DNA of 63,741 nt, filler included, from Ferroacidibacillus organovorans (GTDB lineage: Bacteria; Bacillota; Bacilli; Alicyclobacillales; SLC66), in assembly GCF_001642725.1 (NCBI RefSeq). It is 4 parts of 4 records of this genome, joined end to end, with 100 filler letters (N's around TTAATTAATTAA, not from the genome) between each part and the next. Parts side by side here need not be neighbours in the genome. Positions count along the whole stretch, not along the records: positions 17,144 to 33,438 come from NZ_LSUQ01000059.1; 3 more parts are not named here. One strand, given 5' to 3'. The notes beneath the pieces are model-generated. The model ran no database searches and had not been told where the DNA came from. It saw nothing but the letters and a program-made list of their open reading frames with translations. Positions within the stretch are counted from its first letter, which is position 1; every line of letters begins with the position of its first letter. The position numbers and the translations under genes were made by a program. Shown here in pieces: positions 1 to 63,741 of this stretch.

Positions 1-2
1 AT

Positions 3-836
3 CGGGCATACCGCGCGTTTGCGCCGATTTATCGCCACCTGGGACGCGCGCAAGAGGCCGCTCAATTCGGCGCGCGTGCGGCGCGCCTGCGAAAAAACTT
101 TCACGACGCGTTCTGGATCGAGGAAAAGGGGATTGTCGCGCACGCCTTGGATGGACAGAAAAAACGTGTGGAAACCGCAGCCTCCAATATGGGGCACGTC
201 CTTTTTGGCGGCATTCTCGATCGCGACAAAGCGCAAAAGGTGGCAGCTCGCCTACTCTCTGACGATATGTTCTCAGGATTTGGCATCCGTACGCTGTCAA
301 CGCGCGAGATCTCCTATAACCCGATCAGCTACCATAACGGGACCATCTGGCCGCACGACAACGCGATCATCATCGCAGGACTTGCAATCTACGGTTTTCA
401 CGAACCGCTCGCAAAAGCGGCGGGGGCGCTCAACCGCACCGCGGCGAAGATGGAGCATCATCGCTTGCCCGAACTTTTCGGCGGGCTCTCCTCCGATCTT
501 GTTCATCAGCCAGTGCCGTATCCCGTCTCTTGTTCGCCTCAGGCGTGGGCGGCCGCAACGCCTTGCATGGTTTTGCAAGCGTTGCTCGGGGCAAGGCCGG
601 ATGCGCTCACAGGAATTATCGAGCTGAACCCCGTCCTGCCAGAAGGCGTCGATGCACTAAGCATTGAAGGCATGCGCCTTGGTGAAGCGACGCTGAGCGT
701 GACGCTTGAGCGAAATGAACAGAACCAGACCCGCTATCGCGCGCAGCTTGAGGGTGGCGCGTGGAAGATCGGGACGATCCATTCTGAGAGGGGTGATGCG
801 GAAGAAGTAGACGTAAACGTTCATGGTGTGCAGTGA
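3..836 (+). CDS. amylo-alpha-1,6-glucosidase / glycogen debranching family protein, 5'-partial
   Basis: Frame is open from the window edge; motifs GIRTLS, YNPISYHNGTIWPHDN, LPELFGG, CSPQAWA. Confidence 0.9.
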   Translation, partial: RAYRAFAPIYRHLGRAQEAAQFGARAARLRKNFHDAFWIEEKGIVAHALDGQKKRVETAASNMGHVLFGGILDRDKAQKVAARLLSDDMFSGFGIRTLSTREISYNPISYHNGTIWPHDNAIIIAGLAIYGFHEPLAKAAGALNRTAAKMEHHRLPELFGGLSSDLVHQPVPYPVSCSPQAWAAATPCMVLQALLGARPDALTGIIELNPVLPEGVDALSIEGMRLGEATLSVTLERNEQNQTRYRAQLEGGAWKIGTIHSERGDAEEVDVNVHGVQ

Positions 837-871
837 GCAAATGCAGGTCAATTAGAGGAGGGTCAATTTAA

Positions 872-2140
872 ATGAAAAAAATGAACGCAAACAAGTGGTT
901 TGGCATCGCGGCAAGCGGCGCCCTTTTGGCTGGTTTGGTACAAGTTGCACCGTCTTTTGCGGCATCGCACAAAGCGGCACCGCGCAAAGCGGCACCGGTG
1001 ATCCATCTCACACTCGGTCAGTGGTCTTCTAGTCCCGCTGAGCACCAACTGGTTCTCAACCAAGTCGCGCTCTTTATGAAGGAAAACCCAGGCATCGATG
1101 TTTCGGTCCGCGTGGTGACGGGAAACTACCTACAAGTTATGCAACCTATGCTCGCATCCCATACTGCGCCAGACGTTTTTTATGTCGACTCTTCGTACGC
1201 CCCACAACTCGCGGCATCGGGCGTCATCATGCCACTCAATCACCTCATTGCGCAGGATCATGTCGCAGTAAAAGACTTCTATCCAAACCTCGTCAAAGCG
1301 TTCACATACCGCGGTACGATCTATGGTTTGCCAAAAGACTTCAACACGCTTGCGCTTGAGTCAAATCCTGTGTTGCTTGCAAAAGCCGGAATCAAAACGC
1401 CGCCTGCGACATGGGCGCAATTCGCAGCGGATGCCGCAAAGCTAAAAGCCAAGGGCATCGTGCCGATCTCTTTCCCCATCGACGTGGCGCGCTACTATCC
1501 ATTCATTCGCGACATGGGCGGCAGCTACTACAACACGAGCCGTGCCCTCGCGACGTTCCCGAACAAGAACAACTTTGCGGGTCTTAACTGGTTCATGCAG
1601 ATGAACGAGAAAGGCTATTTTGTCAATCCGACCCTTCAGGGCGCGAGCTGGGGCGGCCAAGTGTTCGCAGAGGGACGCGCCGCGATGACCGCGGAAGGTG
1701 CTTGGATCGTGCCTTCGCAGCAATCGACTGCGCCTAAAATGAAATACAACATCACCAACTTCCCGACGCTAAACGGTCACGACTCGAACATGGTGTACAC
1801 CGTTGCGTATGAAATGGCGAAAGCCACCAAGTATCCGGCCGCTGCGGCAAAATTGCTGTTTTTCATGACAGGTCCGCAAGCGCTCGCGATGACCGCAAAA
1901 AGCGGAATTGCGATGCCTGCGCGCAAGAGCCAAGAGCCGCTGTTCTTAAAAGATTGGCCATCGTATAAAGCGTTTGTCAATGGCGTCAAAGACGCGTATC
2001 CATACCAGTTTGGCCTGTTAGGTCAAAACTTTGTCAACGCGATCAACAACGCGACGCAGGCTGGCATTCTCAAGCATCAGAGCGCGCAAACCGTGCTCGG
2101 AAACGCCGCCAGCACACTCAGCTCACAAAGCAACTACTAA
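872..2140 (+). CDS. carbohydrate ABC transporter substrate-binding protein
   Basis: Signal peptide; PDVFYVD and YGLPKDFNTLAL motifs; GAGGAGG RBS; followed by two permeases. Confidence 0.9.
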   Translation: MKKMNANKWFGIAASGALLAGLVQVAPSFAASHKAAPRKAAPVIHLTLGQWSSSPAEHQLVLNQVALFMKENPGIDVSVRVVTGNYLQVMQPMLASHTAPDVFYVDSSYAPQLAASGVIMPLNHLIAQDHVAVKDFYPNLVKAFTYRGTIYGLPKDFNTLALESNPVLLAKAGIKTPPATWAQFAADAAKLKAKGIVPISFPIDVARYYPFIRDMGGSYYNTSRALATFPNKNNFAGLNWFMQMNEKGYFVNPTLQGASWGGQVFAEGRAAMTAEGAWIVPSQQSTAPKMKYNITNFPTLNGHDSNMVYTVAYEMAKATKYPAAAAKLLFFMTGPQALAMTAKSGIAMPARKSQEPLFLKDWPSYKAFVNGVKDAYPYQFGLLGQNFVNAINNATQAGILKHQSAQTVLGNAASTLSSQSNY

Positions 2141-2213
2141 TCTGTCATCTCTCGCGTGCGTCTCGCGTCGATTCTGCGGGGCGCACGTGAAATTTTGAGG
2201 AGGGGGTTACACC

Positions 2214-3137
2214 GTGGGGGTGGAATTGGCGAAACTTCCGAAGATGAAACGTCGCCGCATCACGCGCAGTGCGGTCGATCAAGCGTTGGCTGGCTATCTT
2301 TTTGTTTTACCTGCGCTTGCTTCGCTCGTGATCTTTTTGTTGGGACCTATCATCTATTCCTTTTATATCAGCTTCCAACACTTCAACTATCTCGATCCGC
2401 AAGCGGCTACCTGGGCTGGACTTGACAACTATCTCCATCTCTTCGTTGATCCCGTCTTTTTGCAGGCGCTATGGAACACGTCTTTGTATACGCTTATCGT
2501 CGTTCCCGTACAAACCGCGCTCTCGCTGTTTCTCGCGCTGATCGTCGAGCGCATTCGCGGAAAAAGCTTTTTTCGCGTCGCCTATTATCTCCCTTCTGTC
2601 ACATCTTCTGTCGCTGTCAGCGTGATGTTTGTTTTTATCTTTGGACAGACGGGCCTTTTAAACAACTTTCTTTCTATTTTTGGGATTCAGGGGCCAAACT
2701 GGTTGAACAATCCGTCGACGGCGCTTCTCGCCGTGATGATGATCGGTGTGTGGACGACGGTCGGACAGTTTATGATCATCTATCTGTCGGGGTTACAATC
2801 GATTCCTGAAGACGTCTATGAAGCGGCGTCGATCGACGGCGCCGGGGGCGTGTCAATGCTTCGCTATATCACTGTTCCGCTCCTGAGGCGGACGACGTTT
2901 CTGATCGTGGTCATGGGAATGATTGGTACCTTTCAGTTGTTTGACACGGTCGATGTTATCTCAAACGGACAGGGCGGCCCGATTGGCAGCACGATGACCG
3001 TGGTGCTCGACATCTTTAACAAGGCGTTCCGGGATATGGCCATGGGCTACGCGGCTGCGATGTCGTTCTTCCTTTTTGTCATTATTCTTATCCTGACACT
3101 GATTCAGAATTTCGTGCTCGGGAGGGAGAATCAATGA
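2214..3137 (+). CDS. carbohydrate ABC transporter permease (MalF-like)
   Basis: Multiple TM segments; EAA loop YEAASIDGA. Confidence 0.92.
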   Translation: MGVELAKLPKMKRRRITRSAVDQALAGYLFVLPALASLVIFLLGPIIYSFYISFQHFNYLDPQAATWAGLDNYLHLFVDPVFLQALWNTSLYTLIVVPVQTALSLFLALIVERIRGKSFFRVAYYLPSVTSSVAVSVMFVFIFGQTGLLNNFLSIFGIQGPNWLNNPSTALLAVMMIGVWTTVGQFMIIYLSGLQSIPEDVYEAASIDGAGGVSMLRYITVPLLRRTTFLIVVMGMIGTFQLFDTVDVISNGQGGPIGSTMTVVLDIFNKAFRDMAMGYAAAMSFFLFVIILILTLIQNFVLGRENQ

Positions 3138-3970
3138 TGAAGACGCTAAAGGAAAAGAAAAGGATGGGGATTGGCGCCATTCTGTTTTATGTGGTGGCCA
3201 TCGGTTATGTTTTTGTCACGCTGTCTCCCTTTTTATGGTCGATCTATACGTCGCTAAAGCCCACCTCGGAAGTGTTTACGACATTTGTTCCGTGGAAGAC
3301 CTTGACCCTCAGCAATTACACGTACATCATGGGGCAGTTCCCGTTTGCGCGCTGGTTGCTCAATAGCTTGATTGTCGCTGTGCTTGTCACGCTCGGCAAT
3401 CTCGTCGTCAACACGCTTGCCGGGTACGCGTTTGCAAGGCTCAAGTTTCCGGCGCGCGGCTTTTTGTTCTATTGTTTTCTTGCGATCATGATGATCCCGG
3501 GACAGGTGCTGCTCGTGCCGATCTACATCATGCTTTCACAGATTGGTTGGATTGACACCTACCAAGGCTTGACCGTTCCTTTTCTCATGAACGCGTTCAT
3601 GATCTTTCTCGCTCGCCAGTTCTTTCTTGAGATGCCAAAGGATTTGGAAGAGGCGGGGCGGATCGACGGATTGTCCCACTGGGGCGTTTTTTTCCGGATC
3701 TATCTGCCGCTTGCGTCGCCGCTGCTCGCGGCGCAGACGATTCTCACATTTCAGGGAAACTGGAACTCGTTTCTCTGGCCGCTCATGCTTGAGACGAGAC
3801 AGCATATGTATACATTGCCTGTCGGGCTGAATTCGTTTTATGGTCAGTACAACGCTTACTGGAACAGCGTTTTGGCGGGATCGATCCTGCTTACCATCCC
3901 AATGGTCGTCGTGTTTCTCGTTTTTCAAAAACAGTTTATCAAAGGAATTGCAACGACCGGAATCAAGTAA
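3134..3970 (+). CDS. carbohydrate ABC transporter permease (MalG-like)
   Basis: AGYAFARLKFP and LEEAGRIDG motifs; ATGA overlap with the previous gene. Confidence 0.92.
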   Translation: MMKTLKEKKRMGIGAILFYVVAIGYVFVTLSPFLWSIYTSLKPTSEVFTTFVPWKTLTLSNYTYIMGQFPFARWLLNSLIVAVLVTLGNLVVNTLAGYAFARLKFPARGFLFYCFLAIMMIPGQVLLVPIYIMLSQIGWIDTYQGLTVPFLMNAFMIFLARQFFLEMPKDLEEAGRIDGLSHWGVFFRIYLPLASPLLAAQTILTFQGNWNSFLWPLMLETRQHMYTLPVGLNSFYGQYNAYWNSVLAGSILLTIPMVVVFLVFQKQFIKGIATTGIK

Positions 3971-4002
3971 CCGTGCGTCGATGAACCAGTATTCACGCCT
4001 GA

Positions 4003-4059
4003 TTTCGCATCATCTGAGGCTCACTCGCGCGAGTGAACTCAGGTGGTGCGAATTTTTTT
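4003..4059 (+). terminator. intrinsic terminator
   Basis: TTCGCATCATCTGAG...CTCAGGTGGTGCGAA stem followed by a T run. Confidence 0.75.
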
Positions 4060-4150
4060 ACATTAAAGCGACATCTTTATCCTTTCTTTAGATTTGCCTG
4101 CTACTTTGAGAAAGTGAAAACAGCAGAAAAGGACTGAATGGAGGACGAAC

Positions 4151-5086
4151 ATGGCAGAGCAGGCAGCCGTCACACTTCAGAACGTGACCAAACGCATCGG
4201 CGCAAAGACGCTGGTGGACAACCTCTCGTTTGAAATTCCCGCGGGGGAAGTATTCGGGTTTTTGGGACCGAATGGCGCGGGGAAGACGACGACGATTCGC
4301 ATGATGGTCGGACTGATCTCGATGACGCAGGGCAAGGTGCTCATCAAAGGGCACGACGTGGTGCGCGAGCATCGCGCGGCGCTCTCGCAAATCGGGTGTA
4401 TCGTCGAGAACCCGGAGTTGTACAAGTTTCTGACAGGGTATCAGAACCTTTTGCACATGGCGCGCATGACGCCTGGCACACCGCGCGCGCGCATTGATGC
4501 GGTCGTCGAGATGGTGGGCCTGCAAAAGCGGATTCACGAGAAGGTCAAGACGTATTCGCTCGGGATGCGCCAACGCCTGGGTCTTGCTCAGGCTTTGCTG
4601 CATCGTCCGTCCGTGCTCATTCTCGACGAACCGACAAACGGTCTTGACCCAGCTGGCATCCGCGAGTTGCGCGATATGCTGCGCCGCCTCGCGCGCGAAG
4701 AAGGAATGAGCGTGATCGTGTCGAGCCACTTGCTCTCGGAGATGGAACTGATGTGCGATCGCGTGGCGGTGATCGCGCAAGGGAAGCTTATCCACGTGGA
4801 GCGCGTGCAGGATCTGATGGCGATTGGCAATGAGGCGCAGGCGACGATCTTTGAAGTCGCGGACCCAGGCGCGGCGCTCTCCCATCTGCGGGAACATTTG
4901 AGCGAAACGTTTGAGATGGTCACAGAGAGTGCAAAAGCGATTCGCCTCACCTTGACGCGTGACCAGATTCCGCAGGTGATCGAGACGCTTGTGCTCGGAA
5001 AAATTCCTCTGTATGGCGTGCAGACACAAGGCAAAACGCTCGAAGATACCTTCTTGCAGATGACGGGAGATGGGGTCATTGCTTAA
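4151..5086 (+). CDS. ABC-2 type exporter ATP-binding protein (BcrA-like)
   Basis: GPNGAGKTT, YSLGMRQRL, ILDEPTNGLDP. Confidence 0.92.
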   Translation: MAEQAAVTLQNVTKRIGAKTLVDNLSFEIPAGEVFGFLGPNGAGKTTTIRMMVGLISMTQGKVLIKGHDVVREHRAALSQIGCIVENPELYKFLTGYQNLLHMARMTPGTPRARIDAVVEMVGLQKRIHEKVKTYSLGMRQRLGLAQALLHRPSVLILDEPTNGLDPAGIRELRDMLRRLAREEGMSVIVSSHLLSEMELMCDRVAVIAQGKLIHVERVQDLMAIGNEAQATIFEVADPGAALSHLREHLSETFEMVTESAKAIRLTLTRDQIPQVIETLVLGKIPLYGVQTQGKTLEDTFLQMTGDGVIA

Positions 5087-6026
5087 TCTGATTCAGAATG
5101 AGAACATGAAAATCTATCGCCGGATGCGCTCGTGGATTCTTGTGATCATCATGGTCGGCATCGTCATTCTGACGGGGACACTCATGAAAACGCATCAGGC
5201 GCCGATCCCTGCAAATTGGAAATCATCCTTGACGATTAGCGATCAGTCGCTGAAAAATGCTGTGACGAGTCCGAATATGCCTGCACGCGTCAAGAGCACG
5301 CTTGAATTGACACTCAAGAAAAACGAATATGCGATTGCGCACAACATCGCGCCGAGCGCAACGACGGCCTGGGGCTTTGCGACGACGATTGAGCAGCGTG
5401 CGATCGGTGTTCTCATCTCCGTTTTTGTCGCCATCGTGGCGGGAGATATCGTGGCGGGGGAATTCTCGACAGGGACGATCAAACTGCTATTGACGCGACC
5501 GCAGAGTCGCGGGCGGATCCTTCTCTCGAAGTACATTGCCACGCTGCTCTTCTCCTTATTTTTAATCGCGGTTACCATGGTCGCGTCGCTCGTCGTCGGG
5601 GGGATTCTCTTTGGCTTTGGCGGTGTCGACCAACCGTATTTGTACCAAGCGGCAAGCGGTGCGATTCAACAGGTCAACATGGTCGCTTATCTGTTCATCA
5701 ATTACGGGTATAACAGCATCACGATGATCATGATTGCCACGATTGCCTTTATGATCTCGACCATTTTTCGCAGCAGCGCCGTGGCGATCGCCATCTCCAT
5801 TTTGTCGCTCTTCATCGGAAATACGCTGGTGTTTGTGCTGAGTTCGTATTCGTGGGATCGCTACATCCTGTTTGCGAACACCGATCTCTCACAGTATCAG
5901 TTCGGCACACCTGTTCTATCAGGCATGACGCTTGGATTCTCGATCACCATGCTCGTCCTTTACTTTGTCGTGATGAACGCCCTCTCGTGGTATCTTTTTA
6001 GAAAGCGTGATGTATCGCTCACGTAA
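5070..6026 (+). CDS. ABC-2 type exporter permease
   Basis: EFSTGTIKLLLTRP motif; TM helices; C-terminal FRKRDV; exact start uncertain. Confidence 0.88.
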   Translation: MGSLLNLIQNENMKIYRRMRSWILVIIMVGIVILTGTLMKTHQAPIPANWKSSLTISDQSLKNAVTSPNMPARVKSTLELTLKKNEYAIAHNIAPSATTAWGFATTIEQRAIGVLISVFVAIVAGDIVAGEFSTGTIKLLLTRPQSRGRILLSKYIATLLFSLFLIAVTMVASLVVGGILFGFGGVDQPYLYQAASGAIQQVNMVAYLFINYGYNSITMIMIATIAFMISTIFRSSAVAIAISILSLFIGNTLVFVLSSYSWDRYILFANTDLSQYQFGTPVLSGMTLGFSITMLVLYFVVMNALSWYLFRKRDVSLT

Positions 6027-6056
6027 TCCCTGAAGTTTGTCGACTGGGGGAATCTG

Positions 6057-6782
6057 ATGCAGGAACATATTCTTGTCGTGGACGATGAACCGGAGATTTG
6101 CATGTTTCTAAAGGAAGTCCTGGAACGCGTCGGGTATCAGGTGGAAACGGCGCATTGCGGCGACGAAGCGATCGCTCGTGTCAAGACGGGTCCGCAGCCG
6201 GATTTGATCGTGCTCGACGTGATGATGCCAAGGATGAATGGCTTTGAAGTGTGCGAACAATTGAGGCGGTTGGTCAACTGTCCGATTCTGTTTTTAAGCG
6301 CACGCGATCAGGAGGCGGATCGCGTGCGCGGACTCATCGTCGGGGCCGATGATTATCTCGTCAAACCGTTTAGCGTCAAGGAGCTTCGTGCGCGCGTGCA
6401 CGCTCATTTGCGCCGAGAAACGCGGGCGCGGGCGGATGACGGCCCGCGCCTGATTCGCGCCGGGGCACTGTCGATCGATTCGCAGGGAGGCGTCGTCGCG
6501 GTGAAAGGTGAGCGGGTTCCGTTTACGCAGCGTGAGTTTGCGATTCTCATGTTCCTAGTATCACACCAAGGGCAGGTGCTCTCAAGAGAACAGATTTATG
6601 ACACAGTGTGGGGGATGGAAGCACAAGGCGATGCGGCTACAGTGACGGAACACATCAAAAAGATTCGCGCAAAACTCGCCGTCTTTGATACGGAGCGATC
6701 GTATATCAGTACAGTATGGGGTGTGGGGTATAAGTGGGAGAGGGAAAACGGAGAATTCGCCACTCGATCCGAAAGCAGATGA
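6057..6782 (+). CDS. OmpR-family response regulator
   Basis: ILVVDDE, LDVMMP, GADDYLVKPF, TVWGVGY. Confidence 0.93.
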   Translation: MQEHILVVDDEPEICMFLKEVLERVGYQVETAHCGDEAIARVKTGPQPDLIVLDVMMPRMNGFEVCEQLRRLVNCPILFLSARDQEADRVRGLIVGADDYLVKPFSVKELRARVHAHLRRETRARADDGPRLIRAGALSIDSQGGVVAVKGERVPFTQREFAILMFLVSHQGQVLSREQIYDTVWGMEAQGDAATVTEHIKKIRAKLAVFDTERSYISTVWGVGYKWERENGEFATRSESR

Positions 6783-8239
6783 TCCTGAGTGTGATTCTGA
6801 TCGGCGTGTGCAGTTTTGCGGCGACCCTCGCCACCTATATCCTCGCAGCCCATTTGGGCGTTTTCGCGGGACAACAACGGGTGATGCAAAAAGGCGCAAA
6901 ACTGGAGGCGCTCGTTCGCGTGCAAGGCGCTGCTGTGCTGAATCGCCGCTCAGAAAGGAGTCTGACAAAGGCGTTTCCGCGAACGCTTGGCGTCTATGAA
7001 GTGATGCGTCCTGATGGAACGCCGCTTTATGGCAGTGAGACGCACAGGTTGTACGACTCTGCCCAAAGCGTCGCGCGGAATTTGAACATCGAGAATGTGC
7101 AACCTGTGCGCGGGATGATCGGCGGGACCGTGACGAGGCTCACGCCTGTGCTTGGGGCAAGCGGGGCGCTTGTCGGCGCGGTGTATTATGCCTTTTCGTT
7201 CCATCCGTTTGGCGGGAACACGGATTTTTTTCGGGTTTCACTCGTCATTGTAATGCTCATGACTCCCTTTTTCTTCATTGGACTCTTTACGTACCTCTTT
7301 TCACGCAGGTTGAGTCGAAAGGTCAATGGTCCCGTGCAGGCGTTGATGAGGGCGATCCAAAAGATTCAAGCGCGCGATCTCGATTTTGTCGTTGAAGAGA
7401 AAAGCGACAATGAATTGGGTGATTTGCTTGAAGCGTTTGAAAAGATGCGCCAAGACCTCAAAGAAGCGCTTTTGCGTCAGTGGGCGCTCGAAGAGGAGCG
7501 GCGGGAACTCTTGGCGGCGATTTCGCACGATGTGCGCACGCCACTCACGATGATCCGCGGTCACGCAGAATTGCTGGATGAGATGGATGAACTACCGTCA
7601 ACTGCGGCGCGCTACGCAGAGACGATTTTGCGCAATGTCGATCGCGTGACGCATTTGATGAGTGATTTCCACACGGTGGCGGAGCTGGAGCGCGGGCAGT
7701 TTGCGATTCGGCCGCGACTCGTTGCGCTGCGTGAGTTTCTTGGCGCGAAAGTCGTTGAGTATCAAACGTGGGCGGCGGCGGCAGATGTGATTCGTGTCGA
7801 TCTGAGCTATGGTGACGTGCCAGGTGGCGTGAACGCGGTTGATGAGAGTGAGCTTTTGTCGAGAGGTGGCACTGGGTTGATCATGATGGATCCGGATCGA
7901 TTCGCGCAGATTCTGGATAATTTGATCGCGAATGCGCTGCGCTTCACGCCGCGCCACGGTCAGATTCACTTGAGCGTTGAGCAACGTGAGGATGGCTTGT
8001 CTGTGCGCGTGCAGGATTCTGGCCGCGGCTTTATGGCAGGTGATGAGAGTAAAGTGTTTCGCAAATTTTATCAGAGCGACCCTTCGCGCACGGAGGGAGA
8101 GCATCATCGCGGACTCGGGCTCTATATCGTAAAGACGCTTGTCGAGGCGTGTGGCGGAACGATTGCCGCGAGGAATGCTCCGACGGGCGGTGCGATTGTG
8201 GAGTTTTTCTTGCCGGTGTCACCTAGTAGTGGACCCTGA
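6734..8239 (+). CDS. HAMP-domain sensor histidine kinase
   Basis: ISHDVRTPLT H-box, NLIANALRF N-box, DSGRG and GLGLYIV G-boxes. Confidence 0.92.
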   Translation: MGEGKRRIRHSIRKQMILSVILIGVCSFAATLATYILAAHLGVFAGQQRVMQKGAKLEALVRVQGAAVLNRRSERSLTKAFPRTLGVYEVMRPDGTPLYGSETHRLYDSAQSVARNLNIENVQPVRGMIGGTVTRLTPVLGASGALVGAVYYAFSFHPFGGNTDFFRVSLVIVMLMTPFFFIGLFTYLFSRRLSRKVNGPVQALMRAIQKIQARDLDFVVEEKSDNELGDLLEAFEKMRQDLKEALLRQWALEEERRELLAAISHDVRTPLTMIRGHAELLDEMDELPSTAARYAETILRNVDRVTHLMSDFHTVAELERGQFAIRPRLVALREFLGAKVVEYQTWAAAADVIRVDLSYGDVPGGVNAVDESELLSRGGTGLIMMDPDRFAQILDNLIANALRFTPRHGQIHLSVEQREDGLSVRVQDSGRGFMAGDESKVFRKFYQSDPSRTEGEHHRGLGLYIVKTLVEACGGTIAARNAPTGGAIVEFFLPVSPSSGP

Positions 8240-8295
8240 TGATCTCAGGTCGGATGGATTATGCATATTTAATACAACTTCTAAAAATAATGTTG

Positions 8296-8356
8296 TTGAC
8301 AATAAGTAAGTGATTGTAGTAAAGTGAACCCATGATCAGTAACTTGTAAAAAGTTA
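8296..8356 (+). promoter_or_regulatory. sigmaA-like promoter with TAACT-N7-AGTTA operator-like palindrome
   Basis: TTGACA 8296-8301; TAAAGT 8320-8325; inverted repeat 8340-8356. A MarR/DUF24-type repressor site is an inference. Confidence 0.5.
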
Positions 8357-8380
8357 GATGATATCAAGGGGGAAGCGAAA

Positions 8381-8761
8381 TTGAATACAGGTCTTCTTAT
8401 CATTCGTCTTGTCATTGGGCTCACCTTTGCAGGGCACGCAACACAAAAATTGTTCGGTTGGTTTGGCGGGTACGGACTCAAAGGGACGGGCGGTTGGTTA
8501 GAGTCCATCGGACTGAAACCGGGATACCTTATGGCACTTCTTGCGGGTCTCGCCGAACTGGCGGGTGGATTGCTTTTTGCCTCCGGAATCTGGTTCCCTG
8601 TCGGTTCAGCTTTGATCATCCTGACCATGCTTATCGCCATCGTCACAGTTCACGGCAAAAATGGCTACTGGGTGACGCAAAACGGTATTGAGTACAATGT
8701 CGCGCTTATCGCGATTTCGCTCGGTCTCGCGCTTGTGGGGCCCGGCTCGCTTGTTCTTTAA
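8381..8761 (+). CDS. DoxX family membrane protein (CatD/MhqP-like)
   Basis: HATQKLFGWFGGYG and NGIEYN motifs; TTG start. Confidence 0.88.
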   Translation: MNTGLLIIRLVIGLTFAGHATQKLFGWFGGYGLKGTGGWLESIGLKPGYLMALLAGLAELAGGLLFASGIWFPVGSALIILTMLIAIVTVHGKNGYWVTQNGIEYNVALIAISLGLALVGPGSLVL

Positions 8762-8797
8762 AGAATAAAGAAGATTGATCCAATCAAGAGGTACACC

Positions 8798-8828
8798 AGG
8801 CTGTGCGCAGTGGCGCACAGCCTATTTC
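8798..8828 (+). terminator. intrinsic terminator
   Basis: AGGCTGTGCGC-AGTG-GCGCACAGCCT perfect hairpin. Confidence 0.7.
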
Positions 8829-8944
8829 ACTTTATACCAATGAATCCATAATTTGAGGGTACAAACTTTTGCGTTGTCCACGTATAATTGCGCTCATGTT
8901 CGAATTTAGTCAGCACACGCTGAATCAGCACACGCGTAGGACAA

Positions 8945-9062
8945 CACGCTGAATCTGCACGCGTGCAGTACGGGGGATCTGAGTCCGCAAGGACGTGGGG
9001 TGAATCGCCGTCAGGCGTAGGGTTGCTCTCGACCCGAACCCGTCAACTAACCTCGGAAGCGA
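8945..9062 (+). ncRNA. c-di-AMP (ydaO/yuaA) riboswitch
   Basis: Conserved blocks CGCTGAATC, GTACGGGGGA, TGGGGTGAATC, TAGGG...CCCGAACCCGTCAACTAACCTCGGAAGCG; upstream of a cell-wall hydrolase, a typical target. Confidence 0.88.
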
Positions 9063-9077
9063 AAGGGAGGTTTTATA

Positions 9078-9968
9078 ATGAATAAGAAATTATGGGCATT
9101 TTCAACGCTCGCTACGATCGCGCTTGGTGCATCCAGCTTAGCGCCCGCATTCGCCGCAACGGTCACGGTTCAATCAGGCCAGTCGCTCTGGTCAATCTCG
9201 CAGCAACAACACGTGACGCTCACAGGTCTTGAACAAGCGAACCCATCCATCAATCCAGCCAATCTGCTCATCGGTACGGTGTTACAGCTTCCACAAGGTA
9301 CGTTATCTTCATCTTCCAATACCTATACGGTACAATCTGGAGACACCTTTTGGACGATCGCATACGCGCATCACGTGTCACTGTCAGCACTTATCGCGGC
9401 GAATCCGAACGTCCAGGCGAACAATCTGCTGATCGGCAGCACGCTCGCACTTCCGGCAGGGGCACAAGTCGCTACGCAGCAGACAACATCGGCAGCCACC
9501 TCCACAGGCGTCGGAACGGCAGCGACGCAACCCGCAGCAGGCAAGAGTGTGTCGTCCTCTGCGCCGACCACGGCGAGTGGAGCGCAAAGCGGTTACACCG
9601 CATCCGATCTGTACTGGATGGAGCGGGTGATTCACGCAGAGGCGCAGGGCGAGCCGCTCGCGGCGCAAATCGCAGTGGGTGACGTCGTTCTCCATCGCAT
9701 GGAACAACCAAACGGGCCAACGTCAGTGCAGGGTGTCGTTTTTCAAGTGATCAATGGGCACTACCAATTCACGTGTGTGCCTCAAGGCACCATTTATCAG
9801 GCGCCTGACGCGACAAGCGTCACGGCGGCGCTCGATGTCCTGCAAAGCCATCAAGACGTGGTTCCCGGGGCGCTCGTGTTTTACAACCCGGCACAGACAC
9901 CTGCCTCGAGTTGGGTGCGGCAACAACCGTATCTTGCTTCGATCGGCAACTTTGTATTCGCAAAATAA
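9078..9968 (+). CDS. LysM x2 plus cell wall hydrolase (Hydrolase_2/SleB-like) protein
   Basis: Signal peptide; two LysM repeats; IHAEAQGE, YQFT, FYNP, IGNFVFAK. Confidence 0.9.
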   Translation: MNKKLWAFSTLATIALGASSLAPAFAATVTVQSGQSLWSISQQQHVTLTGLEQANPSINPANLLIGTVLQLPQGTLSSSSNTYTVQSGDTFWTIAYAHHVSLSALIAANPNVQANNLLIGSTLALPAGAQVATQQTTSAATSTGVGTAATQPAAGKSVSSSAPTTASGAQSGYTASDLYWMERVIHAEAQGEPLAAQIAVGDVVLHRMEQPNGPTSVQGVVFQVINGHYQFTCVPQGTIYQAPDATSVTAALDVLQSHQDVVPGALVFYNPAQTPASSWVRQQPYLASIGNFVFAK

Positions 9969-9998
9969 GAGATCATCGTGTGATTCATTCGCTGAATG

Positions 9999-10030
9999 AG
10001 AAGGCCTTGCGCATCGCGCAGGGTCTTTTC
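9999..10030 (+). terminator. intrinsic terminator
   Basis: GAAGGCCTTGCGC...GCGCAGGGTCTTTTC. Confidence 0.7.
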
Positions 10031-10298
10031 GTCATTCTAGAGGGGGTCTGAATGGATGATGCGGTCATGTCAAATGGATGATTTGATAATCGTCGGAATG
10101 GATCTTGCAAGTTTATGAACGAATTGTAACGGAATGTCGAGAATCGAAGGACATCGCGTTTAAAACGCGACGTTAAGGGGGGAAAACGTGTTAGTGTATG
10201 GAGCGAAGTGGTGAATTGCGATGAAGTTAAGACAACCTACATCGCGCAAAGATTAGGTTGCGCCACTTGTTTTATCAAGCAAGAGAGGAGGAGTTTAT

Positions 10299-11147
10299 GT
10301 GGCAAGGAACAGGAAAATCCTTCGTCGATTCAGTTGGGTGGTCATGGCTTCCTTATTATTGACGGGATGCAGTACGCAGATTCCCGTTTTGCAGCCGCAA
10401 GGGCCCGTTGCACAGCAAGAGTTCGGACTTATTGAATGGTCATTCTTTCTGATGTTGATTGTTGCGATTGTCGTTTTCATCCTGTTTGGCGTGTTTATCT
10501 ACCGCTATCGAAATACGCCGAACAATAAGGCGCCTTATGAACCCGATATGGAAGGCAGTCGCAAATTGGAGTTTATCTGGACGCTGATTCCAGTCGTCAT
10601 CGTTTTGCTGATCGCAGTGCCTACCGTGCGCACAACATACGCTTTGCAGGCGCCACCATCGACGGCAAAAACGGATCCGCTTGTCATTAATGTGACCAGC
10701 GCGGCTTGGAAGTGGGTTTTCCAGTATCCGAAAAGCGGCCTGGAAACGGTCAACTACTTGGTTATCCCTGCCAATGAACCAGTTCAGTTTAACCTGACGT
10801 CTGTAGGGCCGATGAATACGTTCTGGATTCCATCGCTTGGCGGAATGGAGTTCAACATGCCAAACGTGACGCTCGGTCTGTGGCTTCAGGCGGATCATCC
10901 AGGTATTTATCTGGGGAGAAGCGCGAATTTTTCAGGCGTTGGTTTTGAACACATGTCTTTTACAGTGAAGGCGTTATCGATTCCACAGTTCAACACATGG
11001 GTTTCTGCGGTTAAAAAGACAGCCCCTGCGTTATCGAGCGCGGAGAATAACCAGATCCTTTACACGCACGGTTTGTCGCCAAAGCTCACGTTTTCATCCT
11101 ATCCGTCGACAACAGCGACGGGCACGGCAGGTATGTCTGGAATGTAG
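10299..11147 (+). CDS. qoxA: cytochrome aa3 quinol oxidase subunit II
   Basis: Lipobox LLLTGC; LEFIWT, WKWVFQYP, SANFSG; no CuA ligands. Confidence 0.92.
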   Translation: MARNRKILRRFSWVVMASLLLTGCSTQIPVLQPQGPVAQQEFGLIEWSFFLMLIVAIVVFILFGVFIYRYRNTPNNKAPYEPDMEGSRKLEFIWTLIPVVIVLLIAVPTVRTTYALQAPPSTAKTDPLVINVTSAAWKWVFQYPKSGLETVNYLVIPANEPVQFNLTSVGPMNTFWIPSLGGMEFNMPNVTLGLWLQADHPGIYLGRSANFSGVGFEHMSFTVKALSIPQFNTWVSAVKKTAPALSSAENNQILYTHGLSPKLTFSSYPSTTATGTAGMSGM

Positions 11148-11159
11148 GGAGGGATTGCA

Positions 11160-13121
11160 ATGCTTCCAAGGTATTTTTATAACTTCAGCACGTTTATGTC
11201 GATGTTTCCGCACAATTACCTGATCTACGGTGCGGACGTCTCCATTGTCGGTGCGACGGCGCTCATCATTTTTGTGCTTACGTACTTTAAGAAATGGAAG
11301 TGGCTGTGGGATAATTGGATCACCACGGTTGACCACAAACGCATTGGTATCATGTACATTCTCGCGGCATTCGCCATGTTCTTCCGTGGCGGAACCGACG
11401 GCCTTTTAATGCGCACGCAACTCGCGCTTCCCAATCTGCATTTTTTGAGCGCACAACACTATGATGAGATCTTTACGACGCATGGCACCATCATGATCCT
11501 CTTCATGGCGATGCCGATGCTGATTGGGCTCATCAACGTGGCGGTGCCGCTTCAAATCGGTGCACGCGACGTCGCGTTTCCTTATTTAAATGCGATCAGT
11601 TTCTGGACATTTTTCTTCGGTGCGATGCTTTTCAACATCTCCTTTGTGTTTGGTGGATCGCCTGACGCAGGGTGGACGAGTTACGCTCCACTCTCTGAAC
11701 TACAGTTTGATCCAGGACCTGGTGAGAACTATTACCTGCTTGGACTTCAACTCGCCGGAATCGGGACGATTGCCACAGGCGTCAACTTTCTCGTCACCAT
11801 TCTAAAAATGCGCGCGCCGGGCATGACGCTCATGAAAATGCCGCAGTTTACGTGGGCGACATTGATCACTTCAATCATTATCATCTTTGCGTTTCCTGTG
11901 CTGACCGTTGCGCTCGCGCTTTTAACGATTGACCGATTGGCTGGCGCGCATTTTTTCACAATCGCCGCGGGCGGTATGCCGATGATGTGGGTCAACCTGT
12001 TCTGGATTTGGGGTCACCCGGAGGTGTACATTGTCATCCTGCCAGCATTTGGCATTCTCTCGGATGTGATCAGTACATTCTCTGGCAAAAAGATTTTTGG
12101 ATACACAGCGATGGTCGTGTCACTCGCTGCGATCGCGGCGCTCAGCTTTACCGTTTGGGTGCACCACTTCTTCACGATGGGCGCAGGCGCCGCTGTCAAC
12201 TCGTTCTTTGGCGTATCGACAATGCTGATCGCCATTCCGACGGGTGTGAAAATCTTCAACTGGCTGTTTACGATGTATCGCGGACGGATTCGCTTTACGA
12301 CGCCGATGCTCTGGGCGCTCGCGTTTATCCCGACGTTTGTCGTCGGTGGAATGACAGGTGTAATGCTCGCGGTCGCTCCCGCCGACTATCAGTATCACAA
12401 TAGCTACTTTCTGGTCAGCCACTTTCACTACGTGCTGATCGGCGGAACGGTCTTTGGTGCGTTTGCAGGAATTTATTACTGGTGGCCGAAAATGTTTGGT
12501 CACAAACTGAATGAGCGTTTGGGACGCTGGCATGTCGGCACATTCGTTCTCTTTTTCAACATGACCTTCTTCCCGATGTACATTGTCGGACTCATGGGCA
12601 TGACGCGTAGGATGTACACCTATCCGTCTGGCCTCGGTTGGACCGCGCTCAATCTGATTGAAACGATCGGCGCGTTTGGACAGGGTGCTTCGATGATGAT
12701 CATGGCGGTCAATATTGTGAGGAGCATCAAGTTTGGTGAACGGGATGTGACGGGGGATATCTGGGATGGTCGCACGCTCGAATGGTCGACCACCTCACCT
12801 GCGGCAGAGTACAACTTTTCCGTCTTGCCACAGGTCACCTCCGTGGATGAGTGGTGGGAGGAGAAGAAACGCGGGGTTGTCCGTCCAGATCACGCGACCT
12901 TCAAGCCGATTCACATGCCGAACAACTCTGGTTGGCCGTTTTTGATCGGGCTCTCCTTTTTCATTGCAGGATTTGGACTCGTCTTTAACTGGTGGCTCTC
13001 AGCGATCGTCGGTGCGCTCGGGATCATCACATTCTTGTTCCTGCGATCGTTTGACTACAACACCGATCACTACATCCCGGTTGATGAAGTAAAACGGGTT
13101 GAAGCCGCGGCAGGGAGGTAA
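11160..13121 (+). CDS. qoxB: cytochrome aa3 quinol oxidase subunit I
   Basis: TTVDHKRIG, WGHPEVY, WVHHFF, HFHYVL. Confidence 0.96.
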   Translation: MLPRYFYNFSTFMSMFPHNYLIYGADVSIVGATALIIFVLTYFKKWKWLWDNWITTVDHKRIGIMYILAAFAMFFRGGTDGLLMRTQLALPNLHFLSAQHYDEIFTTHGTIMILFMAMPMLIGLINVAVPLQIGARDVAFPYLNAISFWTFFFGAMLFNISFVFGGSPDAGWTSYAPLSELQFDPGPGENYYLLGLQLAGIGTIATGVNFLVTILKMRAPGMTLMKMPQFTWATLITSIIIIFAFPVLTVALALLTIDRLAGAHFFTIAAGGMPMMWVNLFWIWGHPEVYIVILPAFGILSDVISTFSGKKIFGYTAMVVSLAAIAALSFTVWVHHFFTMGAGAAVNSFFGVSTMLIAIPTGVKIFNWLFTMYRGRIRFTTPMLWALAFIPTFVVGGMTGVMLAVAPADYQYHNSYFLVSHFHYVLIGGTVFGAFAGIYYWWPKMFGHKLNERLGRWHVGTFVLFFNMTFFPMYIVGLMGMTRRMYTYPSGLGWTALNLIETIGAFGQGASMMIMAVNIVRSIKFGERDVTGDIWDGRTLEWSTTSPAAEYNFSVLPQVTSVDEWWEEKKRGVVRPDHATFKPIHMPNNSGWPFLIGLSFFIAGFGLVFNWWLSAIVGALGIITFLFLRSFDYNTDHYIPVDEVKRVEAAAGR

Positions 13122-13125
13122 TCAG

Positions 13126-13758
13126 ATGGCCTATTCAATCCCTTCAGACGACCACGAACACGCGATTGATACGAGTGGACCGCTTGAGTATTCGACCGAA
13201 GAGAACAAGCTCAAGATTCTCGGTTTCTGGGTCTTTCTCGGCGCCGAATTCGTCCTATTTTCCTGCCTGTTCGCAACGTATATCGTGCTGCACGGCAACA
13301 CGGCGGGCGGACCAACCTCGCAGCAACTGTATGACGTAAACGGCTTTATGACGGAGACGATGCTGTTGCTTGTCAGCAGTTTCACGTCAGGGCTTGCCAT
13401 TCACGCGATGCGCAACAACCAGAAGAATCAGATGATCGTTTGGTGGATCATCACGATGGGCCTTGGCGCCGGATTTGTCGGCATGGAGATCTCGGAGTTT
13501 GTTCACTACGTCTCGATCGGCGCGACCATCTCGCGCAGTGCATTTCTCTCCGGGTTTTTTACGCTGGTCGGAACGCACGGCGCGCACGTGACGCTTGGAT
13601 TTTTCTGGATGCTTTCCATTCTCATTCAGATCATCCGCAAGGGAATCACGCCGATTACGGCGCGCAAGGCATTCGTCGTGAGCCTCTACTGGCACTTTCT
13701 CGACGTGGTGTGGATCTTTATCTTTACGGTCGTCTACCTGACGGGTAAGGTGGTGTAA
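13126..13758 (+). CDS. qoxC: cytochrome aa3 quinol oxidase subunit III
   Basis: GFWVFLGAE, GTHGAHV, YWHFLDVVW; GGGAGG RBS before ATG 13126. Confidence 0.93.
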   Translation: MAYSIPSDDHEHAIDTSGPLEYSTEENKLKILGFWVFLGAEFVLFSCLFATYIVLHGNTAGGPTSQQLYDVNGFMTETMLLLVSSFTSGLAIHAMRNNQKNQMIVWWIITMGLGAGFVGMEISEFVHYVSIGATISRSAFLSGFFTLVGTHGAHVTLGFFWMLSILIQIIRKGITPITARKAFVVSLYWHFLDVVWIFIFTVVYLTGKVV

Positions 13759-13761
13759 TCG

Positions 13762-14103
13762 ATGGACACATCGCATCATGATGGATACGAACACACAGCA
13801 GTCAGCACACATCGCGAAGGATTTCCGTGGAAGGATATCATTGGCCTTGTCTTGTCACTCGCATTGACGTTTACCTCTTTACACATTGTGTTGACGCATG
13901 CGCTTCCGATCGGGGCATTGATTACAGCGATCGTCGTTTTAGCGGTGTTTCAGTTATTCGTTCAGCTCTTTCTCTTCATGCATTTGACGGAGAAAACGGG
14001 GACGCGCTCGAACATTGGGGCGATGGCTTTCGGACTCTTTGTCGCGTTTACGATCGTGGCGGGATCGATTTGGATCATGGCGTTTAACTCGTCATCATCC
14101 TGA
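13762..14103 (+). CDS. qoxD: cytochrome aa3 quinol oxidase subunit IV
   Basis: QLFLFMH and GSIWIM motifs; operon position. Confidence 0.9.
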   Translation: MDTSHHDGYEHTAVSTHREGFPWKDIIGLVLSLALTFTSLHIVLTHALPIGALITAIVVLAVFQLFVQLFLFMHLTEKTGTRSNIGAMAFGLFVAFTIVAGSIWIMAFNSSSS

Positions 14104-14136
14104 CACGGCTTGAGTTGTGACTGTGAGACGTTTCAC

Positions 14137-14171
14137 AAAGAACTGTCGACTAGCTTGTCGGCAGTTCTTTT
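14137..14171. terminator. bidirectional terminator between qoxD and the MFS gene
   Basis: AAAGAACTGTCGAC-TAGCTT-GTCGGCAGTTCTTT. Confidence 0.7.
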
Positions 14172-15358
14172 GTGTGCAGTTCTTCCTGTGCAGGTTGATC
14201 GAGGTTGCGCTGTACGTAGAGATAGATGGCGTTGAGAAAGAGCATGCCCATGGTGACATAGAACACGGAGCGTATCGAGTAAAGTGCCGCCACATTACTC
14301 CCGATGAGAGGGCCGATCAAATTGCCGAGAAAGACGGACGACGAGTTGATTCCAAACGCGACCGCCTGAAGATTTTCCGGCGCCTTCTTTTTGACGAGGA
14401 CATTGAGGGACGGAATCATACCGCCGATGAACAACCCGAGCAGTGCGCGCCCAATGAGCAGGACAGTCATATTGGTTGCGAGCGCCTGGGGAATGTAGGT
14501 TATCATGGCCATGATCAGCGCGACGATCAGCACACGCCGTTGCCCAATGCGATCGCTGATGCGCCCGAGGGTGGGGGCACCGATCAGGTTTGCGAATCCG
14601 CTTGTCGCGACGACGAGTCCCGCCATCACGGCGAGATGCGGGCCAGTATAGATCGTTTTGGCAAATAAGGTAACAATCGGCTCAATCGTCATCATGCCTG
14701 CCTGAATCGTGATTGACGCGATGAATACGGGGAGGAGTGGACGAAGCGCATGGAGCCGCGTGCGATTGGACTGGGGCTGCGGTCTTTCTGTGCGCTTAGG
14801 TTCGTGCACAAATATGAACACGATAAGGCTTGCGAGAATGAGCAGCGCACCGGTGAGGTAAAAAACACCCTTAAAGCCGAGCGTTTCCGACAAAAATCCG
14901 CCTACGAGTGGGCCGAGCAGAGAGCCTGCAATCGCGCCCGTTTGTAGGGTGCCAAGCGCGCGTCCGGAGTGTTCAGTCGGCGTTGTTGAAGCCTGAAGCG
15001 AGACGGACATCGAAATAAATCCAGAAAAAACGCCGTTGATGAGACGCAATCCGAGGAGTTGGAAAGGGGATGTCACAAATCCCATCAGCGTCGTGATGAT
15101 ACCCATGCCGATTCCGGCGCGCAGAAGCATCGGTTTTCGACCAAAACGGTCGGCCATCGCCCCCCAGATCGGTTGAAAAATGACAGACGTTACAAACTGA
15201 ATGGCATATATGGAACCACTCCAACGGTCGAGCGCCTGCGGTTGATGCACGCCGAGCGTCTCGATGTATAAAGGGAGGAAAGGGAGAATCAGGCTCATCC
15301 CGGCGGTTACCGCAAAGTTTGAAAACCAAAGAATGACGAGCGTTCGCTTCCAATTCAT
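14150..15358 (-). CDS. MFS multidrug transporter (MdtG-like)
   Basis: WGAMADRFGRKPML and SDRIGQRR motif A repeats; about 12 TM segments. Confidence 0.88.
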   Translation of the reverse strand: MNWKRTLVILWFSNFAVTAGMSLILPFLPLYIETLGVHQPQALDRWSGSIYAIQFVTSVIFQPIWGAMADRFGRKPMLLRAGIGMGIITTLMGFVTSPFQLLGLRLINGVFSGFISMSVSLQASTTPTEHSGRALGTLQTGAIAGSLLGPLVGGFLSETLGFKGVFYLTGALLILASLIVFIFVHEPKRTERPQPQSNRTRLHALRPLLPVFIASITIQAGMMTIEPIVTLFAKTIYTGPHLAVMAGLVVATSGFANLIGAPTLGRISDRIGQRRVLIVALIMAMITYIPQALATNMTVLLIGRALLGLFIGGMIPSLNVLVKKKAPENLQAVAFGINSSSVFLGNLIGPLIGSNVAALYSIRSVFYVTMGMLFLNAIYLYVQRNLDQPAQEELHTKELPTS

Positions 15359-15574
15359 GCTGATCACCCTCGTCTGTTTTGAAAATAGAGGCGCGAAATC
15401 GTCTCCTGTTCATTCTATATGAAATGATCATAATAAATTTCGTGATTCGAATCAAAGGTTATGTGAGCGTTTATGGAACGAGCGGTTTGCGTGTGTTACC
15501 ATGGGGGTGCAGAGGAATCTCAGTGTCGCTGTTCACTTATTCAGCGATGTTTTTTGTTCATTGGAGGACTCGGA

Positions 15575-16663
15575 ATGGATACCCATCGAATTGTTCTTCT
15601 AGGCGGCGGCTACGGTGGCATGTATTTTATGCGAACACTGCTTGCGCGGCTTCCTGACCATGTGGAAGTGACGCTGATCGATCGCTTGCCAAAAAGCCCG
15701 CTCAAGACAGAATTCTACAGTATTACGGCGGGGACGACATCGCTCAAGGATGTCACAATGCCGTTTCCGACACACCCCAAGCTGACATGCATCTTTGATG
15801 AAGTGCTCTTGATCAATCAGGAACAAAAGACCGTCACCTGTCGGGAACAGGGGGATGTAGCGTATGACACCCTCGTGGTGGCTCTCGGGTGTGTGGATCG
15901 CTTTCACGGGATTGCGGGAGCGGAAATGTACAGCAACAGTCTACAGAGTTTGAAACGCGCCCAGATGACGGGACACGACATTCTGACCATGGACGCGTAC
16001 CGCTCCGTCGTCTTGATCGGCGCCGGACTCACAGGCATTGAGTTGGCGGCTGAACTGCGCGAGTCGCGGCCAGACCTGAATGTTACCATTGTGGATCGGA
16101 ATGACAAGGTGTTAAAAGGATTTTCGCCAAAATTGCAGGAATATGTCGAGTCGTGGCTCACAGAGCATGATGTAACCATTCTGCACGGGATACAGACGGA
16201 GCGGATCGAGCCAGACCACATCGTGCACCAGCAGGGGACGATCCCGTTTGATCAACTCGTGTGGACGGCGGGCATCCAGGCGAGTCCGCTCATCCGCTCG
16301 CTGCAGTGTTCTTTTGATTCGATCGGACGAGCAGCGGTGAATGAGTGGCTTCAGCTTCCGGGTGATCCGGCAGTCTTCGTCATCGGCGACAGCGCCGCTT
16401 CTGTCCATCCCCCGTCTGCGCAACTCGCGGAGTTTCACGGTGAATACGCGGCGCAAACGATTCTCTCCCTCCTTCAGAATGAACAGCCGAAACAGCGCGA
16501 GTATCAGAATAAAGGTCAACTCGGATCACTCGGAAAAGGAATGGGGTTTGGCCAGGTCAAAGGCATTGACCTGGCAGGAAAGATTCCCCGTTTATTGAAA
16601 AGCGGTGTGTTATGGTCCTATAAGAAGCATGTCGAAAAGACAACCGTTCTCACGAAGGAGTGA
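15575..16663 (+). CDS. NAD(P)/FAD-dependent oxidoreductase (YutJ / type II NADH dehydrogenase-like)
   Basis: GGGYGG and GAGLTGIELAAE motifs; GGAGG RBS before ATG 15575. Confidence 0.85.
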   Translation: MDTHRIVLLGGGYGGMYFMRTLLARLPDHVEVTLIDRLPKSPLKTEFYSITAGTTSLKDVTMPFPTHPKLTCIFDEVLLINQEQKTVTCREQGDVAYDTLVVALGCVDRFHGIAGAEMYSNSLQSLKRAQMTGHDILTMDAYRSVVLIGAGLTGIELAAELRESRPDLNVTIVDRNDKVLKGFSPKLQEYVESWLTEHDVTILHGIQTERIEPDHIVHQQGTIPFDQLVWTAGIQASPLIRSLQCSFDSIGRAAVNEWLQLPGDPAVFVIGDSAASVHPPSAQLAEFHGEYAAQTILSLLQNEQPKQREYQNKGQLGSLGKGMGFGQVKGIDLAGKIPRLLKSGVLWSYKKHVEKTTVLTKE

Positions 16664-17043
16664 CGCGTTTGAAAAAAAGGGTTCCCTACGGTTCATTTCC
16701 TTCCCCGATTCACACTGAACTCTTTGTAAAGGGTGCGCGCTCGTTTGACCAACCGGTGGTTTTTGGCGATCAGATCTACTATTTGGAATCGCGCCCCGAG
16801 GATGAGGGGCGATCGGTGATTGTCAGTGTCGATCGCGCTGGGAGGCGAAGAGACGTTACTGGCGCTCCATTCACCGTACGCACGCACGCGCATGAATATG
16901 GGGGAGGCGCGTATGCGGTTGGGCGCGATAGCGTCTACTTTTCGCACGGTCGAGACAATCGCATCTATGAATTGCGTCACGATGCGTCGCCCCTGCCACT
17001 GACGCGTGAGTTCAACGTGTATTTTGCCGACCTACTCGTGGAT
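16660..17043 (+). CDS. S9 family peptidase, 3'-truncated by contig end
   Basis: PYGSFPSPI, ESRPEDEGR and HEYGGG N-terminal motifs. Confidence 0.8.
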
Positions 17044-17143
17044 NNNNNNNNNNNNNNNNNNNNNNNNNNNNNNNNNNNNNNNNNNNNTTAATTAATTAAN
17101 NNNNNNNNNNNNNNNNNNNNNNNNNNNNNNNNNNNNNNNNNNN
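17044..17143. other. artificial contig linker
   Basis: N44-TTAATTAATTAA-N44 with stops in all six frames. Confidence 0.98.
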
Positions 17144-17213
17144 AACACCTCGAATCGATTTACTTATTTTCACACTCTCGATTCGCTGTGTCCACCACTA
17201 AAGCCTAACATCA
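17144..17213 (+). mobile_element. IS3-family right end
   Basis: GTGTCCACCACTAAAGCCTAACATCA (17188-17213) matches the end of the IS3 remnant at 45809-45834 in motif and length; ends in CA. Confidence 0.6.
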
Positions 17214-17698
17214 AGTTGATAGGAGCAGCGCATGGTGATTCTCCGGTAACAGCTGTGGGTTACCGGAAGCTACTGGGCACGCCACTGTCAGAAATCCCAC
17301 CGGAGGACGCAATCCCCTTGCTGCGTTGTCCCGTCCGACCCGTCGTGATAGAGGTCATCGAAGACTTCTTAGCCAGACCACAGAACTTTCAATTCGAACC
17401 TGTTCTGCTTCATGGCGATCTCGCTGCTGAACACACTTTGGTCAACACAGAGACAGGTGAAATCGGTGTGATTGATTTTGGCGATTGCGGAATGGGTGAT
17501 CCCGCGTATGACGTGTGGCCAGAGTTGACACCATTTTATCACGGCCCGATGGATGAATTGTTCTGCGCACGGCAGGGGTTTTACCGCAAGCTAGCGCCAT
17601 TTCACGGTGTGCTGCATGGACTGTTGATCTGTGACGACGTGCTGGTGACGAATGCTCTCCGGCAGGTAGAGGCAGAGTATGCGGGGAAGTCTGAGTAA
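17214..17698 (+). pseudogene. aminoglycoside phosphotransferase-family gene, 3' part (IS-split, probable internal deletion)
   Basis: HGDL and VIDFGD motifs; joins in frame to 33539-33788 through a shared AGT. Confidence 0.75.
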
Positions 17699-17928
17699 CC
17701 AATATATGCAAAAATTCGTGTCATGTCATTTGCTGTGGCAGAGCAAGTCGGGATGTACTTGGAGAGACGTGCAATCTTCAAGGGACAACGGGTGTGCATC
17801 TCTTTATGAGGAACGGAGTTCTATGCCGGGACATGATCCGGTCGAATCACGATTTGTAACTTTTTTGGCGACTCGTATCCTTCTGGTCGTCTCAATCGTT
17901 AATCTAGTGTCAGCAGGAAGGAGGCGGC

Positions 17929-18666
17929 ATGGTGTCCGTGCAAGGTGTATCCATACATTCATTGGAATCATCCCAGCAGATGGACCGTAAAGAGATTTCG
18001 ATGCTTCGTTCACAGTTGGTGCGGTACTGTGAGTTCTTGAGCGGCTCAAAGCACGATGCACAGGATCTGGTACAGGCAACGTTGCTCAAGGCCATGCCAG
18101 TGCTGAACGGGGAGCAGTCACATCCAAACCTGCCTGCACTGCTCAAACGTATTGCAAAGAACACCTGGCTCGATCATCTCCGCAAGCAGGGTAAGAATCA
18201 GTTTTTTGATCCAGATGAATGGGTTGATCACTTATGTGTAGACCCGCAGGATTCCTCATCGCTGGAAGAGGCGTTGCAGGTTCTGGTAGCAACCTTGACA
18301 CCCGGACAGCGGGCAGTCGTTCTTCTCTGTGATGTGTTTCAATATACGGATCGTGAGGCAGCAGAATTGCTTCAGATAAGTCGTGGTGCGGTAAAGGCGA
18401 CCTTGCACCGAGCAAGGGTACGGTTAGAACTCTTCAAGGAAGGTGTAGAGATCTCACCTGTCGCTGACGAAACGCAGAAGGAGATCCTGGAGGCCTATGT
18501 ATCCGCATTCCAATCAGCGGACGTCTGCATGCTCATCCATCTTTGCCAAGACGGTGCTCTCGATTCGATTCAGGCCACGACCAAAGTTCTCGCAATTGTG
18601 CAGCGACAAGCTGACACGAGAAAGGCGATCGACCACAATTCGATATCCATGTTGGCCGCCGCATAA
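17929..18666 (+). CDS. ECF RNA polymerase sigma factor with C-terminal extension
   Basis: DAQDLVQAT region 2; EAAELLQISRGAVKATLHRAR region 4; AGGAGG RBS. Confidence 0.88.
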   Translation: MVSVQGVSIHSLESSQQMDRKEISMLRSQLVRYCEFLSGSKHDAQDLVQATLLKAMPVLNGEQSHPNLPALLKRIAKNTWLDHLRKQGKNQFFDPDEWVDHLCVDPQDSSSLEEALQVLVATLTPGQRAVVLLCDVFQYTDREAAELLQISRGAVKATLHRARVRLELFKEGVEISPVADETQKEILEAYVSAFQSADVCMLIHLCQDGALDSIQATTKVLAIVQRQADTRKAIDHNSISMLAAA

Positions 18667-18691
18667 CACATTTTGAGAGGGGGATTCGTCC

Positions 18692-19270
18692 ATGGCACTC
18701 ATTCCGTATGTGATTGAGCAAACCAGTCGTGGCGAACGCAGCTACGACATCTATTCAAGGCTTCTGAAAGATCGAATTGTAATGGTAGGTTCCGAAATCG
18801 ACGATGACATGTCAAACGCAATTGTGGCCCAACTTTTATTCCTCGCAGCGGATGATCCGGACAAGGACATTCAGATGTACATCAACAGCCCAGGCGGATC
18901 GGTCACGGCGGGTTTCGCCATTTACGACACGATGCAGCACATCAAACCGGCCGTATCGACCATCTGCGTGGGCATGGCCGCGAGTTTCGGCGCGGTGTTG
19001 TTGACAGCAGGTGCGAAAGGCAAGCGATTTGCGCTACCAAACAGCGAAGTGATGATCCATCAGCCTCTCGGTGGAGCCAGAGGGCAGGCATCTGACATCA
19101 AAATTCATGCGGATTGGATTTTGAAGACTCGGGAGAAAATCAACGCACTTTTGGCGAGACACACGGGGCAACCCATCGAACAAATCGCAGCGGATACTGA
19201 CCGGGATCGGTTCATGAGCGCCGAGGAAGCGAAACGTTACGGCCTCATCGACGATGTGATTGCAAGGTAG
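18692..19270 (+). CDS. clpP: ATP-dependent Clp protease proteolytic subunit
   Basis: [24 protein letters not shown] (Ser), MIHQP (His), DRD (Asp). Confidence 0.96.
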
Positions 19271-19292
19271 AGTTTGAGAATGGAGGCGAGAT

Positions 19293-20291
19293 ATGCGGAT
19301 TTTGATCTTGGGTGGCACAGCGTTTTTAGGGCGACACTTGGTCGATGTAGCTCTTACAAACGGCCATGAAGTCACGTTGTTCAACCGGGGTCAGACCAAC
19401 CCGGAGTTGTATTCGAATGTCGAAAATTTGCGTGGCGATCGGGATGGGAATCTCGATGCGCTCCGTGGGCGGAACTGGGATGCGGTAATTGACACGAGTG
19501 GCTATGTATCACGGATTGTTCGCCAGTCGGTGGAAATGTTGAAAGACGCCGTTATTCACTATACGTTCGTTTCGAGTATTTCTGTGTACGTGGATTTCTC
19601 CCAAGCCGGAATGGATGAGGACGCGCCAGTTGGAACATTGGAGGATGAGACGACCGAAAACGTAGCTGAGCATTACGGTGCACTTAAGGCGCAGTGTGAG
19701 AGGGAAGTTCAGTCGACGTTCGGTGATCGTGCGCTAGTTGTTCGACCAGGGTTGATCGTCGGGCCACACGACCCCACAGATCGGTTCACCTCCTGGGTGC
19801 GACGATTTGGACAGGGTGGGGAAGTCCTCGTACCAGGACGGCGTGACTATCCAATCCAGTTTATTGATGGAAGAGATTTGGCGGAGTGGATCATTCAGAT
19901 GGTCGAGCACAAGATGAGCGGCGTATACAATGCCACGGGTCCTGAAAAGGTGCTGACGATGGAGGACTTTATCGAAAACTTGAGGGATGCAATTCCATCG
20001 GCAGGAAGTGCAATGTGGGTTAGTGAAGTGTTCCTTCAGTCACAGGGTGTAAAAGAATGGGCTGAATTACCGCTTTGGATTTCTGACAAGACGGGTTGGC
20101 CAGGTTTTACAACCGTTAACGTCAAACGGGCGATTGCACAAGGTCTAACCTGTCGCCCCCTTTTAGAAACCGTACGTGATACTTTGAGATGGGATCAAAC
20201 ACGGCCGCAGGATAGCAATTTAAAGGCGGGGCTGAGCCATGAGCGAGAGCTTGACTTGCTGCGAACATGGAAGGCATGGGATGCCAGATGA
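19293..20291 (+). CDS. NAD-dependent epimerase/dehydratase (atypical SDR)
   Basis: LGGTAFLG, YGALK, RPGLIVGP. Confidence 0.88.
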   Translation: MRILILGGTAFLGRHLVDVALTNGHEVTLFNRGQTNPELYSNVENLRGDRDGNLDALRGRNWDAVIDTSGYVSRIVRQSVEMLKDAVIHYTFVSSISVYVDFSQAGMDEDAPVGTLEDETTENVAEHYGALKAQCEREVQSTFGDRALVVRPGLIVGPHDPTDRFTSWVRRFGQGGEVLVPGRRDYPIQFIDGRDLAEWIIQMVEHKMSGVYNATGPEKVLTMEDFIENLRDAIPSAGSAMWVSEVFLQSQGVKEWAELPLWISDKTGWPGFTTVNVKRAIAQGLTCRPLLETVRDTLRWDQTRPQDSNLKAGLSHERELDLLRTWKAWDAR

Positions 20292-21076
20292 CGACGGACG
20301 TCATTCGCACGGTCGTTGCGATTTATGATATTCACGGCAACTTGCCAGCATTGAACGCAGTGCTCAAGGAATTGAAGAACGTGCAACCGGATCACATATT
20401 GGTGGGAGGCGACATCGTTTCCGGTCCAATGCCTCGGGAAACATTGGATCGATTCTCTTCTCTAAACCTACCGGTTCACTTTATTCGTGGAAATGGCGAC
20501 CGTGAAGTGGTGACGGCCTTTGACGGCAAATCTCTGCCAGAAACGATGTCTGAAGAAGGGCGTCGTGTGACAGAGTGGGCTGCCGAACAGCTAGCACGTT
20601 CACAGAGAGATTTTCTGGCCCAGTTACCAGAGCGCATGACGCTTCAAGTGGAGGGGTTGGGGGATGTCCTGTTTTGTCATGCCACGCCTCATAGCGATGA
20701 GGAAATCTTCACACCAATTTCCACTTCAGAGTACATCAGTCGTATCTTTGCGGGTGTAGAAGAGTTATTTGTCGTATGCGGACATACGCACATGCAATTT
20801 GAACGCCAAGTAAAAGGATTGCGCATTCTCAATGCGGGGAGCGTGGGCATGCCTTACGCAGAGCAACCGGGCGCGTATTGGATGTTGATTGGACCGGATG
20901 GGTTCGAGTTCAGGCGTACGACGTATGACTTGGAAACAGCCGCGAGAGACATCGAAGCGAGCGGATATCCGCAAGCGCAGGAGTTTGTCAAGGAGAACGT
21001 GCTTGCGATTCCCACAGCAACAGAGGCAGCGCAATTTTTGGAGGGTTTGATAAAAAGGCACCGTACTGATGAATGA
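20288..21076 (+). CDS. metallophosphoesterase
   Basis: DIHGN, GGD, RGNGD, GHTH, NAGSVG. Confidence 0.88.
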   Translation: MTTDVIRTVVAIYDIHGNLPALNAVLKELKNVQPDHILVGGDIVSGPMPRETLDRFSSLNLPVHFIRGNGDREVVTAFDGKSLPETMSEEGRRVTEWAAEQLARSQRDFLAQLPERMTLQVEGLGDVLFCHATPHSDEEIFTPISTSEYISRIFAGVEELFVVCGHTHMQFERQVKGLRILNAGSVGMPYAEQPGAYWMLIGPDGFEFRRTTYDLETAARDIEASGYPQAQEFVKENVLAIPTATEAAQFLEGLIKRHRTDE

Positions 21077-21296
21077 TCAAGATGCAGAGGATAGGCATAA
21101 GCGCACTTATAAGAGGTGCATCGAATGATCTCCCAAGCCAAAAGTTTCCTCTGCAAATAGTGGTGGGAGCCATCGAAGTTAGAAGGTGGTTCTCTATCAC
21201 GCTTCATATCTAAAGATGTTTCACGTCAAGTGAGATGTTGAAATCAGTGAAAGTGCGAAGCGTTTTAATTTGGATTTTTAGAAATTTACCCGACTT

Positions 21297-21681
21297 ATCC
21301 CTTGGATATTCCTGAAGCCTTTCATACAGTATCAATGTCAAATCCATTCCTCAAAAGTTGTCGAACGACCTCGTGCTTCCCTTCTAAACGTGCCCATTCT
21401 TCACGTATCTCCGCTTTCCTCATTACGGATGCTTCGTCCAAAATCGCCATGCGTCTAGAGTGGTACTCGGCAAATGCCTTGGGATTGCGACTGATATCCT
21501 CCCACTTTTCAAATGCCTCTTTCATGGCCGGGGCCTTCTTTGCAATCGTCTCTAACTCATCTCGGATTTCATCGTTGTCCGCGACTTCCAGTAGCAGTAA
21601 ACAGCGAACGAGTCGATCTTCATGTAAATTGACTGCATTTTTACGCCAGTTCGTCAGCAATTTTGGAATCTCCATGAGATA
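21297..21681 (-). pseudogene. Rpn / PD-(D/E)XK transposase-like protein, C-terminal fragment
   Basis: EIPKL...AMKEAFEKWEDIS...YHSRRMAILDE...LLRNGFD; premature TGA at 21322-21324; nuclease domain absent. Confidence 0.7.
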
Positions 21682-22329
21682 AACATTTGGATAGGCAAGT
21701 GAAACGCGCTTTGGACACCCAGTGTGCGACGGCTGGGTACACCGAGTTAGAGTGTGACGGTCGCTGGGCCGCCTTACAGACACGAACCTGAACGGAAGCT
21801 GGTCTTATAGCCACGCCAGGCGTCCCGAGAGTTCGAGCGACACCAGGGACTACACGAACACATGGCGTCATTCGGGCTGTGAAACTTGAGGTCGCTTGGA
21901 GGGAATTCGGTAAAAGGTCATGTCTCGCCTTTTTTGTAGTTTCATGAGACAAGCCTCCTTGGCGTGATCGCGATACTGGAGAAAACAAAGAGGGTGGCGA
22001 TCCGATTCGCCACCCTGCCCACTACCGCATGTTATCATCTTACCTTCCTGAAATTCGAATAGGGTGCCAAGGTTGTGTCAATGAAAGAGAAAACGTTATC
22101 TTGACTCACTGATACGGGACGGCTTCAAGCGCCTCGTGTTCGATGATAAGAAAGGAGCAATCCTGGCGAAAGGGGACAGATTGGTCTTGAGTCCTTTTTA
22201 CAGCAAGAACGTATCTTCAATGTGTATACTGAGAATGAGGTAGAAAGAGAGCTATACGCGTTTCGTGACACTCAACCAAGGGTGTATTCAGCTATCTATC
22301 AGGATAAGTAATCACGTCTTTAAAGGCGA

Positions 22330-22363
22330 CTTACGCCGATTTCGGGCAGTAGTGCGCAGTAAG
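22330..22363 (+). repeat. putative cassette recombination site
   Basis: CTTACGCCGATTTCGGGCAGTAGTGCGCAGTAAG; 19 nt identical to the integrase-proximal site at 47564-47582. Confidence 0.7.
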
Positions 22364-22385
22364 ACACAAGAAAAGGGGCGTCAAA

Positions 22386-22958
22386 GTGTCATCAATTAGC
22401 GGAATTCAGTTTACCGAGGTCAGTCTGAACGAAAAAGAGACACTTGCTCAATGGCTATCCTCAGATGAGTGGGACAACTTTAGTAATTCGAGTATCTCAT
22501 TTGAAAAAGCAGTCGGATGGATTGAGCGTGGCGGTTTACACGGAGATGATAAGAAAACATTTTGGATTGAAGTGGGGTCGCAGAGCAAGGTTGGACTTAT
22601 ACAACTGTACGATTTACTTGATTCAACCGCTATGTTTGATATCAGAATTAACACGAGTCACCGCGGCGTAGGAATAGGACGGAAGGCAGTAAGTTGGTTG
22701 ACTAACTTTGCATTTGAAAATTACACAGAAATCACACGCCTCGAAGCTAATACACGACAAGACAATGTTGCTATGCGCAAAGTTTTGCTGTCATGTGGAT
22801 ACGTAAAGGAGGCTCATTATCGAGCTGGATGGAAAACAGGTGAGAGTCCGTTGGATTGGGTTGATTCAGTAGCTTACGCGATTCTTCGCTATGATTGGGC
22901 TAATTGCACGACGACCTCCGTATTCTGGGATGACGAAAAGTCCTTTACGTCTTCTTGA
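22386..22958 (+). CDS. GNAT (RimJ/RimL-like) acetyltransferase
   Basis: RGVGIG, TRQDNVAMRKV, GYVKEAHYR; lower GC; stop codon lies inside the next repeat. Confidence 0.85.
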   Translation: MSSISGIQFTEVSLNEKETLAQWLSSDEWDNFSNSSISFEKAVGWIERGGLHGDDKKTFWIEVGSQSKVGLIQLYDLLDSTAMFDIRINTSHRGVGIGRKAVSWLTNFAFENYTEITRLEANTRQDNVAMRKVLLSCGYVKEAHYRAGWKTGESPLDWVDSVAYAILRYDWANCTTTSVFWDDEKSFTSS

Positions 22959-22983
22959 GGTAATGGGGCCAAATCTGCAATAG
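22951..22983 (+). repeat. putative cassette recombination site
   Basis: CTTCTTGAGGTAATGGGGCCAAATCTGCAATAG. Confidence 0.55.
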
Positions 22984-23031
22984 TCATCACGGAGCCGCTG
23001 GTGTAGGATTATACAGGTACGCGTCGCGGGG

Positions 23032-23065
23032 TTTGCTGCAGTTTCGGGCAGCATAATTGGAAAAG
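23032..23065 (+). repeat. putative cassette recombination site
   Basis: TTTGCTGCAGTTTCGGGCAGCATAATTGGAAAAG. Confidence 0.6.
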
Positions 23066-23161
23066 AAGATGCCCCCGTTTCGATTATCAATACCTTATTT
23101 ATCAAGGTATTATCGATTCCTATACTTGATTCAAAGTCGTTTCTGATTCGGGGGTGCCCAG

Positions 23162-23941
23162 ATGCCGATTAATTTCATTGATGAACGAAACAAGTTCACT
23201 TATACCGGCAGAACTGCTGATGAATCTTGGACTAAAGCAATTTTGTCCATTGCTGATCCCAACGGTCTTTGTATTGCCGATGTTGGATGTGGTGGTGGCA
23301 TTTATTCAAGGGCTTGGCTTGCATTAGGGGCAAGGGAAGTCACAGGAGTAGACAGCTCACCAAACATGATTTCGGCAGCTACAGAAAGTTGTTCTGATTT
23401 ATACAGTATCTTGTTTCAAGTCGGTGATGCGGCAAACACGGGGTTAACCGAGAGTTCAGTCGATGTCGTGTTTCAACGAGCTTTGATTCATCATCTGACA
23501 GATATTCGCCCCTGTCTAGAGGAAGCAACCCGAATCCTGAAGCCAGGAGGGAAGGTGATTATTCAAGACCGTACTCCCGATGATATTGCGTTACCAGGTT
23601 CATGTGAACATATTCGGGGATACTTCTTCGAATGCTTTCCACGACTTTTGAAGCTCGAGTCTGGTCGTCGTAGAACAGATGAAGCAGTTCTGAGTGAACT
23701 ACATACCGTCGGATTCGAACAAACTAAGTCGATAACTGCGTGGGAAACTAGGAAAGTATATCCATCAAAGGAAGAGTTCCTTGAAGACGTTCGACAGCGA
23801 AAAGGGAGGTCAATTTTGCACGAGCTTAACGCTAGTGAAATCGGATTGCTGGTCTCATTTATCGATGAGAGGTTACATGATTTTGATGAAATCATCGAGA
23901 AGGATCGATGGACTATTTGGATTGCAACAAACCCACGATAA
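23162..23941 (+). CDS. class I SAM-dependent methyltransferase
   Basis: DVGCGGG motif I; RILKPGG. Confidence 0.88.
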   Translation: MPINFIDERNKFTYTGRTADESWTKAILSIADPNGLCIADVGCGGGIYSRAWLALGAREVTGVDSSPNMISAATESCSDLYSILFQVGDAANTGLTESSVDVVFQRALIHHLTDIRPCLEEATRILKPGGKVIIQDRTPDDIALPGSCEHIRGYFFECFPRLLKLESGRRRTDEAVLSELHTVGFEQTKSITAWETRKVYPSKEEFLEDVRQRKGRSILHELNASEIGLLVSFIDERLHDFDEIIEKDRWTIWIATNPR

Positions 23942-23953
23942 TTCCCACCCTGG

Positions 23954-23987
23954 GTTCTTGCATTTACGGGTGCAAGTCCTGAAGAAG
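23954..23987 (+). repeat. putative cassette recombination site
   Basis: GTTCTTGCATTTACGGGTGCAAGTCCTGAAGAAG, just after the gene stop. Confidence 0.6.
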
Positions 23988-24034
23988 AGTAGCCTGCTCC
24001 TTGTTGCATGAATATTCAATGTGAGGTAGTCACT

Positions 24035-24069
24035 GTTCTTCGGATATGGGGGCAGGAATACGACGTAAG
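24035..24069 (+). repeat. putative cassette recombination site
   Basis: GTTCTTCGGATATGGGGGCAGGAATACGACGTAAG. Confidence 0.55.
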
Positions 24070-24131
24070 CGGACTGCGTTGACGGCAAGAAAACATGCCT
24101 TGGAATAGTAGATTGGAGGAATGAATTCTCT

Positions 24132-24989
24132 ATGACACGAGAACCGGGACAAATGCAAAACAAAATGTTTTTGCGCGAGATCATCGAATCTGATCAGTTG
24201 CCGTCCGGTGAGAACGCTGGGCAATTCGCGCGTGAATTGATGCAAAACTTGGTTTCTTCTGATCCAGAGCTCCGAGATGATCTAACGTATCGGCTGATGG
24301 GCATGCTTAGCGTCGGAGGACACCTCGGATTCTCCGATCACGAAGAGTTACTCGGGATGTCGACGGATGCTGAGCATCTATTCCATGGAATCGGAGAATC
24401 AGGCACGGACACGGTCTTTATGCGATCATTCTCAGCCTTGATGATTCCGCTATTGCTAGTACACGGCGAATATGCTCACAGATTCAGCACATCAGTAGTG
24501 GAGGAAGTAGCTAATCGCCTCCTGAGCTACGCCATCACCGAGCGGGACTGGCGCGGGTATGTACCAGACAAGGGGTGGGCTCATTCTGTTGCACATACAG
24601 CTGACGCGCTTATGGCTTGTGGCACCCACCCGGCAGCAACCAAGGAGTTGGGTGACTCAATTCTGCAGGGTATCAAACATCTTGCAATGGTCCCGTATCC
24701 TTTAGGATACCTGGAAGACGACCGATTGGCGTTCGCCGCGTTCTCGATCATCCATCACAACAAGACTGAGTCAGCTAACATTCAACGATGGTTGGACTCA
24801 TTTCAACTCGTAACGGACCAAGATAATGATGGGGATGAGACATTGTGTGGGGCAAACGCGGAACACTTTCTACGGAGCCTCTACTTTCGGTTCCTGCATG
24901 CAGATCGAATGAATACATGGCTCGAGAGAGTCGTTGAGGCTCTGGCGCGATTCGATATCTATCATCTTGACTGTTTACCAGGCAGTTAA
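24132..24989 (+). CDS. DUF2785 domain protein
   Basis: DPELRD, VFMRSFS, RGYVPDKGWAHSVAHTADAL, EDDRL. Confidence 0.85.
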   Translation: MTREPGQMQNKMFLREIIESDQLPSGENAGQFARELMQNLVSSDPELRDDLTYRLMGMLSVGGHLGFSDHEELLGMSTDAEHLFHGIGESGTDTVFMRSFSALMIPLLLVHGEYAHRFSTSVVEEVANRLLSYAITERDWRGYVPDKGWAHSVAHTADALMACGTHPAATKELGDSILQGIKHLAMVPYPLGYLEDDRLAFAAFSIIHHNKTESANIQRWLDSFQLVTDQDNDGDETLCGANAEHFLRSLYFRFLHADRMNTWLERVVEALARFDIYHLDCLPGS

Positions 24990-25172
24990 CGTGATGGAGG
25001 TTTGGTAGACTAGTAGAAAAGCAAATCAACTTCTTGTTGAAGGAATACTCCTAGGAACTGCAAGGAAGCTCTTGACATGATTATGCGTTTGTTACCGCGA
25101 CCGTCTTGCTGCGCAATCAGGCAGAAAAACGCAACACGCATGCTATGTAATTTTTTCTCAGGAGGTGATTTT

Positions 25173-25466
25173 TTGTCAAAGCTAAAACGTTGGTGGTTTC
25201 CTACATTGCTTGCTCTCATTATTCTTTTCGTGTGCGACTTTTTGTTTTTCACTCGACCATTGATATCTTATCAACGGGCTCTACGAATCGCAAACGAAAA
25301 AGTGAAGAATGTAGCCTCAAGTTCACAAGTACAGTTCGGTGAGGTTAGACTGGCTTGGTACGACAATGGACGACTGTTTGATCCACGTAGAGTGTATATC
25401 GTTACTGGTCAAGACAATGCTCGACAGTTCACTATCAACTACGTGCAAGCACTTGTTGATGCTTGA
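25173..25466 (+). pseudogene. small membrane-anchored PepSY-like protein, probably with a premature stop
   Basis: GGAGGTG RBS plus TTG; N-terminal TM; VDA*NGKVI resembles a PepSY end interrupted by TGA. Confidence 0.45.
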
Positions 25467-25591
25467 AACGGCAAGGTGATTGCTATCTATAGCATCGATC
25501 ATCCATATCAAAACATGTTTTCACAGACAAGTGTGAGGAAAGCTGAGCAGGTAGCGGAAAACTATTTAAAGCCTCCAAAACAGTGATGAAA

Positions 25592-25626
25592 TTTGTGTTG
25601 CTAACGGAGGCGTGTCTAGAACATAG
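25592..25626 (+). repeat. putative cassette recombination site (degenerate)
   Basis: TTTGTGTTGCTAACGGAGGCGTGTCTAGAACATAG. Confidence 0.4.
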
Positions 25627-25719
25627 GATCGCCTGTCAGACTGCGTAAATATACAATGGTGAAGTGATGCAAGTTCCGTCACAATCGAGCAGAAGAACGA
25701 CAGAAAGGGGGATTCATCG

Positions 25720-26193
25720 TTGGAAGTAGTGCATGCCACGATGGACGACATTACCGAGTGGCTAAAACTGGCGGCTGAAGTGGAATATTTATTTGGATCT
25801 ATGGTTAGCGACCAAAATTTCGTTAAGGGATTAGAAAAAACCATTGGTCGGAATTCGGCTTATTGCGTACGACTCAATGGCGGTCCACCAGGTAGTCCAT
25901 TACTTGGAGGATTGTTGTGGTCATCTAATCCTCCCACATACAAAATAGGCTGGTTATCGGTGTCTTTTAAGGCACGAAAGCAGGGCGTAGCGACCGAATT
26001 ACTTAATTATGTGTTTAGGTTGGTAAAAACTCCCGCAGAGGTAGTGGTCACTACTTTTGGTGATAATGTAATTGAAGGGCGACCTGCAAGGATGCTGTAT
26101 AAGAAGTTCGGATTTGTTCCATTGGACGAGCCACTTCCGAATGGTCCAGAAGGTGTTTCGCGCCAAAAATTCAAGAGGATTTTGACCTCGTGA
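25720..26193 (+). CDS. GNAT acetyltransferase
   Basis: RKQGVA and ARMLYKKFGF motifs; lower GC. Confidence 0.85.
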   Translation: MEVVHATMDDITEWLKLAAEVEYLFGSMVSDQNFVKGLEKTIGRNSAYCVRLNGGPPGSPLLGGLLWSSNPPTYKIGWLSVSFKARKQGVATELLNYVFRLVKTPAEVVVTTFGDNVIEGRPARMLYKKFGFVPLDEPLPNGPEGVSRQKFKRILTS

Positions 26194-26524
26194 AATTGTA
26201 CTCACGTGGGTAAGAACTGAAGCCTCATCCCACGTGGTTCTTGCATGAAAATTCTCTCTCGTCGATGGCACCGAAACGATTGGGCAGAAGTGCTACGGAT
26301 TAACCGTGTGATTTGACTGTAAGGGATGTGTCGGCATAACTGTTTATCTTTCATATCCATCTACAGAATTTCAAAACGAGTATTTGTCCTTTTATCACGA
26401 ATGGGTTGGGAGAGGAGAAGACATGATACCATGGGTCATTTCCAAAGACCCTTCAAATTTTCATGGAATGGTTCATTTTCTCAAGACACACCTTCGTTTT
26501 TGGATACAGCTATAAGCCTTGGAA

Positions 26525-26557
26525 CTTCTTGACCAAACGGGAGAAGTATGCAACACG
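26525..26557 (+). repeat. putative cassette recombination site
   Basis: CTTCTTGACCAAACGGGAGAAGTATGCAACACG. Confidence 0.5.
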
Positions 26558-26577
26558 AAAGTTGAGGGATATGGCGA

Positions 26578-27330
26578 ATGCATTCGATGGTAGCATATGA
26601 AAATGCAATTGTTGATGGGATACCGGTCTCCCAATTTGCACTTAGAGAGCGTACATCAGAATCACTGCCTACAATCTTCTTGTATCACGGTTGGGACTCA
26701 GCTAAAGACAACTACGTATTTGAAGCCGAAGTCTTGAGTCTGTTTGGTTTCCGAGTGATTGTGACTGATGCACCACTTCACGGAGATCGTTCGGTTGAAC
26801 GAAACGTACAAAGTGACTTCTGGAAGGTTATAATTCAATCGGTCGAGGAATTCAAGAGTCTCTTGGATTATGCCCATCTTACATGGGGAGTTAATGCGAA
26901 AACCAGTGCTTTAGTTGGAAGTTCTATGGGCGGATTCACTGTGGCTGGAATCTTTGCTAATTATCCGGATGTTCATTGTGTCGTTAGTATTAATGGTTCT
27001 GGGGCATGGGAAGAGTCTGAGGCTTTGTTCCGTCGCATGGATGGACGTAGCCCTGCCACCGATGAAGAATTACATCTGATTCGCCTGTTTGACCCAATAC
27101 GAAAAATAGCACGTCTACCACGTCGTCCAATTCTTCTGCAACACGGTGCTTCTGATTCCATTGTTCCGATAGACGGGCAACGTAAGTTCTATAAGGAATT
27201 GCTAAAGAATTACGTGGGAAATCATACAACGCTTGTTGAATTTCAAGAGGTTCCACGAATGAACCATTATATCAGTATCGGAATGTTTGAATACGTGTAC
27301 AAATGGGTAAGTGAACAACTCAAACGATAA
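26578..27330 (+). CDS. alpha/beta hydrolase (YjfP/YitV-like esterase)
   Basis: YHGW, GSSMGG nucleophile elbow, HGASDSIVP, NH. Confidence 0.85.
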   Translation: MHSMVAYENAIVDGIPVSQFALRERTSESLPTIFLYHGWDSAKDNYVFEAEVLSLFGFRVIVTDAPLHGDRSVERNVQSDFWKVIIQSVEEFKSLLDYAHLTWGVNAKTSALVGSSMGGFTVAGIFANYPDVHCVVSINGSGAWEESEALFRRMDGRSPATDEELHLIRLFDPIRKIARLPRRPILLQHGASDSIVPIDGQRKFYKELLKNYVGNHTTLVEFQEVPRMNHYISIGMFEYVYKWVSEQLKR

Positions 27331-27334
27331 GAGA

Positions 27335-27368
27335 GTTGTTGCGTTAGCGGGGACAAAATTCCAATAAG
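27335..27368 (+). repeat. putative cassette recombination site
   Basis: GTTGTTGCGTTAGCGGGGACAAAATTCCAATAAG, just after the gene stop. Confidence 0.6.
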
Positions 27369-27522
27369 GCGGTGCCTGAAATACGGAATACACATGCCAA
27401 ATTGCTGCTAAAAATAAGCGCTAAAGCTGATCTGAACATACGTGACGTACATACATCCGTCAATACTTTCCGCCGCTTGGATGTATACTGACGGGAAACC
27501 ATCCAGAGAGGATGATTCACCC

Positions 27523-27762
27523 GTGAACTCCAACAATGGTCAACACAAATTTACCAACCGCCTGATCCACGAAAAATCCCCATACCTGCTCCAACACGCC
27601 CACAACCCGGTCGACTTGTACCCATGGGGGCCAGAGGCGTTCCAAAAAGCAGTCCGCGAGTCGAAGGCTGTATTCCCCTCCATCGGCTATTCGTAGCCCT
27701 GAGGGGCTATGAATAGCAATATACGCTGAAAGTGGATTCGTTTATCGACCTGTCACTGGTAG
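27523..27762 (+). pseudogene. yyaL: YyaL/DUF255 thioredoxin-domain gene, 5' fragment with a 54-nt in-frame gap, truncated after TCHW
   Basis: [32 protein letters not shown], then after 54 nt TCHW followed by TAG. Confidence 0.85.
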
Positions 27763-27968
27763 CGGATCCGTAAACTACTCCAGCCGAGATATTTTCAAGA
27801 AACCAATACGTTTATTTACATGACCTCACTTTGTTTCACTTCCCTTCTGAACGCAGTACCACGCTAACTTGACGTCTTCAAAAAACGACCCGCGCGCGTT
27901 ATAATTACCTTATGCAGTTGTGCAATATTGTTCGGGTCTATGCCGTTATGATAAAAGGAGGGCTGTCG

Positions 27969-28223
27969 GTGACTGTGGAGCGGGAAGAACTGCGGCGTTT
28001 GGTGGATGAACTCCCTGAAAATGAGCTGAATGCGGCACGCCGATACCTCGAATTCATTCGAGACGTGGGGAAGGATCCTGTTCGCTTTGCACTTGAAAAC
28101 GCTATGCTTGATGATGAACCGGAAACAGATGAAGAGAGGGAACGTGCCAAGCGGGCGGATGAGGATTTCATGGCTGGGCGAACGACGTCGATGGACGAAC
28201 TGAAGAGAGAACTGGGGCTATGA
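27969..28223 (+). CDS. putative type II antitoxin
   Basis: AAGGAGG RBS; acidic; C-terminal MDELKRELGL; ATGA overlap with the toxin. Confidence 0.75.
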   Translation: MTVEREELRRLVDELPENELNAARRYLEFIRDVGKDPVRFALENAMLDDEPETDEERERAKRADEDFMAGRTTSMDELKRELGL

Positions 28224-28480
28224 GATACGAGATTGAATGGTCTCAAGGGGCCCTGAAGGACATTCGGCGGTTGGACAAGCCGCTGATCGAGCGGATTACA
28301 CGCGCCATTGAGGTATTCGCCGAGACGGGTCGTGGCGACGTGAAACGTCTGATCAACGCGGATGGCGCGTATCGTTTGCGCGTGGGCGAGTGGAGAGTTC
28401 GGTTCCGCTTTGTTCATAGAGAGATTCAAATTATGCTCATCCAGGCTGTGTTGCCTCGGAGTGAAGCGTACAAACGCTGA
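28220..28480 (+). CDS. RelE/ParE family toxin
   Basis: ALKDIRRLD, GDVKRL, YRLRVGEWRVRF, RSEAYK. Confidence 0.88.
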   Translation: MRYEIEWSQGALKDIRRLDKPLIERITRAIEVFAETGRGDVKRLINADGAYRLRVGEWRVRFRFVHREIQIMLIQAVLPRSEAYKR

Positions 28481-28629
28481 CTTGCGCAGATGACGATCGG
28501 CTTTTCACTGTGGTTTCGTGCTGCAGCGTTCAGTGGAAGCTATGATCGCCTTCAACAGGTGAGCAAAACAGTCATTGCTATCCAACTGTTGGTCATGATT
28601 TTGGAGAAGTTCGTATGATTCCCCTTCAC

Positions 28630-30123
28630 TTATCGAAGCTTCACCTGAATATCGACCTCATCCCCGTTTCGCGTATATTCGATCCGCAGAGTGATCAGCT
28701 TCATAAGCCGATTCCGCTCCTTTACGTTGATAGCGGTTGTCCAGGACGCTTTGAGTTCATCAATCATCTGCAGCCGTTCGGCGTGAATGAGGGGCGAGTA
28801 CCCGTCCAAGCTCTCCTTTAGTTGCTCGTAATCGTTCTCCTTCTTCACAATGAGCTCCTTCAGGCGTTGCAGCCGCGTTTTGTATTCCAACTTTGTCACA
28901 TCGCCCATGACGAACAAGTCCTTGAGCCGATTTACTCCATCCCGCAGCGATTCGAGTTCTCGCTCCTTCGTGTGCAGCAGATGCTCCGTCGGAATTCCCG
29001 ATTCGTGAATTTAAATCGGCGTTCTCAGGAGCTCCGCTTCGTGTTCGCGTAGACTCTCTATGACCGCCCTTTCCACATGTTCGAGTTCGATCCCGCGATT
29101 GCCACAACATTTCCCAAAGGTATCCGTCTTCTGACACTTCTTCACGAGTGTGCGACCGTTCGGTTTCGGTTGGAACTGCAGGGAGTAGCCGCATTTGGCA
29201 CAATAGAGCAAGCCGGAGAGCAGGTATGTGCCGCGACGTGCGTGCTTGGGCTGGATTCGGCGGCTTTCAAGCAGCGTGACGATCCCTGCGTGTTCCTCCG
29301 GGGTCTTGACCGCTGGATGAGCATTTTCAACGACGATTCAGGTTTCACGTGGGATTACTTTGAACGGCGCAGCTTTACGTTTCTTGTGCAGTCCACCACT
29401 CGTTTTGCCGTAGACGACGCGACCGAGATGCACTTCATTCAGGATGAGCCGGTACAGCACGCTTTCAGACCACAGTTTGCCTTTCGGGGACGGGATGCAG
29501 CGACGGTTAAGCTCTCAGCAGACGCCGCTGCACGTGGCACCGCTCAAAATCCGTTGCTTCATGAAGTTGTAGACATCCAGTTTCTCGGGATCTACATCCA
29601 GGCTGTGGGCTTCTGAGTTATACACGTACGGGAAGGGGGCAGGACCGTTGGTCCAGTGGCCAAGCCTTGCCCCAATTTTCTTACCGCGCTGGAACCGCTT
29701 CTTAATCATCCGATACTCATACCGGGCGAAGACGCCCTCGATATCCGTGATCAGTTCCTGATCCTCATCGTTCAGGTCGTAGACGCGCTGTGGCGTGACA
29801 ACAAGGGTGTTCGACTTCTGAAGGGTCTTCTCTACCCGCGCCCGATCCTCTTTGTCGCCGCGACTGAGCCTGTCATAGTCCATGACCACGATGGCGTCAT
29901 AGAAATCATTCTCGATGTCCTTCAGCAGCCGTTTGAACTCGGGACGGAAATCGATACTGTCGGAACTGCCAATCTCCCGGTAAATGACATAGCGCCAGTT
30001 GTTTTTTCGAACGAGATCGGTAAGCGCGGTTTCGTGTTTGAGGAGGACATCTTCTTCATCGCCCGTGTCGTCCCGGCTTTTGCGCAAATACACAGCCACC
30101 TCATAAATTTTCTTCTGCTCCAT
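28630..30123 (-). pseudogene. large serine recombinase with three in-frame nonsense codons
   Basis: YLRKSR, DRLSRG, LYCAKCG zinc ribbon, coiled coil; single frame with stops at 29515-29517, 29338-29340 and 29011-29013. Confidence 0.88.
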
Positions 30124-30481
30124 GTCGTGTCACCTCGATTGTCAGGTTATAGTACGGATGTTCAGCTTGGCTCTGGGTTGCGGATGAAGTCAACGGCAGG
30201 AGATGGACGCCATTTCACGCTGCATGTGCGATATGGTGTCTTGGTGTGAAACCTGGGCACGGTCTGATGGCATACGTCCCGCCACATCGCCGCACACGTT
30301 GGCCCGTGTGCGGCGATTCGCGGCGCGGGCGACGGTAGGCAGATTTCCTCCAATCGCTGCGAATGCGGGGAACGTGTGGCGGCAAAGTTCAGGTAAGCAC
30401 CTACGGATAACAGGATTTGACTTGATGGCGGACGGGAACGAGAGTTACAGTCGGACAAACGTTTCCGGGAGTGGATCGCCA

Positions 30482-30760
30482 ATGTGTCAAATTGCGAAGA
30501 AACTATTGGCCGAAAAACTGATCGACGACTTTTACGAGGAATACGCGCGGGGCGGCGAACAGAATTCGCTGACCCAGCAAGACTTGGCTGACCGGCTCAA
30601 GGCGTTCTTGCCGACCGACCAACATGAATGGCTGTACCGATGGGAAGCCGAGTGCGTTGAGACCTGCGGCCGCGAACTATGGCGGTTTGCCGATTTCGTC
30701 GCGGGCATTTTGATGGGCACTCATCCTCATACAGAAGACGATGCGAGACGCGACGGGTAA
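30482..30760 (+). CDS. element-associated hypothetical protein
   Basis: Clear homolog of 53957-54247 (LLAEKLIDDFYE; ELxRFAxFVA). Confidence 0.7.
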   Translation: MCQIAKKLLAEKLIDDFYEEYARGGEQNSLTQQDLADRLKAFLPTDQHEWLYRWEAECVETCGRELWRFADFVAGILMGTHPHTEDDARRDG

Positions 30761-30781
30761 AATTTTGACGTAGGCAGATTT

Positions 30782-31006
30782 CTATCGATCCTGATTACCA
30801 CCCGTTTGTCTTCCTTCGGTCGTCATCCGATGGAGGATGCTGTGTAAGGCGGTTTGGAAGTTTTCCACCGCCTCTTTCGACGGTTCGTTACAAGTCAATC
30901 GGATGACGATGTTCCCGCAATCGAACGTGAAGGTCTTCACGTTACCGGATATCGCATCCGAAGTTTGATGACAATTGGGCTCGCACAAGTCTGTATGAGA
31001 CGCCAC
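30782..31006 (-). CDS. small hypothetical protein
   Basis: GAGGAGG RBS before GTG; PSKEAVENF motif; co-oriented with the relaxase-like gene. Confidence 0.5.
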   Translation of the reverse strand: MASHTDLCEPNCHQTSDAISGNVKTFTFDCGNIVIRLTCNEPSKEAVENFQTALHSILHRMTTEGRQTGGNQDR

Positions 31007-31045
31007 GGGAATTCCTCCTCTCGCAAATCATCCACAGCCTGTGAA

Positions 31046-32027
31046 TCACGATTTCTTTGTAAAGGGCGAGAATCGGGTTTGTTTCCCCAGCGGGGTTACC
31101 GAGCGGTATGTATTCCCGTCCGTTCTCGGAAACTCTTCAAAGCGTGATTCCCACTCCGAACGTCCGCTCCAGACCGACCCCAAAATACCCTCTGCGTCCA
31201 GTCGGCGTTCTGTAATGACCCAAACCGGCGGAATCGGCTGTCCCTTGAGATGGGTCTCAAGTAATCCGTCCCACAGTTCCAAAATTCGTTCGACGCGGTG
31301 TTCTTCCCGCGTGATAAATAAGATGTTGGCTGACCCCACATCTGCCCAAAACTTCGGGAGATGCGACGCGTAGTTCCACAGTTTTTGATACAACGTCCAG
31401 GCCGTGCTCACTGCCCGTATCGTATTCCACATGAAAGGTCACGGCCGAACCATCCGCGAAACGATAGGTGCCGATGCCATCTGGTCGAATGGGCGTTGCT
31501 CGTCGTCCTTTGGCGTCTGTGATGGCGTAGCGATCCCCGCTGTGCCGCATGCCAATCCACTCCACTAGCCCTTCATCGACATAAGAGAGGCTCTCTAAAA
31601 TCAGATTTGTAAAAAAGCAGTTTGTTCCGTACAGATGCACGACTTGGCTGGGTGGCGATCCTGGTTGACGCAGCAATGCAGAGCGGTTTTCCTTCGTGAG
31701 ACCGAGATTGAGTTGCAGCCCCGCCTTGGTCAACGACCATCCTTTGACATTGTGGCGCAGAAAGGTAAGGCGCATCGGTTGCACCCAATCCGATTTTTTC
31801 ATCTTGCCGAGTGTCTGGTACATCGTATCAGGCCGATAGTGCAACAGTGTACAGAGCTGATCGACGGTTAACATGGTGTATCGGTACAAGGCGAGCAGGA
31901 ATTCCTGCTCCTGGTTTCGAGGGGCCAGCAAGTGCGCGTCCTCCTTTCCTTTGCGGGCGGAATGTGGATATATGTCCCGATTGATTTGATTCGTCGATCC
32001 GCATGGTGGCGGGAACCATCCACTCAT
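31046..32027 (-). pseudogene. replication-relaxation (Replic_Relax) family protein, frameshifted
   Basis: RPDG and HVEYDTGSE; homolog of 57727-58698; frame changes near 31400. Confidence 0.8.
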
Positions 32028-32095
32028 CCGCCCGCTCGCGTTTTGTTGGGAGTTCCGTGTCGAGTACCGTGCGAAGTTTTGTTCGGTGTTTGAGC

Positions 32096-33438
32096 TTACG
32101 CTTCGCCCGCGTTTTGGCGCTTCTTCGATGATTTGCCTCCCGGAAGCGTGGGTTGCTGCTTGGAAGATAGCAGGGATCGCCGCGTCATCTCGTCGATTTC
32201 GCGATCCACCTCCTCTGCGGGACGACCGTCGTGCCGATCGGAATGGGCAAACGCGCGCTCAATCCAATCTTCATGCCCAAGTGACACGACGGGATTTTGC
32301 ATGGTGAATAGTTGGGTGACGCCGCCGTCCAGTTTGGTGCGGACCAATGCATGCGTCTCCGGGAGGTTGAGCAGGTCGCGGGAGGATACATCGGGCTTGA
32401 GCCAACGGGTCAGGCGGTCGGCGTCCGGGCCACCGAGTTGGAGCAGGATGAGCGTGCCTACGTTTCCCAAGATGCCTGCGAGGATGGGGTCGGGCAGTTG
32501 GTCGAGATACTGCGTGGCGAGCATGAGCGATAAGCCAAATTTCCGGTCCTCGGCCAAAATGCGTTGCAGGATGTTCACCGCATACAGATGGCACTCGTCG
32601 GCGACGAACAGGTGGAGCCGGGCGGCGTGTTCGGGCCGCTTCTGACAGGTGAAGTGCATGTTGATCAAGTACAGCCCGGCGATGATCTTGATGGCGTCCT
32701 CGGTACAGTGAGAGCCGTCGATGAGGATCATGTCTCCCTGGTCCATCGCACGGCGCAGGTCGATTGCGCTTTGGGTCTGCCCGAGAATCCGGCGCAGAGA
32801 AGGGTAGGTGGTCAAAGCGCCAAGCTTGTTCCAAATCGGGCCAAGATGTTCCCCGATGTTCTTGATCTGCGAAAACTCCTCCGTCCAGAACTGCTGCAAG
32901 TGGAACGGGAGTTTGCGGACGAGTTGATCCCGAAACATCTCGTCCAAAAACAGGCGGGTGATGCCGAGCACCGTTTGCGGCGGATCGTGCAACAGGGACA
33001 GGACGTTGTTGCGCAGATAAAGCTCCGAACGTGGCCGCGATCCCGGCCAGAGTTCCTGCATCATCGCGACAAACTCGCCCGTCACCGCTTCAGCTTGCTC
33101 CAGATCATCTAGAGCAAAAGGATTCAAGCCGCGCGGATACTTGGTCGGGCCAAGCGGAACAATGTGCATCTTTGGGTAGAGTGAGGGTGGAATGTGCGAC
33201 AACAGCTTCTGGATGGCACCGCCATGCGGATCGAGAAAAGTGAAACCGGGTGCCGTGTCGGCTCCTTCTGCATCTGATCCACGATCCCGAGTAGGGTTTG
33301 AAGAAGAGTCGTGGTCTTGCCTGACCCCGTGGTCCCGGCGAGAAATGCGTGCTTCGCCATCTGACGAAGGGGAATGCGGATTTCTTCTCCCTCCCGTCCG
33401 GGGAAATCGGACCACCCGACACGTATTCCGCTGGTCCG
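32096..33438 (-). pseudogene. VirD4/TraD-like coupling ATPase, 5'-partial and frameshifted
   Basis: GTTGSGKT is in a different frame from FLDPHGG/ADECH/EDRKFGL; strong similarity to 55306-57603. Confidence 0.82.
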
Positions 33439-33538
33439 NNNNNNNNNNNNNNNNNNNNNNNNNNNNNNNNNNNNNNNNNNNNTTAATTAATTAANNNNNN
33501 NNNNNNNNNNNNNNNNNNNNNNNNNNNNNNNNNNNNNN
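33439..33538. other. artificial contig linker
   Basis: N44-TTAATTAATTAA-N44. Confidence 0.98.
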
Positions 33539-33788
33539 ACTCGGGCAGCGGAATCCGCGCCTTCACGTACGGCCGAATCGTCTCCAGCACTCGAATTTCT
33601 TTGCACATCTGACGTGCTACTGCAGGGCGCTTTGGGATTCGAAAAACGAATGCGTGATTCACTTCTATCGCGATACTGTCCCAGCCTTCTCCGAGTAGTG
33701 AGATCCCGTCCAGAGGCAATTCTGGGAAGTACGCACCGAGTAGCGCCTCGTACTGGCCGATATCCGTGGGGTTCCGATTCACTTCCAC
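33539..33788 (-). pseudogene. aminoglycoside phosphotransferase-family gene, 5' part
   Basis: GEGWDS, FVFRIPK and E-x2-VL motifs; ends IPLPE at the contig edge. Confidence 0.75.
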
Positions 33789-34714
33789 ACCTTCATTCGT
33801 TCGCCCAGCGTCCCTGAGTGGAACTCAAGCTGCGTACCATCGGGATCGAGAAAATTGACGGTCCAACCTCCGCCACGCTCCACTGGGCCACGGGTAATTG
33901 AAACATTCATCGATTTCAGAGCACCAACGGCTGCATGCAATTCATCTTTCGGAGTATACAGCGCCACATGATCCACGCCGAGTTGCGGCGTAGCCGTCGG
34001 CAGCATGGGTCGCTCCTGTAGGCAAATCCAGGCTTTCCCCCATTCGAGGTAGGCATCCTGCAAAGCGCGATGTACAAGCTTCATCCCGAGCGTTCCAACG
34101 TAAAACGCAAGTGAACGTTCAAGGTCAGATACGTTGATGGTGATGTGGCTGAAACCCATGGTTGCGAAGCTGGACACGGGTTGCCGTTGGGGCTGGCCCT
34201 GTGAAGTGAGAAAGAGCACCATGTGGACTTCATCCCAAGAGTGAACCGCCGTCTTCATGGCGTTTGGTTCCATTCCATAGACCTGAAAGCCCACAGCCTG
34301 ATAGAGCGCCATCGCGGCGACGTTATCCTTCACAACGGAGAGACGAAGTTGCTCCACGCCATTCAGTTGCCGTGCCCGCTGAATCAAGTCAGCAAGCAGT
34401 TCGCGCCCTATCCCTTGCCGCTGAAAATTTGGTGACACAAACATAGCGACCACGTTCGCAATGTGGCGCGCCTTCGTTGCACGCTCTCGAACAAGTGTCA
34501 CCGTTCCCACCAGATGATCCGAATCATCGCCTACGTAAGCACCCACAGTAAAGTGATCGTCATCCGGTGTAAGCTGGTTGGTCACGTGTTCGAGGGGACG
34601 GGATAAATAATCGTCATACGTTGTGAGGAACGCTTCGGGATTAGTGGACAACGCTTGAAGTCGGAGATTTCGATAAGCTGATGCATCAACTGTATGAAGT
34701 ATGCGAATATCCAC
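33779..34714 (-). CDS. GNAT acetyltransferase - VOC/glyoxalase fusion
   Basis: QRQGIG...ALYQAVGF followed by GFSHITINVSDLERSLAFY...FLDPDGTQLEFH. Confidence 0.8.
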   Translation of the reverse strand: MDIRILHTVDASAYRNLRLQALSTNPEAFLTTYDDYLSRPLEHVTNQLTPDDDHFTVGAYVGDDSDHLVGTVTLVRERATKARHIANVVAMFVSPNFQRQGIGRELLADLIQRARQLNGVEQLRLSVVKDNVAAMALYQAVGFQVYGMEPNAMKTAVHSWDEVHMVLFLTSQGQPQRQPVSSFATMGFSHITINVSDLERSLAFYVGTLGMKLVHRALQDAYLEWGKAWICLQERPMLPTATPQLGVDHVALYTPKDELHAAVGALKSMNVSITRGPVERGGGWTVNFLDPDGTQLEFHSGTLGERMKVWK

Positions 34715-34742
34715 GCTTTCACACCCTCCTTCCGAACGAACG

Positions 34743-35720
34743 TCAACTCAGCAGAGACGGTAAATTTTGCATATTTTGAGCCAACCAGTCCATTTCGTGC
34801 GCAAATCGCTGAGGGGGTACTGTGTGCTGATCCATGTTCGGCGTGATCCACCAAGCGCTTTCCATATACCATACCATGCGAAGAGCTCGTAGAATCCCTC
34901 CTGTGGGATACTCGCGTTGCGTCCGATAACCGTCAAGGAAGCCCAGCGTGGCATCCACGTTGAATGTTTCACCATCAAGATTGCCTGACAGGATAGCCCT
35001 TGCGATATCCGTGTCAAGATAGTCGGCATTGAGTCGGTCAAAGTCTAAAATTGCCGACAACCCGTCGCCAGAGAAAAGCATGTTATCTGCCCAGAGATCG
35101 CGGTGCGCAAAGCCTATTTCGGCATTCCTAAATTCACGGATGTCGATAATCTGCAAGGCGTTTAATTGGCGCTGCGCGAATGCATACAGCTCATGTTTGT
35201 CATTCTGCTCCATGGCCTTTAAGACGTTTTCGAAGTGACGTATCCTCTCAGGTACTTCCGGGACCAAAAATGTCGCTTGGGTTGGAAAACCGCCGAGCAT
35301 GAGAAGGAATCGATGCATCTGTCCGGTGGCCGCACCGAGCGAATGCATCTGACCATAGGTGGCCTGGCCAGGAATGAATCTCTCTCCGTCGCAAAAGGTC
35401 ATGACCATGAATCGCTGCCCTGAGGGTGTCGAATGAAGCTGAGCTCCCTGATGCATCAGAATTTGTGGACAGGGTAGCCCCTGAGTATGTAGCTCAGACT
35501 GCCATCGAAGCGCTCGGACTAAAGCCGATTCATCATACAATCGATATCTGTCCGGATGGTAACTCTTAAGCAGAAAGACGCCATGCGTGGTGTCCAACTT
35601 CCATTTTCGATTCAGCCATCCACGAACAATCGGTTGCGCATCAAGAATAGTGAATTCAAACCATTTTTGACAGACCTCGCAAAGTTCATCAAACTCATGA
35701 TCATCAGGTCGCAGTTTCAT
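34743..35720 (-). CDS. phosphotransferase (homoserine kinase II / APH-like)
   Basis: HRDLWADN and ILDFD motifs. Confidence 0.82.
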   Translation of the reverse strand: MKLRPDDHEFDELCEVCQKWFEFTILDAQPIVRGWLNRKWKLDTTHGVFLLKSYHPDRYRLYDESALVRALRWQSELHTQGLPCPQILMHQGAQLHSTPSGQRFMVMTFCDGERFIPGQATYGQMHSLGAATGQMHRFLLMLGGFPTQATFLVPEVPERIRHFENVLKAMEQNDKHELYAFAQRQLNALQIIDIREFRNAEIGFAHRDLWADNMLFSGDGLSAILDFDRLNADYLDTDIARAILSGNLDGETFNVDATLGFLDGYRTQREYPTGGILRALRMVWYMESAWWITPNMDQHTVPPQRFAHEMDWLAQNMQNLPSLLS

Positions 35721-36116
35721 TCACCGACTTTCGATATTTTCCCATACTCGTTCCACAGTCGATTCCGATCCTCTCACCGTCACGAGATACACGTCCGGAT
35801 TCGTAAGCGCTGCCCCTGCCCCTGCCTCGAACCCGAATCGTTCATCGAAGTGTCTCAGCAGTGGCGTCATCAAATTGCCGTGCGTCACAACCACCGCGCT
35901 CCCTTGATTCAAAGCGAGCAGCTCGCCGCGCGCGTCGCCGCCGCAACCGTTCGCACCCCGATCGATGGCAATGCCAACTGCTGCCGTGAAGGACAGGATA
36001 TCAACGATGACCACGGTGTCGGATAGAGGGGCTAGACAAGCAAGCCCATCAAGGCCCCAATCAAAGCGCACCGCATAGGCCGATTGTTGGAAAACACCTT
36101 CGGTCGTCATCGTCAT
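35721..36116 (-). pseudogene. chimeric remnant: phosphosulfolactate phosphatase N-terminus plus histidine phosphatase C-terminus
   Basis: RFDWG..VIVDILSFT then VVTHGNLM..HFDERFGFE..LTNPDVY. Confidence 0.65.
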
Positions 36117-36190
36117 GTCACCCCAAGTTCCGATCGACAAGGTTGGCTGACACGGGTTCTCGTCCGAGGTCTCTTGCCCATATCGAAAGT

Positions 36191-37975
36191 GGTTCTTGCG
36201 ATCTTTTGGTGAACTCCGTCAGGAGAAGGTGTTGCCATCGACGTCTTTCGACAGCCTGACCCATCAGGCGTGATGAAGTACGCGGGCTCGCAGAAGATCG
36301 AAGCCAGCTCTGCCGAACATCTGTCGTTTGAGCATTTTCAAGCGATTGATCTGTCCCTCTAGTTGTCCATTACTCCATGGACCTTTGATTCCGGAAGATA
36401 CAGCGTCCAAATCCTTTTGTATGCCTCGGGCAAACGAACCCATCTCCTGTACTTGAGATTGCAACGCGGTCTCGACCCACCCACACAAGGGAGTACGATC
36501 GTGCGTGTCTAGTAGCAATCGAAAAGACATACAGAGGTCTCGGAGTTCTTGCGCACCCTTGACTTCTCGCAGCAATTGATCGCGGTACGCTCGATCGGAC
36601 GCCTTTACTTCGGATTCCTTCTGCGTTACGAGTACAGTGGCTTCGCGAGGACTCACACGCCGACGAGACTGCTCTATCAAGCAGGTGCCGCTCTGTAGAT
36701 CCTTCTTCCTCGTGTCCGCGAGATACTGCGCTACCGTGGTTCGGGATCCTATATAACCCATCTCTCGAAGGTGGCGCAAGATCTTCGGTCCCTTCATAGA
36801 CTGACGGGCAAGCTCACACACCGTCTCACGATATGGATCAAGTACCGTAGTTCTCTTGACACGGACCGTGTTTGGCACCTCATTCCATGTGAGATACTTG
36901 CCAATCGTTTGGCGACTGAGTCCGGTTCTTCGTGCGATCTCCCGTTTGCCCATACCCGACAGATGGAGTTGTTGCACCTCTTGTACCCGCTCCCACTTGA
37001 TTTCACGACGCATCGTTTTTGGATTCACCGTAGTCTGTGTCGTCTCATCAGGGGTCCCACTTGGTGCATCGGGTGCAGGTTCGGGGTCATCGTGCGCCGG
37101 ATGAGCGACGCGAGACCGCTTCTCTCGCAGGGGCAGACGTTGACGACTCAGAAAACGATGTACTGTCTCGCTGAGATTTTTCAAGAGATGCCATCGATCC
37201 GCAACCTGTTGCGCGTGCGGAAGTCCTTGGCGAATCGCCTGGGCATACGCCCCTGCGCGGTCGCGGCTGACAATCTGTATCGTCGGATGCCTGATCAACC
37301 ACGCGGCAACGGTCGCCACTCGGCGATCCGGCAGTACATCGATCACTCGGTGCTGTTCGAGGTCACAGATCAGTGTGCCGTATCGATCGCCTCTCCGATA
37401 TGCCCAATCGTCTATGCCGATCACACGAATTTCTTGCGGAGAAGTAGGTTCCGGATGTTCTGACTTTCGAATGCGCTGCAGCATCGTATCGCGACACACC
37501 TGAATTCCCATCTGTCTAGCCATGGCAGCCCCAGGGTTTCCTCCGAGTTCAAAAGCAAGGTGCGTCAATAAATCATTGAGTCGCGATGTCTTTCGCCCCG
37601 AGCGGGCGAATAGACCGGTAAATCGTTCCGTGAAAATGACTTGTGTGCAGGATGCGTTATCGCAAAAGAACTTACGACTGCGGATCCGCAATACCATGAG
37701 TTTATTACCGATTGGTAGATCTTGCACAGTCCGATAGTACAAGCTGTGTACTCGATGCGCCCATTGCCCACACTTTGGGCAATGGTTCCCGGTACTGTGA
37801 GATGCTACGCGAAACACAGTAAGACAATCGGAACGGTAGACATCTAGCAACTTCAGATCTGAGAGGAAGGATTCTACGATCTCATTCATCCTGTATCGCC
37901 TCCGATCTCATCGTATCAGGAGGGGCATACGAATGTTGTCGAATCATGGAACCTCACCAAAAGATCGCAAGAGCC
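36191..37975 (-). mobile_element. ISL3-family insertion sequence, complete
   Basis: Inverted repeats GG(T/C)TCTTGCGATCTTTTGGTGA; 8-bp target duplication TCGAAAGT at 36183-36190 and 37976-37983. Confidence 0.95.
36264..37889 (-). CDS. ISL3 family transposase
   Basis: CPKCG zinc finger, GIDDWA, SRDR, DRWHL, SNGQLEGQINRLKMLKRQMFGR. Confidence 0.95.
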   Translation of the reverse strand: MNEIVESFLSDLKLLDVYRSDCLTVFRVASHSTGNHCPKCGQWAHRVHSLYYRTVQDLPIGNKLMVLRIRSRKFFCDNASCTQVIFTERFTGLFARSGRKTSRLNDLLTHLAFELGGNPGAAMARQMGIQVCRDTMLQRIRKSEHPEPTSPQEIRVIGIDDWAYRRGDRYGTLICDLEQHRVIDVLPDRRVATVAAWLIRHPTIQIVSRDRAGAYAQAIRQGLPHAQQVADRWHLLKNLSETVHRFLSRQRLPLREKRSRVAHPAHDDPEPAPDAPSGTPDETTQTTVNPKTMRREIKWERVQEVQQLHLSGMGKREIARRTGLSRQTIGKYLTWNEVPNTVRVKRTTVLDPYRETVCELARQSMKGPKILRHLREMGYIGSRTTVAQYLADTRKKDLQSGTCLIEQSRRRVSPREATVLVTQKESEVKASDRAYRDQLLREVKGAQELRDLCMSFRLLLDTHDRTPLCGWVETALQSQVQEMGSFARGIQKDLDAVSSGIKGPWSNGQLEGQINRLKMLKRQMFGRAGFDLLRARVLHHA

Positions 37976-38368
37976 TCGAAAGTTGACCCATGTGGTGAAT
38001 TTCATGGGCAACGACGTGACGAAGGACATGTCCCCCCGAAAACGCTTCACCTGGTCGCCATGGCGCATGGACTTCTTTTGAGTCCCAATCCGGCGTCCAT
38101 TTTTCAAGCACGAAACGTATTTCAGGACGACATGTGTTGGACAGAGCGCGAACTCGGCATAGCGTCTGGTAATCCTCAAAGGGAAGCTGAACGTCGGGTT
38201 TTCCCTCCATCGCACGAATCCAACTGTATTCAGAATCTACAATGTGCCACAGGGTTCGTAAAAAACTCCCCACCCCGCCGATCCGCTGTCGGGTGAGTTC
38301 CTCGTCGGGTACGCCCTCACACCAGTCAAACCATTCCTCCCGAACCTGCCAGTTGTAGCGAAACAGCG

Positions 38369-38972
38369 TCAGCAACTCGACCCCTCCCTTGGATAGTCAT
38401 GAATCACACGCACCTTTGGCCATTTCTTCACAATTTGTTTGTCAGCGAGACGCTGCTCGAAAATCTGCTCAGTCACTCGCCGAGGATTTCTACGACAAAC
38501 CATCTCAAACAAATCGTTCATTCCACACGGTGCGACCATGAGAAGCTCATCATTATCAAGAAGACGGACGGCAATATTCGTCGCGGTCTCTGTCCATGTA
38601 CCAATCCCGTCTGCGGATGAGGAAAGCGGCTCAACAGGGAACCCAAACTTCCGCTCGTACCACAAGTGAACAGCCGCCTGATTCCTTGCCTGCCAGGGCA
38701 TCTTCGGCAGGAGATGATACAACACCCGCTCAATCTCCAAGTCTCTGTCCGGTTGTAAGTCTGTTGGATCAAAATATGCCACATCGATATCATTCAGCGG
38801 TGTCGGCGTAGAATCATCGTGTAACCAGTCCCACACCAGTGTGCGAATGACGCCCCCCGACCGGCCAATCCGGAGGATTGCATTCACGCACCACACGCAA
38901 GGCTTGCATGAACCAGTCCGTTGCGCGCAGCAATGCACGTAAATCGTGCTCATATTGACGATTGTCGGTCAC
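38369..38972 (-). pseudogene. DUF925 nucleotidyltransferase, frameshifted near a G run
   Basis: RTLVWD, DIDVAYFD, NQAAVH, ETAT; N-terminus in another frame. Confidence 0.78.
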
Positions 38973-39764
38973 GGCGCCACTACCTCAATCTTGAGTCGAT
39001 CGGGATCCTCAAAGAACACAGCGTAATGCCCTGCTCCACCCGCATACGGGTGTCTGTCTTCATACAAGACATGGGTACCCCTTGCACCAACTCCGCCCTT
39101 CAACCCAATTTTGGTAGGGTTTATAGCCGAGATATCCTAACAGCCAGCCCCAAAATTCGACTGACCTTTGGCGATTCGAAACATTGATTTCGACATGATG
39201 GAGCGTTCCTGAACGTGTAGAATGATTCGGGTGAAAGTCTGACTCTCGGGAACCTGCGATCAATTTGTAATAAATCACTGTCTCATCAAGCTGCCCATCC
39301 GCTGATCGAGCATACTGTGGAATTCGCCCGGCCTCCACAAAACTCAGTGAGCGGTACAAAGCATTGGACGGATCCCCGTCACGGGTGTCCAAGACAAGCA
39401 ATGAGCGATTCGCTTCCACTGCCGCTCGCTCTGCCACGTCCATCAACTGCTTAGCTATTCCCAATCTCCTTCTCTGCGGATGAACCATCAACTTGGCGAT
39501 CTCTGCCCTGTGTGCACCGTTTTGCTTCATGGTCAGATGCAATTGCACCGTACCTACGACTCCTCTATCGTAGTCTGCCACCCACAGGCGAACACTTGGT
39601 TCGAGGAGGTGTTCCCAATACAAACGAGCATCCGCACGCGTCAGTGGTGGCAAAAAGCCGATGGATGCTCCATCGTCTACAACGGAAATCAACAAGGAAC
39701 AGAGCATGTTCAGATCTTTTGTATTCCATTGCGCAATCTCACGGATGTGTAGTTCGTTTTCCAA
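38969..39764 (-). pseudogene. GNAT acetyltransferase fused to a damaged VOC domain
   Basis: GASIGFL, HRAEIAKLMVH, LVLDTRDGD; then LHHVEINVS; VOC tail YAVFFEDPDRLKIEVVAP follows after a stop and deletion. Confidence 0.75.
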
Positions 39765-39842
39765 ATAAATACCCCCATCCTCTGCTACATATTAATTCGC
39801 CATGCGTACAGGGGCGTTCGTTTGCCTTCAATCTCACAGAGC

Positions 39843-40283
39843 CTACCGTTTTGATGAGACATACAGAAATCGATATTTGCCATCATACGTGGATTGATTC
39901 TGCACTTCCCCATACTTTTCCTTCCAAACGTCGGTGTTCAAGTCATTTGCCAAACGCTTTACACACTGGTCAACCAGTCCTTTCGGTACTTTGGCAGACG
40001 GCGAAACACCCTGCCGAAACAGCGGATCCAAATACCACTCTGGATGCCTCCATCCTGTCATGAAGAATCTATCTCTCATGTCCGACGGCAACAGAAACGT
40101 TTCATCTGTAAAATGATGGACAGCCAGCGTGCTGATCACGCCATCAAAGGAATTGTCCTAGAGTGGGAGTTTTTCTGCACTGCCCGCTATATCCTTCTCC
40201 CCCAAATCAAACATCCGCATGTACTCATCATAGGTACGCCCAATGAAGATAAAATCGAAAAAGTTCAAATGACCTCTGCTCAT
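39843..40283 (-). pseudogene. SAM-dependent methyltransferase remnant(s)
   Basis: FIGRTYDEYMRMF then AEKLPL*DNSFDG..HHF and GWRHPEWYLDP; internal stop and deletions. Confidence 0.65.
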
Positions 40284-41542
40284 CTACCTCGACTCCTCTT
40301 GTCTGTGGGGATCGTTCAAAGTGACACATTGGTCCGGCTCATATGGATAACTTGTGGCAATTGGTCTCCATGTCAGACTGATTCCCACGTATAGCAGGTA
40401 CAAGAACGCTATCGCCCAGAACATTCCGGCTGGTCCGAGCCACGTCATCATCAAACCACAGACCATCGGCCCTACCATTAGACCGAGCCCAAGATTAGTT
40501 ACTGCAATCTGGTTGGCGATCGGCAGATTGTTTGACCCAACAAGATCACCGAGGAAGCCAAGACTCAAACTGAACAATGTGTCAACGAATGCTCCGACGA
40601 GGAAGCATAAAGCGACAAACGTCACGTTTGAATCGGACACAAGCGGTAAGCAAGCTGAACAGAACTCCCCCTGCCGTTGAGCACCCTATCAGAACCATCC
40701 GCCGACCCAAACGATCGCCCAAATAGCCCAGTGGTAGCTGAAATATAAGGCTACCGAACACAAACGAAGCTAACGAAAGTGACACGACTCCAAGCGGCAG
40801 ATGAACCTGTTCGGCATACAAAGGAAGGTCCCCGTTTAACGCCGGCTCCATAAACCCGAATACCAATGGGAGCGCTAGTGCTGGCAGGGCGACTCGATAA
40901 ATCCGAGCGACTCTGATTGAGCGTACAGACCTCGCTGACTTGCGGTTCCCCAGAACGCAAGGTAAACGCACGACTAAAGCCAAGGAGATGGCAAAAGTAG
41001 AGGCCGACAAGTATGAATGGGAACCACACCGCCAGTTTCCCAGTCGCCAGAAACATCGGACCAACCGCAAATCCGATGCCGGTAGCTAAGCCATACAGAG
41101 CCATCTGCTTACCACGATTTTCCGGCGTGGTGAGGCATCCAATCCAAGACTGCGTACCATAGTGGATCGCCCCTAGAGACAAGCCAAACACGAAACGAAA
41201 CAGCAACCACCACTGCACGTTGTCTCTCACCACGAACGCGCAGATGGACAATGTTCCTGTCGCAAGCGCCCATACCAACAATCTACGAAGTCCAATCCGA
41301 CGAGAGAGCTGTCCCACGAAAACCATGGCGACAAGCAAACCGGCATAAGTATCACTGGTACTCAGACTGTTCATCAACGGAGAAATGTGTCCCGCTTCCA
41401 CAGATGCCATCCACGGAATCATCAGACCTTGACTGAACGTCACCGCCATGGCGGCAAAAATCAATGCGACGAACGTACGGGCATGTTTTTGTGGGATAAC
41501 GCCGGTTCCAAAACGCATCTTCTGTTCGCCGCCTCCCATCAA
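40284..41542 (-). pseudogene. MFS transporter (YfkF-like), split across three frames
   Basis: NRGKQMALYG and QLPLGYLGDRLGRR motifs; overlaps the trpS stop. Confidence 0.78.
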
Positions 41543-42561
41543 TCACGAGCCTCATCGTAGTCCAATCGATAATTCAATCCCATTGCCTCACGGACTTCCC
41601 TCATCGTTTCCTTTGCAATTTCCCTCGCACGTTTTGTACCGGCAATCAGGATTTCATCAGCCATGCGTGGATTGGCTTCATAGGCCACCCGGCGCTCACG
41701 CATGGGTTCCAGTAATTCATTGATTCTGCCGGCAATCCACCGCTTGCATTCGACGCAACCCATTGTCCCTGACCTGCATCCAGTAGCGACCTCATCGGAT
41801 GTGCCCGCTGCGAACGCTTGATGATATGTGAAAACAGGACACACTTCTGGATGTCCGGGATCCGACTTGCGAATTCGTGCAGGATCCGTAACTGCGACTT
41901 GAATCTTATCCCGCACTTCTTGGGCCGATGCATCCAGCGTGATCGCATTACCCATACTCTTACTCATCTTGCTTTTTCCGTCCAAGCCGACGAGTCTTGG
42001 CACCTCTCCGACGACGGCCTTCGGCTCAATCAGAACTGGCGCATACAGCTCATTGAAGCGGCGAACGATTTTTCGGGTTTGCTCAATGTGCGGAACTTGA
42101 TCTTCTCCTACCGGAACCAAAGTCGCCTTGCAAAACGTTATGTCGGCCGCCTGACTGACTGGGTAACCCAAGAATCCATAGTACAGTTGATCGTATCCTC
42201 GTTCGGCTGCCTCAGACTTCACCGTCGGGTTATGGCGCAGTGAATTGACCGTGACAAACATGGAATAGAAGATTGTGAGTTCGGCGATTTCAGGCACGAG
42301 AGATTGAACGAAAATCGTGGCCTTCTCCGGGTCAATGCCCACCGCCAAATAGTCCATCGCAATCTGACGTAGATGTTGTTCGATTTCCTTTGGGGATTCA
42401 AAATGTGTAGTCAGTGCTTGAACATCCGCAAGCAGGATGAAGGTGTCATACTTCTGTTGCATGTCAATGCGATTTTTCAGGCTGCCGACATAATGACCGA
42501 GGTGCAACTTCCCAGTGGTGCGATCTCCGGTCAATACCCGTTCTTCGTAATTGCTCTGCAT
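41539..42561 (-). CDS. trpS: tryptophan--tRNA ligase (auxiliary/type II-like)
   Basis: TGDRTTGKLHLGH, YPVSQAADI, VPVGEDQ, KMSKS. Confidence 0.95.
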   Translation of the reverse strand: MQSNYEERVLTGDRTTGKLHLGHYVGSLKNRIDMQQKYDTFILLADVQALTTHFESPKEIEQHLRQIAMDYLAVGIDPEKATIFVQSLVPEIAELTIFYSMFVTVNSLRHNPTVKSEAAERGYDQLYYGFLGYPVSQAADITFCKATLVPVGEDQVPHIEQTRKIVRRFNELYAPVLIEPKAVVGEVPRLVGLDGKSKMSKSMGNAITLDASAQEVRDKIQVAVTDPARIRKSDPGHPEVCPVFTYHQAFAAGTSDEVATGCRSGTMGCVECKRWIAGRINELLEPMRERRVAYEANPRMADEILIAGTKRAREIAKETMREVREAMGLNYRLDYDEARD

Positions 42562-42622
42562 TCATATCACTCCTGTTTTGTGAGTTGAATTTTGTCTTGA
42601 ACCACCACCAACCATCGCTCAC
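42464..42622 (-). CDS. putative Trp-sensing leader ORF (MSDGWWWF..., 52 aa)
   Basis: GAGGAGGT SD just before GTG; TGG x3 at 42602-42610; overlaps the trpS start out of frame. Confidence 0.55.
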   Translation of the reverse strand: MSDGWWWFKTKFNSQNRSDMNAEQLRRTGIDRRSHHWEVAPRSLCRQPEKSH

Positions 42623-42654
42623 ACCACCACCTCCTCGTTTCACGGGCCAAAATT

Positions 42655-42945
42655 GAATACAAAAAGGCCCCACATCCGCCAAGGGACGTGAGACCGTGGT
42701 GCCACCCTAATTCGCCGGGGTATGCCCGACGCACTTTAGAGTACGGAGACCAACGAAACAAAAATGATCTCGATACCTGCCTCTTGGTAACGGAGAGGCA
42801 CGCCCGGCAAGGCATACTGCCACAATGTGGGTTCAGCCAGCGACTCAGAAGTCCATTCGACATCCTATGCGTATCGGCTCACACCATTCGCCGACTCTCT
42901 GGAACGCACGTGGTATGCGTACTCGTCTTCGTCAAAGTCAATCCG
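42655..42945 (-). ncRNA. T-box riboswitch, Trp specifier
   Basis: AGAGA and GGTGTGA stem I motifs; specifier TGG at 42853-42855; AATTAGGGTGGCACCACGG T-box; terminator hairpin plus T run. Confidence 0.93.
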
Positions 42946-42959
42946 TTGGAATTTGTTTC

Positions 42960-42989
42960 ATGATACACAGGGACGATCAATTTCGTCAA
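42960..42989 (-). promoter_or_regulatory. sigmaA-like promoter of the T-box leader
   Basis: TTGACG-N18-TATCAT. Confidence 0.55.
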
Positions 42990-43008
42990 CGTCAGGATTT
43001 CTTACAGT

Positions 43009-43773
43009 TCAATTCTGAATCCGTTGGAAGGTTTTTCTACGATTCGCTTCTTCCACAAACGCCTTCAGTCCATCACAATTTTTCTGAATGAATGTCGTCC
43101 ACAGCGTTCTCCCCATTTCGGTCAACTGTTCAGGTGTATAACTCCCAGCGACAAATTCTCCCCAATTCCCGTCACGGGTTAGTTTCTCCCATCCTACGAT
43201 GTCAGCAAATTTGTTGTTTTCGACGGGAACTGGTGAACCCGCAGACTGCGGTTTCACGTATTCCGGGCAGAGAAACATCACCGTACAAAGTCCAATAAGC
43301 CCTCCATGAATCTCATTGCGACCAGTCAGCCCGGCAATTTCCAAGGCTTCTTCGAACGCACCCCGTTGATGGTGTGGATGCACCACAACGATGTCTTTAT
43401 ACTTGAAATTCGTATGCTTAATGAAAGAGGCTAACCAGTATGAACCACCGTGACCAGACGTGATCACAAACTTTTTGAACCCCTGACGGCGCAGATTCAT
43501 AATCATATCTTCAACGAAAGCACTGATGACACTCGGACTGACGGTTACTGTGCCTTTGAAGGCTGCATGTTCCTCTGAGGTATTAAACGGCAGAACTGGC
43601 AGAACGTAGGCATTCAGGGCCTTACCATACTCGTTACCATAAAGTTCCGCAATCAACGTATCTACGTGCATTGGCAGCGTCGGGCCAAATTGTTCGGTTG
43701 CTCCGAGTGGGATCACGACTGTATCGACACGACTCGCCATTATCTCCGTCGTTGTGTTGGTATGATTTAGCAT
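43009..43773 (-). CDS. creatininase family protein
   Basis: PLGATEQFG, SEEH, SGHGG, EIHGG. Confidence 0.82.
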   Translation of the reverse strand: MLNHTNTTTEIMASRVDTVVIPLGATEQFGPTLPMHVDTLIAELYGNEYGKALNAYVLPVLPFNTSEEHAAFKGTVTVSPSVISAFVEDMIMNLRRQGFKKFVITSGHGGSYWLASFIKHTNFKYKDIVVVHPHHQRGAFEEALEIAGLTGRNEIHGGLIGLCTVMFLCPEYVKPQSAGSPVPVENNKFADIVGWEKLTRDGNWGEFVAGSYTPEQLTEMGRTLWTTFIQKNCDGLKAFVEEANRRKTFQRIQN

Positions 43774-44038
43774 ATACTCTCTCCTTCTCGATGAAGTGCT
43801 TGAACTTGGCGTCACGAGGAACATCTCTGTCATGTTTAGGGACCAATCATTTTCATCATATAATTTTCTCCGTGAGTTACCCTAGCGGAAGCGGTATGTT
43901 CTGCACAAAACCCATTGAACACGCGGTATCAATACATACGCGTGTATTAACGTTCCTGCCTTCTGTTAGTATTGCAACTGCTACTGTTCCTGCCTGAGCG
44001 TGTTTCAAAAGTTCACGAGGATTCAACACAGACTGCAC

Positions 44039-44071
44039 CCATTGCGCAATACTGCCTTTGAGTTCAATAAC
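44039..44071 (-). repeat. putative cassette recombination site
   Basis: Minus strand GTTATTGAACTCAAAGGCAGTATTGCGCAATGG. Confidence 0.6.
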
Positions 44072-44153
44072 TGCTGTTCAGCCAAAATGGGTATTTATGC
44101 ATGATAGTCGACCCGATCCGATTCGCCCAAAGCTTACTCTCCTGCTTTATGAA

Positions 44154-44998
44154 TTAGAGCACGTTCGCTTGGACGTACCAACTGAGTGCGCGCAACCGTT
44201 CGTCGATCTTTTCAATCAATCCACTATCGACTTGTTTCCACTTCAAAAGAAAATATAGGCTGCGAAGAAAGTGTTCCAAATTCGTGAGTCGAATGGTGTC
44301 GTCCGGTTCAGGTCCTTCCGGCTTAATAAATCTATTCATCCAATCCTCAATGCGTCGGCGGTGACCCATCCCTTTTTGATGATTCGACTTGCTGTAAACG
44401 CCAGTCTGTCGTCTTCTTGAAAATAGATTGGATTTGAAACTGATGCCAAATCCGCCACACAGTGAAGCACCTCCAGCCGCTCCATCTCGGTGGAAAATGG
44501 ATGTTGAGCGCAACTGTCCAGCGCATCCGCCGCATGTGCAATAGTATGCGCCCAACCTTTGCCATCGATGTAGCCGCGACGGTCGCGTTCCTCCCTCGCA
44601 TAGGACAACACACTGCGAATGGTGTCGTGCACTAGATCCGCACTCAGTTGCTGGTGTTCTATGTCAGGATCGAGAATTAATGGTACAACAAGAATTGAGA
44701 AGCCTCGTATAAAAACTGAATCGGTTACGGATTCACCAATTCGATAGAACAGGTGTTGGTCATCCAATGCAACCTTTAATAGCGTTTGACGATCCTCAAC
44801 GCTTAGGAAATGATATTCTGTCAGCAAACGCGCCAACAGGGAGTAGGACAGTCTATCTCGCAAACGGGCGTCAGTTGAACGGAAATTTTCAACCAATGCC
44901 AGACAGAACGCCAACAGGTTCGTGCCAGTAGGAAATTGGCAATCGTTATCCATGATTTTAGATAAGAGTTCCGCATTGTGTGCTCGATTCTGCGTCAT
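44154..44998 (-). pseudogene. DUF2785 domain protein, frameshifted near 44345
   Basis: RGYIDGKGWAHTIAHAADAL and EDDRL; tail HFLRSLYF in another frame. Confidence 0.8.
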
Positions 44999-45113
44999 TA
45001 GGTCCTCCATGTGAAAATGATGACAACAAATAACGCGAGACAGGTTGGACTGCGTTATCACATTGTCCCTCTCAATGATTTTTAATCTGATACTCAAAAT
45101 TCTACATGAGTTG

Positions 45114-45145
45114 CTATTCTATTAACTGCCCGAGAGCTAAAGATG
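45114..45145 (-). repeat. putative cassette recombination site
   Basis: Minus strand CATCTTTAGCTCTCGGGCAGTTAATAGAATAG. Confidence 0.65.
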
Positions 45146-45539
45146 GGCAACAAATTGACTACGCATGTTTATACACCAGACCACTTCATTGCATTCTTGC
45201 AGATCAGCACCCTTTAGAGACAGAGGGAAAGGATTATTTTCAAACACCCTTCGTCTTTGAAGTGTCTCACAATTTGGGGCTACCAAGTTTCCCCTACAGT
45301 CAACGAATCGGCATGTTCGAATTCAACGGTATGTAGTTCATTCAAACTGCTTTATCTGTTCTACGACGACCAGACTCTATCTTCAAAAGCCGTGGAAATC
45401 AACCGAACGATACCATACGATGTTTCACCTGTTCGAAGATGAAGAAGAATTTCTACTCCCGGACATCTTGAAAATCCACTTCATGGAAATCCCCAAAGTT
45501 ATAGTGAACTAGCATAGGAACGCTGTCAATCTTCACGAA

Positions 45540-45690
45540 AACATGCTCGTCCACGTAATCATAAATTTGGACTTCCTGCTTTGACACATATAATCGGTGA
45601 AGACGTCCGGCGTATTGCTGTACTGTTCCCTTCCGCGAAATTGGCATGGCCAGAAATAGAGTATCAAGACGAGCATCATCAAAGCCTTAA
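45540..45690 (-). pseudogene. DEAD/DEAH helicase C-terminal fragment
   Basis: GFDDARLDTLFLAMPIS..QYAGRLHR..IYDYVD. Confidence 0.7.
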
Positions 45691-45808
45691 AGGGTCACAG
45701 TGAATTAAGAAAAATTCATGGGGATATCAGCTATAGAGTCAACTACATCGTCAGCCATCGATAAATCTTGATTCCCGGAATTCACATTTTGATAACCAAT
45801 AAACTTCA

Positions 45809-46102
45809 TGATTTTAAGTCAATACGGTGGACACACCAAACAATGGATATATAAAAATTCAGTCCCAATTTCAGCAGACAGTATAGACTCTATTACTAAA
45901 CTTCCTTAGACTGATAATACATAGTATGGAATTGAGCAGGGGTACGGTAGCCAATGGAAGAGTAAATCCGCCTGCGGTTGTACCACAGTTCAATGTATTC
46001 CCAGATGTCTCGCTTCGCTTGAACTCGTGTTGTATCTAACTCAAGGTGTATCAGTTCTCGCTTGATGACGCTGCGCAAAGATTCGATACACGTATTATCC
46101 AA
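45809..46102 (-). mobile_element. IS3-family remnant (integrase C-terminus plus right end)
   Basis: DNTCIES..IKRE..YIELWYNRRR..SSIGYRTP; terminal GTGTCCACCGTATTGACTTAAAATCA. Confidence 0.8.
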
Positions 46103-46416
46103 CGCTTTCGGATGTTGCAGTTGATCACGCTTCGGACATGGCTTCGCTTTCGCTGACCTTAGCAGTTCGTCGAGTCTAGCCCCGCGACTTGGGAGGTTGG
46201 TTCCCCCTCACGGATACATTGTTTGATGGGCTTCACACCCTGTCTGCTCAAACTCAACGCATACCATCCTTGCCTTGACGGGATGAGATACCCACCAACT
46301 ACCAAAGTTGGTGTCTTCAATACATAGCGCCTCATGGCGCACTGGATTCTTCTGCCTAAGACAGCAATAATACTCAAAGCCGTCTAATGCTCGGTTTTTC
46401 TGAACGAACATGAGGC

Positions 46417-46448
46417 GTTATGTATTTACGTCCCCATTTAGGAACCGC
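46417..46448 (-). repeat. putative cassette recombination site
   Basis: Minus strand GCGGTTCCTAAATGGGGACGTAAATACATAAC, just after the oxidoreductase stop. Confidence 0.5.
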
Positions 46449-46451
46449 TTG

Positions 46452-47435
46452 TCACTCACTAACCGTCAATAACACCTTTCCAACGCTGTGTCTTCCCTCT
46501 ACAACTCGATGGGCTTCAGCTGCATCCTCTAATTTAAAGCGATGCCCAACTTTGATTTTTAATCTTCCGTTCGACAGATACCCAAAAACGTGATTCGCAG
46601 TATCACGAAGAAGATAAGGTCTTTCTTTTCGTGTCGTACCTAAGCTAAAACCTAAGACTGAACGACAGCTTGAGTGCAGGTCACTTGTTTGAAAATGCCC
46701 CACTTCACCACTTGAATTCCCAAAATGAATCAGGCGTCCATAATTAGCAAGGCACTGCAAACTCTTCTCAGAGACCGACCCTGCAACCGAATCCAAAATA
46801 ACGTCAACACCTCGACCGTCGGTGATCTCCTTAACTTTGATTGAGAAATCTTCTGTGCCATAGCAAATCACATGGTCGCAACCAGCCTCAAGGGCAGTTT
46901 GGAACTTAGATTCATTGCCCACTGTACCAATAACACAGCTTGCTCCTAGAATTTTTGCTAGCTGTGATGCAGTGGTTCCAACACCCCCAGCCGCTGCATG
47001 AATCAAGACCATTTCTCCTTGTGTCAATCTTGCTACATCGGCAAGTAACTTGTAAGCAGTAAAGGAAACAATTGGACACGCCGCCGCAATTTCAAAATGC
47101 AAATTGTCAGGGATTACAAAGGTGAGCGATTCATTTGCAACTACATATTCAGCGTAGGAGCCGTTCAGGGGAAAAGCGATAACTCGTTGTCCAACTTTCA
47201 GATTGTGAACTTCATCACCAAGTTCTTCAATCACCCCTGCGACATCTAATCCGGGTATGAACGGAGGATGATTACCTCCGCTCTTATTACCATAGCGAGC
47301 TTTCACGTCGGCAAAGTTTACACTTGTCGCAACGGTGCGAATCAATACCTGAGTTGCCTTTGGTGCCGGCGTATTCACATCTGTGTAGTGCATGACATCT
47401 GGTGTTCCATAATCGGTTATGACGACTGCTTTCAT
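46452..47435 (-). CDS. NADPH:quinone oxidoreductase (MDR family)
   Basis: SVNFAD, PGLDVAG, HAAAGGVG, GKVLL; lower GC than neighbours. Confidence 0.9.
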   Translation of the reverse strand: MKAVVITDYGTPDVMHYTDVNTPAPKATQVLIRTVATSVNFADVKARYGNKSGGNHPPFIPGLDVAGVIEELGDEVHNLKVGQRVIAFPLNGSYAEYVVANESLTFVIPDNLHFEIAAACPIVSFTAYKLLADVARLTQGEMVLIHAAAGGVGTTASQLAKILGASCVIGTVGNESKFQTALEAGCDHVICYGTEDFSIKVKEITDGRGVDVILDSVAGSVSEKSLQCLANYGRLIHFGNSSGEVGHFQTSDLHSSCRSVLGFSLGTTRKERPYLLRDTANHVFGYLSNGRLKIKVGHRFKLEDAAEAHRVVEGRHSVGKVLLTVSE

Positions 47436-47515
47436 ATATTGTCTCCTCCCGTACAGTTAGAAAATAATAAATTTAGTTATTCAATTCTGAATTTAAAACC
47501 GATTATTGGAATTGG

Positions 47516-47584
47516 CTCTCTCCAAAATTGCCCCTGTTTTCGTATGGCTCGCTGTTGAAGATAACTGCCCGAAATCGGCGTAGG
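47516..47584 (-). repeat. integrase-proximal site pair (candidate attI-like site at 47552-47584)
   Basis: Minus strand CCTACGCCGATTTCGGGCAGTTATCTTCAACAG then CCATACGAAAACAGGGGCAATTTTGGAGAGAG. Confidence 0.65.
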
Positions 47585-47726
47585 CCGACTCGCTCAGTTC
47601 GCATATTCTTACAACTTCTCTGCATAAGAGTCGCCATGTGTGGATCACTCAATGCCAGGTTTTCCGCGCTCTCCAAGCATCGTTTCCCTCAGTATACACG
47701 GCGACGATTGGTTTTGCAGACATTCA

Positions 47727-48562
47727 TCACTGCACGAAATATCGCTGATATGCTTGTTGGCGTATGGTGCCACTAAGGGATGCGTACAGCTGCGTGGTCT
47801 CTGGTTTCTCATGGCCCAAAATAGACTGCACGGCAACAAGGGGTGCGCCCTGATTGAGCAATACGGTTGCGAGGGTATGGCGAATCTTGTGGGGGCTGAT
47901 CTTGGTTTGCAAGTCGGATCGATTCGCGGTCCGATTGAAAATATACTCAATCTGATGAATCGACATCCGGTGCGGTTTTCTCTCGGTCACAAACAGCGCC
48001 ACATCCTTATCGCCGCGATAATTCAGATACCGCTGTAACCATATGCGGGCCTTCGAGCCGAAGTACACCTCTCGTTCCTTGTTTCCTTTCCCGATCACGT
48101 TCACACTCCCGCGCTGCCAATCAATCGCACTACGATCGAGTTTGTAAATCTCCCCCACCCGACATCCCGTGGCGAAGAAGAATTCCACGAGCGCATGCTC
48201 CAGGACACTGGTGCAAGAATCCCGCAACATTTCTAGTTCATCGATGGTGAGTGCCTTTGGCACACGTTTTCCAAGCTTCGGTTCCTTCAACTTCATGGTC
48301 GGATTGCGCACGAGGAGATCCTCTTCCACCAACCACTTGAATTGAACAAACTCATGATGGCCCGTACATTATACCCGAGACTGCTCGCTTTCAAATGCAT
48401 GTGCTGCTGCAGATGTTCCCGCAGTTGTTCCGACGTGATCGTGTCCCCGATGTCTTTTATCAACTGGTGATGCTGCACCCGGTACGCCTTTACTGTATAG
48501 GGCGAATACCCCTCCTGCGCCTGGAGGGTCAGATATCAGTTGGACGCATCATGCAATCGAAT
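47727..48562 (-). pseudogene. XerC/D-type tyrosine recombinase, about 280 aa, inactivated
   Basis: TGCR, GKG, HKIRH, LGH, TQLY catalytic set; N-terminal YSPYTVKAY; TGA at 48536-48538; TTCAA duplication frameshift at 48337-48346. Confidence 0.9.
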
Positions 48563-48594
48563 GAAGAGGCCCCCTTTCAGGGCGCTATTAACTT

Positions 48595-49035
48595 TCAGAA
48601 TAAAGACATCACTGCACAGAAGAGGATCGTCGACACGAGGACAAAAACCACTATGGGCAGTCCCCTTCTTGGTGTCGGTTGGTAGCCATCGAACCACGTA
48701 TTTTTTGACCGCCGTACTATAGACCTTGGCAAAGAGCAACGCCAGTCACCATATGAACAGCGTGGGCAGCACACCGAGTGCTGCCCGCAAACCATGGCCA
48801 TCTTCCAGTTCCCCTGGCCCCAGAGTCCAAGAAGCGTCGGAACGAGAAGCAGCAGTCCGGTGCAAACGAAGGCGAAAAACGCCTCTTCTCCCGAACCAAC
48901 ACCGAAGTGCAACGCCAAAAAGAGCCCCAGTCCAAACAGGTTCAGGACGTTTGGAATTCGCCGTTCCCGAATGTCAAACCGCGCCGCCACAAGGGCAAAT
49001 GCGATAAACGCGATCCCAATCCATAGTGGCTTCAT
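48595..49035 (-). pseudogene. A24 prepilin peptidase-like gene, degenerate
   Basis: DIRERRIPN; GQGNWK in place of GxGDxK; hydrophobic pattern breaks down in the 3' half. Confidence 0.65.
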
Positions 49036-49065
49036 AATTGCAGTTCCGTGATAGATCGATAATCC

Positions 49066-49165
49066 NNNNNNNNNNNNNNNNNNNNNNNNNNNNNNNNNNN
49101 NNNNNNNNNTTAATTAATTAANNNNNNNNNNNNNNNNNNNNNNNNNNNNNNNNNNNNNNNNNNNN
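49066..49165. other. artificial contig linker
   Basis: N44-TTAATTAATTAA-N44. Confidence 0.98.
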
Positions 49166-49167
49166 CG

Positions 49168-49620
49168 CCTGTACGCTCCCTACGCCAATCGAACGAAGTA
49201 AACGCACTCAGTTTCGCGAGGACCTGTTACGACCACATTGCTGGTCGATTTGGCGTCGCGTTCACTGACGCTTTGCTCAACAAGGGATACTTGGCGGAAC
49301 GAGAAGACGGGTATATCGTAACGCCACTTGGTGCGAAGTGGCTCGAAACATTTGGAATCGAAGAAAAGGTCGTTGAAAAACACGGATCCTCCGTTCCTAG
49401 GCACGTGGATTGGACCGAGCGGGTGCATCACATGGCAGGACCTGTGGCCTTGGCCGTCACAAAACGCCTGTTGGAGCTTGATTGGATTCGAAAAGGTTCC
49501 GTTCGCCGATCTATTGTTGTCACCACATTGGGTAAAGAAAAGTTGGAGTTGGAGTTAGAATTGACAGTCGGCAACGTCAATAATTCCCACCAGGTAGGAC
49601 GTGGATCAAAATCCAGTTGA
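49168..49620 (+). CDS. ArsR-family (YdfF-like) regulator, 5'-partial
   Basis: ARTCYDHIAG and DWTERVHHMAG motifs. Confidence 0.82.
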   Translation, partial: PVRSLRQSNEVNALSFARTCYDHIAGRFGVAFTDALLNKGYLAEREDGYIVTPLGAKWLETFGIEEKVVEKHGSSVPRHVDWTERVHHMAGPVALAVTKRLLELDWIRKGSVRRSIVVTTLGKEKLELELELTVGNVNNSHQVGRGSKSS

Positions 49621-49726
49621 TTGTTTCCTTTTGACTAGCACTCGAACCGAGCACCGTGTCAAACTCCATGGCACGGAATGTTCTTTTATTTCCGAGTTTC
49701 AATTTAATGTACGTACGCGATTATCG

Positions 49727-49759
49727 CGTATACAGTTAAGGGGCGATGCGAGCAATAAG
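49727..49759 (+). repeat. putative cassette recombination site
   Basis: CGTATACAGTTAAGGGGCGATGCGAGCAATAAG. Confidence 0.45.
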
Positions 49760-49798
49760 TAGGTAAATTAATGTATATGGAATTTCGCTCCTGTAGTC

Positions 49799-51202
49799 CT
49801 AATCGTCGAACCAAACGTTCTTTAACCTTCGCAGCCCCTCCTCCATTTCTGTACGCTCAAGGGCACCGAACCCGAGATATACATACGGCAGGTCGTTACT
49901 TGGACCTATCCTAGTATCGTTTCCAGTATATATACGAACCCCCACCCTAGCAGCTCGTTCCGTTAAATCCCTCTCCGTTAGGATGGTTCGTACAAGAAGG
50001 GCAACGTGAAGCCCCGCGCCGATACCGGAGACCACAACGTGGTCCTCCATGATCATGCGTAGGGCATGCAGCATATCCTGGTGCTTCCCCCTATAAATTC
50101 GACGAAAGCGGCGAATGTGCCTATCCCAAAACCCGCGGGTAATGAACATCTCCATCACATTCTGTTGAATACGTGAGACCGGACAGTCGAATCCTTGGGA
50201 CATACTTTTGAAACGCGCAAGAAGAGGTGGCGGGAGAACCATGTAATTCATACGAATTGCTGGCGTGAATGCTTTAGAAAACGTTCCGATATAAATCACT
50301 GAGTCCCTTTGGTCCAGTCCCTGAAGAGAAGGGATTGGGCGCTCACCGTAACGGAATTCGCTGTCATAATCGTCTTCGATGATAAAGCCATTTACAGCTT
50401 GAGCCCAACGCAGAAGTAGCATCCTCTTGTAATACGGCATGACCATTCCCTTTGGAAACTGGTGAGATGGAGTGACATAAACGATGTTCGCATCCGTTTC
50501 GCATAACTGATCGATGTCGAGACCATCGTGATCGAGACGGATGGGACGGATAGGAACACCTGAGTGCTCCAAAATGGCGCGTACACGATGGTACCCTGGA
50601 TTCTCCATAGCCGCAACCATGGGGTACTCATTGAGAAGCGTTCGTATAACCCCAATGCAATACTGTATGCCATTTCCGATAACAATCTGTTCGGGGCCGC
50701 ATCTCACTCCTCTAGAGTAGTGAAGGTACTTCGCCAATTCTCGACGAAGCCCCCACTCACCCTCAACTGCTCCGTAATCTAGCATTCTGCAATCCCTCTG
50801 ATTCAAAAGTTCATTGAATAGTGACTTCCATAACGCGAATGGAAAATTTTTAGAATCGATCCGAGATGGGTGAAAGTCAATGTCAATCGTGGGAGCACTT
50901 TGCCCACTAGTTGTCTCAACGGGACTTCCAACCGCATCATGAGGCGCTAGGCTTGTCTCGACAGGCATAGTGAAATAACCACGCCGAGGGCGACTTTCAA
51001 TGTATCCTTCAGCGAGCAGTTGTTGGTACGCCGTCTCGGCTGTGGTCTTACTAATGCGTAATGAATCAGCGAGACTCCGAATTGAAGGAAGTTTTGTTCC
51101 TGAGGATATACGCCCCGATTCGATTTCCGTACGAATGTACCTATACAGTTGTTCGTACCACGGGATTTGAGAATGCTCACTAAGACATATACTCACATCC
51201 AC
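49799..51202 (-). CDS. MocR/PdxR-type GntR regulator with aminotransferase domain
   Basis: LPSIRSLA, AYQQLLAEGY, TPSHQFP, EDDYDSEF, GTFSK. Confidence 0.92.
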   Translation of the reverse strand: MDVSICLSEHSQIPWYEQLYRYIRTEIESGRISSGTKLPSIRSLADSLRISKTTAETAYQQLLAEGYIESRPRRGYFTMPVETSLAPHDAVGSPVETTSGQSAPTIDIDFHPSRIDSKNFPFALWKSLFNELLNQRDCRMLDYGAVEGEWGLRRELAKYLHYSRGVRCGPEQIVIGNGIQYCIGVIRTLLNEYPMVAAMENPGYHRVRAILEHSGVPIRPIRLDHDGLDIDQLCETDANIVYVTPSHQFPKGMVMPYYKRMLLLRWAQAVNGFIIEDDYDSEFRYGERPIPSLQGLDQRDSVIYIGTFSKAFTPAIRMNYMVLPPPLLARFKSMSQGFDCPVSRIQQNVMEMFITRGFWDRHIRRFRRIYRGKHQDMLHALRMIMEDHVVVSGIGAGLHVALLVRTILTERDLTERAARVGVRIYTGNDTRIGPSNDLPYVYLGFGALERTEMEEGLRRLKNVWFDD

Positions 51203-51203
51203 T

Positions 51204-51233
51204 CTGACCACCTCATTTAATTGCAAACTGACC
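51204..51233. promoter_or_regulatory. MocR-type operator direct repeats
   Basis: CTGACCA at 51204 and 51228, plus inverted TGGTCAG at 51313, in a divergent intergenic region. Confidence 0.55.
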
Positions 51234-51311
51234 ATTGTCATCAGGACAGAATCATTATACCGTAAAATCACACTTTGAAGACATCGTTACCATCGTAAAA
51301 GGAGCGATCGT

Positions 51312-52154
51312 ATGGTCAGCCAATCCGTACTTGCACAGACATTTGCTCAGTTACATCACCAATCTGCTCCGCTTGTTCTCCCCAATGCCTGGGACGCGAT
51401 CTCCGCGCGAATCTTTGAGGACATAGGGTTTCAGGCAGTCGCAACTACGAGTGCAGGGATTGCGGCGAGTCTCGGTTACCCCGACGGAGAGCGTGTGCCC
51501 TTTAACGAGGTCGTTGTAGCGATTGATAGAATCGTGCGGAGTGTTCGGATTCCCGTTAGTGTCGACATCGAAGCGGGATACGGTAGGTCGCCAGCAGACG
51601 TTTGCGAAACCGTCAAGCAAGTTCTCGCGGTTGGGGCGGTTGGAATCAACATAGAGGATATCGAAGATGGTTCATTGCGGCATATAGATCGGCAGGCTGA
51701 TCTGATTGAATGTATTAAAAAAACAGCGGATTTGTCGGGAATTCCGCTATTCATCAATGCGAGAACAGATTCTCTGTATAAGGGGGGGAATGATGTAGAA
51801 CAACGTTTCGACGACACATTCAAACGTGCTCGTGCGTATCAACAAGCGGGTGCAGACGGTATCTTCGTATTTGGTTTCCATGACAAACAGGTCATACGTA
51901 AACTTATATCCGGTATTACTTGTCCACTGAATGTTTTGCTTGGACCGGAATCTCCACCCGTTCATGATCTACAGTCTTTGGGTGTGGCGCGAGTTAGTAT
52001 GGGACCAGGCGCCTTTCGAGCGGCCATGGGCATCGTGCAGCGGGTCGGCCGTGAATTTCTATCTATGGGCACCTGCCAACACGTTGGACAGTTTGGCCTA
52101 TCTTTTATGGATATTCAGCGTCTACTGCAGGATGGAAGAAGGGAAAGAGCATGA
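51312..52154 (+). CDS. isocitrate lyase / PEP mutase family protein
   Basis: PNAWDAISA, VDIEAGYG, GINIED, INARTD. Confidence 0.9.
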   Translation: MVSQSVLAQTFAQLHHQSAPLVLPNAWDAISARIFEDIGFQAVATTSAGIAASLGYPDGERVPFNEVVVAIDRIVRSVRIPVSVDIEAGYGRSPADVCETVKQVLAVGAVGINIEDIEDGSLRHIDRQADLIECIKKTADLSGIPLFINARTDSLYKGGNDVEQRFDDTFKRARAYQQAGADGIFVFGFHDKQVIRKLISGITCPLNVLLGPESPPVHDLQSLGVARVSMGPGAFRAAMGIVQRVGREFLSMGTCQHVGQFGLSFMDIQRLLQDGRRERA

Positions 52155-53017
52155 AGATTGTTGTCGCGGGATCTAGTGGCGTCGTGGGAAAATTACTACT
52201 TCCAAGATTAATGAGAGCCGGGCACGAGGTGATCGGATTGACTCGAAGTCGAGAAAACGCCGAGATCATCCGGTTAACCGGGGCACGAACCGTAATTGTT
52301 GATGTTCTGGATCGTGAGAGAACAATATCTGCAATTGGCGAAGTACGTCCAGATGCGATCATTCATCAATTGACCGCCCTTGGCCAGCGGGATTTCGCTG
52401 AAAATACTAGAATTCGCATTCAGGGAACCTGTAACCTTGTTCAAGCAGCTCTCGCGTCCGGCGTGAGTCGAATGATAGCACAGAGTATAGCGTGGGCTTA
52501 TGAGCCTAGAGAGGGCCCAGCTACCGAAGAGGTGCCTCTCGATATCGACGCCCCAATGCCCAGAAAGCGGACAATTGACGGAATTGTCGCTTTGGAACGG
52601 GCCGTAGCAAAGGTACCAAATCACGTCATCCTTCGATACGGTATTTTCTACGGTAAAGGAACTTGGTATGACTGCAATGGATTCATGGCGGAAGAGATCA
52701 GGCAAAAGCGCATCCCGGCGACAGAAGGGGTAACTTCCTTCCTACATGTCGAGGATGCCGCGAATGCCGCCGTTCTCGCTTTAAATTGGCCGTCAGGACC
52801 CGTGAATATTGTGGATGACAAACCAGCAAAAGGAACTGAATGGCTTCCTCTTTACGCCAACGCAATTGGAGCCCCTTTGCCTAACTTTGAATCCTGTTCA
52901 CAAGATTGGGAACGTGGCGCATCCAATCTCAAGGCTCGAAGCAGCTACGGATGGACACCACTGTATCCAACTTGGAAAGCGGGTCTTACTTTGGGGTTAC
53001 GGCATCGGATGGATTAA
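52151..53017 (+). CDS. NAD-dependent epimerase/dehydratase
   Basis: AGSSGVVG, HQLT, LRYGIFYG. Confidence 0.88.
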   Translation: MKIVVAGSSGVVGKLLLPRLMRAGHEVIGLTRSRENAEIIRLTGARTVIVDVLDRERTISAIGEVRPDAIIHQLTALGQRDFAENTRIRIQGTCNLVQAALASGVSRMIAQSIAWAYEPREGPATEEVPLDIDAPMPRKRTIDGIVALERAVAKVPNHVILRYGIFYGKGTWYDCNGFMAEEIRQKRIPATEGVTSFLHVEDAANAAVLALNWPSGPVNIVDDKPAKGTEWLPLYANAIGAPLPNFESCSQDWERGASNLKARSSYGWTPLYPTWKAGLTLGLRHRMD

Positions 53018-53557
53018 GCAAATGACACAATGATGTACGCAGTTCATGAGAACATGACCAGCTTCCCGAGCATGACTTGCATTCGGTGGATTGCATTCGG
53101 ATCCTCTAATTCACTGTATTAATTCCGTCAGAAGGTCAGAAATATGGCACCAAGAGCAAATCGAATGATTCGTAGTGCGAATAACTGTGGGGGGTAAAGG
53201 CTCGTCTCTCTTATTCTTACTACGAACATGGCCTTTAACGACAGGGGAGCCTTTATACCAACCTGCATATGTGTTAAAACTTGATCTATTTGAACACCGT
53301 GCTTTTATGATTTACAAATTATGAATATCGGGTCTTATCCTTCAGGGATTTTAAGGTTCACAATTCATCCGCGGTGCTATACTTTTGTTACCGCTCTGTC
53401 TCATCATTCTACCAGACAGTCGGCAGGGTTTATAGGTTGACCATCAGCATCTCCTATCGCTGAAATCATATCGAGAGGCTGAATAGAGAAAATCGGTCAA
53501 CCGACGCCAGTTTTATGAAAAATTACATTCAACAAGCCCGGGGTGGGTGATGCAAGG

Positions 53558-53917
53558 ATGGATCCGGTCATGATTCATCAGGCAGTAGATGCGCTCGTCA
53601 GCCGATATCGGACGAGCAACCCGTTTGTCTTGAGCCGATATCTCCAAATCGTACTTATGCCGAGAAAGACGCCAAACGGCCTGTGGGGCATCTATGTCTG
53701 GCACGATGCTCACGCATATGTTGGATACGACGAAGACTCCCCTCTGCCCAAACAGCATGAATTTGTGGCTCATGGCATCGGGCACTACGTACTTCATCGG
53801 GATTCAAAACCGCTAATCCTGGAATGGCGGGCACCACAAGACTGTCCGCTTGAACGGGACGCGCAGATGTTTGCAGAACGGCTTGTCATGGGAGCAACCA
53901 TTCCCACACTCCACTGA
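53558..53917 (+). CDS. ImmA/IrrE family metallopeptidase-like protein
   Basis: RYRTSNPF..AHGIGHYVLH..ERDAQMFAERL. Confidence 0.75.
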   Translation: MDPVMIHQAVDALVSRYRTSNPFVLSRYLQIVLMPRKTPNGLWGIYVWHDAHAYVGYDEDSPLPKQHEFVAHGIGHYVLHRDSKPLILEWRAPQDCPLERDAQMFAERLVMGATIPTLH

Positions 53918-53956
53918 ATACCCAGTCGTTTTGAGTTGCCCCAGCCTATCGATTTC

Positions 53957-54247
53957 TCACGGTTCATCCTGGCCCGCTTCGTCCGCCCCATCCTGCTCCA
54001 CATGGACACCTTGCATCAAGAGCATTGCAACAAAATTCGCAAATCGCCGAAGTTCCTTTCCGCCCTCCTCCACCGTCTGCGATTCCCAGAGAAACAAGAG
54101 ATTCCACTTTTCAGTTGGCAGCAGTTGCTTCAGTTCCTCCGTCCATTCCTTTTTCACTTCATCCAAGGCATTTCGTGGCCGCAAATCATCCTCATAAAAA
54201 TCGTCAATGAGCTTCTCCGCCAGCAGTGTTCTCGCCAGTTCACACAC
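53957..54247 (-). CDS. element-associated hypothetical protein
   Basis: Homolog of 30482-30760; GGAGG RBS. Confidence 0.7.
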   Translation of the reverse strand: MCELARTLLAEKLIDDFYEDDLRPRNALDEVKKEWTEELKQLLPTEKWNLLFLWESQTVEEGGKELRRFANFVAMLLMQGVHVEQDGADEAGQDEP

Positions 54248-54508
54248 GTGATTTCCCTCCAGTGTCCACTTGTCTGTCCGAGATTACCTCTGCTTCGCCC
54301 ATGTCATCAAGTCAAATTTTGCACTCATTCGGATTCCAATTGAATGCCTCCAAAAATAGCGAGCCACTCATGGCACCCGGCTGGCGCACCTTCTGCACCA
54401 AAGACCCCTATCCGGCGAGGTACGATGGCAATGTGGAAATAAGAAGGTTCCACACGAAGGCAGCGACCGATGTCGCTGCCTTTTGCTGTCACTCAGGAGG
54501 TGCGTCCC

Positions 54509-55309
54509 ATGGTCCCAAGTCCCATCAAGTGGCAGGGCGGCAAGGCACGACTGCGCCGCATCATCCTGCCCCGTATTCCGGAACACATCTGTTATGTGGA
54601 GCCGTTTTTCGGGGCTGGATGGGTGTTCTTCGCAAAGCCCAAATCAAAAGTGGAGGTGATTGCCGACGTCAATACCGAACTGATGAACTTCTTTTCCGTG
54701 GTGAAATCGGACGTCGAGGGTTTCTTGCAACAGTTTGACTGGACGCTCTATTCGCGGGAGGAGTTCGTACACATCATGGAGCGTCGAGGACTCGAGCGCG
54801 ATCCGCTCACCCGCGCCTATGATTTCTTTTACCGCATTCAAAGTCACTTCGGTGGAAAGTACAACAACGCCATCGACTGGGGATATGGTCGAGGAAAGCC
54901 TGCATTCGATTTTGGTGGCATTCGACCCCGCATGGAACTGGCTCATGAACGCCTGCGCGGGGTCTACATCGAAAACCGACCTTTTCACGACGTAATTCCG
55001 CGCTTCGATGGACCCGACACGTTTTTCTATTGTGATCCCCCCTACTTCGATCTTACAGGCTACCACCAGCACCCGTTTGCCAAGGAAGATCACCTACGCC
55101 TACGAGACACACTGGCGAGCGTTCAGGGAAAGTGGCTGCTCAGCATCAATGACCACCCGGAGGTGCGTCACTGGTACGCTGACTTCCCGATGGACTCAGT
55201 TGACGTTCTCTACTCCATCAGCCGTCAAAAGGGCGGGCGCAAATCCGGGGAACTGCTCATCTCAAACTATGCCCTGCCGACAAACCACGAAGAAGGCGTG
55301 GCCCCATGA
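54509..55309 (+). CDS. D12-class (Dam-like) DNA adenine methyltransferase, orphan
   Basis: WQGGK, YVEPFFGAG, YCDPPY. Confidence 0.9.
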   Translation: MVPSPIKWQGGKARLRRIILPRIPEHICYVEPFFGAGWVFFAKPKSKVEVIADVNTELMNFFSVVKSDVEGFLQQFDWTLYSREEFVHIMERRGLERDPLTRAYDFFYRIQSHFGGKYNNAIDWGYGRGKPAFDFGGIRPRMELAHERLRGVYIENRPFHDVIPRFDGPDTFFYCDPPYFDLTGYHQHPFAKEDHLRLRDTLASVQGKWLLSINDHPEVRHWYADFPMDSVDVLYSISRQKGGRKSGELLISNYALPTNHEEGVAP

Positions 55310-57603
55310 ACCCATCCATTAAGAAAGAGAAGCGTGATCCTGCCGAGAGATTCACCTATTACCACCTGGCGTTACCGACGGACAACACGACGACCCCGAA
55401 GCAGGCGCACACCTTGATTCAGTCCCTCGCAGAAATCGGATGGCAGAAAGGCAAGCTTGGCTGGCAACGTCCTCTTCCCTTTCGGTTCCTGCTGCTGAAA
55501 GAGGCGGGGCAATCGACGGTTCGGCTTCTGTTTGGCATCCCGGCGTCTCGCGACGACTCGTTTCGCTCGGCGTTTCGTGTCTCTTATCCACACGTGCACC
55601 TGATTTCCGAACCAAGCCCTTTTCCGACATCGCCTGCAGTAGACCGACGTGCCCTCGCCATCGCCTTTCGCAAGGGCGGACAGGGCCTGGAAACCTGGTT
55701 GCCCCTAGCCTCGTTTCGAATTGGCGGCCACGGCGACCCGCTCGACGGGATTCTAGTCGCCATGGGGCAGGACACCGCGAGCCAATGGGTGCTCGAAGTC
55801 TGGATGACGCCGATGCGCGACAGACGATTTCAGCGGGTCATCGCCGCCAAGAGCCGACCGCCCGGACAAAAGGGCGGCTCTGGGTTCTCGCTTTCCGAGG
55901 TGCTCTCAGAAGTGTTTGGCACGTCTCCCCGTCCCAAGCAACCAGTGCATCCTGCGCCCGATCCGTACGTCAACATCCGTCCCCTTGTGCAATCCCGCAT
56001 CAAGGCTACCGAGCGCCCCTTTCAGGTGTCCGTTCGTCTTCTTGCCACCGGATCCACCAGTGCTCGGGGTCATCTGCACGCGATGCTCAGCGCCATGGCG
56101 CAACTGCGAAGCGAGGGTCGACTGGTGCCGAGTCGAATCGGCAAACGACGCCTGGCCAGGGCGATGCAACGTGGTACCGCGACGCGGCCGATGTGTTGGA
56201 CTTCCGGAGAACTGGCGTCGCTTGTCCACCTGCCAGATCATGAACACCCTGGATTTGCGCACGTCGTCACGACGCAGGGGATTGTCCTGCCGCCACCTCC
56301 CGCTCTGACCAAGGGACTGCGGCTTGGCTGGTCCAACTTCCCCGGCGCAGAGGGCCGCGAGATTCACATTTCGCTTGGACAGGCGGCCAAGCACACGTTT
56401 CTCGCCGGGGCCACGGGCTCTGGCAAGACAACGACGCTGCTGCACATCATGCTCGGCATGGTCGAGGAGATGAAAGTCCATCCGGACACGGCGCCTGGCT
56501 TCACGTTCTTCGATCCGCATGGCGGCGCAATCGAACGACTCTTGTCCCACATCCCACCTTCTCTGCACGACAAGGTGCATCTGATTCCCCTCGGACCCAC
56601 GCCGTTCCCACGTGGACTCAACCTATTTCGCATGGAGCACAAGTCGGACGCGGAGGCCATCACAGGAGAGTTTGTCACCACCCTGCAGGAACTCTGGCCG
56701 GGATCGCGGCCACGCTCGGAGCATTATCTTCGCAACAACGTGCTCTCCTTGCTGAGCGCCCCGCCCCAAACGGTGCTTGGCATCGCGCACCTGTTCTCGG
56801 ATGATCGCTTTCGCGACCGGATCGTACCGAACCTTGCGCCCCACCTGCAGCAATTCTGGACCGGGGAATTTGCAGAAATCCGCAATATCGCGGATCACCT
56901 GGGCCCCCTTTGGAACAAGCTTGGCGCGCTCACGACCTACCCATCGCTGCGTCGGATTCTCGGCCAGACCAAAAGCGCCGTCGACACGCGCACCATTATG
57001 GATGACGGGCACATTGTGCTCATCGACGGGTCGGGCTGCACCACGGACGCCGTGAAAATCATCGCCGGTCTCTACCTCATCGACCTGCACTTCACCTGCA
57101 AGCGACGCCCCGAGCACCGGTCTCGACTGCACATCTTCTTTGGCGATGAGAGCCACCTCTATGCGGTCAACGTGCTGCAAAAAATCCTCGCCGAAGACCG
57201 CAAATTCGGCCTGTCGCTGTTCTTGGCCACGCAGTACTTGGACCAACTTCCCGACCCCATCCTAGCGGGCATTCTCGGCAACGTCGGCACGCTCATTTTG
57301 CTGCAGCTGGGGGGCCCGGATGCGGATCGGTTGACCCGGTGGCTGAAACCGGACGTGTCGTCGCGCGACCTGATGGCGCTCCCGGAGATGAACGCGCTCG
57401 TGCGTACGAAGCAGGACGGCGGTGCGACGGAACTGTTCTCCATGCAAAGTCCGCTCATGCCATCAGGCAATGCGGCATGGGCAGAGCAGGCAAAGGCACA
57501 TTCGGATGAGGCAGATGGCCGTCCCGCCGAACAGGTCGACGACGACATTCTGGCCATGTATCCCCCCGCAAAAGTCCGGGGAACCAACACATTCCAGACC
57601 TAA
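55306..57603 (+). CDS. VirD4/TraD-like type IV coupling ATPase
   Basis: GATGSGKT, FDPHGG, GDESH, EDRKFGL, ATQYLDQ, GNVGT. Confidence 0.85.
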   Translation: MNPSIKKEKRDPAERFTYYHLALPTDNTTTPKQAHTLIQSLAEIGWQKGKLGWQRPLPFRFLLLKEAGQSTVRLLFGIPASRDDSFRSAFRVSYPHVHLISEPSPFPTSPAVDRRALAIAFRKGGQGLETWLPLASFRIGGHGDPLDGILVAMGQDTASQWVLEVWMTPMRDRRFQRVIAAKSRPPGQKGGSGFSLSEVLSEVFGTSPRPKQPVHPAPDPYVNIRPLVQSRIKATERPFQVSVRLLATGSTSARGHLHAMLSAMAQLRSEGRLVPSRIGKRRLARAMQRGTATRPMCWTSGELASLVHLPDHEHPGFAHVVTTQGIVLPPPPALTKGLRLGWSNFPGAEGREIHISLGQAAKHTFLAGATGSGKTTTLLHIMLGMVEEMKVHPDTAPGFTFFDPHGGAIERLLSHIPPSLHDKVHLIPLGPTPFPRGLNLFRMEHKSDAEAITGEFVTTLQELWPGSRPRSEHYLRNNVLSLLSAPPQTVLGIAHLFSDDRFRDRIVPNLAPHLQQFWTGEFAEIRNIADHLGPLWNKLGALTTYPSLRRILGQTKSAVDTRTIMDDGHIVLIDGSGCTTDAVKIIAGLYLIDLHFTCKRRPEHRSRLHIFFGDESHLYAVNVLQKILAEDRKFGLSLFLATQYLDQLPDPILAGILGNVGTLILLQLGGPDADRLTRWLKPDVSSRDLMALPEMNALVRTKQDGGATELFSMQSPLMPSGNAAWAEQAKAHSDEADGRPAEQVDDDILAMYPPAKVRGTNTFQT

Positions 57604-57726
57604 AACGTCCCCTCCGCCCCTTTTGGCCCACAGAGGGTTACGCACAAGGTTGTGCATAGCCTTTGGCACAGTCTTACGCATCGTGATGGACTCGCCTAAG
57701 TCCCCACATCCCGCGCGGGGCGCGCC

Positions 57727-58698
57727 GTGACAGCCGTCCGACTTCGGGACATTTGTCCACATCCGCCGCCCCCGGAAAGGAGGAAGCCCATGTTTGTGCC
57801 TCGCCACATTGAACGCGAGATACTGCTCGCCCTCTACCGCTACAGCCTGCTGACGACGGAACAACTCAGTGTTCTGCTGCACTACGAGCAACCCACCCTC
57901 TATGCCGCCTTTCGCACCTTGAGGCAAAAGGGGTGGACCGAGTCCCTGTCGCTCGATTTCCTGCCCCGCAACGTCAAAGGATGGGTGCTCACGAAAGGGG
58001 GGATGGAGGTCGCCTTTGGGCTGACCAAGGAGTACCGCACCCGCCTTCTAAGGGAGTCCAGCCTTTTCGCGGGACAGACAGAACATCTGTACGGAAGCAA
58101 TCAATTCTTCATCGACCTAATCCGAACCAGCCGCGCCTTGGAGGCAACTGAGGGGCTCATCGACTGGATTGGCATGCGCGACGCCGGTGAGCGTTACAGT
58201 GTCACGGACCGAAACGGCAAACGCTCCACCCCGTTGCGCCCGGATGGCATCGGCACCTATCGATTTCGAGATGAGAGTGAGGTCATTTTCCATGTGGAAT
58301 ATGACACTGGCAGCGAACATTTGTGGGTGCTGCACAACAAGCTTTGGCAATACGCGGATGTCTTGAAATCCTTCTGGGCGGACATCTCGTTTGCCAACGT
58401 CCTCTTCATCACCCGCGATGCGCGTCGCTCCGAGCGCATTCGGACGCTCTGGCGCGAAATGTGCAAAGACGCCTTTCGACGGCAGCCCATTCCTGCCGTG
58501 TGGACGGCTACGGAGTCCTCACTCGCCTCGGGACATCTGTTCGATTCGGTTTGGCAAGGCGTCGAAGGCGAACCCGTTTCCTTCCTCTACTTTCCACGTT
58601 TTGAGGGGGGACACGCAGACCGAAGCATCCCGTTTGGGAAACAGATTCGCATCCAACCGACGTTTGCAAAGACACATCGTGAAGGGGAGGACACATGA
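57727..58698 (+). CDS. replication-relaxation (Replic_Relax) family protein, candidate relaxase
   Basis: N-terminal winged helix (LTTEQL); RPDG and VEYDTGSE..K PD-(D/E)XK-like motifs; adjacent to the coupling protein. Confidence 0.8.
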   Translation: MTAVRLRDICPHPPPPERRKPMFVPRHIEREILLALYRYSLLTTEQLSVLLHYEQPTLYAAFRTLRQKGWTESLSLDFLPRNVKGWVLTKGGMEVAFGLTKEYRTRLLRESSLFAGQTEHLYGSNQFFIDLIRTSRALEATEGLIDWIGMRDAGERYSVTDRNGKRSTPLRPDGIGTYRFRDESEVIFHVEYDTGSEHLWVLHNKLWQYADVLKSFWADISFANVLFITRDARRSERIRTLWREMCKDAFRRQPIPAVWTATESSLASGHLFDSVWQGVEGEPVSFLYFPRFEGGHADRSIPFGKQIRIQPTFAKTHREGEDT

Positions 58699-59510
58699 AC
58701 CGACAACGCCCCGTTCAGGTGCTGCTCTGGGTGATGCTGTCCCTGTCCACACTCGGTTTTATCGATCGCGTCACGCAGCCGACGGCGAAAAACGTTCCGA
58801 CATCAGGCATGTCAGAATCGGCGGTATTTCAGGATGAAGAAGTCTCTGCGTTTGCGACCGCATTCGCGAGGCAGTGGCTGACGTGGAACAAACAGGAGAC
58901 ATCAAAGGACTGGCAACGCCGGATGCAGCCATTTGTAACGCCCTCTCTGCTCCAGTCCGGCCAGCCCGTCTCCATAGGACCTAAACAAAAAGGTCAGCAG
59001 GTAGACGATGTCTTCCCAACGCATGTGCAGCGAGTTGGTCCCTCCGCCTATCTCGTCAACGTGGACGCACAAACCAGCCTGCACGCCCTTGTCGCGCTGA
59101 CTGTGTCCGTGGAGTTGGATGCGCAACCTGTTGCCACGGCGTGGCCCATCCTGCACCCTGCTGCTCTGGGAAGTTCCCCCTCGACACCATCCGTCGGCCC
59201 TACCGCTCCTAATTCGATGACGGCCACGTTGAACCCCGTGGTGACGTCTTTCTTGCAGACGTACTTCTCGGGGCAATCCCCGACTGACCTTGCCCAGTTT
59301 GTGGCGCAGGGCAGCACAATCCAGCCTTTGCAGGGGCTCTTGAAATGGAAGGATCTTGTGAATCTGCAGGTATACGGTGCTGGTCCTTACACCGTCATTG
59401 CGACGGCAGAGGGGATTGACACATCCGACGGGGTGAGCATCGCGCAGACCTATGCCCTGAAGATGATTCAGAACGGCGGGAAGTGGTTTGTTTCCTCACT
59501 CGAACCCTGA
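58695..59510 (+). CDS. TcpC/ConB-like conjugal transfer protein
   Basis: Single N-terminal TM; AFATAFARQWLTW, SFLQTYF, GGKWFVSSL. Confidence 0.75.
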   Translation: MNRQRPVQVLLWVMLSLSTLGFIDRVTQPTAKNVPTSGMSESAVFQDEEVSAFATAFARQWLTWNKQETSKDWQRRMQPFVTPSLLQSGQPVSIGPKQKGQQVDDVFPTHVQRVGPSAYLVNVDAQTSLHALVALTVSVELDAQPVATAWPILHPAALGSSPSTPSVGPTAPNSMTATLNPVVTSFLQTYFSGQSPTDLAQFVAQGSTIQPLQGLLKWKDLVNLQVYGAGPYTVIATAEGIDTSDGVSIAQTYALKMIQNGGKWFVSSLEP

Positions 59511-59563
59511 CCGAGATTTTACGATGAACGAACGATACGTCTTGACAACTGGAGGCGATTCCC

Positions 59564-60778
59564 TTGCCCCTACAATTTCTCGATCTATTCGCTGGTATCG
59601 GCGGCATGCGCCGTGGACTGGAGGACGCTGGGATGCAGTGCGTCGGTTCCGTGGAACGGGACAAGTTCGCGCGTCTATCCTATCAAGCGATTTTTCAAAC
59701 GAAAGGAGAGTGGTCAGCCGATGACATCCAAACCGTTGAACCAGACGGCATGCCAAAGGCCGACATCTGGACGTTTGGGTTCCCCTGCCAAGACCTGTCT
59801 ATTGCCGGAAAGCGCCGGGGATTTGGTGGGGAACGAAGCAGCCTGTTCTTCAGAGTGCTCGACCTCGTCTCGGCGCGTGCCGAAACTCATCGACCCGAAT
59901 GGTTGGTCGCTGAAAATGTTGTCGGATTTCTTTCCAGCAACCTTGGATACGACTTCCTTGCCGCCCAAGTTGCGCTGGCCGAAATCGGGTACGACTGTGA
60001 ATGGGACGTGTTTAACGCGACCTCGTTCGGTATCCCCCAACACCGGGATCGAGTGTTTCTTGTCGGCCATGCTCGAAATCGAGGTCGACGAACGGTATTT
60101 CCTCTCTTCCTCGACGCAGCAAATTCTCCTGGCGCAACTGCAAACAGAGCGGCGTCGAAAGACCCCTACACAATCGAACCTGAAAACCCTTTGACGACAA
60201 GTGCCAATCCCCTTACCGACGACGTGATTCTGTCGGCCGTCGCCTCTCCAGGGTTTTTGCGAAAACAGCAACGACGGCGATTCAAGGAGCCACACGAGCC
60301 GATGTACACGCTGACTGCCATGCAGCCGCACGGGGTTCTGGTCACCCGAAAAGGACGCGGAGCAGATGCCCTCTGGGTGCCACGCGACGTCGCCACCTGT
60401 CTGGATGCTAGTTACCACAAGGGACTGGACGCCCATCAAATGCGCACTGGCGTCATGGTGAGACCGATCGCGCGCTTGCCGAGTGATTCGGGGCAAACCG
60501 GGCGGATTTTTGATCCGAGTGGATTAGCTCCGACGCTCCTGAACCATCACGGCGGGGCCGTCGCCAAAATCCTGCTGGATGCTCGAATCCGCCGACTCAC
60601 TCCGAAGGAGTGCTGGTGGCTGATGGGGCGGACAGACGCAGAGTTTGATTGCGCCAAGGCTGCGGGTGTATCCGATACACAACTTTACAAGCAGGCGGGC
60701 AACTCGGTTATTCCCCATATTGTAACCGCCATCGGTCGACGCATTGCCGCACAGACCCCAGAACACACACTCAAGTAG
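59564..60778 (+). CDS. DNA (cytosine-5) methyltransferase, orphan
   Basis: DLFAGIGG, GFPCQ, ENV, PQHRDR, RRLTPKE, QAGNSV. Confidence 0.93.
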   Translation: MPLQFLDLFAGIGGMRRGLEDAGMQCVGSVERDKFARLSYQAIFQTKGEWSADDIQTVEPDGMPKADIWTFGFPCQDLSIAGKRRGFGGERSSLFFRVLDLVSARAETHRPEWLVAENVVGFLSSNLGYDFLAAQVALAEIGYDCEWDVFNATSFGIPQHRDRVFLVGHARNRGRRTVFPLFLDAANSPGATANRAASKDPYTIEPENPLTTSANPLTDDVILSAVASPGFLRKQQRRRFKEPHEPMYTLTAMQPHGVLVTRKGRGADALWVPRDVATCLDASYHKGLDAHQMRTGVMVRPIARLPSDSGQTGRIFDPSGLAPTLLNHHGGAVAKILLDARIRRLTPKECWWLMGRTDAEFDCAKAAGVSDTQLYKQAGNSVIPHIVTAIGRRIAAQTPEHTLK

Positions 60779-60848
60779 CGTTTTACATCGGGTCTGTTTG
60801 CAGGAATACCATCGCCAACCCGGGCATGGGCATTGCTTTAATTAGGAG

Positions 60849-61088
60849 GTGAGCAAAGTGGATTTCATCAGCACGGGGATCACCTGGGCGGAGCACGTTT
60901 TGCAGGCTGTGTTCCTTTGTGTGGCCGTCTATCGCGGCGTCAAACTGTACGCACACGGCGAGCAGAACCGGCTTTGGGGACACATCATCCTTTCCTGCAT
61001 CCTCGCCATATTCGTGTTCTTCCCGCAGATCGCCCAGTTTCTCGCCACGTACCTGCTGCAAAAGCTCGGCATCAACCTCAGTGCCTGA
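60849..61088 (+). CDS. small two-TM conjugation protein (TcpD/pilin-like)
   Basis: Two hydrophobic helices; position between the TcpC-like and TcpE-like genes. Confidence 0.55.
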   Translation: MSKVDFISTGITWAEHVLQAVFLCVAVYRGVKLYAHGEQNRLWGHIILSCILAIFVFFPQIAQFLATYLLQKLGINLSA

Positions 61089-61119
61089 CCCGGTGGCCGA
61101 CAAAGGAGTGTGATACAAC

Positions 61120-61824
61120 ATGGCTGAACCGCGTGCGGGTCAGGCTTTTTACCACGCGTACCGTTCTTTATTCAAGGTCAAAACGGTTCTCTACCAGATT
61201 GGCGATGTACGGCTCTGGATGCCCATCGACCAGGATCTCATCCTGCTCTGGCTACAGATCTTTCTCGTGTTCGTCTTTTTCTACTACGTGATCCCGATTC
61301 TCAAATGGCTCTCCCCGTTTGGTCCAGCACTCACCCTCAGTGTCGGCCCGGCTGCCCTCGCGTACACCCTGCACAAACTCGATCCAGCCGGGAAGTCGAC
61401 GTCCGCCTATCTACGGGGAATTCTGCTCTTCTTGGTGCGCAAGAAGCACATCCGGCGCTTCGAGCGCATGGCGCTACCACGCGCACGCCGCGCGCTGCGC
61501 TGGTCCCTCTCCGCGAGGCGTTACCACACGGTCGACCTGGCGGACAGATGCCGCATTCGCTTCTTTCTTGCTGAACCACTCGACGGCCAACTCGAACCTA
61601 GGTCCACCTTGCGCGTGTACCCGAAAGCGCGGCTGCGCTGGCACAAACGAACCCATCGCTTCTCCCTCACACCGCTGCCCGACAAACGACTCCTGCATAT
61701 CGACGACGTTCGGACAAAGCGCGGAAAGCGCATTTGGGTCTGGACCGTGACCGCGCCAGCGGATCTCACACTTACCGCATCGGACGCATCTGTCCAAACC
61801 CACCCGAGGAGGGGTGACAGATGA
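61120..61824 (+). CDS. TcpE family conjugal transfer membrane protein
   Basis: YRSLFKV..LYQIGDVRL, two TM segments, DPAGK; precedes the VirB4-like gene. Confidence 0.75.
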   Translation: MAEPRAGQAFYHAYRSLFKVKTVLYQIGDVRLWMPIDQDLILLWLQIFLVFVFFYYVIPILKWLSPFGPALTLSVGPAALAYTLHKLDPAGKSTSAYLRGILLFLVRKKHIRRFERMALPRARRALRWSLSARRYHTVDLADRCRIRFFLAEPLDGQLEPRSTLRVYPKARLRWHKRTHRFSLTPLPDKRLLHIDDVRTKRGKRIWVWTVTAPADLTLTASDASVQTHPRRGDR

Positions 61825-63741
61825 AGTGTCCCATTCTCTACTATGAGCAAAACGTCTATTTCGACGCAAGGCTTCAGGCGTGGGCTGCCTACCGCATACC
61901 CCAGCAGCCCTACGCCTTTTCGTCTCAGGAGAAAAAGCGCGCCATTGTCGATCAACTTCGCGGTTTCCTGCATGCACATCGTGGTGCCTGTCACCTGCTC
62001 TCCCTGACGGACGACATTCGTCCAACAGGATTCTTTCAGGGCGGCGATGGCCACAGTGCAGAATTCGAGCGATACCGCGCTGCGGTCATTGAAAAGGTCG
62101 CCAACCAACGGCCGTGGCGCCGTTCCCTGTTCCTGCTCGTAAAGCTTCCACGCTCCCGGTTTTCCGTACCAGACCTCGATCTTGCCGCACCTGGACGAAC
62201 ACTCGCGTCGCTCCGTGGTTTTGCAACAGGCCTTGGCCGAACACTGCAACAACAATTCCTGTCTGCCCCATCTGGTGAAATGGACCGCCAAGTGCTCGTT
62301 GACACCCTCTCTGCGGAATCGCTTGTCGCTCAGTCTGTTCACGCAGCACTCGGAGGCGAACGGCTGCAAAGCACAGACCTCGAATGGCTCCTGTGCCACC
62401 CGTTTCATCGTGCTCTTCCGGGCGCATCCGTGCCGCACTTGGGACTCGAACCGAGTTATCAAATCGCCGTACGCGGAGAACGGGTGATGCTCCGGCCACG
62501 CAAGTCCCTGCCCATTCTTATCACGGGAGACAGCGTAATCGAGGAACGACTGCGCACACTCGTCATTCATCATCAGGATGATGGCACACGACAAAGTTGG
62601 CAGACGTTTTTCTTTCTCGTCGATGTGCCAGAAGAGGTTTCCGACATCGGACAGGAGTGGCTGTATCGCCTCGACGACCTATCCGATCCGGTCGAGTGCA
62701 GTATCCACCTCGAAATGGAAGCGCCACACACAGCGGCTGCTGGGCTTGAACGCAGCCGCAAAGCGCTCAAAGATCAGCAACGGGAGTTTGTGGACGGAAC
62801 AGGTGACCTGCCGCTTACGCTGGAATGGGCGGGCGATCGCGGACGTCACCTCGAACACAAACTCCAGCACGGCATGCCACTGGTCCATGCGACCGTGACG
62901 TTCGCGGTTTTCGCACCGACCCGCATAGAACTGGAGGCGCGTTCAACCCAATTTGCCCAACTGTGCAGTACGCTGCGTCTGCGCGTGGTGCGCTCGCCAG
63001 GAGATCAGGCGCAAGGCTTTCTGAACAGCCTACCTGGAACCGACCTGGAGAAAAAGCCGTGGTCCATCCCCATGGATCCAGGGTATCTCGCAGCAGGTGT
63101 TCCGCACGGTAGCCGGGACGCGGGAGACCCGACCGGGGATTACATCGGACAAACGCGCCAAGGCACGCCCGTGCTGCTGGACTTGGCCCGCCCGATGTCA
63201 CGGGAACTCAATCGCAGCGGTGCCGTCGGCATTGTCGGCACGCTTGGCGGTGGAAAGTCGGTCCTGAAGAAGCTTCTCTTTTACCTGGCCTTCAACCGGG
63301 GCGGCAGTATTTTTTCCATAGACCCAAAGGACGAGGACGGTTGCTTCACAGGCATCCCTGAGATTGCAAAAGGACTCACCGTCCTTCGTCTATCTGCCGG
63401 ATCACGAACACAAATCAACCCGTTTCGGATGGCGCAAAGTGAAGAACGCAGTCATGCCATCGCGCACGACTACCTGAGCCTGCTTCTTGACGGCCAGCGA
63501 AATGACGAGCGTGCGGACATCATCATGGAGGCCGTCGAGCGAACGTTTGCCACCCCGTCACGAGACCTCCATCGCGTGATGACCGAGTTGCAGAAACTCA
63601 GCCAATCGAACGGACACGAGGCCATGCGCGCGGAGGCCAGGCGGTGCTTCACCCGGCTTCAGGGATACACGAAAAGTCCGTACGGCCGATTGGTGTTCGC
63701 ACGCGATGACGGGGTCAGTTCACTGCCCGACACGCGATTCG
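61821..63741 (+). CDS. VirB4-like (ConE/TcpF) conjugation ATPase, 3'-partial
   Basis: MKCPILYYEQNVYF start; Walker A GTLGGGKS, IDPKDE, INPF; runs off the window, so absent from the ORF track. Confidence 0.85.
   Translation, partial: MKCPILYYEQNVYFDARLQAWAAYRIPQQPYAFSSQEKKRAIVDQLRGFLHAHRGACHLLSLTDDIRPTGFFQGGDGHSAEFERYRAAVIEKVANQRPWRRSLFLLVKLPRSRFSVPDLDLAAPGRTLASLRGFATGLGRTLQQQFLSAPSGEMDRQVLVDTLSAESLVAQSVHAALGGERLQSTDLEWLLCHPFHRALPGASVPHLGLEPSYQIAVRGERVMLRPRKSLPILITGDSVIEERLRTLVIHHQDDGTRQSWQTFFFLVDVPEEVSDIGQEWLYRLDDLSDPVECSIHLEMEAPHTAAAGLERSRKALKDQQREFVDGTGDLPLTLEWAGDRGRHLEHKLQHGMPLVHATVTFAVFAPTRIELEARSTQFAQLCSTLRLRVVRSPGDQAQGFLNSLPGTDLEKKPWSIPMDPGYLAAGVPHGSRDAGDPTGDYIGQTRQGTPVLLDLARPMSRELNRSGAVGIVGTLGGGKSVLKKLLFYLAFNRGGSIFSIDPKDEDGCFTGIPEIAKGLTVLRLSAGSRTQINPFRMAQSEERSHAIAHDYLSLLLDGQRNDERADIIMEAVERTFATPSRDLHRVMTELQKLSQSNGHEAMRAEARRCFTRLQGYTKSPYGRLVFARDDGVSSLPDTRF

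Follow-up and report, generated by a model that had tools for sequence, protein, structure and literature searches.

The region at positions 22330-27368 of the analysed window contains co-oriented, unrelated genes with a recurring short motif between them. Is it a gene-cassette array built by site-specific recombination, as a preliminary description proposed by analogy to integrons and pdif modules? The window, i.e. the whole stretch of 63,741 nucleotides from Ferroacidibacillus organovorans (GCF_001642725.1), consists of four contigs joined by N linkers; the array lies wholly in one contig (NZ_LSUQ01000059.1). The gene-capture reading is supported by the results given below, from which we infer activity of the system.

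Materials and methods

Sites were scored in bits with 23-nt position matrices (PWM) made from 26 aligned repeat units. As null rate, 358 matches of at least 12 bits were counted per 6.07 Mb of reversed genome sequence. Iterated nhmmer searches from four seed units gave 33 matches at E ≤ 1e-3 in the genome of the window (G000) and the first loci, and 56 matches at E ≤ 0.01 in G000 and 22 loci. Homology was compared among 16 arrays from six genomes; the resulting 24 directional HSPs represent 12 pairs, each seen from both sides. The arrays compared and the score thresholds were our own choice. C59, C61, C72, C83 and C86 are contigs labelled in G000.

Results

The array and its genes

Between positions 21800 and 27800, 12 distinct places on the + strand scored at least 9 bits, ten intergenic and two inside genes; the same scan of the - strand gave none. 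Six sites outside the training set reached at least 12 bits, with about 0.35 expected per 6-kb strand. Missing enrichment of the motif had been named beforehand as an argument against a cassette array; the sites were found to be enriched and strictly oriented, all in the direction of the genes. Genome-wide, the short matrix was enriched only at 16 bits or more (L-type sites 28 vs 8 null, R-type sites 31 vs 5 null, training sites included). Since it is not enriched below 16 bits, weak single copies are not callable from the motif alone.

All eight copies described as strong were recovered on the + strand (Table 1). The R-like copy at 24035 shows a 1-nt offset, yet lies within an nhmmer repeat match (23958-24050, E 4e-9). 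Four weaker copies had been listed as well; those at 22050, 22158 and 24966 did not hold (best scores -2.4, 5.0 and -1.2), and the one at 26268 is marginal. Two strong R sites, at 25105 and 25673, had been overlooked. The first site of the array, at 22330, is identical in left arm and core to the site that ends a conserved module downstream of a recombinase gene elsewhere; this site is the attI-like junction of the array.

Table 1 Features of the array at 22330-27368 (+ strand) and of the second array of the window (- strand)
Feature	Position	Strand	Evidence
First R-type site, core GGGCAG at 22344-22349	22330..22363	+	PWM 16.0 bits
Cassette gene 1, GNAT acetyltransferase	22386..22958	+	Pfam Acetyltransf_3 1.6e-13
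Junction unit 1: L 22951-22984 (core GGGGCC), R 23032-23065 (core GGGCAG), starts 81 nt apart	22951..23065	+	PWM L 18.8, R 20.0; nhmmer E 1e-15; CM match G000:C59:5804-5926, 74.3 bits
Cassette gene 2, SAM-dependent methyltransferase	23162..23941	+	Pfam Methyltransf_11 5.8e-23
Junction unit 2: L 23954-23987 (core GGGTGC), weaker R-like from 24035	23954..24069	+	PWM L 21.6, R-like 8.0-9.3
Cassette gene 3, DUF2785 protein	24132..24989	+	Pfam DUF2785 1.1e-37
R-type site, core AGGCAG, without clear L partner	25105..25138	+	PWM R 18.1; weak nhmmer half-match 25076-25124 (HMM positions 50-97)
Cassette gene 4, small hydrophobic protein, family unassigned	25173..25466	+	ORF list (from 25077)
Junction unit 3: L 25592-25625, R 25673-25706 (core GAGCAG), starts 81 nt apart	25592..25706	+	PWM L 12.3, R 16.6; neither site in training set
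Cassette gene 5, GNAT acetyltransferase	25720..26193	+	Pfam Acetyltransf_7 3e-6
Degenerate junction-unit remnant: L-like left arm, marginal R-like at 26268	26237..26290	+	PWM R 7.5 and sequence reading; alone not significant
68-codon ORF fragment	26326..26532	+	ORF list
Single L-type site, core GGGAGA, directly upstream of hydrolase gene	26525..26558	+	PWM L 13.5
Cassette gene 6, alpha/beta hydrolase (esterase-like)	26578..27330	+	Pfam Hydrolase_4 6.8e-11, Abhydrolase_1 3.7e-9
Last array site, core GGGGAC, single, scores as both types	27335..27368	+	PWM L 12.9, R 11.7
Conserved array end: promoter region and first ~57 codons of YyaL/DUF255-type gene	27461..27760	+	Pfam Thioredox_DsbH 1e-15
Second array	43009..47435	-	Pfam; nhmmer C61 11679-11588, E 1e-12
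Creatininase gene	43009-43833	-	Pfam
R-type site	44038-44071	-	PWM 12.1
DUF2785 gene	44336-45097	-	Pfam
Junction unit: L 45193-45226, R 45112-45145		-	PWM L 17.9, R 16.6
Zn-ADH gene, then small ORFs	46452-47435 (Zn-ADH)	-	Pfam
attI-like R-type site	47551..47584	-	PWM R 14.1
Xer-like tyrosine recombinase pseudogene, head of second array, another contig of the window	47727..48562	-	Pfam Phage_integrase 9.6e-37

Among the gene identities proposed earlier, two GNAT acetyltransferases, the SAM methyltransferase, DUF2785 and the alpha/beta hydrolase agree with Pfam. The PepSY-like assignment does not: no Pfam or NCBIfam match was obtained for the ORF at 25077-25466, the likely start of which is a TTG at 25173 after AGGAGG. 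The 68-codon fragment has no Pfam match. A lower GC content was correctly reported (43-50% over the array vs 52% for the genome), as were two stop codons inside sites. These are the TGA of cassette gene 1 (22956-22958) and that of the 68-codon fragment (26530-26532), each within the following L site. At the array end, a TAG at 27694 and a 54-nt gap interrupt the YyaL/DUF255-type frame, and an attachment-site-like palindrome comes next. G000 has seven diverged copies of this end. An array is closed by four of them (C59, C72, C83 and C86), and at three of these four the contig ends.

Anatomy of the sites

The motif was confirmed, with a corrected size of 34 instead of 33 bp. Two imperfect inverted arms of ~13-14 nt each flank an asymmetric 6-nt core; the outer-arm consensus is CTTnTTG ... 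CAAtAaG. Logos of 45 R and 44 L sites bear out this layout. The two types differ in their core, GGGCAG in R (30/45 sites) and GGGKGC in L (GGG[G/T/C]GC in 29/44). Read by eye, the R logo shows complementarity at equal distance from the core for seven of nine informative arm positions. Such a plan would correspond to a tyrosine-recombinase core site of the double-strand type. A point against this reading is that the L and R cores differ; in a simple L x R exchange, the crossover would have to fall within the GGG common to both.

Moreover, the sites are mostly paired. At most junctions an L site is followed by an R site in direct order 81 nt apart, which together form a ~115-nt repeat; of 33 units, 32 have a core spacing of 78-84 nt, among them 16 with exactly 81 nt. 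The linker between them is conserved and bears a -10-like box, TGTATGATTATAC, the best-conserved part of the unit. Repeat matches sit 3' of the stop codons of co-oriented, unrelated ORFs, with a stop codon 1-40 nt ahead of the L core in 21/44 cases. That the sites are not classical attC sites was stated before and agrees with our data: the repeat units contain no RYYYAAC...GTTRRRY pair, no consensus fold and no strong hairpin (mean folding z-scores -0.85 and -0.40, with values below -2 for only 6 and 4 of the 33 units).

The recombinase and the distribution of the repeat

In related loci a co-oriented, Xer-like tyrosine recombinase gene lies at the array head, with an R-type site just downstream. 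This site (12.7-19.3 bits, same strand) ends 71-162 nt past the recombinase stop in eight of ten loci. Four aligned loci (C83, C61, G004 and G050) have ~160 nt after the stop in common and diverge right after GGGCAG; the G033 locus diverges at an R-like sequence overlapping the stop codon. At the head of the second array of the window (43009-47435), 162 nt separate the recombinase stop from the end of the core of the attI-like site, behind which the first cassette begins. An intact 280-aa homologue aligned by tblastn to the pseudogene at this head in two parts: residues 77-281 (94% identity) and, in another frame that contains an in-frame stop, residues 1-78. Both recombinase copies in G000 are pseudogenes, neither of them beside the array at 22330-27368. 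The best-matching copy of G001 also bears stops or frameshifts, and 19 of 30 matches in the order are partial or stop-bearing.

With the integron-integrase model the recombinase reached 72-95 bits (cut-off 265). The match of the G004 enzyme splits into two stretches and omits profile positions 180-232, which we take to be the site of the IntI-specific insertion. The enzyme is, as predicted from these matches, an Xer-like recombinase without the IntI insertion. The closest annotated relatives found are plasmid-borne Xer-like proteins ("tyrosine-type recombinase/integrase" of Bacillus mycoides, Sporosarcina and others; 38 plasmid records) with ~50% identity over 99% of its length. In contrast to the loci described here, no co-oriented cassette array was found behind the gene in the two plasmid loci inspected.

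The repeat occurs in about 20 copies in G000. Of 64 genomes of the order, 43 contain it; outside the order, it was detected in one of 139 genomes of the class, with a single weak match. The repeat is present in every one of the 20 genomes that have a recombinase match (E ≤ 1e-40), compared with 23 of the 44 others; the genomes are related, so that these counts are not independent. In the complete genome G045, 36 of 43 matches fall in two regions (27 and 9). Its recombinase gene lies >100 kb from the nearest repeat cluster, and no recombinase was found by tblastn within ~18 kb of its 29-kb array.

Homology breakpoints

In the comparison of arrays, 15 of 48 HSP ends lay within 10 nt of a site (2% at random) and 25 within 30 nt (6% at random). 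Half of the HSP starts (12/24) were located between -2 and +9 nt of an R core. Several ends are off-site, some of which are merely ends of the cut pieces. A metallophosphoesterase cassette common to C83, G045 and G044 (79-86% identity) forms a homology block that extends from one R core over the gene and the complete following unit, up to the next GGGCAG. The methyltransferase block of the window (23046-23946) begins at the R core and reaches the left arm of the following L site; it is 88% identical to G012:C69:16825-17725, in another array.

Close strains gave comparable results. Metagenome contigs of X6, X7 and X8 agree with the window as far as 22349, where the first core ends, and run on with three different continuations unlike the window. 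An X6 contig rejoins it at 23956, within the left arm of the L site that follows the methyltransferase gene, and keeps to the window at ~97% identity to 25888; the strain has a joint 22349 -> 23956, and cassette gene 1 is absent there. Off-site joints were also detected (20429->22030 and 25888->26191). Neither excised circles nor recombination products turned up in the public data, which consist of assembled contigs only, where rare joints are not visible. For one cassette gene, which is 93% identical in G052, no repeat unit was found at its position. Breakpoints that ignore the sites had likewise been named as an argument against gene capture; homology between genomes and between close strains was found to start and stop at the cores.

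Discussion

Taken together, the region is probably a gene-cassette array built by site-specific recombination with a dedicated Xer-like recombinase. The 6-nt core would set the orientation of a site and hold the crossover, presumably at a point within it. R sites would mark the 5' boundary of a cassette and L sites the 3' boundary, just after the stop codon. The linker with its -10-like box may supply a promoter. The dedicated recombinase is the most likely enzyme to cut these sites, and the R-type site downstream of its gene could serve as the equivalent of attI, where cassettes are exchanged. The arrays probably ride on islands inserted by a large serine recombinase into a yyaL-like gene. 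As the recombinases of G000 are pseudogenes and the array has only the attI-like site, it is a counterpart of a recombinase-less cluster (CALIN); it may be either a fossil or served in trans.

The repeat could instead be a passive intergenic element (REP- or MITE-like) or a promoter/terminator module, the mosaic arising by homologous recombination or microhomology between copies without a dedicated enzyme. We consider this unlikely. In its favour, complete genomes contain isolated, scattered copies (7 of the 43 matches in G045), many genomes carry repeats without a recombinase match, the central box is -10-like, and promoter-like pairs are somewhat commoner than in shuffles (score of at least 8 of 12 in 13/33 units vs 115/660 shuffles). 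But boundaries aligned residue by residue lie at the L and R cores and none at the best-conserved central box, and the divergence of close strains begins at one exact base. Simple insertion is contradicted by the gene copy without a unit, whose flanks do not continue past the unit in the copy having one. Nothing in the ~115-nt unit points to terminal inverted repeats accompanied by target duplications; its two ends are direct repeats. The strict strand bias and the R-type site behind most recombinase genes also argue against a passive repeat.

If the sites are real recombination sites, another enzyme might act on them, such as the host XerC/XerD pair, with the Xer-like gene as a frequent passenger of cassettes or islands. 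The site plan is dif-like (arm, 6-nt centre, arm), G000 has other Xer-type genes (27-32% identity; C10, C80 and C15), and arrays persist in repeat-rich genomes without a recombinase match at E ≤ 1e-40, namely G012 (51 repeat matches), the complete genome G043 (29) and G027 (25). This explanation appears quite improbable to us, given the conserved partnership of recombinase gene and R-type site, with four loci diverging right after the site, and the direct order of all sites. In the pdif modules of Acinetobacter plasmids, genes are bounded by short sites of the same arm/centre/arm plan, which are recognised by Xer-type tyrosine recombinases. Around each pdif module the orientation of the sites alternates, and the enzymes used are XerC/XerD of the host. 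The arrays described here share the bounded gene modules, but are long, have all sites in one direction with none on the other strand, and are linked to a dedicated recombinase gene that has an adjoining site of its own.

That the array is a true integron, or a CALIN whose attC sites are divergent, is hardly credible. The array logic is the same: co-oriented, mostly single-gene cassettes, a recombination element after each ORF, a variable first position, and cargo rich in GNAT genes and genes of unknown function. A tyrosine recombinase gene with an adjoining primary site and cassette content that varies between close strains are further likenesses. The classical 59-base element carries two simple sites, and so does the ~115-nt unit. 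Against an integron stand the low score of the recombinase, the omitted profile positions, the missing RYYYAAC and GTTRRRY boxes and the missing folding signal. Furthermore, the recombinase gene is co-oriented with the cassettes, whereas that of integrons is divergent. The two simple sites are direct rather than inverted, so that the unit forms no hairpin; both unit ends act as homology breakpoints, and cassettes can be large, with ORFs of up to ~1.3 kb.

Frequent recombinase pseudogenes and recombinase-less clusters have their parallel in CALIN, half of which are found in genomes without IntI according to Cury et al. (2016, PMC4889954). The host group also differs: the same article reports that no complete integron was found in any Firmicutes genome, the group to which the arrays described here belong. 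No published description of such a Bacillota array was found. The gene-capture principle of integrons seems to have a second, independent version here, in bacteria where integrons have not been found.

Organization of the array

The array under study (window 22330-27368, plus strand) is located on contig C59 of G000, the window's own genome, which has 3.03 Mb in 98 contigs and a GC content of 52%. This contig covers window 17144-33438 and is the second of the four joined here by N linkers. The low GC content ascribed to the array in the preliminary description was found again (43-50% over 22000-28000 versus 52% for the genome), and the co-oriented genes proved to be unrelated according to Pfam. 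The segment 21322-22100, made up of the nuclease-like Rpn/PDDEXK_2 fragment and the stretch behind it, is found again on C56 with 82% identity. The same region is also found in the relatives G001, G008, G032 and G033, often close to arrays.

Genes and gene fragments of the array and its surroundings, with the recombinase of the second array
Feature	Position in the window	Strand	Assignment
Rpn/PDDEXK_2 gene fragment	upstream of array	opposite strand	
GNAT	22386-22958		Pfam
SAM methyltransferase	23162-23941		Pfam
DUF2785	24132-24989		Pfam
129-codon ORF	in array		no family match
Second GNAT	25720-26193		Pfam
Alpha/beta hydrolase	26578-27330		Pfam
DUF255/YyaL-type gene, first ~57 codons	array end		Pfam
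Serine-recombinase fragment, relaxase-like gene, coupling-protein-like gene	downstream of array		Pfam
Xer-like recombinase on C61	47727-48562	-	

Repeat unit and its end sites

An nhmmer profile was iterated from the two best intergenic stretches, aligned with two from an array of the related genome G012. A repeat family of about 115 nt was recovered, with about 20 copies in G000 that are clustered on few small contigs and lie on the gene strand in every case; a structure-free covariance model gave 21 copies. The oriented 33-bp site described previously is a real motif, but it represents the two ends (L and R) of this longer unit. With matrices for both ends, the eight strong copies named there scored 8-21.6 bits, three of the four weak ones were rejected, and two further strong sites were detected at 25105 and 25673. 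The single orientation was reproduced, with 12 places of at least 9 bits on the plus strand of 21800-27800 and none on the minus strand. All sites of this array and of the second one (43009-47435, minus strand, C61) are on the gene strand, with none on the other. Outside the training set six sites of at least 12 bits were observed, while 0.35 were expected. At a threshold of 11 bits the whole window contains 19 distinct sites, nine in this array, four in the second array (minus strand) and six elsewhere; the latter six are no excess over chance.

The anatomy of the sites was derived from 45 R and 44 L sites extracted from 56 units (E<=0.01) of G000 and 22 loci. Both share one plan of left arm, 6-nt core and right arm, with arms of about 13-14 nt. 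In the logo of the R site the left arm reads gTTnTTGCGcAttc and the right arm nAaagTnCAAtA. Read by eye, seven of its nine informative arm positions have a complementary base equally far from the core on the other side, and thus a 34-bp site with dyad arms and an asymmetric centre is obtained. The core is GGGCAG in 30/45 R sites and GGG[G/T/C]GC in 29/44 L sites. The L and R cores are 81 nt apart in 16 of the 33 units, and in 32 of the 33 their distance is 78-84 nt; the two end sites of a unit are direct repeats. The most strongly conserved part of the unit, the box TGTATGATTATAC, is located between them and has the appearance of a -10 element. Weak enrichment was obtained in a promoter test of the linker between L and R, and we infer a promoter there. 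Scans of 21800-27800 gave no signal, either for promoter-like sites (9 versus 9.5 in shuffles) or for terminator-like ones (2 versus 4.4).

No consensus fold of the unit as RNA or DNA and no marked folding energy was found. RNAalifold predicted no pairs for 26 units, and Rfam gave no match on the entire contig at E<=1. Folding of 33 units with DNA parameters yielded a mean energy of -12.4 kcal/mol on one strand and -10.5 kcal/mol on the other (mean z -0.85 and -0.40; below -2 in 6/33 and 4/33 units). The two sites with their inverted arms account better for the apparent stem covariation first read by eye.

Homology breakpoints in related genomes

The preliminary description asked whether homology of single genes starts and stops at the site cores, and the comparison with related genomes gave a positive answer. 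The methyltransferase block 23046-23946, limited by the R core on one side and by the left arm of the following L site on the other, has a counterpart with 88% identity in another G012 array. Furthermore, a second G000 array, on C83, was searched against 64 genomes of the order and the ends of the matches were aligned. Its metallophosphoesterase cassette, common to G045 (86%) and G044 (79%), spans the sequence from the R core over the gene and the whole next unit to the next GGGCAG. For a GNAT cassette of C83, the homology with G004 (81%) and G052 (93%) begins just past an R core and extends as far as the L site. The G052 copy (L032, G052:C1:1291338-1291883) is situated in a complete genome of another family, at a place where no repeat unit was found. 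There the homology stops in an L-like left arm with a different palindrome behind it, possibly a junction element of a second type.

In an all-versus-all comparison of 16 arrays from six genomes, HSPs were kept if they were at least 250 bp long and at most 98.5% identical; this left 24 directional HSPs, i.e. 12 pairs, each counted from both sides. Their ends were within 10 nt of a called site in 15 of 48 cases (2% at random) and within 30 nt in 25 of 48 (6% at random); several of the ends off sites are ends of cut pieces or fall on sub-threshold sites. Half of the HSPs (12/24) have their start between -2 and +9 nt relative to an R core.

Close strains were represented in four metagenome runs of three studies; of the words sampled from the stretch, 31-40% were present in these runs. 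These data are contigs, in which rare forms and circles are invisible. Contigs of close strains match the window through 22349, the last base of the first GGGCAG, and continue beyond it with three different sequences (runs X6, X7 and X8). One X6 contig rejoins the window at 23956, within the left arm of the L site that comes after the methyltransferase gene, and follows the window with about 97% identity to 25888. Thus, the first two cassettes are replaced by other DNA in this close relative. Joints off the sites also occur: 20429 to 22030, 25888 to 26191 (inside the second GNAT gene) and 27725 to 28447. The first of these, with one extra base, was seen in contigs of X5, X6 and X7, which hence lack 1.6 kb (20430-22029) containing the 3' part of a metallophosphoesterase gene and the Rpn/PDDEXK_2 fragment; this boundary is neither an L nor an R site. 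Contigs of X5 and X6 skip 302 nt (25889-26190), so that the second GNAT cassette gene is broken in these strains.

Recombinase and attI-like site

The arrays on C83 and C61 are headed by a Xer-like tyrosine recombinase gene. It is co-oriented with the cassettes in both, as well as in G004:C27, G044 and G001. Both G000 copies have become pseudogenes through an in-frame stop and a frameshift. An intact gene of 280 aa is present in G004, G045 and seven other genomes; of 30 matches in the order, 11 are intact and 19 partial or interrupted by stops. Two of the intact ORFs are located at G004:C27:3221-4063 and G045:C1:4365756-4366595. The best profile matches of the protein are XerC, XerA and XerD (208, 186 and 185 bits), all below the curated cut-offs (335, 220 and 330), and its best PDB match is XerD (4e-31). 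With 27-32% identity to the other Xer-type genes of G000, it is, judged by sequence, their paralogue. The integron integrase profile TIGR02249 gave 72-95 bits at a cut-off of 265; for the G004 protein the match was split, with profile positions 180-232 unmatched. IntI4 (PDB 2a3v) matched residues 200-264 only (44 bits). The alignments point to a protein without the integron-integrase insertion.

Four aligned recombinase loci have about 160 nt past the stop codon in common, with an R-type site at the end of this stretch, and all four diverge into different cassettes beyond it. In G033 the point of divergence is an R-like sequence overlapping the recombinase stop codon. Of 10 recombinase loci, 8 have an R-type site (12.7-19.3 bits) whose end is 71-162 nt beyond the stop codon; in the remaining two the gene is truncated. 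The first site of the array under study (22330-22363) shares its left arm and core with this attI-like site, but has no recombinase gene beside it.

Relatives of about 50% identity were found on 38 plasmids (including CP053689.1, NZ_CP146247.1 and NZ_CP036079.1), large ones hosted by Bacillus mycoides, Sporosarcina and others, where they are annotated merely as 'tyrosine-type recombinase/integrase'. Two of these loci were inspected and showed no cassette arrays.

Distribution

The unit is present in 43 of the 64 genomes of the order, with up to at least 51 copies per genome. It was found in 17/18 genomes of the window's family and in 25/45 of the other family. In a sample of the class outside the order, one of 139 genomes had a single weak match. 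In the complete genome G045, 27 of 43 unit matches are concentrated in 3.438-3.537 Mb and nine in 4.137-4.259 Mb, and one array is about 29 kb long. All 20 genomes with a recombinase match also contain the unit, as do 23 of the 44 without such a match. Around the large G045 and G044 arrays, tblastn with the recombinase, the large serine recombinase and YyaL gave no match at 1e-5. A pattern scan of public genome contigs used a pattern that was too loose and returned 119 loci; only two of them, from Alicyclobacillus tolerans, the only named genome, and from a Bacillota MAG, held true units at strong E-values. Three more had weak scores (E 4e-4 to 8e-3) and were taken as chance. The probable assignment of the order to the Alicyclobacillales is drawn from this single named genome, A. 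tolerans.

Proposed islands at yyaL

Four G000 arrays end at a diverged copy of one piece of about 300 bp, the 5' end of a yyaL-like gene, which itself ends in an attachment-site-like palindrome. Just upstream of this piece, a large serine recombinase gene is found in G004:C27 and on C72; the 497-aa protein is encoded about 700 nt away (C72 8724-10217; locus L037 7109-8602). A tandem stacking of integrative islands at yyaL fits this arrangement, and the arrays are cargo of these islands. The DUF255 fragment was considered as the target of the Xer-like recombinase itself and was rejected as such; it belongs to a separate large-serine-recombinase attachment site.

Past ACCTGTCACTG, the displaced copies on C59, C68 and C8 run into an inverted repeat of the preceding ~17 nt (window 27730-27790), which looks like attP. 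Three G000 contigs end exactly at the ACCTGTCACTG point. A piece of about 870 nt (28632-29498) beside a 202-aa ORF with a resolvase domain (29515-30123) recurs on C68 and twice on C56, with more distant copies on C46, C72 and C69 (68-85% identity). Large serine recombinase genes of several islands are the probable source of these sequences, as diverged copies or fragments.

The yyaL/DUF255 frame is cut by TAG right after ..SIGYS in 20/20 distinct copies examined (window 27686-27760; C86, C54, C72, C83, C68 and C8; loci L003-L014 and L035). In the 18 copies with a readable downstream anchor, a non-coding gap of 51-54 nt precedes the CxxC codons (ACC TGT CAC TGG). Eight copies run on into the rest of the gene (a 628-codon ORF in G004); in all eight the gap measures 54 nt, and in five its last triplet is TCG. 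The gap resembles the bypass of phage T4 gene 60: a take-off codon TCG with TAG lies within the 5' arm of a 14-bp hairpin whose changes are compensatory or of the G-T type, and GGAG stands about 8 nt ahead of the gap end. Translational bypass fits in part only, the take-off and landing codons matching in 5/8 continuing copies. The gap may simply represent the left half of an attachment site for a serine recombinase.

Discussion

The genes are bounded by 34-bp sites that have an orientation and the design of tyrosine-recombinase sites, blocks of homology end at their cores, and the recombinase gene is accompanied by one such site at the point where arrays begin and vary. A Xer-like enzyme would bind the arms as a dimer on double-stranded DNA, with strand exchange at or next to the core. 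Since GGG is the sole part of the core that L and R have in common, exchange between them would take place on its GGG side. The travelling part of a gene cassette would extend from immediately 3' of GGGCAG as far as the L core, and the linker from L to R would be a second unit without ORF, usually staying with the gene upstream of it. In G000 the enzyme is dead, and the array is best seen as an analogue of a CALIN, fossil or mobilised in trans. Less probably, a different enzyme, e.g. the host XerC/XerD, may act on the sites instead. Alternatively, the units may be a passive repeat, combined with homologous recombination. This would account for scattered single copies and for the repeat-bearing genomes without recombinase, but it leaves unexplained that the junction is exact to the base, that breakpoints avoid the central box and that recombinase gene and site are linked. 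Simple insertion of an element of the MITE or REP type was rejected: where a cassette gene lacks the unit (G052; end of the G012 array), the sequence beyond differs from what follows the unit elsewhere, and the flanks are not continuous.

In integrons the integrase gene is divergent from the cassettes, which are read from a common promoter Pc. Their attC sites, with the R''/R' boxes RYYYAAC ... GTTRRRY, are imperfect palindromes that fold as single-strand hairpins; the 59-base element consists of two simple sites. Similar to integrons, the arrays described here consist of co-oriented cassettes of an ORF and a recombination element (nine G000 regions, G045, G044, G004 and G012), and a primary site beside the recombinase gene is the place where cassettes vary, as a functional analogue only. 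In contrast, the recombinase is co-oriented with the cassettes and the units show no hairpin fold, their end sites being in direct order. As previously claimed, no classical attC was present: both strands of 21900-27700 contain no RYYYAAC/GTTRRRY pair at 40-130 nt (mean of 1.15 in shuffles). The recombinase also differs by lacking the IntI insertion in the catalytic domain, which PMC8138268 gives as defining for integron integrases. A true integron is thus excluded, because three defining features (IntI, attC boxes and hairpin fold) fail. PMC4889954 reports that no complete integron was present in any Firmicutes genome surveyed.

By layout, the sites resemble those of Xer/dif, with inverted arms around a 6-nt core (45 R and 44 L sites), and they share dyad arms and an asymmetric centre with dif, lox and FRT. 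The flanking sites of pdif modules are in opposite orientation, whereas no such site occurs in either window array. A full-text search at the level of listings and abstracts retrieved no description of such a cassette system and no paper on the yyaL gap.

Tentatively, and with a confidence somewhat short of even, we regard the arrays as an independent second invention of the integron principle that is restricted to one order of the Bacillota, probably the Alicyclobacillales. A Xer-derived recombinase would capture and shuffle cassettes at double-stranded 34-bp sites instead of attC hairpins, gene cassettes would alternate with 81-nt promoter-bearing linker cassettes, and the system would be active where the recombinase is intact and ride on islands stacked at one chromosomal gene. 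Because of the alternating promoter-bearing linker, captured genes would bring their own expression signal. The claim is directly testable, since a 280-aa recombinase and 34-bp sites with a 6-nt core are defined components of small size, and the pair of recombinase and site is a possible new orthogonal recombination tool. To our knowledge, textbook integrons are so far essentially the only general platform that stores single genes as mobile cassettes. If the proposed reading is true, the cassette architecture evolved more than once, with another recombinase lineage and sites of the double-strand type. It would also give a reason for the fragmentation of these genomes into many small contigs at array loci, and the arrays would be a new kind of reservoir for accessory genes in Bacillota that are acidophilic and thermotolerant.

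Follow-up and report, generated by a model that had tools for sequence, protein, structure and literature searches.

The yyaL locus examined here raises the question of how a gene could still specify its protein when a stop codon and a stretch of apparently noncoding DNA split one of its conserved motifs, and of why such a stretch should be there at all. The window, a 63,741-nt stretch of Ferroacidibacillus organovorans DNA, is made up of four of the 98 contigs in an assembly, with runs of N between them, and its gapped yyaL copy lies on contig C59. The copy begins as a displaced 5′ fragment of 57 codons on the plus strand (27523..27693), which runs from a GTG to …SIGYS and matches positions 1-47 of Pfam PF03190 (E = 1e-15). 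An ORF at 27442-27696 spans this fragment, its last residues being …SIGYS and its stop the TAG at 27694-27696; alignment with six other copies in the genome indicates that the GTG at 27523 is the likely true start. The Ser codon at the take-off position is TCG (27691..27693, plus strand), the TAG abuts it directly (27694..27696, plus strand), and the next base is C. The coding gap of 54 nt (27694..27747, plus strand) reads in frame, with the Ser codon, as S*P*GAMNSNIR*KWIRLS, containing the TAG and two TGA codons, and it ends in a second TCG at the landing position (27745-27747). ACC TGT CAC TGG then follows (TCHW, 27748-27759), and the frame closes with a TAG at 27760-27762. The original prediction had described this split SIGYS-TCHW motif, the TCG followed by TAG, the two TGA codons within the 54 nt and the second TCG, and all of them are present where it placed them.

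The same holds for the take-off hairpin at 27686..27717 (plus strand), which has a 14-bp stem and a 4-nt loop and carries the Tyr codon, the Ser codon, and the stop within its 5′ arm. The two 14-nt arms (27686-27699 and 27704-27717) are 93% complementary, with one G-U pair. Folding of the RNA from 27676-27765 gave a minimum free energy of −37.9 kcal/mol, against −22.6 ± 3.1 kcal/mol for 200 shuffled sequences, none of which was as stable (z = −4.97). An intrinsic terminator is unlikely because no T-run lies behind the hairpin. An assembly artefact was likewise rejected, since over 60 genomes have the gap and RNA reads contain it. As had also been recognized, this copy is truncated after TCHW: yyaL sequence is left after CACTG, past which the window copy enters sequence that is common to other truncated copies. 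The fragment moreover contains two substitutions, W to L (NPVDL) and L to P (VFPSIGYS), at sites that are invariant in 48 of the 48 full-length copies listed. Judged by its sequence, the window copy is a dead, displaced 5′ yyaL fragment at a junction with an integrative element, and what the gap does must be read from full-length genes.

Full-length gapped genes occur both in the same genome and in those of dozens of acid-loving Bacilli, so the gap is not peculiar to this dead copy. The source genome contains seven 5′ yyaL pieces, each with the TAG, and a single 3′ part. Its only full-length yyaL, on contig C54, is open for ~690 codons apart from a 54-nt gap at the same codon. The copies in this genome are 75-87% identical to the window copy and are therefore old and diverse rather than recent duplicates. 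Within the order, yyaL was found in 57 of 64 genomes and is uninterrupted in only five of them (G018, G051, G052, G053, G063); 46 of the 51 distinct full-length copies are gapped, among 81 distinct copies parsed. A sample of the class comprising 301 genomes contained yyaL in 115, and gapped full-length genes were present in 14 genomes of this sample from seven other families. Counting both sets, homologous gaps interrupt the same codon in 60 full-length genes. These gaps range from 18 to 61 nt and take 26 different lengths, and the 74 distinct natural gap sequences all share a single site, one codon of yyaL. Complete genomes carry their additional 5′ fragments on the strand of the full gene and upstream of it, an arrangement that successive integrations would produce.

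Pattern scans of other sequence collections added little to this distribution. A contig scan with a 14-base pattern returned at least 119 stretches, of which about eight were yyaL cassettes and almost all the rest matched by chance or were unrelated, and the genome search was used for the distribution instead; Alicyclobacillaceae and Sulfoacidibacillus were named among the matches listed in that scan. A scan for the hairpin pattern covered at least 121 metagenome loci and 13 viral-contig loci and gave eight yyaL cassettes, all of them metagenomic; none of the 13 viral-contig matches was a yyaL cassette. A glance through the 166 other strand matches listed, from viral contigs and metagenomes, did not suggest that any other gene carries this cassette, and blastn against plasmids gave ordinary yyaL coding matches only.

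The original prediction had proposed a cellular bypass element and had named an alignment of yyaL genes as the way to check it. That alignment revealed gaps at the same codon, co-varying codon pairs, and a compensatory change in the stem, and the comparison across yyaL genes supports such an element, with the hopping itself being what we infer from it. The most constant feature is the stop, which directly follows the Ser codon in 85 of 85 gapped copies (TAG in 76, TGA in 6, TAA in 3) and is followed by C in 82 of the 85. The codon at the landing position could be read by the same tRNA as the take-off codon, being identical or related by Y-wobble, in 36 of 74 distinct gaps, compared with 0-2 of 74 at 12 other offsets, and it shares at least two of three bases with the take-off codon in 69 of 74. 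The pairs include TCG/TCG (22 full-length copies), TCC/TCC, TCC/TCT, TCA/TCA, AGC/AGC, and AGC/AGT, and the tRNA-Ser anticodons of the source genome are CGA, UGA, GGA, and GCU. In one homologous family of 29-30-nt cassettes, TCG..TCG has become TCA..TCA, both codons having switched together. Matched codons are thus kept or co-vary in most cassette classes, and the worry that they might not be conserved is not borne out. Imperfect pairs also recur. TGG, with a mismatch at the middle base, stands opposite TCG in eight full-length and nine truncated copies; CCG or GCG stands opposite TCG in 10 full-length copies; and TTT is found opposite TCC in four (L162, L212, L214, L218), where pairing with anticodon GGA would presumably require two G-U pairs.

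A hairpin with the stop in its stem opens 50 of the 60 full-length gaps, its 5′ arm again holding the Tyr and Ser codons and the stop, and the 10 gaps that do not have one make up the 18-21-nt classes. Across 46 distinct copies 93.8% of hairpin cells are paired, and 0 of 500 shuffles reach the observed values. In 13 of these 46 sequences the synonymous third base of the Tyr codon and its partner in the gap have switched from U-A to C-G, a covariation that rests on one pair among related sequences. One cassette with a TGA stop has its opposite stem arm altered to match (UGACC…GGUCA). A GGAG or GAGG motif precedes the landing codon by 6-9 nt in most cassettes, although L011, L014, and L026 have degenerate forms of it and the window copy has GGAT. 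This motif lies inside the attachment-site arm described below and recurs in the arm on the element side. Since both the landing codon and GGAG fall within that arm, their conservation may partly serve the recombinase rather than the ribosome, and any role of GGAG as a Shine-Dalgarno-like landing aid may be inseparable from recombinase binding. Comparison by eye of the N-terminal peptides of gapped and gapless genes gave no clear cassette-specific residues of the kind expected of a nascent-peptide signal.

The gapped genes have the marks of genes in use. The 48 3′ parts examined all have open frames of 614 codons or more, and the CHWC codons differ among copies only at synonymous sites. The clearest case is a set of six species with a common 33-nt gap, in which the 3′ part has a dN/dS of 0.09-0.12 at a dS of 0.23-1.03 and the 45-codon 5′ part has a dN of 0-0.01 at a dS of 0.1-1.4. 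Among all pairs with dS < 1.5, 62 pairs of 3′ parts have a median dN/dS of 0.35, and 184 pairs of 5′ parts a median of 0.08. Both coding parts of gapped yyaL are under purifying selection. Each of the six 33-nt-gap species has one yyaL match per genome, leaving no other 5′ end from which the gene could be restored, and the upstream flank of the one species inspected contains ordinary-looking genes, with no recombinase and no second 5′ fragment. In this 33-nt class divergence matches on both sides of the gap. The 51- and 54-nt classes have a different history: gap identity between genomes is 0.94, versus ~0.5 for the adjoining 3′ parts, a value obtained without alignment gaps, which indels may have depressed. 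These cassettes appear to have spread horizontally, and intact 3′ reading frames in these two classes could therefore partly reflect recent arrival.

Why a gap should persist at this codon is suggested by the DNA that surrounds it. The last 19 nt of the window gap, together with AC, form the left arm of an attachment-site inverted repeat (27729..27749, plus strand) that includes the GGAT and the landing TCG. A core of 16 nt (27750..27765, plus strand) separates it from the right arm on the element side (27766..27786, plus strand), which belongs to an arm family found after CACTG in truncated copies from many genomes. Two things here lay beyond what the locus could disclose by itself, namely, that the fragment is displaced at a mobile-element junction and that the 3′ third of the gap is an attachment-site arm. 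The window arms are complementary at 12 of 21 positions, and junctions of the same class reach 19 of 21. Complementarity over 21 nt averages 11.7, with values up to 19, at 27 truncated junctions versus 6.6 in 67 full-length genes, in which the right side of the comparison is yyaL coding sequence. Perfect 19-nt inverted arms, 16 nt apart and made up on the gap side of the 17 nt that close the gap together with AC, are found in L005, from the source genome, and in L184. Arm subclasses co-vary, gap side with element side, and the window arm GGATTCGTTTA matches an element-side subclass that is seen elsewhere. Because yyaL homology stops after CACTG(G), in the middle of the 16-nt core, the crossover appears to occur at the central TG of CAC-TG-G. 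Four displaced 5′ fragments (L179, L180, L220, L222) are gapless and joined to element arms, which is the remnant to be expected when an element first enters an uninterrupted gene. The arms on the element side terminate in GGAC; the TGG landing class retains that symmetry, whereas the TCG, CCG, and GCG landing classes break it towards the take-off codon. These departures from symmetry may strike a balance between what the recombinase requires and what the ribosome requires.

The genes beyond the junction fit an integrative element. Two small ORFs lie at 27912-28223 and 28220-28480 on the plus strand; the second encodes a ParE-family toxin (PF05016, E = 2e-7), and the first, which has no Pfam match, is a putative antitoxin judging by its position. 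A broken gene for a large serine recombinase occupies 28630..30123 on the minus strand (PF00239, PF13408) in at least three ORFs, with a Resolvase piece at 29515-30123, a zinc ribbon at 29011-29211, and a C-terminal piece at 28630-28917. On the same strand are a relaxase-like Replic_Relax protein (31257-32027; PF13814, E = 1.6e-10) and a weak match to a TrwB-like coupling protein (32096-33415; PF10412, E = 0.0076) that falls below the Pfam cut-off. Homologues of these two proteins on another contig of the same genome, C56, score better, and the genes at 31257..33415 are putative transfer genes of the integrative element. C56 carries a copy of the element that matches window positions 28640-33438 over 4812 aligned bases at 88% identity, encodes an intact 497-aa recombinase with Resolvase, Recombinase, and Zn_ribbon_recom domains, and begins with a junction of the same family. 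No recombinase was found near three other junctions within the stretches examined. Cargo next to junctions is largely of the defence type, including type I restriction-modification, STAND and KAP NTPases, TOTE primase, and Mrr. The structure of the junctions suggests that a serine recombinase uses a site inside yyaL.

We consider it probable that the window copy is a relic of integration and that the gaps of full-length genes undergo programmed translational bypass of a recombinase-binding arm. An element with a large serine recombinase would recombine at the TGY-CAY-TG(G) codons of the CxxC motif, displacing the 5′ end of yyaL, and would bring with it a replacement consisting of a promoter, a 5′ yyaL cassette, and the gap beside its attachment site. 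The gene after integration would thus be a hybrid of 57 element codons, a gap of 18-61 nt, and ~640 host codons. From its 5′ end the gap contains the stop, the hairpin in most classes, an A/U-rich spacer, the left arm of ~19 nt, and a codon that usually matches the take-off Ser codon. The left arm cannot encode …FLSIGYS and would therefore remain in the message as an untranslated stretch. A ribosome carrying peptidyl-tRNA-Ser would pause at the stop, quit the take-off codon, slide across the gap, and re-pair at the landing codon; translation would restart at the Thr codon and yield the normal …SIGYS-TCHWC… protein. The stop, the hairpin, and the matched codon would be what lets ribosomes hop over the arm, and the gap itself would exist because the recombinase arm must sit there. 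We lean, with somewhat less assurance, towards the broader proposition that these elements hide an attachment arm in the reading frame of the host and supply the signals for hopping, such that the host gene works while the element is integrated.

Other fates of the gap have to be weighed against this scheme, and the RNA data bear on two of them. The gene at L168 has a 55-nt gap (L168 positions 2311-2365, minus strand) and was found in 20 public RNA runs from five studies, of which two raw-read and two contig runs were used to follow the gap in this one species. If the gap were removed from the RNA, by cutting and ligation at the hairpin, or from the DNA in a subpopulation of cells, the short matched ends of the gap and the strong hairpin at its 5′ edge would be readily understood. 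Raw-read depth is, however, continuous across the gap (~97-100 in one run and ~287-358 in the other), with no joints, skipping, or deletions there at a 1% threshold, and contigs from both contig runs cross it without differences. In this species, then, the gap is kept in mRNA. It is also present in all assemblies examined, and no boundary motif other than the stop codon is conserved across gap classes. The tiny excisable insert that was originally offered as an alternative to bypassing accordingly finds no support, being retained both in this message and in every assembly; of the expectation that the insert is not removed, the RNA part stands in one species at the 1% threshold, and the assemblies leave a small probability for low-level excision from the DNA. 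Taken together, we regard removal as very unlikely. Still less credible, to the point of being nearly negligible, is the idea that the stops are read through, or TAG recoded, and the gap translated as extra residues. The 54-nt gap of the window and 33 of the 60 full-length gaps are multiples of three, as this would require, but the other 27 of 60 shift the frame, which excludes readthrough as a general account. Many gaps contain two or three different stops, and the insert would land directly ahead of the CxxC helix. Decoding of the selenocysteine or pyrrolysine type was rejected, as many gaps shift the frame.

A more serious competitor, though still an improbable one, is that ribosomes terminate at the TAG, releasing a peptide of 57 residues, and that a GGAG-aided re-initiation near the landing site produces a split protein. 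The GGAG-like motif 6-9 nt ahead of the landing codon in most cassettes is well placed for this, and five copies (L018, L025, L166, L172, L006) have an in-frame ATG one codon ahead of the landing codon. RNA depth also drops past the gap: coverage of the L168 gene is strand specific, and depth over its 5′ part is about twice that just past the gap. This twofold drop would fit partial termination and proves nothing, and under the bypass reading it suggests that bypassing may be inefficient. Against re-initiation, most classes (TTA-TCG, TTA-CCG, CCT-TCG) have no in-frame start between the motif and TCHWC, and there is none even in the 33-nt class, which provides the strongest evidence of selection. 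Re-initiation also leaves unexplained why changes in the Ser codon before the stop are accompanied by matching changes in the codon that ends the gap and why a hairpin is built round that stop. We hold it to be about equally doubtful that the gapped gene is simply off, the gap being an integration scar (attR) of recent origin and yyaL becoming active only after excision. The gapless displaced 5′ fragments noted above could be rejoined to the 3′ part by excision, and the gap identity of 0.94 in the 51- and 54-nt classes, set against ~0.5 in ungapped comparison of the 3′ parts, suggests recent spread. Six single-copy species with the 33-nt gap nevertheless have open frames and a dN/dS of ~0.1 or less in both parts at dS values up to ~1, and the upstream flank of the one examined has neither a recombinase nor a restoring 5′ fragment. 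The 5′ part that the element brings is itself under strong purifying selection (the median of 0.08 over 184 pairs), and transcription runs through the gap. Programmed bypassing of the recombinase arm is the reading that we prefer to all of these.

If the proposal is correct, yyaL would be the first cellular bacterial gene in which programmed translational bypass is widespread. Firm evidence for efficient hopping over long distances is reported only for phage T4 gene 60 and related phage genes and for a single group of yeast mitochondria, and whether cells use hopping in genes of their own is a question decades old (PMC5009743). Bypass cassettes would, on the scheme proposed here, arise to reconcile a DNA-binding site with a coding sequence, and the link to the arm of a serine recombinase suggests both how and why they originate. 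The natural variation in stop, codon pair, hairpin, and gap length (18-61 nt) is a ready mutational series for mechanistic work in culturable, non-pathogenic bacteria, and yyaL "pseudogenes" annotated as such for an internal stop may be functional. Full-text searches, with preprint supplements lying outside their reach, found no literature that links yyaL, Alicyclobacillus, or serine recombinases to bypassing.

The closest parallel is the T4 gene 60 cassette. As set out in the Manning and Atkins preprint, gene 60 cassettes have matching or wobble-equivalent take-off and landing codons; a UAG, sometimes UGA, right after take-off; a stem-loop enclosing the take-off codon, with a C/G tip and a stable tetraloop; a mini Shine-Dalgarno a few nucleotides before landing; and an A/U-rich spacer. 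The relatives described there include a 20-nt variant without a stem-loop and have a fixed insertion point in the host gene, and the cassette and its relatives, found in myovirus topoisomerase genes, belong to the mobile element MobA (Manning and Atkins preprint). The yyaL cassettes share these features, including delivery by a mobile element, with the GGAG motif as a possible counterpart of the mini Shine-Dalgarno. They differ in that the host is a cellular, chromosomal gene in Bacilli rather than a phage gene, that they are carried by an integrative element encoding a serine recombinase rather than by a homing-endonuclease cassette, and that the gap, of 18-61 nt, is partly an attachment-site arm. 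Moreover, common yyaL classes match the landing codon at two of three bases, and no nascent-peptide signal was identified. A blastn search of 50,697 phage records with the cassette region returned nothing at E ≤ 1, and we therefore do not class the yyaL cassettes as homologues of gene 60 or MobA cassettes. A second comparison is with the mitochondrial "byp" elements of Magnusiomyces capitatus, described as 81 inserts over many genes, largely independent of context, with imperfect take-off and landing in which two-out-of-three pairing is tolerated (PMC5009743). In yyaL gaps and byps alike, a short mobile insert interrupts essential coding sequence and is presumed to be crossed by hopping. Unlike byps as described there, the yyaL gaps occupy one fixed site in one gene, come with a stop and a dedicated hairpin, and are tied to site-specific recombination.

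With respect to integration, the yyaL elements resemble those that interrupt genes of Bacillus subtilis. Serine-recombinase elements reside inside sigK (skin) and spsM (SPbeta), and the host gene is restored when the element excises. The yyaL elements likewise have a serine recombinase gene beside an attachment site within a conserved ORF, with inverted-repeat arms and a short core. They depart from skin and SPbeta in bringing a replacement 5′ end for the gene that they enter and in leaving a residual arm in frame, which is apparently handled at translation.

In RNA-seq run X21, comparison of the two sides of the locus L168 (L168:1924-2215 versus L168:2216-2599), a yyaL copy on the minus strand with a 55-nt gap, placed 17 fixed differences from the reference in the 3′ part of yyaL; no fixed difference between this run and the L168 reference was found in the 5′ cassette (the element-borne 5′ part of yyaL), in the gap itself or in the first ~100 nt past it. 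This pattern would fit strains that differ in their host genes and have one cassette in common. Upstream of yyaL at the same locus, the stretch L168:2675-2811 was covered on both strands at very high depth in the RNA-seq runs, with numerous loose ends and a joint that "goes back 48." Such a pattern resembles that of a small element, either repeated or strongly expressed, with no relation to the gap.

In the predicted fold of the full-length copy L007 (L007:1626-1685), the gap's GGAG motif, which precedes the landing codon, pairs with CUCC of the upstream Leu-Ser codons and so lengthens the take-off hairpin in this one copy. Gaps of 18 to 21 nt that have no hairpin are present in ten full-length yyaL genes spread over several families (L017, L023, L165, L175, L176, L206, L207, L209, L217, and L219), and some of these short gaps have take-off and landing codons that match (TCC/TCC, AGC/AGC, and AGC/AGT).

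On contig C54 (L226), the full-length yyaL lies directly downstream of genes for a type I restriction-modification system (HsdS and HsdR) and a 1485-aa STAND NTPase, a setting that points to the resident island being a defense island. The window itself consists of contigs C58, C59, C61, and C63, which the assembly comparison showed to be joined by runs of N at 17044-17143, 33439-33538, and 49066-49165, so that gene order across these joins is no evidence of linkage. A second copy of the element carrying the recombinase, Replic_Relax, and coupling-protein genes is found on contig C56 (L231), with 88% identity to window positions 28640-33438 over 4812 aligned bases; its recombinase is intact (497 aa), and its cargo includes a trypsin-like peptidase and a subtilase with an AAA ATPase.

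Follow-up and report, generated by a model that had tools for sequence, protein, structure and literature searches.

The standard example of a gene-capture platform is the integron, whose defining features are IntI and folded attC sites. In the vpma and vsa loci of Mycoplasma, and with Rci of R64, a simple tyrosine recombinase lies beside a multi-gene locus in which each member has a short site; in these loci and in the R64 shufflon, DNA between inverted sites is inverted, switching variants of one gene family. In the XerS and XerH systems a dif site adjoins the recombinase gene, and the pdif sites of Acinetobacter alternate in orientation. The pdif modules are reported to be shuffled between replicons.

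Here we describe a 3.5-kb array (44038-47584) in a 63,741-nucleotide stretch of Ferroacidibacillus organovorans DNA, hereafter the window, in which N-TTAATTAATTAA-N linkers connect four draft contigs that are unrelated to one another. The array and its recombinase gene lie at one end of C61, the contig that spans window 33539-49065, and a second array lies on another contig, C59 (Table 1). We think it probable that the locus is an integron-like cassette platform, made up of a Xer-type recombinase and double-stranded dif-like sites, that is dead in this genome. As part of the same reading, the recombinase gene is best explained as an inactivated member of a distinct family of Xer-related tyrosine recombinases, whose members would head arrays of small cassettes with accessory genes in Alicyclobacillaceae and other Bacillota.

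Table 1. Features of the two arrays, in window coordinates.
Feature	Position	Strand	Support
A24 prepilin-peptidase-like gene, upstream of recombinase	48595-49035	-	Pfam Peptidase_A24
Pseudogene of 280-aa Xer-related tyrosine recombinase	47727-48562	-	Pfam Phage_integrase; 94% identity to intact P0001
Head leader, recombinase stop to primary site	47585-47726	-	142 nt
Primary (head) site	47551-47584	-	Matrix score 31.4
Cassette 1: intact NAD(P)H quinone oxidoreductase, 327 aa	46452-47435	-	Pfam ADH_N, ADH_zinc_N
Weak candidate site, near threshold	46338-46371	-	Matrix score 14.4
IS3-type transposase remnants (rve core fragments)	45896-46411	-	Pfam rve_2, rve_3 on 45899-46102
Methyltransferase cassette fragment	45283-45407	-	blastn 82.5% over 126 nt to 23162-23941
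Inter-cassette junction element, two site-like halves	45112-45225	-	nhmmer match at C61 11584-11679
Second-type site in junction element	45193-45225	-	Second-type HMM E 6e-6 (copy was seed)
GGGCAG-type site in junction element	45112-45145	-	Matrix score 17.0
DUF2785 cassette	44157-45097	-	Pfam DUF2785 E 7e-33
Last site of array	44038-44071	-	Matrix score 20.7, not a seed
Head-type site on C59	22330-22363	+	Matrix score 31.2
C59 array: GNAT, methyltransferase, DUF2785, unknown gene, GNAT, alpha/beta hydrolase	22386-27368	+	
Same-strand C59 array sites	23032-23065, 25105-25138, 25673-25706, 27335-27368	+	Matrix

The minus-strand translation of the pseudogene matches Phage_integrase (PF00589) with an E-value of 1e-36, and the catalytic R, K, HxxR, H and Y, readable in the window translation, are retained on invariant columns of the family alignment A1 (R137, K164, H227, R230, H253 and Y262). 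Taking the intact 280-aa homolog P0001 as reference, four lesions are seen: loss of the start codon (ATT at 48560-48562), an in-frame TGA at 48536-48538, a 12-nt deletion near 48442 that leaves four residues absent, and a duplication of TTCAA at 48337-48346, which shifts the frame; the stop codon lies at 47727-47729. An earlier note on this DNA had described a tyrosine recombinase of about 280 aa with intact catalytic residues and a 5' part damaged by a stop and a 5-nt duplication, reading toward the array, and this description stands, the lost start and the 12-nt deletion being additional. A second copy in the assembly, on contig C83, has the same stop, internal deletion and 5-nt frameshift, with no start codon before the stop, and a search of the assembly found no intact copy of the family. 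The A24-like frame upstream matches just the first 80 of 104 Peptidase_A24 profile positions, and falls within a stretch common to C61, C83 (1503 nt) and the related locus L012 (1490 nt).

P0001 scores below the equivalog cut-offs for XerC (208 bits against 335), XerD (185 against 330) and XerA (186 against 220). With the IntI model TIGR02249, whose cut-off is 265 bits, P0001 scores 84 and the window fragment 73, and none of 18 genome matches exceeds that cut-off. In the best stretches of P0001 and P0006, the TIGR02249 matches cover profile positions 12-179 and 234-299, and only about 15 residues of protein lie between them, so that about 40 profile positions have no counterpart; we take this gap (positions about 180-233) to be the IntI-specific additional domain, which, according to the earlier note, the protein looked too short to hold. 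The closest solved structure is XerD 1a0p (4e-31), with IntI4 at 1e-10. Comparative evidence from these models thus supports placing the recombinase outside the IntI family.

The likeness to Xer proteins, together with an adjacent dif-like palindromic site, would also suit a single-recombinase system for chromosome-dimer resolution with dif next to the gene, as for XerS or XerH. We regard this as highly improbable. The family is present in two or three copies within single genomes, with three loci each in A. fastidiosus and A. ferrooxydans; it is also found on a low-GC plasmid, CP053689.1, whose recombinase is 50% identical; tens of sites occur per genome, in arrays; and the gene is a pseudogene here while the genome's own XerD (381 bits) and XerC-like gene (308 bits) are intact.

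The site itself is an imperfect palindrome of roughly 32 bp. Its two inverted arms, each of 13 nt, flank an asymmetric spacer of 6 bp, which in this genome is GGGCAG (at the head site it reads CTGCCC on the plus strand, 47565-47570). In the consensus of 78 distinct sites the arms are inverted at 10 of 13 positions and the spacer is the most conserved part, an arrangement that agrees with a Xer-type core site (inverted arms of about 11-13 nt, spacer of 6-8 bp). We searched with a weight matrix of 34 columns built from 20 sites of this genome, so the scores of seed sites are circular. The matrix is specific: at 16 bits or above there are 38 matches genome-wide against 9 in a reversed-genome control, clustered on nine contigs rather than placed one to a replicon; near threshold the matrix is less discriminating, the control giving 18 matches genome-wide at 14 bits or above. 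A same-strand neighbour lies within 5 kb for 30 of the 38 strong matches and for none of the nine control matches, and only 5 of the 38 have an opposite-strand neighbour within that distance, which is not the inverted layout of a shufflon. The short core TAACTGCCCG, allowing one mismatch, occurs 7 times against 2.8 expected, barely above chance, and GGGCAG is not enriched genome-wide.

Some features would suit an ordinary integron, with IntI and folded attC sites: the recombinase gene adjoins a primary site, the cassettes of the array hold single genes, and their functions are those usual in chromosomal integrons. When junction elements are folded as single-stranded DNA, however, only 1 of 14 beats all of its shuffles (z < -3), RNAalifold gives only 8 local pairs and no long consensus stem, and the arms of individual sites do not covary (4.29 matches, against 4.54 with shuffled partners); the sites thus fail to fold as attC sites do, into imperfect single-stranded hairpins with paired R and L boxes. 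Comparative evidence of this kind argues for sites that behave as double-stranded palindromes rather than hairpins; the earlier note had proposed short double-stranded sites. Further points against an ordinary integron are that the recombinase gene is co-directional with the cassettes, and that Cury et al. 2016 (PMC4889954) found no complete integrons in Firmicutes genomes. This explanation is refuted on two defining features, and we give it very little weight.

Within the array, the quinone oxidoreductase and DUF2785 genes are bracketed by sites, as claimed in the earlier note. Of the five same-orientation sites that it listed, the head site, the GGGCAG-type site of the junction element and the last site are recovered by the matrix, whereas those at 47516 and 46417 score -4.7 and -8.0 and are also missed by the model of the second site type. 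The distance of about 145 bp given for the first site is close to that found. Cassette 1 covers positions 1-325 of the 325 of TIGR02824. The transposase remnants are frameshifted relative to sequencing run X4, by indels at 46241 and 46413, and the paralog of the methyltransferase fragment is an intact gene in the window (Pfam Methyltransf_11). The frameshift in the DUF2785 gene is real and strain-specific: one C is absent at 44347, the extra C being found in runs X4, X6 and X7 and at 0 of 172 depth in run X1. Beyond the last site lie a creatininase-family gene (Pfam Creatininase), a T-box leader (RF00230, 42679-42944) and trpS.

On C59 there is no recombinase gene upstream of the head-type site, where a 24 of 27 nt (89%) copy of the site at 47564-47590 lies at window 22324-22350. 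The junctions in this genome each have two site-like halves, separated by about 85 nt. A simple cassette model with a single site would not lead one to expect this, and it counts against our reading. The last 60 nt or so of the head leader resemble the 3' half of the junction element: positions 51-111 of the junction-element HMM match the heads of C61, C83 and L012 (E about 3e-4), with no match in shuffled heads.

The repeats could instead be intergenic regulatory or REP/MITE-like elements spread by other means, their nearness to the recombinase being a by-product of variable islands. The junction elements always lie between genes; by eye, the element contains a TATGAT that resembles a -10 box, with TG before it and a weak -35; and the junction on plasmid CP053689.1 has a terminator-like hairpin. 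A promoter scan, on the other hand, shows no excess at junction elements (8 found, 12.2 expected), although its failure to flag them also counts against our own reading, and homology between loci breaks at the spacer well above chance level. Identity among C61, C83 and L012 is 83-97% as far as the spacer, past which the three are unrelated, the homology of C61 with the other two stopping at 47563-47565. A GNAT cassette of L012 recurs in the array on contig C72, where it begins just past a spacer and finishes at the next site, and an APH cassette begins at the spacer in both L013 and L018. Across 19 array regions, 15 of 46 distinct blastn end points lie no more than 10 nt from a spacer, where 0.5 would be expected; the maximum in 200 randomisations was 3. 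Given these figures, and a strict strand bias relative to the recombinase (below), we consider such an origin for the repeats improbable.

In a comparison set of 37 related loci from Alicyclobacillus, Sulfobacillus and Bacillota MAGs, matrix matches of 13 bits or above number 35 downstream of the recombinase on the same strand (4 of them from L047, which duplicates L046) but only 2 downstream on the other strand, with 9 and 11 upstream on the plus and minus strands. This agrees with the earlier note in placing the recombinase co-directional with the cassettes, unlike a class 1 intI. The first site lies 56-145 nt past the recombinase stop in L012, L013, L016, L017, L021, L023, L039 and L046, and is visible by eye in L018, L019, L020 and L037. 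As in an integron system, then, a primary site lies beside the recombinase gene and a one-directional array of site-bounded cassettes accompanies it. The cassettes are mostly single accessory genes (GNAT, methyltransferase, DUF2785, MFS, DinB, HAD, glyoxalase, NUDIX, APH and isochorismatase), and also include a reversed Fic/antitoxin pair. Downstream of the family's members in related loci, the same site and variable genes delimited by it recur consistently, which is the pattern that the earlier note had asked about. The loci from Trueperaceae and Symbiobacteriaceae, with recombinases about 55% identical, gave no sites, and the association may be confined to part of the family. Plasmid CP053689.1 has its array genes and its recombinase gene on opposite strands, a further point against our reading.

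There remains the question of which enzyme acts on the sites. They could be real recombination sites of host XerC/XerD, as proposed for Acinetobacter pdif, or of large serine recombinases, with the 280-aa recombinase a passenger or itself a cassette. The genome encodes XerD and an XerC-like gene; the left arm of the site contains TGCGC, which we take to resemble a Xer arm; large serine recombinase genes adjoin the arrays on C72, C41 and L012; the recombinase gene is itself site-flanked in CP053689.1, L013 and L017; and C61 and C83 have all lesions in common and different first cassettes. Against another enzyme stand the fixed short distance from recombinase stop to first site in at least eight distinct loci, and a spacer that changes together with recombinase lineage (GGGCAG in this genome, GGGCC(G/A) at the L046 head and one array site, TGGCAG on the low-GC plasmid). 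The serine-recombinase version has the further difficulty that a 13-6-13 layout belongs to the sites of tyrosine, not serine, recombinases. We therefore judge another enzyme unlikely, though less so than a regulatory or REP-like origin, and infer that the sites are probably acted on by the 280-aa protein itself, not by host XerC/D or an adjacent serine recombinase.

If the dedicated recombinase does act on these sites, its subunits would attach to the arms of a pair of double-stranded sites, cleave at the spacer edges and swap strands by way of a Holliday junction. The sites of an array share one direction, so that recombination between two of them would excise the intervening DNA as a circle, which could re-enter at the primary site about 60-145 nt past the recombinase stop. 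As every family copy found in the assembly is broken, shuffling of array 44038-47584 by its own enzyme has probably ceased, and loss of the recombinase may have frozen it. An independent metagenome has the same arrangement as C61, and may simply be the same strain. The different first cassettes of C61 and C83 are hard to reconcile with a dead enzyme and a frozen array, unless there was gene conversion or a second enzyme at work. For this window, the region is a decayed, probably inactive array. Overall, the observation in the earlier note largely holds and is partly confirmed, and its interpretation is partly supported.

A broader proposal, which we put forward tentatively and at somewhat less than even confidence, is that this is an undescribed 'double-stranded integron', independently evolved or of ancestral type, in which a Xer-derived Bacillota family captures, stores and reshuffles single-gene cassettes by way of 32-bp dif-like sites, the recombinase gene sometimes being itself a cassette. 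A literature search found no published description of such a system. In Escudero et al. 2016, IntI is argued to retain an ancestral double-strand exchange activity from ordinary tyrosine recombinases. If our proposal is true, a natural, Xer-type, double-stranded cassette platform would either exemplify that simpler state in present-day bacteria or represent a separate invention of the same logic; it would show a gene-cassette platform without the single-stranded attC innovation, and allow the question to be tested in Alicyclobacillus strains that can be cultivated. A further implication would be that Gram-positive bacteria contain a large store of cassette genes that lack annotation (acetyltransferases, phosphotransferases, detoxifying enzymes and toxin-antitoxins), and the compact recombinase with its 32-bp site would be a possible genetic tool.

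Compared with described systems, the locus is like an integron in having a tyrosine recombinase gene by a primary site, a one-directional array of mostly single-gene cassettes with familiar functions (GNAT, NUDIX, glyoxalase, DinB, toxin-antitoxin), and boundaries at a fixed crossover point. It differs in its non-IntI recombinase, which lacks the IntI-specific stretch, in its 13-6-13 double-stranded palindromes without hairpin potential or covariation, in junctions that often carry two site types, in its Bacillota hosts and, relative to class 1 integrons, in the direction of the recombinase gene. With Acinetobacter pdif it shares accessory-gene modules bounded by dif-like palindromic Xer-type sites; there, however, host XerC/XerD are thought to act and no dedicated recombinase heads the modules, whereas here a dedicated, non-XerC/D recombinase adjoins and all sites are direct. 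XerC/XerD, XerS, XerH and XerA are nearest by sequence and structure, with inverted arms and a 6-bp spacer in common; unlike the dimer-resolution systems, this family falls below every equivalog cut-off, is multi-copy and dispensable (a pseudogene here), and has many sites per genome that bound variable genes. The genes between its direct sites are unrelated to each other, unlike those of vpma/vsa and the R64 shufflon, and the layout of the sites, with inverted arms around an asymmetric spacer, is that of dif, lox and other tyrosine recombinase core sites.

The gene read from 47727-48562 (-) encodes a tyrosine recombinase (Pfam Phage_integrase, E 1e-36) that is 94% identical across its C-terminal 204 residues to P0001, an intact homolog of 280 residues. 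Recombinase homologs reach 73-94% identity to proteins from Bacillota MAGs and species of Alicyclobacillus, which marks the bacterium as Alicyclobacillaceae-like. None of the catalytic residues R, K, HxxR, H and Y is missing, and in an alignment of 26 members each sits at an invariant position, while four lesions disrupt the 5' part of the gene (table), so that the earlier description of a damaged 5' part and intact catalytic residues is borne out. Contig C83 has a second copy with the same lesions, 96.8% identical across 1503 nt, and contig C8 holds a short remnant; no intact family member is present in any contig of the 98-contig draft (3.03 Mb, 52% G+C, completeness 96.8%, contamination 0.38%). 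Sequencing runs X6 and X7, and a low-depth contig of the isolate-like run X1, have CACA inserted in a CA repeat of the recombinase gene (48260) and a 1-nt deletion in the neighbouring peptidase-like gene (48655), which points to a head module that is decaying differently among related strains.

Intact members of this family score below every curated cut-off that we tried: 208 bits against 335 for XerC, 185 against 330 for XerD, 186 against 220 for archaeal XerA and 84 against 265 for IntI. Two stretches of the IntI profile find a match (positions 12-179 and 234-299); in the protein these lie about 15 residues apart, leaving about 40 profile positions with no counterpart in the recombinase. The best solved relative is Escherichia coli XerD (4e-31), with Vibrio IntI4 weaker (1e-10). 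This genome also has a genuine XerD (381 bits) and an XerC-like protein (308 bits) of its own. The family is multi-copy: A. fastidiosus and A. ferrooxydans have three loci apiece. On profile scores we read the family as a Xer-related clade of its own, distinct from both the housekeeping Xer pair and the integron integrases.

The array under study lies at one end of contig C61 (33539-49065), with about 500 nt to the contig end. Three N44-TTAATTAATTAA-N44 linkers (17044-17143, 33439-33538 and 49066-49165) join C58, C59, C61 and C63; these are unrelated contigs, and adjacency across the linkers is therefore biologically meaningless. An inverted pair of about 1.2 kb in total (32196-33436 and 56307-57548; arms of 899 nt and 166 nt, 72-73% identity) falls on two different contigs and probably represents paralogous genes.

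The short core proposed in the earlier note, TAACTGCCCG and AAYTGCCC, is only marginally above chance and is weak evidence by itself; GGGCAG alone shows no enrichment genome-wide. Because the short core barely exceeds chance, a longer model was needed, and we used a weight matrix of 34 columns built from 20 sites of this genome. At 16 bits or more it gives 38 matches in the genome compared with 9 in a reversed-sequence control, and 30 of the 38, but none of the 9, have a same-strand neighbour within 5 kb. By this measure three of the five sites listed in that note stand, while 47516 (score -4.7) and 46417 (-8.0) fail, and both are missed also by a model of the second site type. The head site, the first GGGCAG-spacer site 3' of the recombinase stop, recurs on C83 and on C59 (22324-22350, 24/27 identical). 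A ~110-nt intergenic element ending in the head-site motif is found in 19 copies on nine contigs, in a single orientation within each contig. Across the assembly, heads lie on C61, C83, C59 and, as the remnant, C8, and arrays on C72, C2, C41, C25, C86, C21, C3, C9 and C34. A head-type pair on C9 (858-891) and C96 (5956-5989) has identical left flanks up to the GGGCAG spacer and unrelated sequence to its right.

From 78 distinct sites of this genome and its relatives, the consensus is TTcTTGCGCTtTC GGGCAG gAaAGttCAAtAA: a 6-bp spacer, asymmetric and highly conserved, between two 13-nt arms that are inverted relative to each other at 10 of 13 consensus positions. The core sites of tyrosine recombinases, dif and lox among them, likewise have inverted arms around a short spacer. 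The ~110-nt junction element was first read as an imperfect palindrome, suggesting an attC-like hairpin. Folding led us to reject this reading: as single-stranded DNA, only one of 14 elements beats all of its shuffles, and RNAalifold found no long stem. Nor do the arms match better within a site (4.29 of 11) than with partners swapped (4.54). Such folding and arm data would be expected if a protein reads double-stranded arms.

Junctions in this genome usually hold two site-like halves about 85 nt apart, the first (spacer GGGTGC or GGGGxC) directly after a stop codon and the second, of GGGCAG type, ahead of the next gene; the head leader resembles the 3' half of the junction element. A likeness of the junction element to a promoter is no more than a by-eye observation, as a consensus scan showed no excess and found no promoters in the head leader or junction elements. 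No Rfam family was matched in the arrays; the window's two matches lie elsewhere (table).

Features of the C61 array, in order from the head site in the recombinase direction, with the recombinase lesions and other elements of the window and of related loci
Feature	Position	Details
Recombinase lesion 1	48560-48562	ATT replaces start codon, relative to P0001
Recombinase lesion 2	48536-48538	TGA replaces ninth codon, relative to P0001
Recombinase lesion 3	near 48442	four residues lost, in frame, relative to P0001
Recombinase lesion 4	48337-48346	TTCAA duplicated, frameshift, relative to P0001
Head site	47551-47584	(-), matrix 31.4
Quinone oxidoreductase	46452-47435	intact
Weak candidate site	46338-46371	(-), matrix 14.4
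IS3-type transposase remnants	45896-46411	
Segment common to C83	45690-45805	
Helicase-like and Rpn-like fragments	45453-45650	by eye
Methyltransferase fragment	45283-45407	
Junction element	45112-45225	
Site in junction element	45112-45145	(-), matrix 17.0
DUF2785	44157-45097	frameshifted
Last array site	44038-44071	(-), matrix 20.7, not a seed
T-box leader	42679-42944	Rfam; 5' of trpS; ordinary Bacillota feature
c-di-AMP riboswitch	8937-9074	Rfam; ordinary Bacillota feature
~217-nt stretch	27442-27760	window
~217-nt stretch	8367-8745	L001
~217-nt stretch	1-216	L094
~217-nt stretch	9308-9524	L012

Past the last site of the C61 array come core genes: a creatininase-family gene, the T-box leader and trpS. 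At 44347 in DUF2785, three other runs carry an extra C, which in the probable source run is seen at 0 of 172 depth; the frameshift is real and strain-specific. An independent metagenome, X4, has the same array arrangement at 99% identity or more, which may reflect stasis of the array or, alternatively, the same strain. The contigs of four runs contain no cassette-skipping joint between sites, although rare forms are lost from contigs and the enzyme of this genome is dead.

The association of sites with the recombinase extends to related loci (L numbers), among them those of Alicyclobacillus, Sulfobacillus and Bacillota MAGs. In 37 such loci the matrix has 35 downstream matches on the recombinase strand (four of them from L047, a duplicate of L046) against two on the other strand, while upstream matches number 9 plus and 11 minus, some of the latter coming from an additional recombinase copy that faces the other way, for example in L015. 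The distance from stop codon to first site is 56-145 nt in L012, L013, L016, L017, L021, L023, L039 and L046, and the same motif is seen by eye in L018, L019, L020 and L037. The spacer tracks lineage: GGGCAG here, GGGCC(G/A) at the L046 head and one array site, and TGGCAG in CP053689.1, a low-GC plasmid. The recombinase of this plasmid has 50.5% identity, and sites flank its gene within an array of small genes that includes two NUDIX genes. In that plasmid (L096, 'Arthrobacter citreus NEB 577', 8121-18766) the array genes lie on the strand opposite the recombinase and each junction has two site types; its G+C content of 31.5% sits oddly with the organism that the record names. Trueperaceae and Symbiobacteriaceae loci, at about 55% identity, yielded no sites by matrix or repeat search and nothing clear by eye.

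The 3' end of the recombinase gene itself resembles a site, and in L040 (10589-10622, Alicyclobacillaceae bacterium I2511) it appears to be fused directly to a cassette-type right arm, altering the C-terminus. A site overlapping the stop codon may exist, but the match is insignificant (13.8 bits, E about 6), and we keep it as a lead only.

Where cassettes begin and end can be read from comparisons between loci. A peptidase-recombinase-leader module is common to C61, C83 and L012 at 83-97% identity, and the three diverge completely directly after the spacer. The first L012 cassette, a GNAT gene, recurs inside the C72 array (89.6% identity), where it starts straight after a degenerate spacer and stops at the next site, and in A. 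ferrooxydans and A. fastidiosus alike the spacer marks the start of an APH cassette. When 19 array regions totalling 135 kb are compared by blastn, 15 of the 46 distinct end points fall within 10 nt of a spacer centre, compared with 0.5 expected, and a maximum of 3 in 200 trials, under random placement.

The arrays run mostly in the recombinase direction with one or two genes per slot. Many cassette genes are GNAT acetyltransferases; others encode a methyltransferase, DUF2785, alpha/beta hydrolase, MFS transporter, metallophosphoesterase, DinB, HAD, MerR/TipAS, glyoxalase, caspase-like peptidase, RidA, isochorismatase, APH, NUDIX, histidine phosphatase and polysaccharide deacetylase, together with a reversed Fic and antitoxin pair. 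In L013 (A. ferrooxydans) the first slot after the head site (11089-11720) holds a Fic/Doc-type gene and a MazE-type antitoxin on the opposite strand. Farther along (14422-18532) is a tandem duplication of a cassette block, with frames of 87, 152 and 205 residues each present twice, and the sites at 16946 and 18499 have identical left arms and different right neighbours.

Other elements adjoin these arrays. Those on C59, C83, C86 and L012 all run into one stretch of about 217 nt (76-91% identity), in which a DUF255/thioredoxin-domain gene is represented by a 5' fragment and where several contigs break. A multi-copy sequence of about 1.4 kb (28819-30198 on C59; also C56, C68, C46, C69, C72 and C41) is about 70-74% identical to an L012 region encoding a 497-residue large serine recombinase; Resolvase, Recombinase and Zn-ribbon domains are present in the copies on C72 and C41, which adjoin arrays, and the 28819-30198 copy lacks a long open frame. 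The C86 array (L094 5305-8190) has, within or next to it, a group II intron reverse transcriptase/maturase and a second fragment, and the L096 plasmid array also contains such a reverse transcriptase/maturase.

C61 and C83 have all lesions in common and different first cassettes. A mixture of strains could produce two heads, but contigs of both head types are similar in depth in the isolate-like X1 (121-172 and 197). Because of this similarity we set the mixture aside in favour of two loci, C61 and C83, within a single genome, a reading that Logan contigs cannot prove. The proposed freezing of the array through enzyme loss is hard to square with the cassette difference between the two: identical lesions beside different first cassettes call for gene conversion between heads, duplication and then some other rearrangement, or a different enzyme acting in trans.

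Computation shows that the recombinase clade is a dedicated one with its primary site a fixed distance beyond the stop codon, that palindromic sites form same-orientation arrays, that homology ends at the spacer and that the sites are not hairpins. The 280-residue family protein is a candidate enzyme for these sites. From tyrosine-recombinase chemistry, we infer that its subunits would occupy the arms and cleave at the edges of the spacer, with strand exchange by way of a Holliday junction. Between direct sites, DNA would be excised as circles, which would integrate at the head site; the asymmetric spacer would set direction, and two spacer types per junction would stop its halves from recombining together. 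Most likely, judging from sequence comparison, this genome has a decayed copy of an integron-like cassette platform that combines a Xer-type recombinase with dif-like sites of double-stranded DNA. The observation in the earlier note was mostly right, and its interpretation is largely backed by the comparative evidence.

Within the full-text literature searched, which leaves subscription journals outside its coverage, arrays of this kind are undescribed in Alicyclobacillus or other Bacillota. The papers retrieved concern integrons (for background, Cury et al. 2016; Escudero et al. 2016) and Acinetobacter pdif modules; simple tyrosine recombinases are a subject treated in Smyshlyaev et al. 2021.

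Set beside known systems, the platform differs from integrons in its sites, since attC folds as a hairpin and the junction elements here do not behave that way. In content it resembles chromosomal integrons, whose known cassettes are of the same kind as those in these arrays and include toxin-antitoxin cassettes like the Fic/Doc-MazE slot of L013.
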